A stretch of 64,000 nucleotides of DNA from Orbicella franksi (taxonomy: Eukaryota), in contig OZ116698.1 in NCBI GenBank assembly GCA_964199315.1, positions 6,758,001 to 6,822,000 of the forward strand, given 5' to 3'. The position numbers and the translations under genes are program-made. Numbering within the stretch: the stretch's first letter is position 1; every line of letters starts with the position of its first letter. Below the pieces are notes generated by a model that was not told the origin of the DNA, did no database searches, and was given only the letters and a program-made list of their open reading frames with translations. Of this stretch, positions 1 to 64,000 are shown piece after piece.

Positions 1-3
1 CCC

Positions 4-492
4 ATGAGTGCCAATGGGCATATTCCATCAGGTTACTACACTGAACCTGGGAAGAACAAGTCTCCGAAAGGGAAGGATGGAAAAAGGAAATCCAGGGAGC
101 TAGAAGACAGCGGAAGATACAAAGGGGAGGTTTTAGTACCAGTGAGAGAGGTACAGTTATGGCCGTTGGAAAACTCATCAAATCAACCGCCATACCCACT
201 TCCTAAGGAAGATTACGACACGGATGGAGCAACTTGGTACTATGCTAGATCAACTGATGGGCAAAGCTTGGCCAGTTCAAGATCAGAAAGTGCTTTGATT
301 CCGCCTTCAGCGGCTGAAAACTATCCAAGGCACGGCTCCCAAAACGTCAATGGCAGGATTGCCGCTCCGTCACTCCAGCAGGATGCGTCACCAACTACAG
401 CAAAAGTAATGGACGACCAATTTCATGCAGACCTAGATCCAGATAAACTTAAACGCGTCAAGCGAGTCGGTGTTCCAATTTTGCCAGAATAG
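4..492 (+). CDS. 3-prime terminal coding segment of an unidentified gene, probably extending left of the window; low-complexity, possibly a cytoplasmic tail
   Basis: 162-codon open frame starting at the window edge and ending at TAG 490-492. Protein-like S/P/G/K/D-rich composition, no recognisable domain. AATAAA at 791-796 could be the polyA signal. Confidence 0.6.
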   Translation: MSANGHIPSGYYTEPGKNKSPKGKDGKRKSRELEDSGRYKGEVLVPVREVQLWPLENSSNQPPYPLPKEDYDTDGATWYYARSTDGQSLASSRSESALIPPSAAENYPRHGSQNVNGRIAAPSLQQDASPTTAKVMDDQFHADLDPDKLKRVKRVGVPILPE

Positions 493-1483
493 TAAACAGT
501 AATCAACTCTGTTCACACAGAGTTTGCCTGATCCCACAACTATGGGATTTTCATTGCGTATAAAGAGTGTTTCGTTTCTCTTGTATTACGTGATTCCTGT
601 ATGAAGAACATTCACGAACACCAGCTAAACTTCACGTCACTTTTCGCAGTGTGCTGAAGAAAAGTAAATCAATCATTTAGAAAAAAAAATAATAATAAGA
701 CCATGGTAAAAATAATGTCACAAAAAACCGCAAACGTATTGTTTTGCGGTGAGACAATGAGTTAAATTTGATTTAAGATATATTAAAGCTAATAAAATCT
801 ACAGGGGCATTTTTTTACGATACTGACAACAATATGGTTGAATGTGCCTAACAAATCACATGCAGTCTCATGCATCGTCTTAAGTTCAGCTGGAGAAACA
901 TAGTATCTGACAAACGCTGGAAAACAGAGCATTATAGCGTCTATTTTGTTTTTCTAAGATAATAGTTCAAAGGCATCCGTTCGGTTTACTTCAAAAGTTA
1001 AACTACTAATACTCTTAAAAGAGAAAAGACACAATCATTTGACTTTGGGGCAAGGAATAAAAATTATCTTAAATGAACGACCAGAGTCCTCCTGTTTTTT
1101 TATTCACACAGTTCCAACTATCCCAACGGAAAGAAAACGAAAGGAGCCCTCCCTACAACCATTACTTCCCACAGGGGGCACACACATCCGACTGTGTATT
1201 TGCTGTCACTTTGAAACAAAATAGAGAAACCTGCGAAAACTCGCACATTTCCGAACACTTTCCGAATTTTGTCGGGCTCCCATCTTCGTACCAGACGACT
1301 GCCTATTGAAAACGAGTGCGAACGAAAAGACGCGTTACACACATATGAGCTATAACCAATTTTTTTCTAGCACCAACGGCCAATTCCCTCCACGAGATGT
1401 GCCTGCGGGGAATCAAGGTAGTTGTATTCATCATATTTGTTTTAATGAATACAACTACCACGATTCCCAGGCGCGTCACTTAA

Positions 1484-2255
1484 AGTGCCTATGAAGTAAA
1501 AAACAATTGCTGCTGATTTGAAAGGCTTTTCAAAGTAAAGAAGAATGGCGTTTTCATTTTTGGAATATCTTTTTTCGTTTTAGAGATATTCACGTTTTTG
1601 TGTTACAAGAGATGACGTCATAGGTGGTTCCACTAAAACAGTTCAACACTCAATCAAGAAAATCTCTAGAAATATTAAAGCAGTGTTCTTTAAACTTGAC
1701 ACCAGAAATGTAAATCACAAAAGAAACAAAATAACACCCGTTGTGCCGTCGCCATGACAACAGTTATGCCGCTGGTCCTGTTTTAATTAAAACTAACATT
1801 ACCAGATTTTATCTTAAACAAGGATCATCCACTCCCAACAATCTAATGGGGAGAGTTAAGGCAACATGGGAATCATGTGTGTTCCGAGCAAGACCTTCTG
1901 TCCCTTTTCGAAGGGTTGCAAATTGGCATATTTTGTTTTTCACAGAAAGAGACTGGAGCCAAAAGTGTTGCCATGGCAACAACACAGAAGGTGTCATTCT
2001 GTTTCTTTTGTGATGCACATTTGTGGTGCCAAGTTTGAAGGACACTGCTCCAATATTTCTAGAGATATTCTTGATTCAGTGTTTTACTGTTCAAATGGAA
2101 CCACCTATGACGTCATCACTTTCCTCATTTGCATAACACAAAAACGTAAATATCTCTAGAACGAAAAAAGATATTGCAAAAAGGGAAACACCATTCTTCT
2201 TTACTTTGAAAAGCCTTTCAAATAAGCATCACTTATTTTTTACTTCATAGGCACG
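1484..2255. mobile_element. Non-autonomous DNA transposon (MITE) with long imperfect TIRs and TTAA flanks; Kolobok-like by inference
   Basis: Left end TTAA|AGTGCCTATGAAGTAAAAAA; right end TTTTTTACTTCATAGGCACG|TTAA. Inverted similarity continues about 280 bp inward (GAAAGGCTTTTCAAAGTAAAGAAGAATGG vs CCATTCTTCTTTACTTTGAAAAGCCTTTC). TTAA at 1480-1483 and 2256-2259. No transposase ORF. Confidence 0.85.
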
Positions 2256-2493
2256 TTAAAAGGATCGGAATTGACCATTCGATCAATTTTGAGTGTTCCC
2301 TCTACAAAAATCGTATTCTGCAACAATCAGTTCAATGGTCTTTACTGAGAGTGACTGTAAAGTACCCAACAAGCATGTTTGGACATCAGTGAAATGAACA
2401 CAATTTTAAAGAAGAAAGTTAGAAATTGGTTTCACTAAACTGGTAGACCAGGGAAAAACACTTAAAATAACAACAAAGTTAACGTCGGCAGTA

Positions 2494-2793
2494 GATGACC
2501 TTGTTCACCTAGACTACAAAACAGTCGTTTTCGGACGTTTCCGGAAGGCGCGAAGCGCAGTAAGCGGGATCCCCGCGTGTGAAGCGCGCGAGCCTCACAC
2601 GCCCGTAGCGTCTCTCCCCATTCTCCCTCGCCGTTTTTACACTCGCTCCAGACCTTTCGTTCGAATATTGACCGTCGCTTGCGTTCGCAAAAAATACGAC
2701 TGTTTTGCAGTCTATTGTTCACCGTGAGTCTCTTCTCCAAGGGAGATCGTGAGCGGCCGCATGGTGTTTGGGAGGTCATGGGTTCGAATTCCC
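2494..2793 (+). repeat. Degenerate copy of the tRNA-like repeat seen at 52.2-52.6 kb, interrupted by the 2510-2714 MITE
   Basis: GGTGTTTGGGAGGTCATGGGTTCGAATTCC (2763-2792) matches GGTGTTCGGGAGGTCATGGGTTCGATTCC (52462-52490). Removing the MITE and one TSD gives ATGACCTTGTTCACCGTGAGT, matching ATGACCTTGCTCTCCATGAGT of the 52-kb copy. Confidence 0.7.
2510..2714. mobile_element. 205-bp MITE with TAG...CTA termini and a 9-bp target-site duplication
   Basis: TIR TAGACTACAAAACAGTCGT (2510-2528) vs ACGACTGTTTTGCAGTCTA (2696-2714), 18/19 match. Direct repeat TTGTTCACC at 2501-2509 and 2715-2723. Confidence 0.9.
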
Positions 2794-3222
2794 TTGGAGG
2801 ATGTTTTCTTTCTGCTTAGGCTAATGCCATAATGACCATTTCATTTCTTCCCGTTCATTATCGCCCATACAGCCCTCCACAATTCTGTTTCTAACAATCC
2901 CCAGGGTATTTAGCAGCAGTCTTACACCAAATGAGGCTGTTTTTTGCGTTTTTTTCTTCCTTACAAAGCACTATCGGTTACTATTTACTTTCTTTACTTT
3001 ATATTTACATATCTGTGTATTAGCTAGGAATTGGAGGAATAAAATAATAATAATAATAATTTTAAAAAATGAGGCTTTCCGTAAATCAGTGGACAGAGCG
3101 CTTGCCCTGTGTTTGGATGAACAATTTAGTAAACGTGGAGCGCGATTGCGAATGCGAAGCGCGAGACCAAAAGAAAAAAAACAAAACAAAACAGAAAACG
3201 ATTTATTTTCTTTGCTACTTTT

Positions 3223-4388
3223 GGGGGTCCCCAATAGGTTTGGCGGGATGCGGGATTTGGCTTTGTTTTTTTCGCCGATATATTCGGGATTTGAGCTGAA
3301 AACAGGGGCGGGAAGCGGGAATTACAATTACGAGTGGGAGCGGGATTTCGTGTTTTTATGGGGTTGGGATGTGGGATTCGCAAAGGGAACAGAGCGGGAT
3401 AAGGGATTTCAATTCTTACGTGACCTCATAAATTGACCAGCGCAAAAGCCGCAAGAAATGAACCTTTTGTGCGTATAGCTGTGTCAGGTTTCAAGTAATG
3501 AATAGCAACGGCTCTGTATCCTGTCAGGTACTGTCGAACGTATCCATTATCGCTTGACTAAGTTAGTATCATGAGACTGTATTAAGTCTTTGAGTCCTAT
3601 TGCGATACTCTGACATCAATGACATCTGTCCATTTCCCACATCCTCGACACTTGCGTATATAATCTTGACCGCTTCCCCTCCCCACACCCCGATCCTTTC
3701 TAGTTTTTCTAGTCTTTCGACCTTTCCTAGAACGCTTGTCTTGTTTTGGCCAGGATGCCCCCATTGGTTGGCGGCGATAGCGATTTACCGAACGAAGTAT
3801 GAGACATTATAAATTGCGTCGCCATATATTACGAAAAGGATGTGCAAGTGGGAATGCCTTCATTCGGAAAGAAAAGTTCTGAGCCCAGATTTCAAGGAAA
3901 GAGAAGACGCTGAAAGCTTTGAAAGAAACTGTCAGGTGTGTTTACGGGCCATCTCTTGAATACGGAGGTGAAAAATCTTTTTCTTTCACTGATACGTGGA
4001 CAAAAGAAAACAAAACAGTAAACAGTTTACAGAAAGAAACATTATAATCTTTTGAAGAATACAAAAGCAAAAACCGACACAACGTAGGATGATTTCTCGA
4101 AGGTGTACTATATTTCGGCTGGCTAAACCAGACTTCTTCAGGTACATTGTGCTTACTTATCTGCTACCCATTGATTCCTTTTGTGATGCTTTATGCGATA
4201 TCTTTTTTAAAAAGATTCTGTGTTAATAATTAAGGTAATTATTAATTTAACTAATTAATAATTAACGCAGCAACGTCTTTAAAAAGTAGGCGGGATCGGG
4301 ATTTCCAGGCAAAAAAGGGCGGGATGACGGGATTAACAGGGAAAAATGGGCGGGAAAGCGGGATCTGAGAACCCTATTGTGGACCCTC
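3223..4388. mobile_element. About 1.17-kb non-autonomous TIR element with subterminal GCGGGAT motif arrays
   Basis: TIR GGGGGTCCCCAATAGG (3223-3238) vs CCTATTGTGGACCCTC (4373-4388), 14/16 match. ACTTTT flanks both sides (3217-3222, 4389-4394). (GC)GGGAT-like motifs cluster at 3240-3410 and 4289-4365. Confidence 0.75.
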
Positions 4389-5908
4389 ACTTTTCGCCTT
4401 CCACGTTCGTCCGCGCACTTCACTCTCGGGAGTCACACTCGTGCTCTGCCCCGCCTGTTCCGCCTTCAGGCTAGGGAGTTCGAGGGCGCGATATGAATCT
4501 TGTCTGTGTCTCAGATCTTTTCTTTGTCCCACGTCCTGCGCTTCTACAGGATAAACATTGTCTCTTTCTCTTTTCACTACCGAGCCACAATTTTTTCTCT
4601 AGGTACCTCTTTATTTTTCTTTAGATGATTTTTGTTTTTAAATTCTCTTGCAGTGGAGTAGGAGTGTTTAGTTTCTTTGGATAATTTTAGCTTTCTTTAT
4701 CGCTTGAAAAATTTTGGTTTGGTCAAGATGGCAGCTGTTTGGAGATACAGTAATGAGAACATTTCTATGCCATATGACTTCATGCTCCATATTACGCACC
4801 TCAAAGAAAATATTTGGATATGTTATAAGACTTATAAATCCACCAGGTTTCCTTTTCAGAGCTTTAATATTTGAACGACTAGTCCATAATCTACACAACC
4901 TAAGGGTGTTTACATTGAGGACTGAAAGATAAGGCCCGATAAAGAATCTCGAACAAATTGCAATTGTGAGGTATTTTGGACATCAGTGAATTTTAGCTTA
5001 AAATCTGTTGCTCACATATCGTTCAGATTTATCGATCATGCTACTTTTTACATATATTAAAATACGTTTAAACGACAATTTAATGCTTAACATTAAATTA
5101 AGGGTTTATTTTGAACGAAACTAACCGCCGAAGTGGGAGTTGGTTGAGTTGGTTTTACTTAGTACTTTCCACCACACGGAAAGGAGAAACCAGGACGACC
5201 AATCACAATGCATCTGACATATGTTCAGCGTCTTCTGGGAGAAATTGAAGGGATACTACAGCCGAGTCAAATTGTGGCACTTTTTCTGAAAATTAGGACA
5301 GCTGGCGGAAACTTGTGGTCACGTGCTCCGCAGCCAACCGCTTATGGTTATATAATTAGCGTTTCTAAGACAATGACGGTGATACGACGCTCGGCGGACT
5401 AATTACGTGATTTCTGGTGGTGAACCATCCTTATGCAGCGACGCCGGTGCCATTAATGGAGCTAAATATCATACAGTGCACGTGGTTATCACCAGCTAGC
5501 GAAAAATGGCCATGAAAAAATACGACGTTATTTCAAAAGACTGTTAACAGCCGAATTAAAAGGCAATCTTATTTTTTGCCTTCGTTAAGTTCCAGAGGTC
5601 TATGTTGTCACAAAGGTAGCCCTTACTTTGATTCAAAGTATCAATAAGTGGAACTTGATTGCTTCCCCCATTTAAGCTAATCCATAGCAACCTGTTTATT
5701 CCATAAAACCCTGCATATAGCTTGTGTATTATACATATTGTTGTAATTAGGATTTCTATATACCGTTAAAACCATCTGGTGTAGGGTGGAATCTTTGACC
5801 CCAACATCTACCATATGTTCCGCTTTGCTTCTAAGAATTTATTTCAAGTCTTAATATCTATTCTTAGGGAGTATTGTGCCACAACTATTTATAGTACTTA
5901 ATTATTGT

Positions 5909-7274
5909 CTATCGACATCCACACGCCGACGCAGTCATTTCAGGAAATGCCTTCAATATAATGGCGTTGTCCTCCCCATTGCGATATAAGACTGAGAGCG
6001 AATGCAACTCTGTTGGAACACAAGAAGGGCTCGGAACATAGCTGTAAGAGGCATGGTATTGGAGAATGTTCTGCAAGATGGCGTGATTGGTGACGTCCAG
6101 TGGGTAAACTGGAACTTTGGGGCAGGTTCCCTCACAGTAATTAGCCCAATAGCTTCGAGGCGTGATTATCCATCGGTTCCACTTGAGGTCTTTGAAACGC
6201 ACCCTTAAGCGGCGTCGGCGGCAGTGCCTTTCTTGGATAGCTCGACTTTGACGATCGATTACTGTTGTATTTGTGCGGAACATTAGAAATGGTTTGGCCC
6301 GTTTTGTTCCTAACTCGATGCTTCCAAGAGTTGTCTGGGAAGATTCATCTTCCGAATCCCTCGTGTAGGTCACTAGAAAGGGCCTATGTCTTCCTTTCTT
6401 ACCAATATGAAATTCAGCGCACAGGGCACCATCAACAGACAGCCGAAATCCCATTTTTCTTTCTGATTCTTGAGTTATCATTTTCACAGCAGTCGTGACG
6501 TTGAACTCTAGCCACTGACCTTTTAAGGAGTTCTTTACTGTTAAGGAATCTACTAATGTTTTCGTGGGATTCTTTCCGTTAACGAAGCTATGCACCATAA
6601 CTGAATATTCACATCTCAGCTGTTCGATGTCAGTAGCCTTTTTCTTAAGAACACGAAGTTCAGCTTTCACCAAATTCTTTGATGTCATAGAGCGTAAATC
6701 AAACATTAATTCAAAAGCTCTCATGGGCATTACTTGTCTAACTCCTCCTATTTTTCAAGAAAGAAAAAGAAACTCAAATAGTTGCATCTTTCCGGACTAT
6801 GCTATCAAACTTCATCTTTACAAAGTTTTCGATATGACAACAATTGGTAAATATGCATCAATAAAAGGTTTTGGACGACAGCTTAAGTTTTGGTTACCTT
6901 GTTGTCTAACAGTGCAGCCCTAATATTCTCTAAGTGACAGATTTAATTGTCCTACGTGATGACTGAAAGACAAATGTCCATAACCAAAGCGTTAAGCAGG
7001 TGTTAATGTCGAACGTTGATTCAACAAGCCTACCTTCGAGAAAGAAAGCAGTTATGGTGTTCCTGCAGTTTTTCCTTGCGGGATAGTGCCTTTGTCGATA
7101 AAGCTTTAGAAGGAATCTCGGTACGGCATGTTCTTGCTTGACGTATGAGAAACCTCCACCTGATTCCAAAAGCTGCGAATTGGAAGATGTACTGCTCGAG
7201 CGAATTGAATCAGCAATCGGAAAAGGAGTTAGTGCAAAAGCCAATGCTGCTAACAGCACATTAAAATGATGCAT
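5909..7274 (-). CDS. TGF-beta superfamily ligand, BMP/GDF-like (paralog A), about 359 aa, 2 coding exons, lacking the inter-chain cysteine
   Basis: Exon 1 7274-7034 (signal peptide MHHFNVLLAALAFAL, prodomain VPRFLLKLYR); donor GAAG|GTAGGC. Acceptor TTTCTTGAAAAATAG|GA; exon 2 6747-5909, phase 1. Furin-type RQSR site. Cystine knot C-RRR...WIITP...YCEGTC...TNHAILQ...SCVPTEL...CGC. AATAAA (minus strand) at 5700-5695. Confidence 0.95.
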
Positions 7275-7665
7275 GTTTATAGCATCTGGTGTATAGTGAA
7301 TACTTGGACGGGCACATCCAGTAAAAATTCAATTTTTCAAATTCTCCTGACGAGCCTTTAGATCAGACGAATTCGATAGGACACGACTGTGGTTATGATT
7401 TGGAAATAAATGCGCCTATGTTATTATGTATACGCGTCTGTTTCGCCACTGACCTGATCTCTCGCTATGGGTCGACAACTCTTTAATGAGTAGCGCATTA
7501 GAAAAAAACCGATAAAGATGTGAGATGACTGATAAAGAGACTTAGCCTTGAGAACAATTTGCTTAAAGATATGTCTAATTTCCTTTTAAAATATGCTGAA
7601 CTGCTAAAGAATTCGAATTCTTTCAGCTGAGGAAATTAAATGGTCGACACAATATTCTTTTTTTA

Positions 7666-8165
7666 CACCCGCTTTCAGTGTTACGTGCAAAGGCGACATC
7701 TTTCGACCATCTTTCCACATGCTATGAAAGACCGTTAAACTGTGAAACTAGTAGTTTTTCCGGTCATTAGCGGAGGAAATGACAAGTTAATGATAATTAC
7801 CTACCCCAAATGGCTGAAGAAGATTTGGACTTTGCATGTTACCGTATTTACGGGATGATTCAAGCGATTTAGTGTAGTCGATCGGTTCTCAATAGTGACT
7901 TCCGGTGAAATTGGGCCGCTGCCACTCTTAATATTCGCAACGTGTAAACATTCACAACAATCGACTTATTTCTGCTAGAATGACTTCTTGATACTCCTAA
8001 CCTTAATTTGATGTCAAATAAATCAATCTTTCATCATTACAATTCGAGTTCGACCGTAAAGAAGTCCGTTGTGCTTACATTTTCTAAGTAGGCCAGGCTA
8101 CTTAGCAGGTCGAAAGATGGCATGTCGAAAGATGTGGCCTATGCAAGTAACACTGAAAGCGGGTG
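7666..8165. mobile_element. 500-bp MITE with TA flanks (Tc1/mariner-type TSD by inference)
   Basis: TA|CACCCGCTTTCAGTGTTAC...GACATCTTTCGAC at the left; GTCGAAAGATGT...GTAACACTGAAAGCGGGTG|TA at the right; about 45-bp imperfect TIR. Confidence 0.8.
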
Positions 8166-8741
8166 TAATACACATTGAAATACACTGAGATAACAAGAAA
8201 GTTTTGGTTAATTGATTAGCTTTTCAGCTATGCGTTATTCAGTTCAGTAGCCACAAACGAAATATATCTAAATGGTAAAACTGATAAAACAGAATGTTTA
8301 ACTTTGGACCATTCTAGCTCAGCTTAACTCTGTCGTCTATTTTTCCATCCACGACCATGCAAAAAGCCCGGTAGCAGGGATTTCAATCCAGCTTTATGTG
8401 TGTTTGGAATAGAGGGTCCAAGTCGAAAACCTATGACCGCTGAAGAAAACGCTTAATGATCTCAAGAGATTTTGATCAGCGAAGAAAATTGTTTTAAAAT
8501 CCATCTGAGTTTCGTCAGCTGAGAAAATCTTTTTCTTCTGATAAAACAGTTTTAACTGGCTTTTTCGCTTTGCGAGCCTGGGTAAGGGGGAGGGGGTGTT
8601 CTTGTACTTTGAGATCCCCCTCCCATGTCTCCCCTCTCAAAGAGTAAGGAGTAATCAAAAGAAGTCAACATTATATTACGTGCAAAACATCCAAACTTGT
8701 TTTCTCTTGAGAAAGTCACGTGTCACTTGTGAAGTCATATA

Positions 8742-9786
8742 CGCTGGACAAACTGTTCTGGATCGACGTTTTACAACAAACAATTAAAACGAACAAAGTG
8801 ACACAAATAATTTTGTGATTGTCTTAAACTTTACTAAGTTCCACACAGGGAAACTTATTTTTATATGGATCACGCAAGAAAGGCTTGCTTTACACCTTGT
8901 CCAAATTTGGTATGTAACTGAGTCACAAAAGTATGCAAAATCACGTAATTTCTGAGAAAGAAGAGTCACATTTGGACGGTTGTTTTGAGAAGAAACTCTT
9001 CACGTGCTGGTGCTTTTTTTGTCAAGATTTTGACAAGAAAGCATGAGAAAGACTTACAACTTATTGGTCACTGAAATACAATACTATCTTCAGAAACTGA
9101 TCTTCGTTCTTGCCAAGGATCGGTCTTCCACACGTTTTGAAAATGGCTGCCTTTAGCTCGCCCTCCGTACAAGCCACAAATGCACAACGGATATTGCTGT
9201 GTTAAGGCGCTGTTGGCTAAGAACCTCAGACACTGGTATTTGTGCTTTTAGGAAAGTTTTCAGACCTTTTTCTGGGCTCGTCTACCAGGAGCTTGCCATT
9301 TTCTCACATAACAGCTTGAATTAACTTTGCTTGGTTTGCCTTGTGGTATTTTGCGGTCCTTCAGTGGCAGCATCACTACTTGAATCTTCGATTCTCTTTA
9401 CACCGCTTATATATCACAGGATTACAGTGTTGTTTAGATGGATTATCGCTCCGGCCTCCTTCATGCCATCTCGTCGAATTTGTGAAAAAAAATCCATAAA
9501 CAAGTGACGATGTTCTTCGCACAACAGCATTGGTCTAACACTACGATGTCGATGTAAACCAAAACTATTTTTTCCCAGAAATCGCGCAATTTTCCTTACT
9601 TTTGTGATTCAGTACGCAAATTTAGATACGTTGTAGCGCAAGTCTTCCTTGCGTGATCTATATGAAAACAAGTTTCCATATGTGGAATTTACTAAGGTTT
9701 AAGTCAATCAAAAATTTATTTGCATCGTTTTGCTTGTTTTGATTTTTGGTCGTAAAACGTCGATCCAGAACAGTTTTGTCCAGCGC
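8742..9786. mobile_element. About 1.05-kb non-autonomous element with about 220-bp diverged TIRs
   Basis: CGCTGGACAAACTGTTCTGGATCGACGTTTTAC at the left is the reverse complement of GTAAAACGTCGATCCAGAACAGTTTTGTCCAGCG at the right. Similarity extends inward to about 8960 and about 9570. TSD not clearly readable. Confidence 0.8.
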
Positions 9787-10469
9787 ACTATCATGCAATA
9801 TTGACGTGAAACGTCTGTCATATTAAATATGAAGATGCAATAGCTAAAAAGTTTTTAGCATCAAAATATTTATGAAATCCAAATCTAGCCAAACATTTCA
9901 AAACAACTTAAACTTGAAAAAACTCCAAATTTAGTCCGGCAAAAAAAAAACCTCCTTTGAATACATGGTTGCCATAGAAGTTAAATCACATGACCAGAAA
10001 AGTCCCACAGCTTCCAAGCTATTCAGACCGCGGAACGGGCGGGGGATGCCCGCGCTGACCTTAACATTTGTAATAACTTACCTTAGTAGAATTCTACTAG
10101 CATACTAATGCAAATGCTGCAATCTGATTAGCTGAACTACTCGTATACTAACAGCCATTAGAGTGCAGTGGCTGTGGGGCGTCCACGATATGCGACGTTT
10201 GTATCGTTTATCGTTTGGAAGAAAGTTTAAACGTAAATAGATAATTAAATTCCTGAGAAGACTAAAAGATCGACATTAATGGTTTCCTGACTTTAAAAAC
10301 TTGAAATTATTAAAAAAAAAAAAAAAAAAAAGGTGCGCGCGCGTAAACAACTGCAAATTTCCAATGCAAATTCAATCCGTGCGATTTTGTTAAAGCGTAA
10401 AGTTTAATAATGCGTAGAAAAATAATTGGAAACCGTTATTTGCGTTAATTTCAGTTAGAATTCTACTAA

Positions 10470-10576
10470 AACAATTAGATTATTAGCTCTTGATTTCTTT
10501 GAGGTGATAGTTGATACGGCCTTCGGTGTCATCAACTATCAACTCATAGAAATCGAGAGCGAATAATCTAATGGTT
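10470..10576. repeat. Short palindromic (fold-back) repeat; second copy at about 17739-17825
   Basis: AACAATTAGATTATT-AGCTCTTGATTTCTTTGAGGTGATAGTTGAT / ATCAACTATCAACTCATAGAAATCGAGAGCGAATAATCTAATGGTT form an imperfect hairpin. The same left arm (AACAATTAGATTATGAGCTCGAG) starts at 17739. Confidence 0.75.
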
Positions 10577-11887
10577 AATTAGAGTGCAATCCTGGTTACA
10601 TCTGAAAATTCCGCCCCTGTCTAGGAGATGCATAATCTTTATGATAAGCAACCCAAAGTTTCATTTCCATATTAATTCGATCATATTTGACAGAAATATG
10701 CGTGTTTTGGTGACTTCTTTCGAATTAGGACACTTTGTGCGCATACCATAAGGAGCATGCATTTCGTTAGCGTCGGTGAAGTTTTGGACATATTCCGTTC
10801 CCATGACAACCGCATTTCAACGTTCATTTTTTCCAAATTTGGAATCTTCTTGCTCTTATTAACAAAATTTAACTTCAATGCAGTTGTTTTCTTTATAATT
10901 ATTGTTCTTTTAGTATTGTGATATTGACTGTAATTAGCTTTGAGATTTTGGGTGATTTTCTTGCGTTTTGGAAAAATCGAGCAATCTAAGATGGGGAATC
11001 CAATATGGTGTGTGTTTAAAATGATGACGTAATTCCCACGTGATATTATGACATCTTCTCAATTTGGACGTACTATATATCTTCCAAGTTTCATTCGTTT
11101 CATTCGCATTGCTAAAAATATTCTTAAAGCTATGAAGAAGGTGCGGATTCCCCTCCTCCTTCAGGCATAGTATTTAGATTTGTTTTAACTACGGTTTATC
11201 CTTTGTGAACTTTTTGTCGGCGGAAAAATTTTCACAAAATATAATAGTACACCTCTATTAAGTCGCAATGACAAGATGCTCGAAAAGCTCCTGTTGATCT
11301 GTATACCTGCGTTATTAACGACAGTCGTTGGGTGAAATGACAAACTAATGACAGTGACATAAGGGAATTAAGTCCAAATTGCGAAACGAGAAGCTTTGAA
11401 ATTTATAAGGAAGCCTTGGATACCTTCCCTCACTGAGAGCCTCTAAAATGCATAAACGTCTTTGGGTAAACAGTTCAGAACACAAAGCTTCCAATTGCCT
11501 CTCTTTCGATATCATGGTGTTTTTAATTCCGAGAACAGTTCAAACGTATAATCATTGTGTGTAACCTTGCACGGATGGCAGCATCAATATTGTTTTATCG
11601 CAGAAGTTATTGATGTCGGACTGAATCATCCAGATCTTGGGTATTTTCTCCGAACACTGTTCTCTGGATCTGCTGATCACTTTTTCAGGCCAATACGGTT
11701 TTCATCATTTTATTATTATATTTGTTTCCTGTGGTAAAATTAGCCCATAAATCTCATGTTGCCGTGCGCTCTTAAGTAACAGGTCACAGTTACATCAACA
11801 TGCGGTAAAAACAAAAAAGAGGCCCTCGAGCCGTCAAGAGATTGTGCATGGAGGTCTCACCACATTTGACGTCATCTTCGTTCTATT

Positions 11888-12180
11888 GGGGAGCTTAAGC
11901 AAACCACGACGGCAACGGCAATGAAAACGTCTTCAAACAAAAGGCGTAACCGTCCTCTGCAAAACAAAAACTTGAAATGACCAAGTTTTGCGTATTTTGA
12001 ATTGAACGGATCATTTTTCGTATTTTCTTCTGGGTTCGCTGGCGTTACATCATTAGTTTGAGTAGGTTTTTAGACCACTCGGCGCACATGTAAGTTCTAG
12101 ACAACTGCGAAATTCAAAGGTAAAATATAAATTCATTTTTTCCAGCCGTCGTCCTACGCAACGTCGTCTTCTTTGAGACG
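11888..12180. mobile_element. Degenerate MITE-like repeat (GGGAGCTTAAGC...ACGACGGC family)
   Basis: Weak inverted similarity ACGACGGC / GCCGTCGT near the two ends. Family recognised only from recall of coral repeats. Confidence 0.4.
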
Positions 12181-12795
12181 AAGGGCAACATGGAATCTAT
12201 CTAGTTTATATAATAAAGAAACAAAAAATGTCAATGACGTCATTCACATATTGTTTACGTTTGTCCTCTGATAGATCATATGTAAGAAGCAATCAAAATA
12301 CAGGAATAATTTAGCTTATTACATAAGGCATCTCTCATGAGAATAATTGATAATACTAGCTCTTCAAAACTCGACAATTCACTAGCACCAGTGCACCTAA
12401 ACTGTCTGCACTGGATGTGGAGTACTGAAGCCAGATTCAAGGCAGCGCAATCAAGCACAGTTCACCATAGTATGGATGTTCTGAGCTTTGATAAATGAAA
12501 TATTTTACCGTGGTTTACATGTAACATTATCGAAATTTTCCGCATTTAGATCATAACAGCTGATTACAGCACATATAACTGTATTTCTTGGCATGTTTGC
12601 ATCTCAGTTACGGAAGCTTTGAAATAGAATATAGTTGGTATGGTTTAAAATGAAATCTTCGGATCGCAGAACTTATCGATGCATGAAGTTATCAATGTAC
12701 ATTGGAGTAAGTTATGCCCTCCCTTCAATTTAGCGTCTTGTGTCCAAATAGTACAAGAGGCTTTGAGCATAAGCAAAATTACATTTATGAAACTT

Positions 12796-12894
12796 GAAGG
12801 AATGAAGGAATGAAGGAAGGAAGGAAGGAAGGAAGGAAGGAAGGAAGGAAGGAAGGAAGGAAGGAAGGAAGGAAAGAAGGAAGGAAGGAAGGAA
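12796..12894. repeat. (GAAG)n/(TTCC)n microsatellite, probably the 3-prime tail of a minus-strand LINE fragment
   Basis: About 25 GAAG units with a few interruptions. On the minus strand an AATAAA (12904-12899) immediately precedes the (TTCC)n run. Confidence 0.9.
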
Positions 12895-13840
12895 TACCTT
12901 TATTTAAGTGTCAAACTAAAGTAGCAGTAAATAACCACTAAATGGGGACACTAAAAATAAATTAAAATTAACAAAACTATTTACAATTGATAAAATGAGT
13001 ATGAAATTAATGAGATCATTTACCTGTGCATGATTGTTGAGTGTGGGTTAGAAAGGAAAGAAGGAAAGGAAAGAAGTTTGGTTCAGAGGCGAAAGAAAAC
13101 AAGAAGCTACAAGGGGTTCTACAAGCGAAATCGCAAACAAATTCAACTGATGTAAAATTGTGAAAGAAAAAAATAAACACACTTCACAGTTCACAGTAAT
13201 TCGCTTCCCATAAAGTACGCCCATTCGTTTTATTTTCTTTGAATAGAGGAGTCATCGAGGTGGAACGCAGAAGGGCCTCTTAAGCTGGTTACACTTTGGC
13301 GACGACAACAATGGTCCGTTGTTCCATTTATATACACTGAGAAATTGGTCAGTTGTTAGAAATAATCACTGGTTCAAAACAATGGAAGATGCATTAGTGC
13401 TCTAAAATGACTCGTGATTAGTGTTTCAGCACGAAATTAGAATTATTCGTTTCTCATATTTTGTCTCGGAAATTTGCATGAAAGTAGACAAGGCCCTAAT
13501 CTGGGAAAGATTTGTTCAGGAAAATACAAAGTCATCACTTCTATTCCTTCTTGTACGATCTTCAATCACCGCGCCCTTCCTTTCATTATTGTGTTATATT
13601 TTCTTTTGTAATAAACAAGAATAGTTTTAAAGGACAGGGCTGGTCTCGATGTGAATGAATTTCCGCCGCACCTGCGACCGTTCTACAAACTTCCACGAGA
13701 GCTAAAAGTAATCTATTCAAGTATGTGGAGTGGACCGTGAAGAGCTGTCATATCATTATTGAAAAACATCACATGAATATTCACCTCTGATATGGGTTAA
13801 ACTTAACTGTAAAAGATGTAAAGAAAGCCGCTCGCCTATC

Positions 13841-13846
13841 TATAAA
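13841..13846 (+). promoter_or_regulatory. Candidate TATA box of BMP-like paralog B
   Basis: TATAAA about 155 nt upstream of the ATG at 13999. Confidence 0.4.
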
Positions 13847-13998
13847 TTACTCGTCCAAAAGACGACTGGGCTGTTTGAAAGAGAGCTGGTATCGACATAT
13901 ATAGGGTACGCGGTATTCGCATGAGCTCTAAAACCCGCACATCTCTCAACTCGAAAACAACATTCCGTACGTACAGCGTAATCGAATGACACTACACT

Positions 13999-15209
13999 AT
14001 GTTTGCGAGATTTGTTATATTCAGTTTGTTATTCTGCCTTTCACATGAGATATCTGATAAGATTTCCAGTCAATCTTCCACGTTGCTTCGGGGATTCAAC
14101 TCGGGGGACGTTCAATCGCAAGAGCTGTCAAAGCAAAGGGAGACCGTGCCACGATTCCTTCTCAACTTGTACAGAAAGCGGACGCTTTTACATCGTACTG
14201 GTGTAAACCAACGGGAGACCGACGTAGTAAGAGTGTTTTTCCGAGAACGTAAGTGCTCTTTAGAGAATCTCATAAGTTACAGAACGTAGTTGGTAGCCAT
14301 AAAACGTTTCGTAACAATAATTATAAATATCACCAAGATTTCTCATATTTGTTTTCTTCCTCTTCAGCCGCAGGGAATGGCGAGCATACAGGGCCACTAC
14401 ATCATGGATTTTACTTCAATTTGTCTGTTATAGCAGCCGGAGAAAAAGTCAAGAAAGCTCATTTGAGGATTTACAAGAAGAAACCGCTGGGCCAAAACAC
14501 AGAAGGGCATTTTAAGATCAGAGTTCTTCGCCTGAAAAATTTCCAGAACAGGAACAGTGGAGTTCTTGTTGCTTCCCACCTTGTAAGTTACAAGGAGAAA
14601 GTCGGCCGGTGGATCAGCTTGGACGTCACGGCCGCGGTAAAATTCTGGATAGACAAGCCTGAAGAAAACTTTGGCTTGAGTTTAACAGTAGATGGGGTCA
14701 AGGCTTTTCCGACAGATTTTCGTATTGGAGCACATGGAAAAAAGGCACCTTTCTTGGTAACATACTCTCCAAACTCACTGAAAGTGTCAAAGACGCTAAA
14801 GAACTGCAATAATAGCATGGTGCCAGAGGATGATGACGACAACGTTTCGCAAAACGCCTCAACGACCACGAGAAACCGTGTAAGACGTTCAAGTACACTC
14901 AATAGGTGTAAACGCCGTTGGGCTTACGTACAGTTCAAGACGCTTAAGTGGAACTGGATTATTGCCCCGAGTGGTTATACCGCCAATTACTGTGAAGGGG
15001 TCTGTCCACACGTTCTAGACATGCATCTAGAACCGACTAATCACGCCATTTTGCAAAGCATCCTTCACAGAATGGATGGTCGGATTCCATCCCCATTATG
15101 TGCTCCGACCAAACTGCATGGCATTAGTGTTTTGTATAAGACAAGCGACAGATCGATCGCGCTAACAGAGTATGGTGGAATGGTAGTGTCATCATGTGGA
15201 TGCCTGTAA
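13999..15209 (+). CDS. TGF-beta superfamily ligand, BMP/GDF-like (paralog B), about 363 aa, 2 coding exons, lacking the inter-chain cysteine
   Basis: Exon 1 13999-14248 (signal peptide MFARFVIFSLLFCLS, VPRFLLNLYR); donor GAAC|GTAAGT. Acceptor TTCCTCTTCAG|CC at 14367/8 (alternative AG at 14372-3); exon 2 14368-15209, phase 1. Furin site RVRR. Knot CKRR...WIIAP...YCEGVC...TNHAILQ...LCAPTKL...CGC. Confidence 0.95.
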
Positions 15210-16384
15210 TATAGAATGGTTGATTCTTAAGACCCGTTTTGATAGATTTCGTGGAAAAATACTGCATTAGTTTGGACACATATTTGGCGCATATAGTATT
15301 AGGACAGACGATTGTCTAACTGACAGTTAGAGTCTCTTTGATTTGGCTGTAGCCAAAATATATTTTTTAATTGCTTTTAAAACCCTATAAATGATATTGT
15401 GGTTAATTGCTAAGAAGTATAACGTAGGCAGATGATATTTTCTCGAGCAATGCCTAATTGAGACGATATCAACGAGGACACTTTTGATTCAAGGACAGAC
15501 CAAAAACAATGAATTGTGACCACATTCTAAACACACTCTAAAACCTACTCGAGCAAACCTTCAATTCTCTCTAATAAGCAAATAGTTCAGATATTTAAGC
15601 CCCTAGACAAAACAACGTTACGAAAAATAGACAATTTGAAATTCAAATTTGTGGCTGACATAAAAAAGAAGGGTAGAACAAAGACCTAAAACGACAGAAG
15701 TATCTTCTTTGGCTACAAAAATGATTATAAAGAGAGCTGACAACAGGGATCTCAATATTTGCGAGGCGCCAAATTTTTTATGCGAGAAGAAACCGAACGT
15801 GCAAGAATGTCTAACTCTGGCGGCAATAATTAAACGCCAACTAATATTTTCTGTTTAATTGACTATGAAAATAAAAAGCATGCTGAGTGAGACAGACGTC
15901 GAAGGTCGTAGTGCTAATGTCAACCAGATTCCATCGACCGAAAACGCTTGTTAAAAGTGAAAACGAAAGACTCCAAAGTCTTTCATCCAGAGTATGAGCG
16001 TTCTCGAGTAACTTGAAAACTTGAAAAAAAAACTCATCCCTTTTGTTAAGAGAAAACGCATCAAGTTTATGATAAACAGCTATTAATAGGTATTAATTAC
16101 ATGCAATAAGAATACGATATCGTTCATAAAAAACCCTGAGCGCCATCAGTGTTATTGCTGTAGTAGACATTTTGATGTCCGTGGTAATCAAGTGATTACA
16201 ACGGTATTGATAGAAAAAGTTATTTAATTTAATTTTTACAACAGAAATTAAAAAGGATTTTAGAAAGAGACTACGCGTTCTTAAATAGCATGCATTAAAA
16301 CCCCAAAGAGACTCATTACATGTAACTTCAGAGTCAATCTCGCCGTCGTGATGTGCTCTACTCGCGCCAATGTGATAATTATTT

Positions 16385-16439
16385 TCAATCTATTAATAGT
16401 TAAGTTATATTCAAAATAACTTAACTATTAATAGATTGA
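16385..16439. repeat. Perfect 24-bp AT-rich inverted repeat with a 7-nt loop
   Basis: TCAATCTATTAATAGTTAAGTTAT-attcaaa-ATAACTTAACTATTAATAGATTGA. Confidence 0.9.
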
Positions 16440-18179
16440 TCCCGCGAAAGTCAATATCACGTTGTCTGTAGGTTTGTAACAAATTAAACATTGTTGTTAC
16501 AAACCGACAGACAAGGAGATATTGAATCTGGTGGGAGAAGAGAACAAAGGCTAATATGGAAGCGACAAGCCCGGAACAGATGAGCATAGCGGGTACATAC
16601 CGTATATGGTAATTTCGGGTTTTTCTTATGAAATAGAAGGAGGGTTTATTGATCCATTACTGAGTCTATTTTGTTGGCAAAGTTATGTTTATCGTTAAAT
16701 CAATAAATTGGAGTAATTTTTTAACAGTTGTAGAACTTGACGCCCCGCTTAACGGTTTTTAATAAATGGAGAACATTCGACCTCACGAGCAAAACATGGG
16801 AAGTTCACACACGCGCCCCCAGCCACTCTCGATTGAATGACCATTCCTTGTTATTGTGGTTATTGCTTTCGTCTTAGTGTGGCTGCAGTGGCTGGAAGAA
16901 AGAAATAGAACTCCAGCCACCACAAGAAGATGGATAGAAATGAGCGAACGAAATAATTAACTGACGAACCTTATATGGCCTATACTGATCGAGGCTTTTC
17001 CAAAACGAAGTTGCCATAAAACGATTTGCCAGCGATACTATCTTTCGTGTTTCAAATTCTTTGGTAGACGCAAACTACTCCTGTTTCGCTGTTTCCCCCT
17101 ACCTTTGACACAAGTCTTTCCTTTTTCTTGTAGTCATTTTTCAGTTTTCCAAACCCGGCAAGTGCTCCACCCTGATGACTACCTGTTCTTTTATTCTTTG
17201 AACCTTCTGTGTATTGCCTTGCAAGTCATACTATCAAGGTCCACCATATCTTTGTTTCTAGTTCCTTTCACATCAAACATCACGAGATTAGCCCTTTTGC
17301 ACAAGTATAACGGATATGTAAAAAAATGCTTATCACATAGCTAGCGAGCAAGCAGGCTATCTTTCACTTGAGAAAACATCTCAAAAATGTAAACCATGGT
17401 AACTTTATTGTATTGAACAGGGGTCTGAAAGCAAGCAAACATCGAAAATACACTTTTTCGAGATGAAATTAAACAAAATGCCATTTTAGGTGTTTTTTGG
17501 TTGATCAGCCTTACCAGTTTGATTTATTATCTGGTCATTTTCGAGAATAAAATAATTCATTCACAGGCTTTTTGATATCTTCTGTTTTCGCATCTCCTAG
17601 ACACGTGATGTCTTTCGCCCAACAAGGACAACGTTGGATATGATTCAGTCATTACAGACGGACTGAAAAGAATACCACCAAATTTCCATTCTCGGCTACG
17701 ACTAAAAATATGATATGTGAGAAAATATCCTAAAGGTTAACAATTAGATTATGAGCTCGAGACTTCTATCGCGTGATAGCTGACGGGTCCTGACGAGAGT
17801 ACAGCCCGAGTCAATTATCACGCATATAAATCTACTAATCGTTCGAAACGTTATCTAAATCCACTTCGCAGACACTTCGAAAAGGTAGAGAAGCTACCGT
17901 CATTTTGTCAACAACCACACCCTGCTAGGCTACTCATTATCTACAACAGAATAGATAGTGAGTAGTGTAGCCAATCAGAGGACGGTGTTAAGTTCTACTC
18001 AATACTTAGACCCTCTACTTATCTTCTAATCAACTTATGTTCATGAAGTCTGAGTTGGTTAAACCTATTGAGACTGGGCGGAAGGTGCCTGTGCTAAGTT
18101 AAGTCGTCAATATAAAAAATATTACATTTAAGTAAACGTAGCCAAACTTTGCGACTGTCGCAGAAATCTATCTGCATAC

Positions 18180-18377
18180 AATAGGCCACGTTCGATATAT
18201 CAATATTCTAAAATGGCTTCGAGGCTTTCGGGTCAAAATTATAAATTTTTAAAGTTTCTTTTGTCTTTCAATTCCCAAAAGATACCTGGATACAAAGAAA
18301 ACAACACCAAATATAGAAGCTTGTCCCGAAAGCCTCGAAGCCATGTTAGAATGTTGATATATCGAACGTGCCCTATT
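18180..18377. mobile_element. 198-bp MITE with about 53-bp TIRs
   Basis: AATAGGCCACGTTCGATATATCAATATTCTAAAATGGCTTCGAGGCTTTCGGG vs CCCGAAAGCCTCGAAGCCATGTTAGAATGTTGATATATCGAACGTGCCCTATT. Confidence 0.85.
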
Positions 18378-19904
18378 CGGTACGACATGTTATTTTACCC
18401 TGAACTTGCTTCCATGGCACAGGTTTGTTTTTTGAAACGTGGAATTTCTGGCTCGAATTACCAAAATTTCTACTGATATGTTTAAGACCTTCTGGCATTA
18501 TATGATTGATTCGATTTGTTTTGAGTCACCTGTTTAGAAAATCAAGAAAATCGTGAACATGGCCAGGATCCAAGATGGCGGTTGTTTGGATATTGTGACG
18601 TTAGTGCAAGTGCAGAGCTATTCTTCCGAATTAGTTGTGTGGAATGATGGGATGGCAACCCATAGTTCCATTTACCAGTGCCAAGGTTTCTTGACAACAC
18701 CCTTGCTTACGGAATCATTGAAGACGTGTTGAAGAAAACCATGCAGCAGCTCAACACTTGCCATGATTCTCCGCAGGCGTGTAAGACCATGATTCCTTGC
18801 AGGCTTGCCTCATAAAAGGAACTGGGCATTCAACTAATTTTACTCCAAAGCCTTATAAATCCAAATTACTCTTTTTCGTAGAAAGATGATTAGGAATACA
18901 TATTTGACCTAGAACTGTTTGGTATCACTCAAACTATCATTGCTGTGAATGGCTTGGCAAATTACTATTTCACACTTTTCTATGAAGTAATATAAAGTTT
19001 GTATGATTTTAATAAGGGAGACCTTTGCCTCTACTAAGATTGAGTCTGTAGGGATTCAGTAAAATTTACAAAACAAAAATTATAATTGGACTAAGATAGC
19101 AAAAGCGATTCGCTTTAATAAGGCGCAAGAAGAGAAATAACAAAAACTATTTGACGTTCAGTCCTTTTTCATCGATTATTTTTCCTGTAGAATAGGAATC
19201 AATTTTTAAATACTTTGCTACGAAAATGAGTTTATTTAATTAGAGGCAGCTGGCGAAAACAATATTGATAATTGCTGCCTTTGGTTCAATATACTCAGCA
19301 CATGCATCTAATTCTTTTAAATATGTAGTCTCAGTCTTTGAACGCAGCAAGAATTTTCTTTTCTTTTTCTTTTTTTTTTGTACGATGCATCAGTAAGTTT
19401 AATAGTACAAATATTCTTCGTGAAAAGCCATCTGTTGTGATAATGCTCATTATCGTAATGTCTTGTTTCTAATTTGTTTTGTTCCACAATACCACAAAAT
19501 ACTCAATCTTCCAATTAGTTTCTACCTCACTGAAATTGCCTTTTTCCAATTACCCCTACATTTGGACAAGCAACATTAATAAAGGGAAAAGAAAGTTATT
19601 ATTTTTATCCTTGGAGTCTAAGAAAGGCATTAAAAAGGCACCATTGATTAGAATTTTTGGAGAAAGTTTAGTCTTCCAATTGAACCTTTCCTGGCAAAGC
19701 ATAAGATTCTTTCAAGCAACATTTTTTCGCTATTTCAGTGCAATGGAAATTAGTTTATCTAGCAGAAAAGAATCGAGACCTCATCACTCAGCATTTAACG
19801 ATATTGTCTTGGGAACACTGCATGAATCGGAAGTGAAGGAGTTGATCGGTTAGGGCGTTGAACTACAGTTGCTTCTTTCCCACAAGAAATTTGCTACCTA
19901 GAAC

Positions 19905-20035
19905 TTCTATTGGGTAACCTGCGATGGGACTAGCAACCCCAACAGGTAGAAGGAGGGGAAGGGGGGGGGGGGGGAGGGGTGTAGCGCAATACACGCGATC
20001 CGGCTTCATGCTACGGAACAATGGATGAGCCCCGA
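19905..20035 (+). mobile_element. Degenerate 3-prime fragment of a SINE-like repeat with a poly-G tract
   Basis: GGGTAACCTGCGATGGGACTAGCAACCCC...GCTTCATGCTACGGAA resembles the 3-prime part of an abundant cnidarian tRNA-derived SINE (recalled, not searched). Poly-G at about 19955-19979. Confidence 0.45.
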
Positions 20036-23000
20036 AAGTTGTGGTCTCCAACCCTCAAACAAAACATTCAAAGACATAAAAAAAGAAATGCATATGATTA
20101 ATGCTTCAAGAAAGCAGCGTTTCTGCTAATATGTAAAAAGCCTGCTTGTTTTTGTGATAGTCAGTAGCTGCCCCATGGGCTATTTCGCAATGCAGATTTC
20201 GAACGGCGTAATGACATTCTGTACATTGCTCTTGGCTTAATGACTAGCTTGTAAACATCGGGATCAGTCCAGATATCAAAAGCTAAAATAAGGCGACTTT
20301 TCAACCATGACCAAGTGTTTGTTGTTCCTAAGCGACTATTTTACTATTGACTTGGGGGCCCACTATCATCCCATCTTGTGCGAAATTCAGAGGGATCTCC
20401 CTTAGTTCATATTAAGTTGTTGATTGTTGGCACGTGATCACCACATGGTGTAATATCTCTCATCGGAGCTTACTTTTGTGTGTACGTTCTCGTTGCGTTC
20501 ATGGATTGAACTCGAGCTGGAATTCTGATTTGAACTCGGTTAGATTCACTTCAAGTCACTTTATTCGGAGAAAAATTCATTACACGTCTAAGAGGATGGC
20601 CGCTGGCGCCCATGAACAATTAGGTCCCATGCCCCTTTGTCTCATTTGGATTGGTACAAATTTTACCTCTTGTGTTCTTTGATGAGTCATCAGGTTGACG
20701 TCAGCTTGGCAAACGCAAAGTGCTTTGCTTTATCAGAAACTTGATCAATCCAACTGCAATAGAACGGATAATTTTTAAGACACAAGGAAAACAGATGACT
20801 GATATACGATTAAAAGTTGCCGAAGGAACTTCGACAATCACAAAAGGAGACATTTTAGTGAATCTTTGATTGTCTTTCCGGGCAGTTTAACGATGACGTT
20901 GTCTTGTCATTAATCAAGTTTAACGACGACCAAACCATCCTCTTAGTGGTACTTTTATTGTTTTAAAGAAATTAACACTCGCATTTGATTAGAGCGAAAT
21001 TGTAAATTTGTCGTTAACATTTTCACTCCCGTTAGACTTCAGGTAAGTGGCCCACAATTAGACTTCAAGCAAATAGCTTAATTGTGCAATTCTTTAATCG
21101 TATTCTTTTTAGGATTTAAAGTGATCCTGTCTTTGAGAAACATTTTATGCGATCCGGCCTCAAAAACATGTTCAAAACTGAGGAAAAAGGTGTCCTTCTG
21201 GCGTTAGGAATTATGAGCTTGTTTACTCATTACGATCGATCGAGCGCTCGGTTTTGAGGGCAAGCCTTTTAATTTCAGACATGACGATCTGATTTCACTA
21301 TAAAACCAGTAGCAGACGAAGAAGAAAGAGAGCTGGTCTTCACCTTCAAATTTTTTTACACCTTATTTTTCGTGTTCTGGCTCGAAAAGAAATTCACATT
21401 TAACTAATTAATCCTGAAGACCAGAAGCCATTACTGAAATGAAATTTTTGACAGTCTGCCACCCCTTCAATTTAAAACATTTCTGCCAGCAGAAAATTTT
21501 TCGTCCCGTTAATTCTACTGATATGTATATTCTGAATATGTCATATATGTGCAGAAGCTTTTTGAATCTTAACCAGATTCTAATATTAAGGGTTTTTTTT
21601 TCCTTAAGCAAAATGCAATCATAGAAAATGTTGGCCCATAATCACCAAAATTAAAATTTCTGCCGCGCTCTTGACATTACAAAGTGAAAGATTATTTTCA
21701 CGTCCATTGTTTCTTTCCAATGGCGACGGTAGCCTCTTTCTAAACGAGATCCGGTCCGAGAGTTAAAGTGTGTTTTAGCAGAAGAAAGTATTTCAAATGT
21801 AGCATGTTCCCTTTTGTCATGTTATAATAATGGAACGTTATTTCTATAAAAGCATATTAATGTAGAATAATTGTTTTACTTTCTCACCAAAATAGCGATA
21901 ACATAAATTCCATTTATTAATTTCATCAGTTAAAGGTTATTAATGACAAAACATCCTTGACAGAACTCCGTATGCTCTTAGCAAATATAATTTCATTTTA
22001 CCCCCTGCCATATATATTTTTTTCTCATTTCGGAAAAATGAATTTCTGACGACGTATTCACAGGAATTAACAAGTTTGAGCCGTACTGTGTCACCAGGAA
22101 ACCCATTAATTGTCGAGCCAATTGAGAAATGTCAGAATTAAATTACATTTGTCCTTCTGATGTTATCTTGCCATTGAAAGTGAAAATTAATACAACATCC
22201 AGCTTAAGGCTCAAATAAATAAGTCTGTTTGACGGCAAACAAGGGAGTCTTTTTCTCTTCACTGTCTTTTTCTTTCTGGATTAACTATCGTAAATGTGAC
22301 ACAGATCAATGAAATATTTTAAACCAATAAGGCTTTTAGCCATCTAACAATGACAAAAATAAGGCTTGTTCACTATAAGTGAATCTTCCAGTCACTGTCA
22401 AAGGAAAGGGAAAACCACCCTTAACACAGGTTGGCTTCAACTGCTTTTATTATTCAATTGTACCTAGAGCGCGTATTTTAGCTTTGTCTGATTGCAATTT
22501 ACCCGCGAAACATGTTAATTGTTAATGAGGACTTCATAAACGTTGACCCGGCAGAGGGAACGAAATAAAAGCGTTATTCTGTTAATGGCATGAAAGCTTT
22601 CCAGATATTAGTACACTGCGAAAGTTTTTCCTCATTATTAAAAAATTCATTCTCCCTGTCCTCAGACCAAATTAATAATGCCTGACAGAATAAAGCGAAA
22701 AATATTTTCGCGGGAGTGTGGTTTAACCCCGAAACGGATTGTAAGGCTGTACGTTCACAAAGGTCGCAACTTTGGACAGCGAAACACATTTTACTAGAGC
22801 TGGAAAAGTAAACAAGAGCTCGCGATAAATTTTGACGAACGTCAGACTTCTTTTCGCTTTTATTTTTCAATTAGGACCAAAATTGCCAGGTCTTGGGCTG
22901 GCGAACGATAAAGCAAATTGAGCTGTAGCGAACGGAAAACAAAACAAACAAGATCTTCATTTCGCGGTTTGTAATTGAAAAGCGTCGATTGATGAACGTG

Positions 23001-23869
23001 CCACAGCAAGCCAGCAGAAATTTTAATTTCCCTTTCTACTGTACTCGCGAAAGGTTGGCCAGCCATCAGGTAATTAACAAGTGGGAACAGAAAAATAGTA
23101 AATGGCTTATTTTTGTCGGGATTAATTAAACAACGCAAAATGGAACCAGCCCAAAGCAACGCGGTTATCAGTTATGTTCGATAATTTCTTTCTGGTAACT
23201 CTTATCACTAGAAAGGTCTCAAATGTCTGGGCAACTTTTATCACTCTTGTCAGAAAGAACTTTAATGCTTCTGTGTTAATGAAGGAACGTGTAAAGAAAT
23301 ACGATATTTACCTTTGCTTCTTAGGAGATTTAAGTGTTATTTATACATTTCAATTAAAGAATGGGGTGTAATTGAACGCAAGCGAGCGAACTCTGTTTGC
23401 TTTATCGCGTATGCCCAGTCGCGGGGTCTGTCCAGAGTTGTGAATAATTCCTTAACTAACTTGCCATCTACACTCTACGCCTCAAAGAGGAATTAATCGA
23501 CTGCATTGTGATCATTGTTCGTTAGCGCGAAACTCCGTTTAATTTCGTTCGAAAAAAAACGAAAAACAATTGTTTTTGGTATTCGTAATTAGCGACAGCT
23601 CCCGAGGCAGTTTTCAATTTACATGGGTTTGTGGTCAGATCCGGTTAAATAATTAAAAGGCTATTTGAAAAGTAGGGAACATGGCCTAATCAATAGTATA
23701 CACTGCATTCAATTTAATAAAATTTCATTAGTGTTATGCTAATCTCCTTGTGGGGGCATCTTTGATAACGTAAGAGTAGCTTTTACTTTTATCAAATTTC
23801 TCAACTTCTCCGCACGATTGTTTTGCAAGAGGGCTCAAATTCAAAATTGAACCCACTTTTCTCAAGGTC

Positions 23870-24147
23870 CTCGCGCGGAGTGCTCGCGTCAAATCTCGAA
23901 GCAGGAGAGACTGTGAGGGTGAGCACAGAATGCTGACCGATCACAGATTCACAAAGTTTATTGTAATATTACTAAGCCTTTCTACACTAATGAATCTCTC
24001 TTGCTTTCTTTTTGCAGGCTTCAAATCGCATTCATTTATTGCTTCCGTAGTGTTGAAACGGACGGATACACACAGGATCAGTCAGTTCTGACGGCAAACA
24101 TCGACCGAGAAAATTCAAGCTCCGAGCAATGTCTGCTGAAATAAACG
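23870..24147 (+). other. LMO4: Putative distal first exons of LMO4: a non-coding exon ending 23918, and exon 24018-24147 whose last 19 nt encode MSAEIN-G (phase 1)
   Basis: Donor GAGG|GTGAGC at 23918/9; 99-nt intron with CTAAT branch-like motif and TTTCTTTTTGCAG acceptor. The only ATG in the exon is at 24129. Donor AACG|GTAAGA at 24147/8 matches the phase-1 LMO4 acceptor at 39030. The start coordinate 23870 is approximate. Confidence 0.6.
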
Positions 24148-27100
24148 GTAAGAAGTGATAGCTCAGCGATAACAGACGGTGAATTGTAATTTAGCAGTAA
24201 TGCTATCTTCCCAGAAGTTGATATTTTCGATGACAGCATCTCGCTTGTTAATATGCTGCTTGTCGCAAACTAAGCGTCGAAGTGAAACCAATTTTTCATT
24301 CCCGGTTGACCTACCAATGTAAGACTTGTCATTTGAAAGTTCGCCGATAGCTTTGAAAGCTTTCTGATTTGATCTCGGAACGCGCAATAATCTCTTTGAA
24401 AGGACACGTTTGAGGCACCAAAACTTTATGGATATTTTCACGAGTTTTTCTGCTCCCAGTCCTAAAACCACATCATAATAAGTAACAAGATGGCGACACA
24501 CGGCCTTTTTGATTAAGCTGTGACTGAGGATTAATTAAACATGCATGGAAGTTTAATATTGTATGCATTTTCAATAACAACTAACTCCTGCGATTGGCTT
24601 GAGGGTTGCTCCTGTGTGGAATTTTCAGTCAAATAATTGCATTTAGAACGCTTTCTCTTGCAAAGAAAGGCCATTTATGGGCGTAAAAGTGCACGTTTTT
24701 GCGTGGCTTTCAATCTTATGTGTTTGCTTTTCAAGTAATCTATTTCTCTGACACTTCGCAGTCTGAATGGACGGGAATTTATTAAAAAACGCTGCGAGAA
24801 GACGTTTGCAATCATTTGAGCTATTCTAGTGTATCAGCAAGACGCATTTTAATTCTTTTTTTCTCCTATCAAACTTGTGTGATTAATAACACCGCTTTTA
24901 ACAGCACGAAATTGAAATTATCAACCAGCAGATATTAAAAATGTTAGATTATGGCGGCGGGGCGCTCCAAGCAATTGTGTACTTAAATAACAATGTTACG
25001 TTGATTAAAAATGTGTCGCTGCGTAAAAGAGAAGGTAATATTATATTCATTGCTAATGGAGGGACTAAGAAAAATATTTGCCAAGTTTTCAGTATGGTGA
25101 ATTACTTGTATATCGACTACAAAGGAAACATCCAGAATTCAAACAAAACAAGGAAAATAGCAAGATAAAACAACCATGCAGTAAATCCCGTATCGACTTT
25201 TGGTCGGGGCTCTACGAGCGATATAAACTCTGCCTTTGCACACTGTTTAGAAGCTGGCGATCATTAATTAAACTTTCGGCTAAGGTTTTAAAAGCAATGC
25301 TTTTACGGCTTAAAAGGGACTTATATTTGTTTTCACAGTTGTCGAAAGTTAAGTGCTGTATTTCAGATTAAAACACGTTGTTTTCAGAGCTAGTATAGTT
25401 TGCATTAATGTGCACTTAGCCTAAAAGCAAATCTACAGCGATCTTTATCTCGAAATGGTTCTTTTTCAAATGTGCTTTCAAACCTGCAATTCAGCTTTAT
25501 TTCCGGGCCTTCCGTGTACTAGATCTGTTCCGATTTTCTCCCAACTATATTCGATACATTTCCTGTCAGGTAGGTGCTGAGAATAAAACCAATAATCAAC
25601 TAAGATATGTTGCGTTGACCTCGTCACTCAGGGAACTAGTAGTAAAAAAAAAAAATTAAGATAGTCACCACGAAGGTACCTTGTGCTATGGGATAAGCGC
25701 GCCTTTTTTATGCGATAAGAAACTTTAATGCAAAAGAGAAAAAGCTTCCGTATTTTTAGTCAGGTTTAAGTCGCGAACCTCGCCAAGGAAATATTAAAAG
25801 AAATCCGCCCCTTTTATCGTATCCTGTTTCGAGAGAAGTGTTTAGTTGCAAAAAGTGCTGATTAATCCCAATTCGTTGGTGACTGTCAAAAGCCCGGCTA
25901 TATTTTCTTTATCGCAGGAAGCTTTTTATTAACAGACTGTGACGGCCAAACGCCGTTAACTAATAGTAAGTGAGAGGGTTGGCAACACGCTGTGCTAAAA
26001 GGGTATTAAGACAATATTCCATCCAGTGAAAAAACAAAGTTATTTGATTAGTTTTCGATATCTGTTTTATACGCCCACTTTGGGTTTCCTCGAGTTAGGT
26101 CCCGTGAAAGCTACCGGCTTTTAAGGTCGCCAACAAGGTGTACGAAATTATTTATTACCACTGATTTACAAGTTAACGGTGGAGCGGCCAAGCGTTGAAC
26201 ATGCTTGTACGAATCCACCGATGTCAAGGCAACGATGAATTACAACACAGCGTAGGTGTACAAACACGCTAGCAAGCGAGTTTCGTTTTGCTTTCACGGA
26301 ATCTCTGTGGAGAAAACAAACACCTCTTATCTAGTGATAAAATATTGTGATTGAAAGGAAAGTACAGTGATGGCGAAGTACTGGAATGGAACTTTCAGTT
26401 TCTCTTGGTTAAGACACCTCAGTTTACGATAAAGGGTTTACTGCAAGGGGCTTTGACGGGTGATACTAAAAGCCATAAGAAGTTTCAGCGGTTTAATTAA
26501 TATCTACTAGTTAAACAGAAAGCATGACCCACGCATAGGATGTGCTGAGACACTCATGCACGAAATGGTTACGTAAATATTGGGTCAATAAATATGCTAT
26601 GTTTAATATCGAAATTGAAAAAATACACGCCTTTTGACTGTGGTCGCTCGTGCGGATGTCAGTGAATATTTTTCCTCTAAACTAGCAGGTTTAACAGGTT
26701 TTACCTGCACAGAACAGAAAAATCTTTAAGCAGGACTTTGCTGCCATCAGAACACGAAATGTCAGCACAGGAGGTATCCCTCTATCAGTTGGGTCAAATT
26801 TCTGATTGAACTTTTAGGGATAAATTTAAGGGTATAACTGCGTGCGTGAGGTTTTGCCCAGGCAAGTTCAGCAAAATTGTTTTTATCCCAGATAAGATAG
26901 TCAGGGTTATTTTAGACGTGGTTTTCCTGTTCCTCAGAGATAAAAGTTCATTCCATTAAACCGTCAACTACAATTTTGCCATGGTACAATTTTAACAACA
27001 CAGACAAACTTCATAGTGTTACATTTCTTAGTTTTGTAAGGGCTCAACTGCGAATCTACAACAACTTGTCGGCAAATTAATTGGAAAATGCTATCTAGAA

Positions 27101-30100
27101 CGTTCCGTGTGATACTTGTCGTATCTCTTAATTCACCACGATACGGGAACGACTTAACTTGTCTGACGTTAATATTACACAGGTAGAACATGTTAGTTAT
27201 CGCACGATCGGGGAACAAACTCTTATCTACGGCAGAACTGGCTCTGACTGTACACTTCAGTTAGAGTTCGCGATAAAAAAAAAAAATTAAAATGCTGGAT
27301 TCAATGATAAGCCTTACAAGTGAGTTATGTTCGGTGTAAATACATGCAAGCAACCATCTGTGATGAAAATAAACAGGTTCCCTAATATTAATGCTTAGTT
27401 ATAAACAGAGCTTCAAAAATGTCTCAACTTGTAATTGCTACAAGAATACTAATTTCTGTTCTTTCACTTGCGATGTTTATGTGTTTTTGTGTTCATGAGA
27501 AGTGACCAAGCATTTCTGGCTTCGTGTCACGGCGTGGAGAATCCACCGTCTACGTTACACCAGTGAGACTAAATTAAACATGAATTCTTTCAGTCGCTTG
27601 TATTAAATTTGAAGAAGAAAATTCATCGTTTCCGAGCAGAAAGATATTGATTTAATTTATACTCGACTAAACTGGGAGAGTAGTTTGATAGATCAGCTCT
27701 TTTGAACGACAGTATCTGTAAAACAAAGGCAACTATTTATCATTCTAATTTCAGACAAATAAAACTGTATTGTTCAGTTGTATTTTTTTAGCGAAAAGTC
27801 GCATGGAGTCCCCAACGAGCGCACTGGTCGAATAGTTGCTTAAATTTTCTCAACAATAAACGGAACAATCTGCGAAACAAGAACACAATTTGAATTTTGA
27901 TATTTTCACTTAGCCTCTCCACGGCACGTTAGCACCTGTCGCGCACGTTGTGTAGCTTTTGTCCGCAGAGTGCTGTCGTGTTAAAAACATCAAATTATTT
28001 TGTCTATGCATAAGTAATCCAATGCTATTCTGTGTTTCATTAAAAGAGCTGAGTAATTTAACCGTGAAATCGTGCGCTATTGTTGGCTGGTGTGCGGTGC
28101 GCACTTTCAATTCGTCGCAGCATTAACGAGTGTTTTTCTCTTCGTTTTAATTGATCAAAATGTGTAAGAAACTTGTGAAGAAAACCGATTAGCCTTTTTC
28201 GATGAAACTCATCACTTTTGCATCCTTCTTGCTCAAGACATCTAAAACGACGCGTTACAATGCCAAGTCTGTCGGACTAATGGTTGTTCCAGAGCTAACG
28301 ACCCACGCGCGATTTGGCGTCCTTAAGCTGTGTTCTTCTGTTATCTAGAAAGCTTTACGACTGTAAGAACTGATAATGCGTCGGTTTGACAGTTTTGACG
28401 AGGAAATCAATCAAGTTCGTGACGTTATTCTTATACTTCGCCAAGCTTTTTACATTAATCACGTGACCTTCTCCTCCTAAGACATAGAAAGAGAAAGGGC
28501 GCTTTGGCAGTTTGTTTGCCTGATATAAAATAGCTAAATGGCAAGGCTTGCCTTAAAAGCTTGGCTTGTATCGCAAAGCTATTGTAAAGCAGCAGTAAAC
28601 ACACATTGACAATAGCGTGTGCGAAACGTTTCTTTCATGTACAAAAGTACAGATCTAACGACTTAGCAACAGTGACGTCTACACCCTGTGATCAGCGTAC
28701 ATGAAGTAAAGAGTGCATATTTGACAATTCCTTTGATTTTCACACCTACGGCCTACGGCGTATTCTTTGGTATTTGATGATATGAGGAAATTGTTAAGTT
28801 ACAGCTTCAGTATATTTTTAAGAAGGTCCCAGTGGTTAAACAAAGTTTCCCAGCGTTGCTTTGTTGTCTGGCGAGTGATCGAGTTGTTTTCCCTTCTGGC
28901 TCTCTGGAATTTATTCATAGGCGTTCCTGACTTTTGTTCGCATTATGTTGTAGAGACTATGCATGTTTTTAGGTGTTGAACAAAACGGTAACCTCTTTGA
29001 TAGCAAGCTAGTTTTGGACAGAGCTGAGTTCGATAAGCTGTAGAAGAGTCGCTTTTGAAACTAGTAATTTCAATAAGGTTTCTTCTAATCCGTTTTGTCT
29101 TATTTATAAATGTAGCGAGGTCTATTTTTATCCCTAATTTCTTCAGAGGCTGTCAATTATTTGAGCATTTCATCGAACTTTGCATATGAAAAGCCGAAAC
29201 CGCAAACTCGCATGAAGTCGAAAAAAATGTCAGCATGAAAGTGGAATCGCGCCTGTACGTGATTAAATCAGACAAAAAAGTCTGCTTGTTTAAAGAAACA
29301 TAAAATGTTCTTTAATCATTGGACTCTTTTATCGGGAGAACATTTTGGGTATACTCAAGTCTCGGGGTTTCCAGGAGGCCTTGGAAACGTGGATAAGCTT
29401 TAATGACTGTGTCTTCAACTTGTAGATATCATTTCTGTTATAACCCATAAATTTCATCAAAAAACTGAGAAATATATTTGCAGATCAAACTACCGAAAAC
29501 TGGTACTACTCTGCATATGGCATCTGTACTGTGGCATATGTTTGCGCCCTTAGCTGGACAGCCTTAACAGCTATATATTCTAGACAGCTAACAATGTAAA
29601 ATGCCAGTAAAACGCAGATTATATATGTGAAAACAAAAGTGCAGTTGAGCTAACATTCCCAAGTAGAGAACAGTGTTACAAGTTAGCTGTCAAAGAGGAC
29701 ATGCGTTGAGTGCGTCTGAAACCCATTCAGGGTCAGTTTGTTAAGATGGAATTTACTCAGTGGCGGACATTTTGTCTGAATCATTTGCCGGCAAGTTGTC
29801 TTAAGACTCCACTCAGCTGAACGATCTCACGATAACAAAATAGACTTTCGTTACAGTGGAACTGTAATAAAACTGAGAATTTGCGAGAGGTTTCCCGCTA
29901 AACTCTTGGCTGAGGATAGTTAAGCTTGTGAAACGATCTTGGTGTGAAAAAAGCGGGCATGAAATGTACTCGTCAGTGTTTTCTTCATGAGCTAATGCAT
30001 TTATCATGTGATTTTTCTGAATAAAACTTGTGGATTTGCGTGATGTTGTAAAAAAATATTCCCAAGGAAGCTATCAATTAAAAACCACTGAATTGGTTTT

Positions 30101-33100
30101 CTATAACGTGATTCAAATTTCGATTCTTCTTTTTTGTTACAACTTTGCACGTAAAAACTCACAGCTTAACTGGCGAAACACGTTTCTTTTTTTTAACGAC
30201 GAAAATATGTTAATTGAATATGCCTCAAATAGTCAAGATCGTTTTATTTCTAGACTCGCCTACAGTGAAATATTTTTCGTGCTTTTAAGAAACAGCTGCT
30301 TTCTGGCTGATGAGCCGGCTTGCTAAAATATCTAAACATGGTTTCAAAGAGATCAGCCTGACCAGGTGTTCAGTGAATGTCAGTCAAAAATATAAAAGCT
30401 ATAACCTGCTTTCTAAACTAAGGAGAACTTAACCACCTCAGGGTTGGTAGCCGCTAGACGAGCCAAGAGACGAATATTCTGCGTAATTCAACCCAAGAGC
30501 GCCCTTAACAAAATGATCTAAGAGCCCTCTTTCGCTCCTAACGAGTGTAGATTATAGGAATTCTATAACAAAAGAAAAGCCATTGGTTAAAAAAGCCATG
30601 ACTAGTGATATCTGCTGGCAGTGCCATATGTTCTGGCGGGAAATCGATGCGGTCGGCGGCCTATCCGACTAAAGTGCGCCAACCTTGTTCGCGAAATGAT
30701 CCGATATATCATACGCTTGGCGCCTGAAGCAATGCTGAAAACACACAAACATGTGTTAAAAGCAGATGAAAACAGCTGAAAAGAAGCAGCACGTCTCCAG
30801 ACACAGACATTTTGGTATCCACTGCCTGTGGGCATTGTTTGCCGGTTAATAACACTTGCGATCTTGTGATACACACATATATATATCTACAGGTTGTTAA
30901 TTATAGACTGTTGGCTCCGGTAATAGTCTCAGTATATATAGCACTACACTTTAAGAGTGCTGACTAGTTCGTTCAACGATTCTAAACGGTCTAATACAAT
31001 ATGGAGATGATGGACAAGAAAGAAGACAACGGAAGATCTTGTGAAGATTCAGTGCAAGAGGTAACGAATAACAAAGACGTGCTATGTCAAAATGCCAAAG
31101 AAGGTGAGTATAGCCACTGGCAAGCCAAACCATGTGTTGTACATGCGAAGCAAAATGTCTAAATATCTAACGTGGGTGGTTTGAGCTCAAGATCAGCGAG
31201 CCTTAAAAACTTTTAGAAATAATTGCAATAAAAAGGCAAATCAGCTTTACTCGAGATTACTAACATCGACCACAAACCAGTCACTGTGTTTATTGAAAAA
31301 TTTACAAATAACTCCTGCTTCACTAAATAAGTCGTCAGCTACTGAATTGAAACAGTATCAAGAATGCGCTGAATACCTTCATAAGCACGCGCTCTATATT
31401 ATACAACAGCTTTCTGTAAATTTTTTTTTTTTTAGTATGAGGGTTTAATTCTCGAAGAATTGACACAGCTTGAAAATTACCCTGCACACGACAAACCTGT
31501 CTTTTCACATAGCTTTTGTAAATAAGATCAGGAATACCTGACTAAGATAAGATAATGAGAAATCCAGTTATCTCGGAAGAACAGTCAGCCACAAGTAAGT
31601 CATGAGATAGCGAAGAAAAATCTAAAAGCGTTTTAACAGCGAAATTTATGTTTTGTAGCACTGTATAATTCTGTTTTTTGTGCCCTTGGCCTCGCGGAGC
31701 AGAAATTAATTAACTCCCAAGGCGGTAATACAATAAACATGTCAGGTCTGGTACGATATTTTGTGTCAATGACAACAAATAAATTCTTCTCACTTCTATA
31801 CAGAAATGAATAAGATTACAAAAAAATGAATTTCATTTGCAACAGTTCGATCAAAGCTGAATTAGGGAGAATCAGTGGAAAGTGTTTCGGAATTGCGCAT
31901 GCCCCATTGCATGCTAGTAGATGTTTTTGGCGCGTTGAGAGTAAATATTTGAGTGGGAAGTCTCTAAGCAACCGCTATTCACGAGGCAGTTTAGAGATAG
32001 GTAAATAATTTAACATTCAAACTGACAAAATTAAGTCTGTTCCTCGTCGGTTTGTGTGAAACTCCGGTTTATGTTGAGGTTCTACTCGACATCTGGGATG
32101 GGATCGCAGGTAGCGCCGTAAAATTTTGTCAGTAGTCAACGTCTTGCATGGTGAAAGGGAGAAAAGAAGTCTTGCTCCAAAGGCCTAAGATCTTTAGTCC
32201 AACGCGAAACCTGCAAAACCATTAAGCAACTGAGTCTTCCATGTGATGAGTGTTCAATATCGACTCCGTTCGCCTTATTGTCAAGTTAACTGGTGACCAG
32301 ATGGAGGAAAACCATTAACTACGAGACATTGTCTTGATGTGCCATTAAATTCACAACGTTGCGATAAAAATAAATATACTAGTAAGGCAATTTCGAGACA
32401 AAATGATGAGTATCTGACGATTCCTGAAAATGAAAACCAAAAAACACAGCATAAAGATAACAATAAAAAAAGCAAAACTGCAGAGATACGGAACTCATCT
32501 GAAAGGCGGTGTCTCTCCAACAATCCTGTCTGTCTTTCTTTATTTTCGTGTAGTCTTTTAGCTCTTTCATTCAAGTGGCTTTTTTAAGAGCACATGTGAA
32601 ATGACAAATGTTACTGGTGGTTAGTTTATTCTTTCTTCAAATTACTAGTATAAGGAAATAGTCGAAAAAAAATCCCTCATCTCTGTCAGTCGTAAATTAA
32701 ATTCATACTTCATTAGCAGGAAACTAATTGACGGAACTCAACTCAAGTGATAGCCACATTTGTTTTCGCTAAAAATGTTTTTATTGCGGATCAATATTTT
32801 TACGAGCCCTTAAAGGTCATTTTCGTCTACATCACAGATTGTATTCTTGATTCCTTATATTCACTAGCCAGGAAAAAATTTAACGCATTTCCGGTACCAA
32901 AATGACCTACTTTAAAACGCCAGATTAAAAGATATATCTATATATTCAAATATTTTTAACTATGTGAATGTACCGCCAGAAAAATGCAATAATAATTTAC
33001 ACCAAGCTCGAGACGACAAATCTCCTCTCTATAAAGCCACCGGAGGTTTATTTGTTTTCGAGTACAGGGAAGCGGCGGGAGGGGGTAGGGGTTGAAAGGG

Positions 33101-36100
33101 GGCGACGCCTATTCCAAATAATTGATAGACTTATGGATATCTATAACAACAAAACAGAGGTTGGGTTGGCCGTCTGGGGAAGAAACAGGGGGTGGGGTGT
33201 AAAGAGAAACGATACTTTAAGGTTGAAGTTCACGTCGGGTATACTCCAAAACCGTCCAAGTAACGATAGCATTAAAGTTCCAAGCCCTTCAAGCCTTGAT
33301 GCCAAGATAGAAATTCTCCTTTGGTGTTTTCACACCTCTTAACAGCACGAGTTGAGAGAATTTAGCAATGTTTCGTTGCATCGTGTCTTTAATTTGAATT
33401 ACCCGGATGACTGGTGCTGTATGTTGACGTTTTGAGGGAAAAAAATAAATTATAAAGTAAAATAATGTAAATAACTTTTGAACAGTGAGGTCTGGATCGC
33501 CAGCAGCTGTGATGTTAAAATTCAATTTTAAACACATTTCTTTGTCTGGTAGCCTGATTAAAAAAGACACAAGTGAGGTATTCAGTTCGATTCACGTGTG
33601 TTTATTGTTGGTTTAATCCTCATCGTTTATTTTTTCACCGAGGGTTTCGACTCTATCAACCCATTTCGATTGTTCGCCTTGTTTGAACTGAAATAAATAA
33701 AAGAGAGAGTTTGTTCAACATTGTAAAAGTTGTACAGTCAGTGTCAAAAACCAAATAATGGTCTTTTTTTGGCGACTTGACGTTTACTTACAGGGTTTTT
33801 ACCTGGTAACTTTTTAAACGTTCTTTAGATACACGACATTTCCTTAATGGAACCTTCCTCCATTCAACTTACTTTCGCCAACAACAAAAAAAATATATAA
33901 GACGAGCAGGTTAAGAAATATATGCAATATATTTTTTTTACTTTCAGCAAGAAATAGCTCGTAATCATTTTGTTAGGTAAAAGCTATTATCTTTATTGTT
34001 TGTCTTCCATGTCAGTTTTGTAAAAGCTATTCGAGCGTCCAAAAATAGGACACAAAAAACAACGTGTCCTTTTTTTTACCCAAGGTCTCTTGTTATAAAT
34101 AACGGAGTTTTGTTAATTAGTGCTTGCAGAATATACTAGTTTAAATTACTAAGGGCAATGCGGAACTTTTCCTAATGGATACTTAATTAAAACTGGGGAA
34201 TATATTTTTTGTTCAAAACTTCATTGACTGTCCTTGCATGTGAGGTACTTTACTTTTGTCGCCGCGTTCAATATGTCTCGTCAGTCCCGTATATGTTACC
34301 TTCAGCTTACGATTGCCGTGAAAATTTATTTGACACAACACAAACTAGCACCTTAGTCTTGGCCTAGGCCGTCAACATATACGCTATTTACAGCTGTGTT
34401 GTCCTTTTGGCTAATTTGCATGCAAATAATGCCTTGAGAACGAATATCACGGGCGAGTTGTTAATTAATAGAGGTTTTAAGTGCCATGTGTAGGGCAGGC
34501 AGTCGACATGTCATCAAACCAGTTTGCAATTGAAGTGTCTCAAAACGCCTTTTAATGGCCAATGAATAAGAATAAGCCAGCTTGTGTCGTTGGCGCCATT
34601 TTGATATCGCCGATCTCGTGTGCGCTTTGTGTCCCAACGTGCGCTCCACTGAATTGGAGAGAGTTTCCTTTCGTCGTTGACACAAGTTTCACAAAGTAAC
34701 GAAAGTCGACTCTCAGCGACATGGACGATCTACATGACTTCGCAGAAGGTAAACTTTGAAATTACATTAACTTGGCTAGAAAAGCGAGATATTAGAACGA
34801 ATCACTACGGCCGAATTAGATAAGCTTAGAGCTGCTATTATGTGGCAAGCCATGACTTAATATCAACACAATCGTAAAGCGCCATCTATACTTCTTCTTT
34901 CTTTTATTTGTATCAATCACTCGTTTATAAAATTGAAAAAGAAACAAAACGCTAAATGCGGCTTTCTTTACAGATGCTATAAAGATCCTATTAAGTTTCG
35001 AATCATAACTTTTCACAACCGACACAACATTAAAGGCTTATTAGTGTCAGCGACTGAATCGAAAGAGGCCACTTTGAACACAAGTCAGGCTAGAAACCGC
35101 GGCAATTTTCGCGAACGGTTTAGGTGCATCAAGTTCCTAAAGAGGTTTTGGTTGAGCTGTCATAGTGACTGAAAAATACTCCAGTCTTCGGAATTTTACG
35201 CATTAAAAAATAACGCAATACGCCTTATCGTCCTCTAAATACGGCACGAGAAAGACCGCACTCAAAAACCAATCAACAAGATCGAAGACTCTCGATCACC
35301 CGTTGTTAATGGCAACCTGCTTGATTTTCTGGGCCGATGAAGCTATAGCGCGGGTTTTACCCAGAATTAGCAGCACTTTTGATATAAGTTTTTGCGGCAG
35401 CGGTTGTACTGGAAAGGCATATCAGTTTTTTCGTCAAGCCCAAACCGGAGTGCTATATCACCTTGTCAGTTAGCCAAGCCATTAACTCAAGATCCATTAG
35501 GGCGGCAAAATTTCAAGTTAATTGGACAAGCATCAGCCTTAGGGGCACCACATTTATTTTCTTTGACGTACGTAGCCGCCATAATGGGGCTTTTAACACC
35601 AGAAAGTATACACTTCAGAGAAAATTGCTCGCAAGATCCTCAAGGGCCCTTGGCATCAGTTTTGACGTCCACAATGTAGTGTATCTTGTCGCCACGTTTT
35701 CTCATTGGCTAATACCCGCGAACAAAGAACGTTAACAAAACAACTATCATTAATGTGTTACTGCTAGTTAAGCGACGGATATCGCGGCAGAGTGTTGTAT
35801 ATATTTTATCAGGAAAATTTAGTTTTCGCTTTAGCGACCCTCGGCCCTTTTCAATTCAACAAGAAATATCTTGAAATCATGTTTAGCAGATTTCAGTGAA
35901 GACTGGAAACTCAAAATGTAGGTGGAACTGTTTAAGTGTCAAAAGACGGTGAAACAGGCACTTTTTATTTTAACAGAGCGCTTTGATCTCGTAATACCAG
36001 AAAAACTATTTCTGGACCGATGTTTTTCCCTCAGTTGGAAAGAAAAGTAAGGGTGCCCTCCATTAACTTGCAGATACACTAAAAGCTTTTCTTAGCGCGT

Positions 36101-38518
36101 TTTACGTCGAGGTAATTTTTCACGTGCACTCTAATTGACTTTTCATTATACCTTTCGGCTATTTGAAGGCAAAAATTCCCTAGGATGTCAGCATGCGATT
36201 AAATTTCTCTAATGGAAAACGAAACAATGAGAGTCCATTATACTTAGCCATACCGCACTCACCAAAGTCAGAACATCTATTAGCCAATAATTACAGAAAC
36301 TTCAGATTTTGACCAATCACACGCCTTCAACGGACAATTAGTTTTCCCTATTTGCTCTGGCAATAAAGATGGTATTTACACTTTCTAAAGACTTAATTAT
36401 TTATGTAAATACTACTTGCTTGGCGCAAACGAGCCAAGAGTCGCCAGAGAGCTTTGCCGAGCTAAGCTGTATCTAGGCAAAAATTGAGTGAATATTAAAC
36501 CCACGCTGGAGGCCATGTTAATGTCTTCCGTGCCTTCATGTTCACAGAGAGGTCCTGGATTAGCATTGCTGATGATGTTATAGGCACGTGCCGTGGATTT
36601 CATTGTTTATACAAGAATTCAATTAAAATTTCGACGCAGTTGGAAGTTCACGACACCCGTAGAGTTATTTACAAAGCGAAAAATCTATCGATTTTTACTC
36701 CTCTTAGAGGCCATCTAGCCTCTTGTTAAAGGTAGCAAGGACTTAAAATCACTCTTTCAATCTCCGGAATGAAAATGGAAAAAATACCTTAAAAACGTTT
36801 AATAACGGGACAAGATTAAAAGCGTTATGACTGGCCATCGGCGCCAGTGTTTTTTCCTGTTTAAACTGAAAGCTATAGACAGTTTTGAATCTATAATTCG
36901 GGAAGTGAACAATTCCACTCATGGATGTAGTGAGGTATTAAAGTTTTAGCTCAAAGGAATTCGAAGATTACGGAATTAAAGTACAAATCGCAGGAACGGC
37001 TGACTTAAGCTAAGTTAATTTACAATGCTTTTGTTTTCACAGTTGTCTGAAAAGCACTTGTGTACGTCCTAATTGCCGAGGCGTTCGCCTAAACTCAAGT
37101 TTTTAATTTATAAAGCACTAGTCCGGATGATCCTAGAGCTTAAATAAGCGGGCTGGCTGAGGAACAGTCATCTATAGACCGCGATATAAAACACACACAC
37201 AAGGAGTGAGGGTAAAGACCGTCACTTGGTGACAAGTATAGAGAGAATACGACAAGACAAGCATTGTCCCGCCTTATGTAAACTTCGGGTTGTCCGATAA
37301 ATTACACAAATGAACCCGTGGGAAACTGCCACAGTCAACTGTAGCAACATGAAAGAAGGAAGGAAGGAATAAGGACGATAACTGATCAGGAACTGCAATG
37401 ATAAGTAGTCTAGCTTGACATGGAAGTCGCGAAAATTGACTGCCAAATGAAGTACGGCCAAATGTAAAACGGAACACAAAACACATTTGGCCAAGCCATC
37501 AATTTGAATGAAATGATGACAATAAAAAGGCTAACACGTCTAGCTGTGTCTACCAACGCGGTCCAAAAATTTAATAACTCGGACCAAGGAACCCTGATGC
37601 GTTCGGCTTTTTGTGAAAGATACGTCTCTAGTCTCTGTCCCGCCGCTAGCAATTTATTGCTATAACCATGACAAGCCAATTTGCTATTTATCTTATCTGC
37701 CACAAGAACATGTGGCAACTACCTGGTGTCGTTCCGAGTCGTGTAAAATCCGATCTTGCGTCTTCAAATACCGTAATTTCGAGAGCAAAGCAGGAGAAGT
37801 TTTCGCACGACAAGCTTGAAAATTAATGTGGTTCTGTTTACGCGCATGCGTACGAATCGGCTATTTAACTCAGCTAAAACGCAATAATGGGTTCTTCAGA
37901 GCGAGCAAACATTTCAATTGCTTTTATAATTAGGCAACGCATCATATTAGTGGTAATGAATAGCACCATGATTCCTTCGGGCTATATTGGTTCACGTCTC
38001 CGCAATTCGCTGGAGTGCTGCGTATTAACCTGTGATTGGTCGAGCCGACGTTGTTTAATTTACCTTTAGACAGATGTTCGGTGGGTTATTCGTTGTCAGT
38101 TTGTTAATTGCATTCCGTTTACTTGCAATTGTATTCGTAACAAATGACCCTTTCAAGTGATTCGGGACTTAAATAAATTGCCTGCCTGGAGAAGAATGGA
38201 AAGATCTATTTGGGTATTCCTTTTGCGACATCTGATCTGGGCTGCGTCGTTTTCGCGAATTTCTTGTCTGATATATCTAGATCTTATTTTCAACGGAATT
38301 GTCAGCAGGGAGCGCCATAAACAAGGAAAAATTTCATTACTTTCTCGCCACGTTCCCACTAACAAGTGCTTCCCCACAAAAAAGCCACAAGAGCTATAAT
38401 TGCTAGGGCTCACGTGACTTAATTAAACTTCGAAGGCTAAAGCGTATCGGCTTAGTAATTACTGCAAGCGATACACGGGGTGTAGAGATGACTTAACTGC
38501 TGTCTTATTAAAAGAAGC

Positions 38519-38537
38519 AGCCAATCAGGGGCGGTTT
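38519..38537 (+). promoter_or_regulatory. CCAAT box plus GC box upstream of the proximal LMO4 first exon
   Basis: AGCCAATCAGGGGCGG about 270 nt upstream of ATG 38800, in a CpG-rich stretch. Confidence 0.5.
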
Positions 38538-38799
38538 CATCGTGCGCGTAATGGCAACATCTCTTAGTTGATGACAACTAATTGTGTCCTGGTCATTTAG
38601 GGTTTGAAGCTGATTTGATGTGGAATTGATTAGGCTTAATTCCCTGTCATATGATGAATGTTTTGAATAACGTACACTGTTACCCGAGTTGTTTTAACAA
38701 ACAACGACCCCTGCCTAATTCGGACTCAGTGTCACAAAGGCTAACAGCGCGACCGCACGAGTAAAGGAAAGCCTGCTGAAATTTCCGCCGCAAAATAAA

Positions 38800-41700
38800 A
38801 TGGACAACGCGAACACTAACAACGGTGAGTTCAAGCATTTTATGCTCGGTTGAATTGAAACGTGTTCCTTCGACGGCGCGCAACCTAGAAATCGGAAAGG
38901 ACGATTTTGCTTCCTTCTCGTGTTGTAAAGAACGCTGAGTTTACGATAAAGCGAGCGCAAACTGCCGCGCCGGTGTTTTTTTCCCACTTCTCTCTCGTTC
39001 TAATTTCGTGCTCGTATTCTTCGCTTCAGGTCGATGTCTTCAAGGGGGAATTCGAAGCTGCGGAGGATGCGGCGAAAAAATCTTGGATCGCTTTCTTCTG
39101 CTCGCTTTGGACCAGTATTGGCACGTTAATTGCCTAAAATGCTCCTGTTGTAATGTAAGATTGGGGGAAGTCGGTACGTCGTGCTACTCTAAAGGCGGAA
39201 TGATCCTCTGTAAAACCGACTACGTAAAGTAAGCGAGCTTTCTTTTATTCATTTTCGTCTCTGCTCGATTTGTTATGTTATTGCTTCAAGTTAAGTTTGT
39301 TTTGGGGCTATTTTTATTTTGTGTGTGACAAGCTCATCATGTAATGATCTATTTTGTTCCTTTAAATTTGTCGTGATGAAGTTTGTGTATATTGACTGGT
39401 TTCAAGCCAGGCAATATATATATTTTTTGCTTTCCGCATCGAATGTTGACCATGTTTCGTCCTTTTCTTTCGGCAGTCACGTTTCCTCGTGTTTTGAAAT
39501 TCCTTCTTAAGTGGCCTTTATCTTCTATTATATTTTTTTCTCTCTCCATTATTTTGTCTCAGTGTCACCAGTGGGATTTTGCATACATTTTAGGCAATGT
39601 AATATTTCCTCCATTATGAAAGTGCAATTAATAACATAGATTATAAAGGTTACAGAGAATGCCTGGTATTAGGAGTTCCAAATAACCTCAAAACTCATTA
39701 ACGTGGTAATATTTCACCTACGAAAGGCGATTTACTTCATTTGTTCCTTAATTCATAGTGCTGTGGCAAAATAGCGAAGACCCTCCGAAATTGGCACACA
39801 AAAGCCAGCCCATTTCACTTGACGTGTATTTTTCATTTTAATAAACAAGATTTTTAATATGCCATGCAGGGCGAGTTAACATGTCTACTGTATTAAAGGC
39901 GACAAATTGAATGGGCCCGTGAAGAACAATTTATCGCTATTCCAAATATTGGCTTTATACGCTTTTATCTCTAATTACTTAGAACATATTAAATCCTGCG
40001 TTATCAGATCCGCGCTGCGATCTCATTTGGCATTTGCTCTTATTGCTTTTCAGGTTGTATGGCTCCAGCGGAGCATGCGCGGTCTGCGCCAAGTTAATTC
40101 CCGCCACAGAGTTTGTCATGAAAGTTTTGGGAAAAGTTTACCACCTCGACTGCTTCAACTGCACGACATGTCACAACCAACTTGTCGCCGGTGATCGGTT
40201 TCACGTCGTAAACGGAAGGCTGTTCTGTGAGAATGATGACCCAAGACTACTAAAACAACAACTTCACGCTCCAAAACAAACGGTGAGAGAAACCCCTTTG
40301 ATGGCTCAACCGTCTGTCAAAATATGACTTCAATAAATTTCATTCCACGAATAATACTTATTTGGTTTTAATATCTGCGACCTTTTTGCTTAAGCTAATA
40401 TTAAGTCATCAATTTTTGACATTTCATTTAGCTATTTTCGTCAAAAGGAAACACGTTTTTAATTTTACCACTGTATTGTCGTATTGCTTTTTAGCGCGGT
40501 AATCATGTGAAAGTACACGGATATTCTGGCAATATAAACATTACGTCGCGCGCACTTATGTTTGGAGTTTTTGAAAGTTGAATTCTCGGACTGGGAAAAG
40601 GGTATTGTTTCGTAAAATTTGCTCATCACGTCGGTCAAGCAATTTGCATCCATGAAAATAGTGCCTTAGATTAGAATCTATGTTTCGCCCTGAGGCTGAG
40701 AGATAAGACAAAGAGGGACACTTTTTAATACGAGTTAATTAAGACTTTAAATTGGTTCTGCTGCCTTGCCGATAAGATATGGCAAAATATTCAACAAAAA
40801 GCGTTGATTAATACAACTGTTAAAACATCGCGAACAATGGCCGGAATTGCGAGAAGAAACTTCATCAATTCTATTTCGAATCTAAATGGGCTTAAGTAAT
40901 TCTATGCCCAAGCACTCAAAAAACCTTCCTCGCACTTTACATGCACAGGAAATAATTAATGGACGTTTTAAGATCTTTTCCTTAGCGCTGCTTTTAGTCG
41001 AAATTGGACCCCAAATCGCTTCATAAATAATTTTCAGAAAACTGATCACTTTGAGCTTTTTCACAACTCGCTGGCCTGTCAGCAGTATTTGTCATTTCAA
41101 TGTTAAAAGCTTTGTTCTATGCTTGCTGTGTGACGGGTAAAATAATACTGAGGACAACATTTCCCTGCCTAAACTGAAAAAAAAAAGAAAGAATCGCAAT
41201 CCATGATATTATGGTTATATAGCTTCACTTTAGCTTGATTAGATGCCGACAAAAGCGACGTCGAAAGTACGCGAATAAAGTGTTTTTCTTCCTAATTGCA
41301 AAAAGCAAAATTAATGATTCGAAACGGAACCAAACAGAAAATAAGTTGAAGCTGATTAGAAAACTAAAATACACTATCGTGTAATTGAGTAAAGAAAAAG
41401 CGAAAGAAGTAAATTATCCGACCTCACAAGCCCGACGCCGCCTTTCTACACGAAGTTTCCTCTTTTTCCCGGCGCTTATCTGCTATTAGAAAATGAAGAA
41501 AACCACAAAGCTCAAATTGAGCTCCTTTATTTATGAAAAAAGCTCGTATTTTCACGATAACGCACATTTTGGCTCCAACACAAAATTAAATTAAAATTCT
41601 CTTTGTGAAATGAGCAAAGTATAATTATTTCCTGTTTATTGCGCGGACGTCTTTGTAATAAATGTTTTAATTTAAAAATTTGTTGAATTAGACGAATTCT

Positions 41701-42208
41701 GGTTTTGCGGTTCTCCACGTTGGCAAGAAATTTTTCATGAAATTAAATTTTGGACTGTAGTCTATTTATTGTTCCTGTTCCACATCGTAGTAATCAGCAA
41801 AAATAGTGTGTTTGACGGCATTAAAATTTTAGCTTTCGTTTACCGATCTGCCTAATATAGCGTATCAAAATATATACAGAACAACGATTTTACAAACTTG
41901 TATTGTTTCTAGTCTGTGAGAAATATAATGAAACAAGGCGAAAAATAATATTCCGCGATTAGGGAACCAAAAACATTGACAGGTTGTCGACGCTATTTTC
42001 CACGAAATATAGTTTTCTTTCATCACTGACCTCATTAACTTTGACAAAATCTGAAACATAAAACTTGGATCAAACCGAATTCTTCCAGACTTTTCTTTGG
42101 GCTATTTTTGACTTGCTTTGTAATCGTAACACTTGCTTTCAGTGAGTTAAAAGCCACTGTTGATTGATATTATGTATTTTTATTTTTATTTTCCCTTAGG
42201 TATGTTAA
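38800..42208 (+). CDS. LMO4: LIM domain only protein 4 orthologue (two LIM domains, about 153 aa)
   Basis: Exons 38800-38824 (MDNANTNN-G|GTGAGT), 39030-39228 (LIM1: CGGC...DRFLLLALDQYWHVNCLKCSCC...GTSCYSKGGMILC), 40054-40282 (LIM2: GACAVC...YHLDCFNCTTC...GDRFHVVNGRLFCE) and 42200-42208 (GTA TGT TAA). All junctions are GT-AG and phase-consistent. Diagnostic LMO4-like motifs. Confidence 0.93.
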
Positions 42209-43885
42209 TGGATGCCGAGCGATTCGCAAGTGATTAACTTGGAAAAATAACAAAATTAGAAGGCTCTCCTCTAGCCCCGGATGTGGGAAAAGAAAAGTCT
42301 TGTTTGAAAATCCTGGTTCGTTTACACTTTGGAGTCTGAAATTGAAAGTTATACAAGGCACAGACTGTGGAACTTTTGAATGTGCCAATTGAAGCAATTC
42401 CCAAACCATGTGCTATTAGTATAGTGAATGTAGCTTTCGATGTTAAAATCAGACGAGCAACAGTTTTGCTAAACGAAACGTGCACTGTGTGCTGTCCGTC
42501 TGGACTTGCAATATGTTGTCGACGTTGAAAACTGACTTAACATATATTAAATTTTGGACGAATGAAAATTCATTTGAAAATGTTTAGTTTAGCACGAAAT
42601 CAGCCTTACAAGAGTAAACTAAAAGTAGATTACGAACCAAAGCATCAGTTGTAGACAGAAGGAGCCACGACAGAGGACTTAATAACGAGAACTGAAATGA
42701 CAAATTTAAAATCCTTCTCGAGAAGTTATATTTCAAAAAGAAAACAAAGAATCATTGACAGATATTCTGATTTCTAAATTAAACAATTTTAGTATTATAC
42801 GTAGAATGTATTACTAAAACTTCAACAAAAAAGTATTAAACATCGGGAAAATGCATGGCTACAAACAAATGTAGATAAATGGTTAAAATATGTAAAGTTC
42901 TTTGAATAAAAGTGTAATTCTATACGCAGATTCGTTATCTTTTATTGTAATATGGGACAAAGGACCTATGTTTTTGGGATTAATAAAGGTCTGGGATTAA
43001 TTATAAGGAACAATCCGTTTTCGTTTTGCCAAATGGAACGTGAAATAATGCTTCCTCGATTTAATCCATGACGAAAAGTCAAATTAAAAGTGGACAAAGT
43101 GTCGACATCCCATGCTGAAAAACAAATAAATCAACCCAATGCATCACATAGAATTCCTTTTTGATGGATGTAACCGCTTGAAGGTTTAATTAATTTTGCC
43201 CAGGGACAAATGGCACATAGAAAGGACTGTTGGTCATGTTTTGTGTGATCATTAAGGCCGCGCTAATTAACTTTTGTAGTCATGTTGACATAATGTAAAG
43301 CAGCATGCATTCTACCTAATAATGTGTAATATCCCTCCCTGGTTGTGTCAATAAATATTCGTATCAACACCCCCAAAGCGTAATTAGATTTCACCACACA
43401 ATCTGTGGTTTTAGAGTTCTCTTAATGGAACGGAGAGAGAGAGCACTGGCACAAAACTAGCTGCATCAAAACGTCAGGGAATGATTTGTAGTCGATTTGG
43501 AATAATTCGACTGCTGTACGAATTCTGGAACATGCCAGAAAATGTATCCGTTTGATACTTTACATAACTTTCATATGTAACAGCAGGACTTCGCGGGATG
43601 AGAAATTTCATAACCTCGGCAAAAGAGAACAATGGAGTGTCTTAAGATATTACGTATCGTAAGAAGTTCCCAAGCAGCTGAGCCCACACAGGCAAACCTT
43701 TTCTTAGGTCTAATCTTTCAAAACCTTTCGACTGAACCCTGCTAACAATAGGTTCATTAGAAACACTATGAATGCACAATAAATACTCTTAACCAAAGTA
43801 TGAAAAGCTGACAGGTTCCATTCACACTTGATGCCAAAAAGAGTCGACAGTTTTCTATTTTCTAGTTACGAGCCTCTAAGTCTAA

Positions 43886-44735
43886 TCTACCGAGAGCACA
43901 CACACCCTGGCAAATGCACTCATCCACTTCATTTTGCCATGGGAACTAACCCTTTTAAGTAACATCCAAAGCGAAAACCTCTTGGCCTTCCATTACCGCT
44001 CTGCTGAAGTATTGACTCGCATTTTTCAAGGTCCAGTTTCCTTTACCGATATAAAAGGGAAAAAAAAGTGCAACTTCTAAACCATTCTCCTTGTCAATTT
44101 TTTTTACTTGCGGAAATGACAGGTATCTATTTCTTGCAAGCATATCGTTTCAAAGGGAAAAAAAAATATTATTTTTAACTTTGGGAGCAGAAAACGCATC
44201 CCGTATCGTTGTCACATGGACTTAAAGTGGATTCCCTGGTTGACAGGGGCTTCAACTGCGCCATTCCAATTTTTCCACAATTCAACATTTGCCCCCAAAA
44301 TATGGCCGTTATGTTGTTCGATCTTCGTCATGTACACATACAAGAATTCACTCTTGATAGGAGGAGCAACCAGGTCTACGCGATTTGCTAAGTATGTAAG
44401 AGCTTATTACTGCGAACAATAGTGCAATGTAATTGCCATTGACCCAAAAACACCACAGCCAGATCTCGGGTGGTCAAAATCGCTATCAGATACACAAAAG
44501 TTCAGTACACCCTGACATTAATGGCAGTACAGCTGAAGTTCCGTGCTTTACTTCTGTTGGGTTCGTGGGAGACCACCCAGCAGTATTCCTGTCCTGTATT
44601 TTGCCCGTACCGTGTTTCAATCGCTCCAACCCAACGTTTTGGATTTCCACCTTATTCGGATATTATCTAAACGGATTCCTTAACTCGGTGCCCTTGCGGT
44701 CAGTCGTTACACTAGCTGAGTGCACGATGATTTAA
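43886..44735 (+). pseudogene. Decayed single-exon class A (rhodopsin-like) GPCR pseudogene
   Basis: Collinear motif remnants across frameshifts and stops: TM1 TLANALIHFIL (43904), TM2 SAEVLTRIFQGPVSF, TM3 end FLASISFQR (44130-44156, cf. LASISLER), TM4 KWIPWLTGASTAPF, TM7 TLFGYYLNGFLNSV (cf. YxNSxxNP). Confidence 0.45.
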
Positions 44736-45421
44736 CTTAAACAACTCTGGGATTGACGTATCTATAAATGCCGAGTTGAGAAGGAAAATGGACCAATCCC
44801 CCAAAATTGCCCCTAGAGAACAAAATATGTCGAAGAGTGTTTCCAAAACGAAGGATCATTCAAAGAAATTTGAAATATTTCCTGTTTTCCTTTCCTTAAT
44901 CGCATTTTAAGAAACATAGGCAATTTCGAGTTATTAATTTTAGGATAGATCAGTTTGCTGAAAATGTGTAGAATGAATAAGTGAAAATGTGTTGAAAATA
45001 CCTGTCATGGACGGTGGAATGAGTGCAAAATACTGGCTCTTTGCTTCTGCATAGTCAACATACTTCTGAAAAGGAATTCTCCTTTTAGGTAAACTACAAC
45101 TCATTGCTGTTACAGATGCTAACTGTCCACAGACACTCATTCCAAATAGTTTAAAGGAATATATCTCAATCCCAATGCCTATTTGAGATTTTTTTGCGTA
45201 GAAAATTGAGCATGATCATACAATAATCTAATTTCAGCCTCCTCTGTGTGTGGCTCTTTATCATGAGCTTCTGGTTCAAAATTATCCTTCGTGCATTGAA
45301 AATGATTGTATAACGATGAGGGTTTTGAAAACAAATTTGACCTGAAGGTTCAATTTTCGCAGTCTTTTTAAATCCTGCTAATTTTGGACATAGGGGCCCT
45401 TAAGCGCCCTTCTAGTATTAC

Positions 45422-45529
45422 GTGCGACCATCCAGTGTAAAGCTACTGAGCAATACTTTCAAGTGCTTCTGTTGATTATCCTGTGCAAGGTTGTTCTAGC
45501 TTTCAGAGTGTTGTTGGAATCTTAAAGTG
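45422..45529. repeat. Isolated degenerate monomer of an about 105-bp coral satellite-like repeat
   Basis: GTGCGACCATCCAGTGTAAAGCTACTGAGCAATACTTTC...AAGGTTGTTCTAGCTTT...CTTAAAGTG. Family identity is from recall only. Confidence 0.45.
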
Positions 45530-48500
45530 AAATAATTTCTCCTCAGTTTTTTCCAAATCCATTAACTATAGTTTATTTGACACTCGCATAGAATCGCCCA
45601 AAATAGCACGATCAGGCTCGTGTAAGGTCGTCAATATGAACTTTCAGCTAAGATTGATATATTCTTAAGATATTGTTTATTTTGCTGTTGTTTCAGTTGA
45701 CAAACAATGAAAGATGGACTTTCTAATCAGCCATCGTGTTAACTCTTGTCCTGCCAGAAGAAAATGACCCGTACCCTTGCTTTTATCATTTCTACAGCGA
45801 GCCTGAGGAAACGTGACTTTAACACTGCACTGTGCCCAGCTAGTTATCATTTTTGCGTTTCACGGAATTTTACCCAGTCATTAATGTAATGATTAATCAA
45901 AACGAGATAACAGTTCCACAACTCATTTTGGGATATTGGTGATTTGGTTTTCCGGTGAAACCCATCTAGCACAATTAATTAGTGAAAATCTAGATTATAA
46001 TCACGCAAACTGACTACCAAACCTTGTTTATCGCAACATTTAGTTCGCCTTTCATGCGGAGAGGGTTCGTGATAAATGACTTCAACGATCTTGTTTGATC
46101 CAGTTAATCAGGAGATCTAACAATGGACACATTCGTGTGGCATGGCATTTTAGTTTGCTTTATTTGTTTTTTTTACCAGAATCCGGCCACAAGTCACATA
46201 AGGCAGATTTCCGTCTTCGTGCAGTTGCCCTCTTGTCTCACCAATTCGATCATTATCATGGTATGCAGATGCACATAACAACAGCCACCTAATGACCCCA
46301 CATGGCCTGCAGGAAAAGAGTCTTCGTGATAAAATATGAAATAATGAGTTATCTACAGTGGAATAGCTTCATCTGGAAGTAATGAATGTGTCCAAATCAA
46401 GTTTTTATACGGAAATCTTACAACTTTGAGGCCGAGATACCCACATAGTGGTCTACAAAGCCGAGGCACGTATAGCTGGGCATTTTCTCTTACAAATCTA
46501 TGTGGTGTAATTTTGCTCAAAAATTCCGCCTGCGACAGGCATAAGTTGAATTAGAGATAATCTTGACAAGAACTCTCTCTTTCTTGCCGGTATGATAAAC
46601 AAAAACACATGTAACCAATCTTCGTTAATGGACTTAGGAACTTTTAATCTATTTAGGTACCAAAATCGCTCAGGAAGATGCCTGAAACGAAACTGTGTGA
46701 TCATGCACTAACTCACGACGCACTGATACAACAGGTACACACATTAACGAAGTCAAAGAAAGTTAACAGATTCTAAAATAAACTTGGATAACACTGAGGA
46801 ACGCGACACGTATCAAATGAATGAGAGGACCAGTGGCATCTTTGGTGGAGCCTGCAGGGTTTCAAACATTAAACTGACACAGCACCATCCAGTTATCGTT
46901 CATACTTCAAGTTGCTGCACAATAATCCTTGGACGATTTAAGAAAATCTATCGTAATTTGTTGGTTTTAGACGGAATACACTTGAGGATTTATCGCTTAC
47001 GCCCTTCGTAAACGATCAAAGATTATTGGTGTCCCAAATCACATTGGATTGGCCAAAAATTAACTAGATAATCAAACAATCTTGCATGAAAATGTTGGAA
47101 CTAGATAAAGCTTGAATTCTCTCCAATACAATATTTTATTTCTTAGCATGTCCAGCCTACATAATGTTGCATAAAAACGCTCATACTAGTCTAATCGGAA
47201 CCTGTTTTCAATTGTTTTCTTGGCAAACTACAAACGTTTAGATGATAAAAGCAATCTAAGAACTCTCAAAATTCGCGCCAGCTTGTTGCTAAATAATATG
47301 CAATACCTGCCAAGAAAGGTTTGTTAAACAACTCTCATTCTTCGAAGGCTCAGTGTGTAAATAAGAGTCCAAATATTACAGACTAAATCTGCCTTGCTGA
47401 TCGATGAAAAAGAAAACCCCGCTACAAAATATTAGGACACTTCAAAGAAAGACTCAATAGTCAGACAAGAACTGCGATTGAAATGAATGTTTTGTACTTT
47501 TCAAATCATTGACACCAATATCTTTGTCAACCAAGACGGGCAATAAAGTTTTAGTCGAAAACATGATACAAACAATAACATGTCGAAAACACACGGTGGC
47601 GATTGTTAGCACAGTTGGTTAAGATGCCACACCAGATCTAGCAAAGTGCGACGCCATGTTTTGACAAACGTTGGCGGCCATAAAACAGCAATTCTCTTTG
47701 CGACAAACATTCAGAACAGGTGTGTTGACAACGTACCAGCACTTAGTAAATATGCTCAAAATGAGTTAAATCTACATGTGAAAGTTTATCTCTTGCGGCT
47801 CACAAAGGAGTACAGTATTTAGCAAAATGACGAAAAGACTTGAACCTTTGTACTAATCTAACATGAGAACAAGGTCATTTTTCGATTTTTTGTTTCTACG
47901 CTCTGTATGCGATAACTCTTTTGATGTACATCTGACGTTTGCAGAGCATGTTTCATATTTCACGTCATTGTTAGTGGCCATGTAGTGTGAAAAGACTTTC
48001 GATCCAAACCCAGGTACCTTCACGATATTATCTCGACTGAATTTTTGAAAAGCAAATTCTTTCGAATACCCTTCCCACCTCCCTGAAGATAAACAGCCAG
48101 ATGATAAGGCGATCATTCGAACAAAAACAATTCCCGGACTTTTTGTTTTCCAATTTCAAAGTAATTAGAGCCAACTGTTAAACAATGAAGAAAATATAAC
48201 CTGCAAGCATCAAAACAAATTCTGCAAGTTTATATGTAAGGAAATATAATCTAATATTCCGATCAAAAAGTCCCGACAGTATTTGTAAGCAGACATTGTT
48301 GGGCAATTTCACTTTTACTAATAAGGACTTACTTATAAAGAATGCCCTAGGTAACAATGACGGACGTAATCTCGACAACTTGTAACCCTGTTCTCAAAAC
48401 TCAGAATCTATTTGTTTAAGGCTACCCTCAAGGTAATAAAATATCGTCGTTATTCAGTAAACGTGCCGCATAAAACAAAGCACAAGACATTTAAAATCCC

Positions 48501-51500
48501 GACATCGTTTGAAAAAATAATCGAAATTAAATATTGACATGAACAGCAAAGAGCACGGTGTTTAAACCATTGCTCTGAAAGAAAAGAACATCTGAGACTT
48601 GCTCAAATAAACGAGCTTGTATTGGTTCAAGTGTTCCTTAAGTTTATACAAGAACTAAAGTTGACTCAGCCTCTGTTACAATAACTTCCTTAGACAATGT
48701 CTCGTTCCTCACAGCCCATTGTGAGCTCGTAGGTATGGAGTCGGTATCCTTCTAAGTCACAAAGATACCACTTTATAGTGAATAGTGAAATAACATTGCC
48801 GACATTAGGCAAGGGGAATTTATCAAGAAATTTCAATCTATTCCATTATAAAAGAAAATTGTTTTGCAATGTTCTTTACAAATCTACAAACAATATGACC
48901 TGTAAACTGAACAAACAAGAGAACATGTCTTAAAAGAAACCTGTTTCAGTCTACGTATTCACTTAATATTCCTCTTAATCCAAAGATGCAGACAAGGGTT
49001 TCTTTTTAAAGTTTCCTCCTTTGTGATGGAAAGTGCGGTTTAATCAGAGTTAAAATATCTCGATAAAAGTATCTTATTTCCTTTTTTGGCGAGAAAAACA
49101 AACAGTGTATATTTTGACAGGTTTAACGTTTCTACTTTTCCACGTCACTTTTAAAGTGTCCATAACGTTAATTTTACTTTTTTTACTTTCTAGCCCAAAT
49201 GTACGAATCACCAAAAATACTTCTCAGAAAAAAATGTTTTTCGAACATAACGCGATTTTTCGAAAAGTTACAATTCTCTATTTTTGCCGTAAACCCTCGC
49301 CGAGCTGATTAAGAAGTACAGCGGGCTCCTATCTGGGTTGACATTTCACCATGCGTTGTGTTTTCAAAATCAAGGAAAGAGTGAGTGTCGTATCTTGCCC
49401 CTACAACGCATCTTTTTGGCATTTTCCCAGATTTACTGGACGTCAAGAAATTTCAACCTGTTTACTTGCAGTCTGAAGTCACGTGTTAATCTTAATCTTC
49501 GTCACAGTTCCTTTGTTACGGAGAACTGAGAGAAGACTAAGGTGGATAAGGAACTAAAATGCGGGAAAATTTGAAAGTTCTAACAAATTATATTTTAAAA
49601 CACGTTTTATTCAAATAAAATTCTTTTAGAAGAAGCCTATTGAGCGAAGTATAGATTCAACTGAAAAAGTACAAAAAAACGGCATAAAACGTAAATATAG
49701 TAAAGCAAATCAGTCAATCAATCAATCAGTAAATAGGTCACGAGCACTTCAAGTCAAAAGCCTGAATTTCAAATCAAATTAGTAGACGGAAAAGCAATTA
49801 AATCACACAAATTTTAACCCGGTCCAAGTTCATATCTACGACTACGACTGTATCTCTCCTGAGCAACCACGGTGACTGGCGTTTGAAACCAAAACTGATC
49901 ATGTAACTGAATTTTATACGAAACTTTGTTTCTCTGAAGTTTATATAATATCATATAGTATTTTAGAAATATTTTGTCTGACTCAACACGAGTTCCCCAT
50001 TCTTCGCCATACCACCCAGTCTCCTTCGCAGCCATTATTAAGGTCGTCACGCAACGCTTCTCCCCAGAGAAGCGTTGCGTGACGATCCTAATGGTGTTTT
50101 TCTATCTTAGCAAACTACTATTTTCAGGTTTCCTTCAATTAAAAGTAATTTTTACGTTGCCAAACTAATTCAAACTAACGTGACCGAGCTCCTTTTAAAT
50201 GGCTCCCGCTCGATAAAGGAAAAATGTACGCTTTTAATTATGTTACTAACTTTGCTTTTATTTCTTCTGCAGAAAATAATTTGCATAGTCCAGAAAAAGG
50301 GCACTGGCTGTAAAAACCCGCAAAAACCTTAAAATACAAACCTCATTTAATTTGACAAGGGCTCAATAATTTCCCTGCCCGAACATAAAAAAACACAATC
50401 TTCTTGACTTGTGACAACCCTGCTAAAGCTCTGTGGTGTATGAACATGAAACTTTGTAAATGTACGGTCTCAGAAGTGCACTCCCGGAAACACATGAAGA
50501 AGATTGACGATCACATGATACCACTAAAAAGGCCATAAATAAAGCAAAAAGAAACCACTCAGACACACAAACTAGCCAACTAACAAACGATCCATTTTGC
50601 GACGGCTAAAGCAGATATAATTTCCTTCAAGAGTTTTACAACACGACAAAATATTTGAACCAGCCAGAAATAATTACAAACCTTATATTAGATACTTGTT
50701 TCTCAAAAGGGAGTATTAAAATCATTACTTAAAAACCTATTAAATTTCTATACAATAATTAATTTTGGTACACCTGTTATTTAGTTAAGAGAGGCTACTT
50801 TCAATTTATAAAAAGCCTACAAAATATCAAGGCACTCATATAAATCTAACGTTTTACAAAGGTTCGATCCTTTCTTCTAAAAAAGCTAGTGTATAACGAA
50901 GTTTTCTCCCCCAGCGAAGCATAAAAAATGGGTCGTAACAGAGGGCCTTTCATTCACATGAACTACAATCGTATCAATTGGAATTGTTCTTATAAAACTT
51001 TAGCAATCCACGAGTTCTATAAATTATCATTGACCAATAGAGAAAATAAGAATAACAGTAACTACCCAGTCTTTCTTTTGAGTTCATCTACAGATTGGTC
51101 AAAGTATGGATCATTTCAATGTAGACGAAAGAAAGTACGTACATGTAAGCAGGAGTGACTTGCACCATAAACAAGGTTCTTCACAATTGGCCAAAAGTAA
51201 CAATCCCGGGGTAACAATTTAGCTAAAGAACACTAAAAATGTCTCTAGCCCTAAGACCACTTGAGGTGCAGATCAATATGAACGAGTATGAAAAAGAGGT
51301 TTCAAAATAGTGCAGATCAACTGCGTAAGTAACCCCTAAGATAAGATAAGCACTGCAACACAGTGTTGAAGCTCTGACTTCCTACAGATTACACTTTTAA
51401 ATATCTCTGCTAGCATAAGGCATTAGTCTTTATCAGTACGTTCAAATTGACCCGTGTAACCGAAATACGTCTCTGAGTAGAATGTAAACCCCAAACTAGA

Positions 51501-52161
51501 CCTAACAACGTGCCAAGACAATTTTTTTGCAATGCGAATTTCTGACATGAATTAAGTCTTTCAAATGTGACGGAAAACCCTTAATTTTGCAAATCACTCA
51601 CCAATGTAATCATTACATTGCCTCAACAGAACCAGTTCAATAAACAGACACTTAACAAAAATAACACATTTTTTCTACCTATCTATCACTGTCTACCTGA
51701 CACATGAGATCACTGAATGGAACAAACAGATTTCTTTTTGCGTAAATCTGGTCGGCTTCTGCTTCGCGAGAGCTCTTTCACCGAAGTTGCCTAAAACACA
51801 AAAATTGGTCATAAATCTCTGTTAATAGAGCATCGATCGGTCATAGGTTCAAATCAAGTTGAAGCTTCAATTACCCCCCCCCCCCCTGCTTTTTGGTAGC
51901 TGCTTATTTTTCTACTGACTATCATAGTTATAAACTTAGTTATTCACACTAAGTCTTCAGCAACATTTAAAATTTATATTGCTTAACTTGGTTTAAAACT
52001 GTTATGTCCATAATTGCTGTTTAATGAGGTTGACTGACTTCAAGTTACCACATCACATGTAAATGAAACCAAAATTTGGAACTTACTTTAACCAAAGGCC
52101 TACGTAAAATTGCGTTTTCCACTTTGTTCTTAGGGAATTATTTATTGTTACAATTCATAAC

Positions 52162-52596
52162 GAAGGTGAATTAATCAACATGACACGAGCGTGGGACAAA
52201 GAAAAATTCTGAGTTCCCGACAGGAATCCTGTCGGGGACTCAGAATTTTTCTTTGTCCCACGCTCGTGTCATGTTGATTAATTCACCTTCACATTTCATT
52301 ACCGAGCTTAAAATTCACCATCTTTATTAACTTATCACTACTCACGATGACTTCGATAGCGTTGATCCTAGTAGTATGTAGGACACTTGTCATATATGAA
52401 CTCAGTTAAATGACCTTGCTCTCCATGAGTTCTCGTAGCTCAGGGGATAGAGCGCCCGCCCGGTGTTCGGGAGGTCATGGGTTCGATTCCTGTCGGGGAC
52501 TCAGAATTTTTCTTTGTCCCACGCTCGTGTCATGTTGATCAATTCACCTTCACATTTCATTACCGAGCTTAAAATTCACCATCTTTATTAACTTAT
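52162..52596. mobile_element. tRNA-like repeat insertion: 63-bp fold-back followed by about 1.4 tandem units (period 261 bp), flanked by a 10-13 bp TSD
   Basis: CAATTCATAACGA at 52151-52163 and 52597-52609. Inverted arms 52162-52224 and 52228-52290 (1 mismatch, 3-nt loop). Direct repeat 52229-52336 vs 52490-52597. Confidence 0.9.
52429..52501 (+). ncRNA. tRNA-like cloverleaf inside the repeat (Pol III A/B boxes, defective anticodon arm); not a canonical tRNA gene
   Basis: Acceptor GTTCTCG/CGGGGAC pairs at all 7 positions (3 G-U). D-arm GCTC-AGGGGATA-GAGC; T-arm ATGGG-TTCGATT-CCTGT; variable loop AGGTC. The anticodon stem has a C-T mismatch and C33 instead of U33. TTTTT follows 5 nt after the cloverleaf. 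Confidence 0.6.
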
Positions 52597-53053
52597 CAAT
52601 TCATAACGACTTGTAAAAGTTGGCGTGAACTACTTGTTACTTCACTCGGAAAAGTTTACAGGAAAAATAAAACAACGAAACACACTCACTTTAGACAAGT
52701 TTGGCAAAGAAGCTGCAGAGCTAATCTGACGTAACTTCTGTTTTCGTATTTGACTCTCCATCTCTTTGCGGGTTTTCTGCAACACGAGATTACAAGTCAC
52801 TTATGGTAAAACGAGCAACGCGTAGTCGAAATCTTGTCTCCGAAAGGGGATTGAGCCTGCGATTTTCGACTGGCGTTGCCAAGCAACATCACGTATCAGT
52901 ATGGCGCTGTGCTGACGAGAAATCGCACTGGATCCAATAGGCCTGCGAGAGCTCGTGTTATATGTATCTGTCATTGAAGGAACGTCTTTCTCTCATTGTA
53001 CATCTATCAACAGCCCAAGCAATTCTTACACGCATACAAGGTACAATGTATAC

Positions 53054-53125
53054 TAGCCTGTGAACGCAGTTGTATTTCCGGCGGAACCACGTGACAGCCC
53101 GAAATACGTCTGTGTTCGCAGGCTA
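53054..53125. mobile_element. 72-bp miniature MITE with TAG...CTA termini and a 9-bp TSD
   Basis: TAGCCTGTGAACGCAG vs CTGTGTTCGCAGGCTA. AATGTATAC duplicated at 53045-53053 and 53126-53134. Confidence 0.9.
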
Positions 53126-53270
53126 AATGTATACCAGATTGACTAACTTTCGTCAATCAGTATTTAGAGTTAACAGTAAAGCCCTTTATTACATGTTCAG
53201 TTAACAAGTAATAGAGGGATTTGGATTGCCTGAAACATCAACTTTGCTTACTTTTTTGACACTCGTATGA

Positions 53271-56200
53271 CTACAACGTTAGGCACACCAAATTTACGTT
53301 AAACACGGAGAGAATAGAGCTGTCTACGCATATCAAGGCTTTTCTCAGACCGAACAGTCGGTGCCTACGTCTGAATCTCTGACGACGACCAAAACAACAA
53401 CAACAACAAACAAAGACAACAACAAAAACAAACACCACGACAAAAACAAACAGTAGTACACTACAACTTGCTGCACATGGAAATCCAACATAAAAACGTA
53501 CTTTATCACCATGGGACATCAATAGAGTCACAATATCGTCATAGCGGTACCAGTGGGCCAGTTCAATTGCAGATTCACCGTTCTGAAAGACAACAGGAAA
53601 AAGAAGATCACAACTAATACATGTCTATTGGGAAGCTACATTTAAGAAAGCGAGACGATTCTGTTCAGTTGTATCTCGCAAGAATTGTGAAAAGGAAATA
53701 AACGCAACATATTCACATCCAGAGGAAGACAAATGAACTTAACTGCACCTCAGGCCTATGATGTCCCTATTCAGTAAGTGAAAGCTAGTCACTGATAGGA
53801 ACACGCCAACCGCTAAATAATTTTTCATTTCTTTCTTCTTCAACGCAGGCACGCGGCAGTGGCGTTATCCAGCGGCTAGGAGCTAGAAACCCACGTACTT
53901 TTTTGTGTTGCTTACATTGTATATATCGCTGTCCTCACCTTTGTAAGAAGCGACACATTCGCACCAAACAGCAACAACACCTCTACTATTCTTCTCTTTC
54001 CTCTCATAGCTGCATAATGAAGAGGAGTCCGGTGCTCCTGCAGGCAATAAAAAAAGTTATATAGACGCCAGGCAGCTGGTTTTCCTGTCTCGACGTTAAG
54101 TCAAATGCCTAACACAATGTTCAGATGGCTACTGACTGTTATTTTTTTACCACTACATATTTGCCTTACCACGCACACCATCTCGTGAACACGACCACCT
54201 CGTTATTACAGACACCGGCTGAATCATGTTTCCTTAACTCCGACCAACTCGGACAATGGAAAAAAAAGACAGTCTTTGATAGATTGCTAGTTTTCCACAT
54301 TTTTTTTTTGCTTTTTTTTTTTTTGACGGGGGGCAGATGCCCCTGGTTTGTGACAAGCTCTTCAAAAGCCATTGAAGTGTCACAGCGTATCTTTGCTAAG
54401 TGCAAGGCAAGGAGATTTCAACCCTAGTTACTTCTAGATCTCTGGTGTAACTGACTTCCCAGGGCTGACTGTGTGTGCATTTATTAACACAAAGTCCCAA
54501 GTTACCTCATCAGCTAAATTGACGTTAGCTCCGCCAGGAATAAGACGATGGACAATGGCATGCTGACCACTCACTGCTGCCTCGTGTAAAGCTGATTTGC
54601 CAAACTACAATTTTACATTGGATAAATCAGTACAGCATATATTGCCTTGTGATCTAATCAGCTTCTAAGCCCAGCTTTTCCAAATATACAGGTACGCAAC
54701 TATTTCCGATGAGGATAAAATTAGAAATGCAGTCTTTCAACTCTTCTGTAAGCTGAATAAGCATGGTGAATACGAGTACATACAACTATACCTGCCAAAT
54801 TGTCTTCTCTGTGCTTTTCGATCCTGGGAGTGTTCGAGATCCCAAAACGTATCAAAAGTATCAAAAGTTCTTTTCTCTACCGAAAATTCCAACACTGTAC
54901 CCAGCCTCACAATGTGTTAGAAACTAACCTTTTCCTAAATCGGACTATATTTACGTGTACTTGCTTATTGAAAATGGTTCTCGTTCGCAACTGCTTCATG
55001 CGAATACTGTACTCAAGGTTTGTGTGATCAGTTTTAGACGGTGGTTGGTTTGTATGGGATGGAAGTTTCAGTCCCTCGTGCCTCAAATCCACACAGACTC
55101 GCTCATAAAATGCGATAGTTGTAATCAAAGACTGTAGCACGGATTTCAGTAAAGATTGTAACTGTATAAAATGTCAATTACCCCATCCTGAAGATTAGTA
55201 TCTGCCTCAGCACTTATTAAAGCTTCAACAATGCCAAGATGCCCCTCCCAGCTGGCAACCATCATAGCAGATTGACCAAACTGCAAATAAAATAATTGTG
55301 TACTTAAAGGATCCTTTAGGGAGTATACACATGTATGTAAATGTATCATGAATGATACACCAATAATTTATACAGTACTTCATGCATGCAAAGTTAGAAG
55401 TTTTTTTTCCCTTTACATCCTTCAGACAACATGGACTCTAAATGTACTGCACTGTACCTCATTTTGATGATTCACGTCAACTCCTTCTTCAATAAGTCTG
55501 CTGACCTCATCCTCATCACCTGCTTTGGCGGCGATCATGAGATCTTTGCAGAGCTCCATCTGAAATGCAGCAGTTCATGAGCTCCAGCTTAACAAAACTT
55601 GACACTGCCATAATGGCATTTTTACTGCTTTTCATATTTTGCAATCATGAAATGCTATGATTAACACCATGATCAGATGATCTGCTAATTAACAGCGTAA
55701 TTAATCAATTACAAGCAAATATAATGAAAATAATTTTGTCCAGGTGAATAGGCAGAGTGAATTTCCCCTTCAAGGGATTTGAACAAACATTTGATTGAAT
55801 GTTGGTTACTTTACCGATACTTTAATCCTTACAAGATCTCCCCCCACCCCCATTCAGAAAACATTTCGTTTACAGTAATTGGGTATGTTTTCCATGACCT
55901 CCCTGATTTGGTTGGAGTTTTGTTGCTAACATAAAAAAAGTAATTTCTATGCAAAAACCTGTTTTTCCATTTCTTTATCCTCAGCTCCACGTATGCTCAT
56001 TTGTAATTCTTCTCGGCTAAGAAACATCTCTTTCTGCAATTGAACAATATAGAAAAACAGGATTGTTATACATGCAGTACATTTTCTTACATTTAGTGTA
56101 CTCGATGAACAGCTTTTTTTAGTATCTTGGGTATCCATACACAATTTGTATCCACATAACTACTAAGTGCAGTTCCACTATTGTTACTGTACAATGTCTA

Positions 56201-59200
56201 AAGGTACAGGTGTATGTGTACATGCACAATTGTACATGAATAAATGTATATTCTCAATACACAGTGGAAAGAGTCTAACATCAAAGATCCCCATGAGAAG
56301 CACCCAAACATGCATGCAAAAGCACAGTCCCAGGAATGCTAGGGAAAAACACTGAGGACATTATTTTTTCAAGCCTCCAGGCTCCAGTTGTTCCAAAAGG
56401 TGGATAATGCTATCTACCAGATAAATCGCTATCCAGAGGAAAAGTGTTAACAAAACAAACCACGCTATCCATTGGATGGTGATTTATTCAGTAGCTAACG
56501 TTATCCACATTTCAACCAACCTGGGCCAGGCCCTCTTGTTGGGTAGGTATGCTCATTTTGTTTGAAACAGGCCAGTCTTACATTTCTTCCACAATTCTGT
56601 ACAAAAGTACATGTACATCAAGAGAGCAAACTGAGTCTGCTTTAACTGAGCATAACAATTTACACAGATACAGCTTATCTAAGGTCATTTAATATGTTTT
56701 TTTTGTTCAAAACAAACTCAGTTTTAGCACAAAAAGAAAATTTAATTTTGCCATCTGAAATTTTCTGCAATACTGGCTGCAAATACACATATGCATGCAG
56801 ATGCAGGTCAAATTACATACATAGGTAAGTTAACAGTTGCTACATGTAACTTTGAAAAATAGATGCATGCAGATGCACTTACTTCTTTGTAGATTGAGCT
56901 TACGCTTGCAGCCGACAAGAGATGACTTTTGTAACAACGATCAAAAGTACCAGTATCTACAAGACAAACCAGTTAAGACTTAAACAATGGTATTATTACA
57001 ATTTTCAAAGATTATAAAATGTAACGTTTACTTAACACAATTTAATTAATTTATCACATGACACTGTACATGTAGCATGTTAAGGCAAAAGGCCAAAACG
57101 TCCTGATAGAACTTGACTCTTCTTCATGCAATGCTTGCTGCAACAAAAACACTGCTACACATATCCATTTCAGAATGTGTTATACTAGGCAACTTTTTGT
57201 CTTGAAACTTGTCTTGCAAGAAAAGACAATTTTTCATCTCACAATTTGTCTTACTAAACAAATTGTGAGACAAGTCATAAGAAAAATTAACTATTTAAAG
57301 CAAATTAAAAGCACCTTTTATTTCCTAAATAAAAAACCGTCAAGAAAAAACCAGACTGTCAATCAGCTTTAAAGATGTTGGCTTAACTTAATCCATGTAT
57401 TGTAATTTCAAGATGTCATCCTCTGGTCATTTCCCTGCTATGAGTAACCACAATTTCCACACTTTGTCAAAAAGAGTAACTACCGGCCATATACAAGTTA
57501 ATGTACTACATGTAGTCACAACCCCTAAAATTTTCAAATCCTGTTTCCAGGGTTTTTCCTTCAGTTGTACAGTGAAAATAAATCAAAGTCAACAAAAAAC
57601 AAAAAGAAGAACGGTTAAAATCACCTGTACTGACAGAGTCATCACTGAATTTTCCCTCTGACCTCCTTCCAGTTTTCTTGTAGTCTGGTGGTGCTCTGTA
57701 TGGTGGTGGAACTTCGGCAAATCTTCTACCTGTGTCATCATGATCAGTAAACACACTGTCTGCATAATCTGATAAAATTTCACTCTCTGACTTTGTGAAG
57801 GTCGAGTGTTGCTGTTGGTACCCATTCAGAGATCTATCTGGTCTGTCTGGGTTGTGTTGGCTGTATTCATCGAAACGATAATCCACTGATTTACTCTCAA
57901 AGCTATCACTTGGCATGGCCAATGTTTTGGGAGACTGCCTTAACTTGTTTGATTCCATACTTGGACTTTCCCAGCCATGCTGGGCTACACTGTGATAGTC
58001 TGTGGACACAATGAATGGCTGTTGTTTGGGTGTGTCAACAAGTCCAGTTTTCACCATGACTAGCTTGCATCCTGTTTGAGTTGGGTCACGGAAACTCAGC
58101 GGGGGAGTATATAATGGAGTGCAAACACCACCATACATGTTCCTAGCAGAGTCATGTCTTGGAGTGGCTGTCTCTTCCTCCAGTGCCATCCTGTGTTGAT
58201 AAAAATCCTCTTGTAGATACAGCTGCTGTGTGTTTCCAGGTTCTGGTTCAGGAATCATTGTTTTGTAGTAATCTTCTGCAGCAGTATCCTCATACCATGA
58301 AGAATAGCCATTCTCTGCTTGCCTAGATGGTGAGTGGCTTCCCTTTGCTGATCGCTCCTTGGTGTCAAAACCTGGCTGGCTCATATTTAAGGATGTCATT
58401 CCCACAGGTTTATAAATTTCATCATTTACAAATCTCACTGGTTGCTCCTTGGAGTTTGCACTTTTGTTCCCCATGTTGACTTGAAATGTGGCAGTTGAGG
58501 TATACAGTTTTTTGCCATCAGGTTTAGAAGTTGACCTTTCCAATGGAATTAAATTCTGCTTTGTTGAAGAGCTACCCTCTCCAACCTCAGCTTCTGCCAT
58601 TCCAATAGATGATGTTTGAATTAAGCTTTGAGACTGCCATCCTTTGTCATTGTTGTAATTGTTGTCCTCTACAGAAAAGTCCATAACAGACACTTGTCTT
58701 TTGCCATTTTCACTTTGTGCTGCATATAATTCTGGGTTGTATAAAAATTGTTGATTTTGTAACTTATCTGTATCATTGTAATGAGCATGCTTCTTGGCTT
58801 CAGTGGGCTCTTTGAAAGAACGCAAACTTTGCCCATCTTCAGCTTGCTCGACAAAGTCACCCGGCATAGACTCATTAACAGATGAGAAGCTTGTGATTGA
58901 CAGGTCATCGCCATAACCATTTTTTCCAGATTTCCTACCAAAGTAAACACCACTTATGCTTAACTGCTCCAGAGCAAGACAGACGTCATTCCTTCCCAAA
59001 GATGTGCGGACGTGTCTGCGTGTGCACAAAGGAACCAACACATAGACCAGTAAATCTGTTCTACCAAATGAAACTCCCATGAATATACCTGTTTCATAGT
59101 CAGGATCACAAGAGACAATCTCTGGAACTCGGAAAAGTCTTTTTAGAGTCTGTAAAATTGCCTTCTTGTTCTCTGTGAACCAAGTAAAATGATTCTTGAT

Positions 59201-61004
59201 CCGAATCCACAGAGGAAAATATCCACAAGCTGAAAACAATAAAAGAATTTAATCAAAATAAAATTATGTTTCTGCTAAGAAATTAAGTTTTTTAAGAAGA
59301 AAGAAGAGTTCACTACCTGATCCATTGTACATAACAAACATGTATAGTGTGCCCAGTACATGCCCAGAAAAACCTTGCAGATTTGATCTTTGAACATCTT
59401 CAAAGGATTTCAACAGTTAAGGGCTTTCAAGGATCCTCAATGGACTTTTGAAGAACTTCAAGGGTCTTTCAAAGACTTTTGAAAGAACTTCAAGGATCTT
59501 GCAAAGATGTCAGCTAAAATCTAAAACAGATCCCTGTAAAGACCTTTGTTAAATCATGAAATTTTTTGTTTTGTTTTTTATCTGCTTTTGAAAGCCAAAA
59601 TCGCATTACTTTGTTGACCAAAAATGTCCCAACTTTGGGAAAATTTTACCCACAAACCGATACAACAAGATAATAGCCACCATATTTATCTGTGCAAAAC
59701 AGCTGACTGTTAGAACTGGGATGGGGTACGGGGGAAATGAAGGATGAAGGGAGACAAGATATTTAAGTACCAGAACAAGTGTAAGTGCATGTACAGCTTG
59801 GTGCAACCACAAGATTGAGTTTAAGAATATACATGCATGTATGTAGTTCTTATGTTTTAAGCAAACCTCAGCAGTGTCCAAAGAAAAATGTGTCTGATAG
59901 CCCAGGACAAGTGGATTTTGTGGTCCACCTAGTGAATTTATTGGGGGCATTAGCTGGAAAATGATTTTCTCTGCATTATAAGCACTAAGTTATAAGGAGA
60001 CTAACATACACCATTCAAGAACTTCCCTAGTGTTTGCATACACATAGATCTGGATATTCTGACCCAAAACTGTTGGCTCTTTCTAAATATTATTTTCCTA
60101 TTATTATTATCTTTTTCTTCACAAGATTAAAAGAATTGAAACATGATCACCTAGATGTGCAGGTACCATGCTGCCTTCCAATATTTAAGTGATTTAAGTG
60201 TACTTAGCTCGTTATACATAACAAAAAATTTAATAAATTAAACTACATTGAAATGATTTGATACAATATTGATCGGTATCGGAAGCATGATTTCATGCAA
60301 GTTTCAAGTGAGAGAATTTCATGGAATTTCCTTTTTTGTCTCCAGAATTCCCCCACTTCAAGGCAGGAAATGTTTTCATGACAGCTTAAATAACAAGGTC
60401 TCGTGCGGGCTTCAAAACGATTGTCACTACGTATAAAATGCAAATAATGTAAACAGTGGGGTACCTGTATAGCAACCTTTTCATGCAAAACGGTAGGAAT
60501 TCTGCAAAGAGCCCCACGATTTACATGTAAGAACAGGTGATTTAAGGACATTTACCTGTAGCTTCACAGCTATAGAAACATATTTGCATAATACTGGACA
60601 AATAAAACGCTACGGCTCGAACGTAAACAAACCGGAATTTATGATGACGTACCTTGAAAAACTCGTGGATCCACAGGATTGTTACTAGCTTCCCATTCAT
60701 TCAAAACTTCAAGGAGGTCATAACAATTTATCTTCTTTAAGAGTCGCTGTAGAACTCTTAAATTGTCTTCCCCGTAATATAAATTCAGGACAGCTATTAA
60801 GGCCTCACCGTCTGTCACGGTCTTCAACGTGTCACTTCGAATAACATTCCGGAGAAATCCAACGATGTTATCTACTTCATCCAACCTCAGTTTACGAGCC
60901 ACAAAATCTTTGATTTCTTGTAGAGGCTCAAAAACCAACTCTGAAAGTCTCTCTCTGTCATATCGAAGACCCTGAATATTGAATTCAAAATCGTCCGCAG
61001 CCAT
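53271..61004 (-). CDS. DED-like domain + unassigned domain + disordered linker + ankyrin-repeat protein (about 897 aa, 10 coding exons)
   Basis: Exons 61004-60653, 59229-57625, 56956-56883, 56033-55959, 55559-55458, 55280-55182, 54604-54506, 54037-53939, 53582-53502 and 53378-53271 join in frame. DED-like DNLRVLQRLLKKINCYDLLEVLNEWE. Three 99-nt phase-0 exons each encode one ankyrin repeat (GQSAMMVASWEGH, GKSALHEAAVSGQ, RTPLHYAAMRGK), with further repeats in the flanking exons. The donor at 55958 (GTTTTT) is weak and the last exon is less certain. Confidence 0.8.
56381..56526. mobile_element. Intronic MITE, PIF/Harbinger-like
   Basis: GCTCCAGTTGTTCCAAAAGGTGGATAA...TTATCCACATTTCAACCAACCTGGGC with internal (G)CTATCCA repeats. 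3-bp CAG duplicated at 56378-56380 and 56527-56529. Confidence 0.7.
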
Positions 61005-62242
61005 TTTCCGCTGAAAATGTGAAAGAAGTCCAAAAATATTCCAATGCAATGGTCTCTTCAACGAATGGATTCGGTGGTTAGAAGCCCTAAAAAGCCACAG
61101 CTTACGCAAATTTAACGGGTTGCAGTCTCTGTCATCAGCCTTTAAAAAACGGTGGCTTAAGCTTTAAGCTTAAGCTTAAGCTTCAAAAGTAATACTTTCT
61201 GGAGGAGTTGAATTTCCTTGTGACATTCACAAGACGGCTTTGCTTTCTTTGTCGCTGGAATTTTACGCCAACCTTTCTCGTTGTCACAATCACCGATAGG
61301 TAAACCAGATGTTATCGGCAATGTCCTGTCTGATTGGCTTTTAAGAACTATCCTTTGATAAATGTCAACGCTGTATTCCTTTCATGTGGCGGTCATGCAA
61401 CACCGCAAAAAATACCGATTGCCCTTTGTGTCGCGTTGCGCTTCGTCGCTTACGAGACCGAAATCGTTTTAAATAAACTCGTTATATAAATTTTCCATGC
61501 GTGAAAACACAAAGAAACCACCCATGGGAGTTTAGTAACTAAAACAACAATGCACCGATGCGAAAGCCAGTGGGAATCCAAGCTGATGGCACAGTTTGAA
61601 CGCGTTTTTCTCTTTAGATGACACCGTTTGACACTGTTGAAAGACACGACAATCCAACAGGAAGGAGCTAAATCCCTCGAAAGGTGAACTATGTTGACAA
61701 ACTTATTTCCAGCCTGCAACGACTCACAAAGTCATTAGCTCGAGGTGATTCAATCACGTCTGCACTCTAAGCAACCAACATAAACAACGCTTGTCTTGCT
61801 TTCTCGTCAGATAGAAATTTGCCACATCGCGCTGAAAGCTTTTCCAGGTCGAAGGAAACTGAACGCTAGAACCTAGTCTTCTTCCCTACGTTCTCAGCAC
61901 TTGTCCCAGACTTGCGCGCCTGGTAGATTCCACTGCTTCAAACTGTTTTGACTCCAAGGTGGCTTTTGTAAAATGTCAGATATTTGTCCTTGTAACCTTA
62001 AAACTTCATCTTCTAAGGAAGATTTTATAGTTTTCCTGTGATGTATTTCTTTAGCTGGAATTCAGGAATGTCGCTGATTTCAAGACGAACTGAGAAGTCA
62101 CTACTGTACATGTTGCACTGTTACACTGACTGTTAGTGCTAAGCTTTGAGTACAGGAACAAGTGGTTTTAATCCTATATACGTTGTACAAATTAGTTCTA
62201 GTACGTCAAATTATGTTCTCCTGCTGATAACCGCGTGTAAAA
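61005..62242. promoter_or_regulatory. Putative bidirectional CpG-rich promoter/5-prime UTR region between the DED-ANK and WD40 genes
   Basis: ATGs diverge 1.24 kb apart. CpG-dense relative to both gene bodies. Inverted CCAAT (CTGATTGGCT) near 61331-61340. Confidence 0.55.
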
Positions 62243-62860
62243 ATGACTGCACATTTTCGAAGATCAGTAGAGACAGAGCAGGGAAATGGTAATGAAGCAA
62301 TGACCCTCGTCGATTTAGAGAACGTGGAAGATGGTGGAGAAAATTGTGAAAGTGGTTTTGTTTCACCAACGGAGCTAACGAAGATCAATTTCCGATCACT
62401 GATTGGTCATACAGACGAGGTATGAAGTTAAAAATATAACAACATTACTGTTTAGTTTACTACCGTAGGATAGTGTTTTGTTGTTGTTGTTGTTGTTGTT
62501 GTTGTTTTTTAGGTAATTATGTATAAGATAACTGCAACCCACTAAAGCCTTTAAAATAAAAGTGCATTATGTAATACATCATGATGTATCCACTTAACAT
62601 GCATGTAGCATGCATGTTACATGTACATGTATGTTGATAAACAGTTAGAGAAAATGGAAGGGTCCAAGTAATGCTTGGGTGTCAAAAATGGAAGTTACAC
62701 CTGGAAAATGTAGGTCTTTAATTACTCTCTTCTTAACAGGTGAATACATGTGCATTTTCTTCTGACTGGTCAAAAATTGTCACAGGAGGGGATGATATGC
62801 TGGTCAAGTTATGGGACACAAAGGCTGGCGAAGTGTTATTTACTTTAGACAGTCATGAAG
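62243..62860 (+). CDS. WD40-repeat protein, first two coding exons (gene continues beyond the window)
   Basis: Exon 62243-62419 (...FRSLIGHTDE|GTATGA) and exon 62740-62860 (CTTAACAG|VNTCAFSSDWSKIVTGGDDMLVKLWDTKAGEVLFTLDSHE-G|GTAAGG). Together they form a canonical GH...WD repeat and the start of the next. Confidence 0.88.
62476..62508. repeat. (GTT)n microsatellite in WD40 intron
   Basis: About 10 GTT/TTG units. Confidence 0.85.
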
Positions 62861-63231
62861 GTAAGGAAGATTTTTTTTTAATTATTTGCAGCCAAATATT
62901 TGGCATGGCCCAATTTCCCAACCCTTGTTGTTGTTGTTTTTTTTTTTTCACATTCTAACTCGGCCTTAGGCCTACATAGGCTGGAACTAAATGAAAATAC
63001 AGTAAATGTTATGCATATGTTTTTTTATTTTATTTTATCTGGGAGAAATTCATCTATGCCAACTCTCTTGGAGAGTCCCCTGGATACATACCAAATCTCT
63101 TGCATGGGTCACCAAATTTCTTAGATATGAAGGGCAGTTCTTTATACATGTACATGTAGTAAATGTTTCACCCTTTTTTGGTCTATTTTCGGCATTTTTG
63201 TACAAATTATTTACCTCTTGTGGATGCACAT

Positions 63232-63292
63232 TGGCCTTATGGTTAGTTCACTTACCTCCTGATCAAGAGGTCTGGGTTCAAACCCTAGCCTG
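63232..63292 (+). mobile_element. Truncated tRNA-derived SINE head
   Basis: A-box-like TGGCCTTATGG (63232-63242) and B-box-like GGTTCAAACCC (63275-63285) at tRNA-like spacing; no complete cloverleaf. Confidence 0.5.
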
Positions 63293-63384
63293 ATTGGTCT
63301 CGGACAGTCCCGGTGGCTCGCGGCCAGATTTTGATTATTTTAGGTTGGAATGTGAGCAACTTGCATCAAACCTTGAATTCAGTC

Positions 63385-63844
63385 TACTGTAAACTTGCAA
63401 AGGTATTAACCCTTGCTACTTTGGGAATTAGCAGCCTTTGGGGCTCTTTACTTTTGGGAGGTCGTTACTTTCAAGGGGTTGTTACTTTATGGGAGCAAAA
63501 CACGTTATATAAAATTGATACAACTGAGCTGACTTTTTACCATATAAAAGACAGAAATTCGTAAAAACAGCTCATAAAATATGAGATACAATTCTTTGTT
63601 CCAGTTTAAATCTATGTTGCCGCCACATGGGTGGGCTCTTTATGTCTAGACCATATTATTGTCAGTGGTCAACAGGAAAGCAAGTCAGATACCGTTGACC
63701 ATTGAACCTTGGTCTCACTGTTTTCAGGGAGGGAGGTAGGGGTGGGCTTGCTACTTTCAGAGGGCGACCGCAATTTTTTGAGGCTACTTTTGGGGTGTCG
63801 CTATTTTTTTGGGGACGGGTCATTACTTTCAGAAGTTTATGGTA
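63385..63844. mobile_element. pogo/Tigger-like MITE with internal TACTTT(C)GGGG-type repeats
   Basis: TACTGTAAACTT at the left vs AAGTTTATGGTA at the right (TA ends). Repeated TACTTT+G-run motifs near both ends. Confidence 0.6.
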
Positions 63845-64000
63845 TTGTAGAATCACAATGTACATTAATTGAAGTGAAGATAAATAAAGGGATATAATCA
63901 TCAATAAGAATTAATAATGAACCAATGAATCATTAACAAATTATTAACGCCCAAGTCGCTTGTGGAGGGAAGGTGCCTACGAAGCCCGGGGGCTGCAACT

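Follow-up and report, generated by a model that had tools for sequence, protein, structure and literature searches.

In corals and sea anemones the second body axis is set up by BMP signalling. To our knowledge, this signalling has been investigated almost entirely through four Nematostella ligands, and the Admp-related ligand has been little studied. In a stretch of 64,000 nucleotides from Orbicella franksi (contig OZ116698.1; the window), two divergently transcribed genes, A and B, encode BMP-like ligands that both lack the cysteine forming the interchain disulfide. The original prediction regarded them as a special pair of non-covalent ligands outside the usual cnidarian set. What kind of ligands they are, and whether they belong together, is the question raised by this locus.

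Both are intact two-exon TGF-beta/BMP ligand genes, A at 5909-7274 on the minus strand (359-aa product) and B at 13999-15209 on the plus strand (363-aa product), with the following parts:

5909..6747, minus strand: gene A exon 2, coding part and stop codon, with the C-terminal prodomain and mature domain (open reading frame, splice acceptor, Pfam TGFb_propeptide and TGF_beta)
5912..6241, minus strand: gene A mature domain, 110 aa, AIQERHC...CGCR, directly after the processing site
6748..7033, minus strand: gene A intron, 286 nt, phase 1, GT..AG, with the joint seen in RNA runs X3 and X4
7034..7274, minus strand: gene A exon 1, coding part, with hydrophobic N-terminus and VPRFLLKLYR motif, ending FFLE+G
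13999..14248, plus strand: gene B exon 1, coding part, with hydrophobic N-terminus and VPRFLLNLYR, ending FFRE+C
14249..14367, plus strand: gene B intron predicted from the sequence, 119 nt, phase 1, GT..AG
14368..15209, plus strand: gene B exon 2, coding part and stop codon (open reading frame, splice site, Pfam)
14889..15206, plus strand: gene B mature domain, 106 aa, directly after the RVRR processing site

Exon 1 of gene A ends in ...TITAFFLE plus one G, followed by GTAGG, and that of gene B in ...VRVFFRE plus one C, followed by GTAAG; both introns are of phase 1 and occupy a homologous position. Spliced A mRNA was found in the RNA runs X3 and X4, where contigs join 6746/6747 to 7033/7034, skipping 286 nt with the ends CT..AC on the plus strand. 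The X4 contig (1712 nt) spans 5500-6746 and 7033-7396 and extends the 5' UTR to about 7396. In an orthologue, the transcript protein P0002, the same exon junction reads FFLEGGVRQ, and A is present in polyA RNA libraries. For gene B, 0.88 of the words of 13999-15209 were present in RNA runs versus 1.00 in DNA-like runs, consistent with an intron absent from RNA; Oculina P0020 and the transcript-derived P0025 both match VRVFFREPAG, the sequence at its junction, and the Acropora orthologue of B gives uninterrupted cDNA contigs. Both genes are expressed, A occurring in 14 RNA runs and B in 13.

Pfam detected TGF_beta (PF00019, cut-off 27 bits) in A with 101.3 bits (E 6e-29) and in B with 99.6 bits (E 2e-28), as well as TGFb_propeptide (PF00688) with 49.6 and 68.2 bits, respectively. 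The processing sites, RQSR in A (6253-6242) and RVRR in B (14877-14888), lie 6 residues ahead of the first cysteine and are kept in orthologues. Each mature domain holds exactly six cysteines in the canonical knot pattern C..CxxxC..C..CxC. At the interchain site A reads VPSPSCVPT, with the Ser (codon 6025-6023) opposite the first Cys of PCCAPT in BMP6 (PDB 2r53) in the phmmer alignment, and B reads IPSPLCAPT, with a Leu (codon 15096-15098). The seventh cysteine is also missing in a minority of accepted TGF-beta family members. A carries CPKVP at 6124-6110, whose Pro (6112-6110) falls, in the alignment to BMP6, at the position of BMP2 Leu51 and of BMP6 CSFPL, and CP[KR]VP recurs in nearly all A orthologues. 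B carries LKWNWIIAP (14943-14969), one residue short of the usual W-x-x-W, a W-x-W deletion found in all B orthologues and absent from A. The two proteins share 53% identity in the mature domain and 38% over the whole of exon 2, and their prodomains have in common the motifs VPRFLLxLYR, VT.AVK and PFLVTY, which vertebrate BMP5 and BMP7 also contain. The sequence description given in the original prediction, with six knot cysteines and PSCVP or PLCAP, an intron after FFLE or FFRE, these same prodomain motifs and about 50% mature-domain identity, was therefore accurate.

A wider comparison places both genes in a known family. A maximum-likelihood tree of 99 mature domains clusters A and B, together with a gene lying about 80 kb upstream and one on contig C9, with the Nematostella Admp-related protein AFP87424.1 (99/86, starred), and the family is kept in the tree from a longer alignment of 278 columns (96/90, starred). 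The clade excludes BMP2/4, BMP5-8 and GDF5-7; when the usable proteins of the best 150 representatives among 1.84 billion were added, the same 44 sequences stayed together and none joined them. A and B have two coding exons with a phase-1 intron after an FF[RL][ED] prodomain motif, the gene structure expected of this family, and the intron position is common to A, B, the coral Admp-related orthologue (L037, after ...TFFR) and the upstream gene (L036, after ...ILFPQ). Since intron and prodomain motifs are family-wide, they are not special to the A/B pair. The nearest solved structures are BMP6, BMP3, BMP2, BMP7 and GDF5, activin and TGF-beta matching much more weakly. In the tree neither inhibin beta A nor the nine-cysteine genes L013 and L018 group with A and B, which have no extra N-terminal cysteine pair. 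Judged by sequence, A and B belong to the BMP subfamily, not to activin or TGF-beta proper, and are members of the anthozoan Admp-related family, whose founding named member is the Nematostella protein; the proposed position outside the usual cnidarian set was not upheld. A literature search found no paper on a Cys-less cnidarian clade.

One canonical member of the family in this genome, that on C9, keeps the CC pair. The upstream gene, which shares its chromosome with A and B at a distance of about 80 kb, is a third Cys-less paralogue, so that the genome has at least three. At least three further lineages without the interchain cysteine occur in the same clade, including the upstream gene, P0103/P0117 and P0105, so A and B lose the standing of a unique pair. 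The residue at this site is S, V or L in every A orthologue seen and S, L or M in every B orthologue seen; none keeps CC, indicating that the loss is old and not a lineage-specific decay. As read from these alignments, the cysteine was gone before the divergence of the compared stony-coral lineages. The Cys-less members form one subclade in the mature-domain tree (98/81, starred) and their monophyly is not rejected (AU p 0.47); in the 278-column tree five lineages form a polytomy, and the star for a single loss comes from the short alignment of mature domains alone. The gene that occupies the place of B in at least one lineage farther away carries a new cysteine two residues ahead (C-A-S-C), by which a covalent dimer might be restored.

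Both genes are under purifying selection, with dN/dS values of 0.23 (A) and 0.14 (B), and of 0.17 and 0.08 in the mature domains. Relative to B, A evolves at roughly twice the rate; its stem branch in the trees is long and, from its sequence, it looks the more derived. A complex model of A with B gave a canonical dimer in which Ser73 of A contacts Leu70 of B, where the disulfide would sit; three runs agreed in at least 97% of contacts, with a partner pLDDT of 86. The ipSAE of 0.82, against 0.00 for the best control (51 of 78 solved complexes and 2 of 108 mismatched pairs attain that mark), shows a likeness to solved dimers, is blind to the choice among A:B, A:A and B:B, and may reflect memory of solved BMP dimers. 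It is likely that A and B are functional secreted BMP-subfamily ligands of the Admp-related family acting as non-covalent dimers. The precursors would be cleaved at RQSR and RVRR, and the six-cysteine knot monomers, with no disulfide between them, would associate by the usual hydrophobic interface into homodimers and/or mixed dimers, by analogy with vertebrate GDF9, BMP15 and GDF3, and act on BMP-type receptors. Because A is more derived, with its higher rate, long stem and Pro at the type I receptor site of BMP2 Leu51, it may serve as a weak agonist, as a modulator or as one subunit of a heterodimer. A bolder extension, which we hold to be unlikely, makes A, B and the upstream gene a partly clustered hexacoral set, derived from one Admp-related ancestor that lost the cysteine, of exchangeable non-covalent homo- and heterodimers, an independent counterpart of GDF9:BMP15 with A as a receptor-biased or dominant-negative subunit.

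The genes lie head to head, as had been predicted, with 6724 bp from ATG to ATG. The interval holds these features, none with an assigned strand:

7661..8169: dispersed repeat copy, about 510 bp, with inverted ends; dozens of copies genome-wide at 86-93% identity
8740..9791: dispersed repeat copy of some 1050 bp whose inverted ends measure about 220 bp; the repeat occurs in about 18 copies (78-89% identity)
10083..10583: a further dispersed repeat copy of about 500 bp, with others on C13 and C6 (87% identity)
13271..13970: sequence block ahead of B, conserved in other corals and probably the promoter and 5' UTR of B; tblastx aligns it with L029 8939-9634 and L034 9070-9625

The ends of the repeat at 8740..9791 match each other in reverse orientation. 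RNA contig depth is very high at 7646-7700. The 6.7-kb spacer is no compact bidirectional promoter, with three dispersed repeats inside it.

This arrangement bears on the proposal that a single old inverted duplication gave rise to A and B, and that the two are co-regulated through the shared spacer and form an obligate non-covalent heterodimer like GDF9:BMP15. The synteny check spoke for the pair in part, since a second coral assembly, L029, has the two genes head to head with about 2.7 kb between the ATGs, and the genes are adjacent in Oculina patagonica. In Acropora digitifera, however, B lies between the same flanking genes with no A-like gene within 10 kb, and two other assemblies show the same, which makes an obligate A:B heterodimer unlikely for B; a homologue search with A likewise returned no A orthologue below 71% identity, while B orthologues came up at 37-43%. 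A single duplication is not rejected and has on its side the grouping of A and B with the CASC sequences (99/89, starred, mature-domain tree), but a sister relation of A and B is neither shown nor rejected (AU p 0.32), A resembles the upstream gene (55%) no less than it resembles B (53%), and the W-x-W deletion of all B orthologues is absent from A. Co-regulation draws on the five RNA runs that contain both genes; bulk RNA says nothing on expression in the same cells. The A:B model does pass, at 0.82 versus 0.00, but does not discriminate among partners. Taken as a whole, the proposal appears very doubtful.

Loss of the interchain cysteine from both proteins also suits a role as non-agonists, in which A and/or B, as monomeric or weakly dimeric antagonists or ligand traps with a Lefty-like logic, would occupy type II receptors, co-receptors or BMP antagonists without building a signalling complex. 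The Pro of A at the Leu51-equivalent position would fit, the BMP2 L51P variant having reportedly lost type I receptor binding, as would the deletion in the W-x-x-W motif of B, which touches the same epitope, and the long stem branch of A. Such a role is nevertheless quite unlikely: the dimer interface is preserved to a degree that yields a confident model of the canonical dimer, and both proteins stop one residue past C-x-C, without the longer tail of Lefty. The strong purifying selection on the mature domains fits either role. That A and B are decaying or non-functional copies, with the missing cysteine as a sign of lineage-specific degeneration, could be argued from that residue and from the faster evolution of A, but the frames are intact, A is spliced and polyA RNA libraries contain it, dN/dS is well below 1, and the six knot cysteines, processing sites and prodomain are kept across many coral orthologues. 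Contradicted by the splicing of A, the Cys-less orthologues and the low dN/dS, decay is hardly credible.

Stony corals possess extra conserved and expressed paralogues of the Admp-related ligand, none of them with the disulfide by which BMP dimers are locked. They point to a labile or mixed-dimer layer in coral BMP signalling, perhaps absent from the anemone model. They also offer an independent, non-vertebrate case for the effect of interchain cysteine loss on how stable a ligand is, which heterodimers it forms and how antagonists bind it. The finding is of moderate value, as Cys-less ligands were already known, lineage-specific ligand expansions are common and the function is predicted only.

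The closest known system is the Nematostella vectensis Admp-related protein (AFP87424.1/J7GXK1, JQ959545), the 'NvCmp' of Matus et al. 2006 according to PMC3531958; the same paper places its expression in the blastula's central domain and describes it as responsive to Wnt activation. It shares with A and B the starred clade, the prodomain layout, the signatures NP[ST]NHAI.Q..LHH and CVPT.LHS.S, 50-51% mature-domain identity to each and, as seen in its coral orthologue, the two-exon structure and intron position. The Nematostella protein and its C9 coral orthologue keep CC, whereas the additional paralogues A and B have S or L there; A further differs by CPKVP in the wrist loop and B by W-x-W. 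The BMP5-8 group provides the top solved structure (BMP6, E 2e-26), the best named proteins outside the family and the same prodomain motifs, and NCBI names the coral orthologues 'BMP7-like', 'BMP8A-like' or 'BMP6-like'. Nevertheless, the coral has a separate BMP5-8 gene of its own (L001 on contig C8), which groups with vertebrate BMP5/6/7 (99/97, starred); A and B fall outside that group and are only 40-49% identical to this gene.

Lefty, without an interchain cysteine, acts without covalent dimerisation; A and B differ from it in stopping one residue after C-x-C and in scoring best against BMPs, and no Lefty-type features were seen in them. GDF9, BMP15 and also GDF3 have six knot cysteines and no interchain disulfide, and form non-covalent homodimers and heterodimers. 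A and B, TGF-beta family ligands too, resemble them in both the six knot cysteines and the missing seventh, but are not their orthologues: the next named matches to the clade of 44 anthozoan-type sequences are BMP5 and BMP6, most representatives are nameless and none in the trees is labelled GDF9 or BMP15. As no sequence among the best 150 representatives outside those 44 joins the clade, and bird GDF3 falls outside it in the mature-domain tree, the cysteine loss in A and B is convergent with that of GDF9, BMP15 and GDF3.

The BMP-like ligand genes A and B are members of an anthozoan family of Admp-related ligands, named for Nematostella AFP87424.1, and both lack the interchain Cys, the first C of the CC motif. 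Their exons, and the repeats of the spacer between them, are as follows.

7274 (ATG) to 7034, minus strand: gene A exon 1, ending ...TITAFFLE plus one G, then GTAGG
6747 to stop codon 5911-5909, minus strand: gene A exon 2, an ORF
13999-14248, plus strand: gene B exon 1, ending ...VRVFFRE plus one C, then GTAAG
14368-15209, plus strand: gene B exon 2, an ORF
7661-8169, A-B spacer: dispersed repeat with inverted ends (MITE-like), many genome-wide copies
8740-9791, A-B spacer: dispersed repeat with inverted ends (MITE-like), many genome-wide copies
10083-10583, A-B spacer: dispersed repeat with inverted ends (MITE-like), many genome-wide copies

The products, of 359 (A) and 363 (B) amino acids, both match the Pfam TGFb_propeptide and TGF_beta domains far over the cut-offs, and both genes carry a phase 1 intron at a homologous position. 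Each mature domain has exactly six cysteines. At the CC motif site, A has PSPSCVP and B has PSPLCAP; when A is aligned to human BMP6 (PDB 2r53), its Ser faces the interchain Cys of BMP6, the first of the two in PCCAPT. Identity between A and B is 53% for the mature domain and 38% for exon 2, and the genes lie head to head with 6724 bp between their ATGs. Everything that the original prediction had observed of the genes, their six cysteines, replaced interchain Cys, intron and orientation, was thus confirmed from the sequence.

The 6.7 kb spacer is inflated by the three dispersed repeats, copies of which occur across the genome at 78-93% identity, and about 700 bp upstream of B are conserved. 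In a second coral assembly (L029), an A-type and a B-type gene also stand head to head, with about 2.7 kb between the ATGs. A compact bidirectional promoter was ruled out by a spacer of this size and repeat content. RNA contig depth was very high at window positions 7646-7700.

Splicing of gene A was observed directly. The joint from 6746/6747 to 7033/7034, which leaves out 286 nt bounded by GT..AG (minus strand), is exact in contigs of RNA runs X3 and X4, from different studies; one contig of 1712 nt joins 5500-6746 to 7033-7396, spanning both exons and beyond, and thus represents spliced gene A mRNA with UTRs. Sequence of gene A occurs in 14 RNA runs and that of gene B in 13, five runs (X3, X4, X6, X8, and X9) containing both. 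No gene A reads were found in the raw polyA runs X23 and X24, at 12% of each read, a sampling that is no test of absence. The splice junction of B is predicted in this species and matched through orthologue proteins, VRVFFREPAG occurring in the annotated Oculina protein P0020 and the transcript-derived P0025. Sampled words of gene B were recovered at 0.88 in RNA runs versus 1.00 in DNA-like runs, which fits a 119-nt intron absent from RNA, and in Acropora digitifera cDNA contigs of the B orthologue are uninterrupted, whereas the genomic gene is interrupted. Between the window and L029, dN/dS was 0.23 for A and 0.14 for B (0.17 and 0.08 for the mature domains only), indicating purifying selection on both genes, with A evolving about twice as fast as B. 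The processing sites are likewise conserved, as a minimal R-x-x-R in A (DR[QK][SR]R/AI, the slash marking the cut) and as R-x-[KR]-R/S in B. Both genes are intact, expressed, and constrained, and decay to pseudogenes was ruled out by the spliced A RNA, the Cys-less orthologues, and the dN/dS values.

A six-frame search of the genome gave 28 PF00019 matches. The ligand genes are listed here, the types in the first five lines being assigned by reading mature domains.

L001: BMP5-8-type gene
L003: BMP2/4-type gene
L002: GDF5-7-type gene
L013 and L018: 9-Cys genes
Contig C10: about a dozen clustered, short ligand genes (L008, L009, L011, L014, L015, L017, L019, L021, L023, L026-L028)
C1:6684138-6684440 (L036:5177-6444): upstream gene L005/L036, a two-exon BMP-like member of the Admp-related family

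Two genes of the genome resemble A and B. The C9 gene (L004/L037), in which CC is kept (AACCVPTSLHSMS), shows 42% identity to B over exon 2; its Nematostella orthologue falls in one 90% cluster with AFP87424.1, "admp-related protein". For the Nematostella admp-related gene, JQ959545 (the "NvCmp" of Matus et al., 2006), Röttinger et al. (2012; PMC3531958) describe induction on Wnt activation and expression in the blastula's central domain. The second is the upstream gene, on the same chromosome as the pair, about 74 kb before the window start and about 80 kb from A. It reads PAATCVPT and so also lacks the interchain Cys; A is 55% identical to it in the mature domain. Its orthologue in Pocillopora damicornis is pdam_00007905. 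As to the remaining matches, the C10 cluster lies in tandem at 20.96-21.07 Mb and encodes unusual mature domains (..FPNRS.LMALLEKK..) that keep CC, in short open frames, some of them incomplete and one interrupted by a stop. Two further, very divergent and unplaced TGF-beta-domain genes on long branches, L020 (C12:1937532, KSKCVP) and L022 (C14:2519427, RPLCIP), also lack the first C of CC.

For A and B, which the original prediction had placed outside the usual cnidarian set, membership in the Admp-related family was established by profile searches and trees. A clade profile searched against one representative per 50%-identity cluster (about 15 billion proteins) gave 4765 matches, with clade members at 437-254 bits and vertebrate BMP5 and BMP6 at about 235 bits. 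In a tree of 99 mature domains (LG+C20; support as ultrafast bootstrap/SH-aLRT), 40 sequences formed the family at 99/86, apart from BMP5-8 (99/97, with L001), BMP2/4 (96/94, with L003), and GDF5-7 (99/92, with L002). When all usable top-150 representatives were added (194 rows), exactly the same 44 sequences stayed together in the tree, these being the family plus its sister group P0079-P0082. All family members of known source are anthozoan (Acropora, Montipora, Oculina, Pocillopora, and Nematostella). Orthology of A or B to GDF9/BMP15 or GDF3 was rejected on the ranking of the profile search, where BMP5 and BMP6 are the next best named matches, and on the trees, where bird GDF3 lies outside the clade. 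The only database names of the orthologues are "BMP6/7/8A-like" and "Transforming growth factor 3", a feature search of the ESM Atlas recovered just generic vertebrate clusters (GDF5, GDF9, and BMP3), and literature searches for a published Cys-less cnidarian ligand clade or coral TGF-beta expansions gave nothing relevant.

Within the family, the CC-keeping Admp-related genes, including those of Nematostella and C9, form one group; every member lacking the canonical Cys belongs to a second (98/81). The latter comprises P0103/P0117, the upstream-gene lineage with pdam_00007905 (100/100), and a set at 99/89 that unites the A and B lineages with the "C-A-S-C" sequences P0102 and P0017. The loss is thus common to a wider subclade that includes a third linked gene, and is no special property of the pair. 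The site holds S, V or L in all A orthologues, S, L or M in all B orthologues, and T in the upstream lineage; CC was kept in no orthologue surveyed of these three lineages, so the loss predates the divergence of the compared stony corals, and the site has changed since then among small or hydrophobic residues. On the short mature-domain tree, a single loss in the ancestor of the Cys-less subclade would be the most economical history. In a longer alignment of prodomain and mature domain (53 sequences, 278 columns) the family was still recovered at 96/90, its five lineages formed a polytomy, and the A stem branch was very long (1.33). AU tests rejected neither A plus B as one clade (p 0.32) nor all Cys-less members as one clade (p 0.47).

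How the pair arose was approached through synteny. A and B are consecutive gene models in Oculina patagonica (G003795 and G003794). In Acropora digitifera L031, B stands alone between the window's upstream neighbour (ORF 4-492) and the conserved downstream block by the LIM-domain gene (22979-25433), both of which are present; no A was found within 10 kb of B in two further assemblies that have B (L034 and L035). A search with A recovered A orthologues only down to 71% identity, although B orthologues were matched at 37-43%, so A is probably absent from the Acropora and Montipora protein sets; its taxonomic range is based on Oculina, on assemblies such as L029, and on its absence beside B in Acropora. 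All B orthologues, the deepest included, share a one-residue deletion (LKW[NHD]WII; KWN-WII, window 14943-14969) in the W-x-x-W motif, which is near-universal in TGF-beta ligands and is kept in A, the C-A-S-C sequences, the CC-keeping paralogues, and the rest of the family. Given this deletion, recent copying of a modern B is an unlikely origin for A: either the duplication would be older than the compared corals, with later loss of A in some, or A would derive from another family member.

The intron and prodomain motifs, once taken as marks of a sister pair, were dropped from this argument. The intron position recurs in the C9 gene (after ...TFFR) and the upstream gene (after ...ILFPQ), and VPRFLLxLYR and PFLVTY are versions of motifs generic to BMP prodomains, with counterparts in BMP5 (APLYMLDLYN, QPFLVAFF) and BMP7 (APIFMMNLYN); being family-wide, they show family membership and not a special A-B relationship. 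The original interpretation thus needed correction as to family membership, breadth of the Cys loss, and origin: the evidence for one inverted duplication, co-regulation, and an obligate heterodimer is weak, and for B obligate pairing is contradicted by Acropora.

At the syntenic position of B in a more divergent assembly, another gene was found.

L038:9656-10486 (ENA ERZ25073755): C-A-S-C gene, reading IPCASCVPT (also protein P0102)

Here the canonical interchain Cys is absent and a new Cys occurs two residues earlier, which could be a re-evolved interchain disulfide. P0017, which a more divergent assembly carries ahead of B's downstream conserved block, is probably the positional orthologue of B in a more distant taxon, and likewise has a new Cys two residues ahead of the canonical site. 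A block at 23100-23700, by the LIM-domain gene downstream of B, matches L029 at 80-87% in all frames and can also be recognised in Acropora (L031) and in L038; it is probably a UTR or regulatory element. Pfam searches on the other ORFs of the window gave nothing past a weak match, in a 156-aa frame (60642-61109, minus strand), to the Death effector domain (E 1.4e-4, 22.5 bits versus a cut-off of 35.9); the neighbouring 577-aa open frame (57509-59239, minus strand) had no Pfam match.

A and B would be secreted as pro-proteins and cut by furin-type convertases, leaving mature ligands with only about six residues ahead of the first Cys, which would pair without a disulfide. The modelled A:B mature domains adopt a canonical BMP dimer (ipSAE 0.82, best control 0.00). 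Among solved complexes 51 of 78 attained this mark, as did 2 of 108 mismatched pairs; the pass denotes predicted likeness to solved BMP dimers, and does not set A:B apart from the homodimers A:A and B:B or from pairings with the upstream paralogue. The three runs concur in at least 97% of contacts (partner pLDDT 86), and Ser73 of A touches Leu70 of B at the usual place of the disulfide. A has CPKVP (window 6110-6124), as compared with CSFPL in BMP6 and CPFPL in BMP2, and CP[KR]VP occurs in nearly all A orthologues. In the alignment, Pro of A sits at the Leu of BMP6 CSFPL, equivalent to Leu51 of BMP2. The Leu51 site is part of the type I receptor epitope, and BMP2 L51P is reported to have lost type I receptor binding; by this analogy, A may fall short of a full agonist and serve as a modulator or as one half of a heterodimer.

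Cys-less TGF-beta ligands are an already known kind. Among the BMP5-8-type representatives, P0042, P0130, P0141, P0155, P0179, and P0201 have G, L or S for the interchain Cys, so such isolated losses are not very rare across animals, beyond the classic vertebrate cases. A and B are new members of the Cys-less kind, a state that they reached independently of the vertebrate cases.
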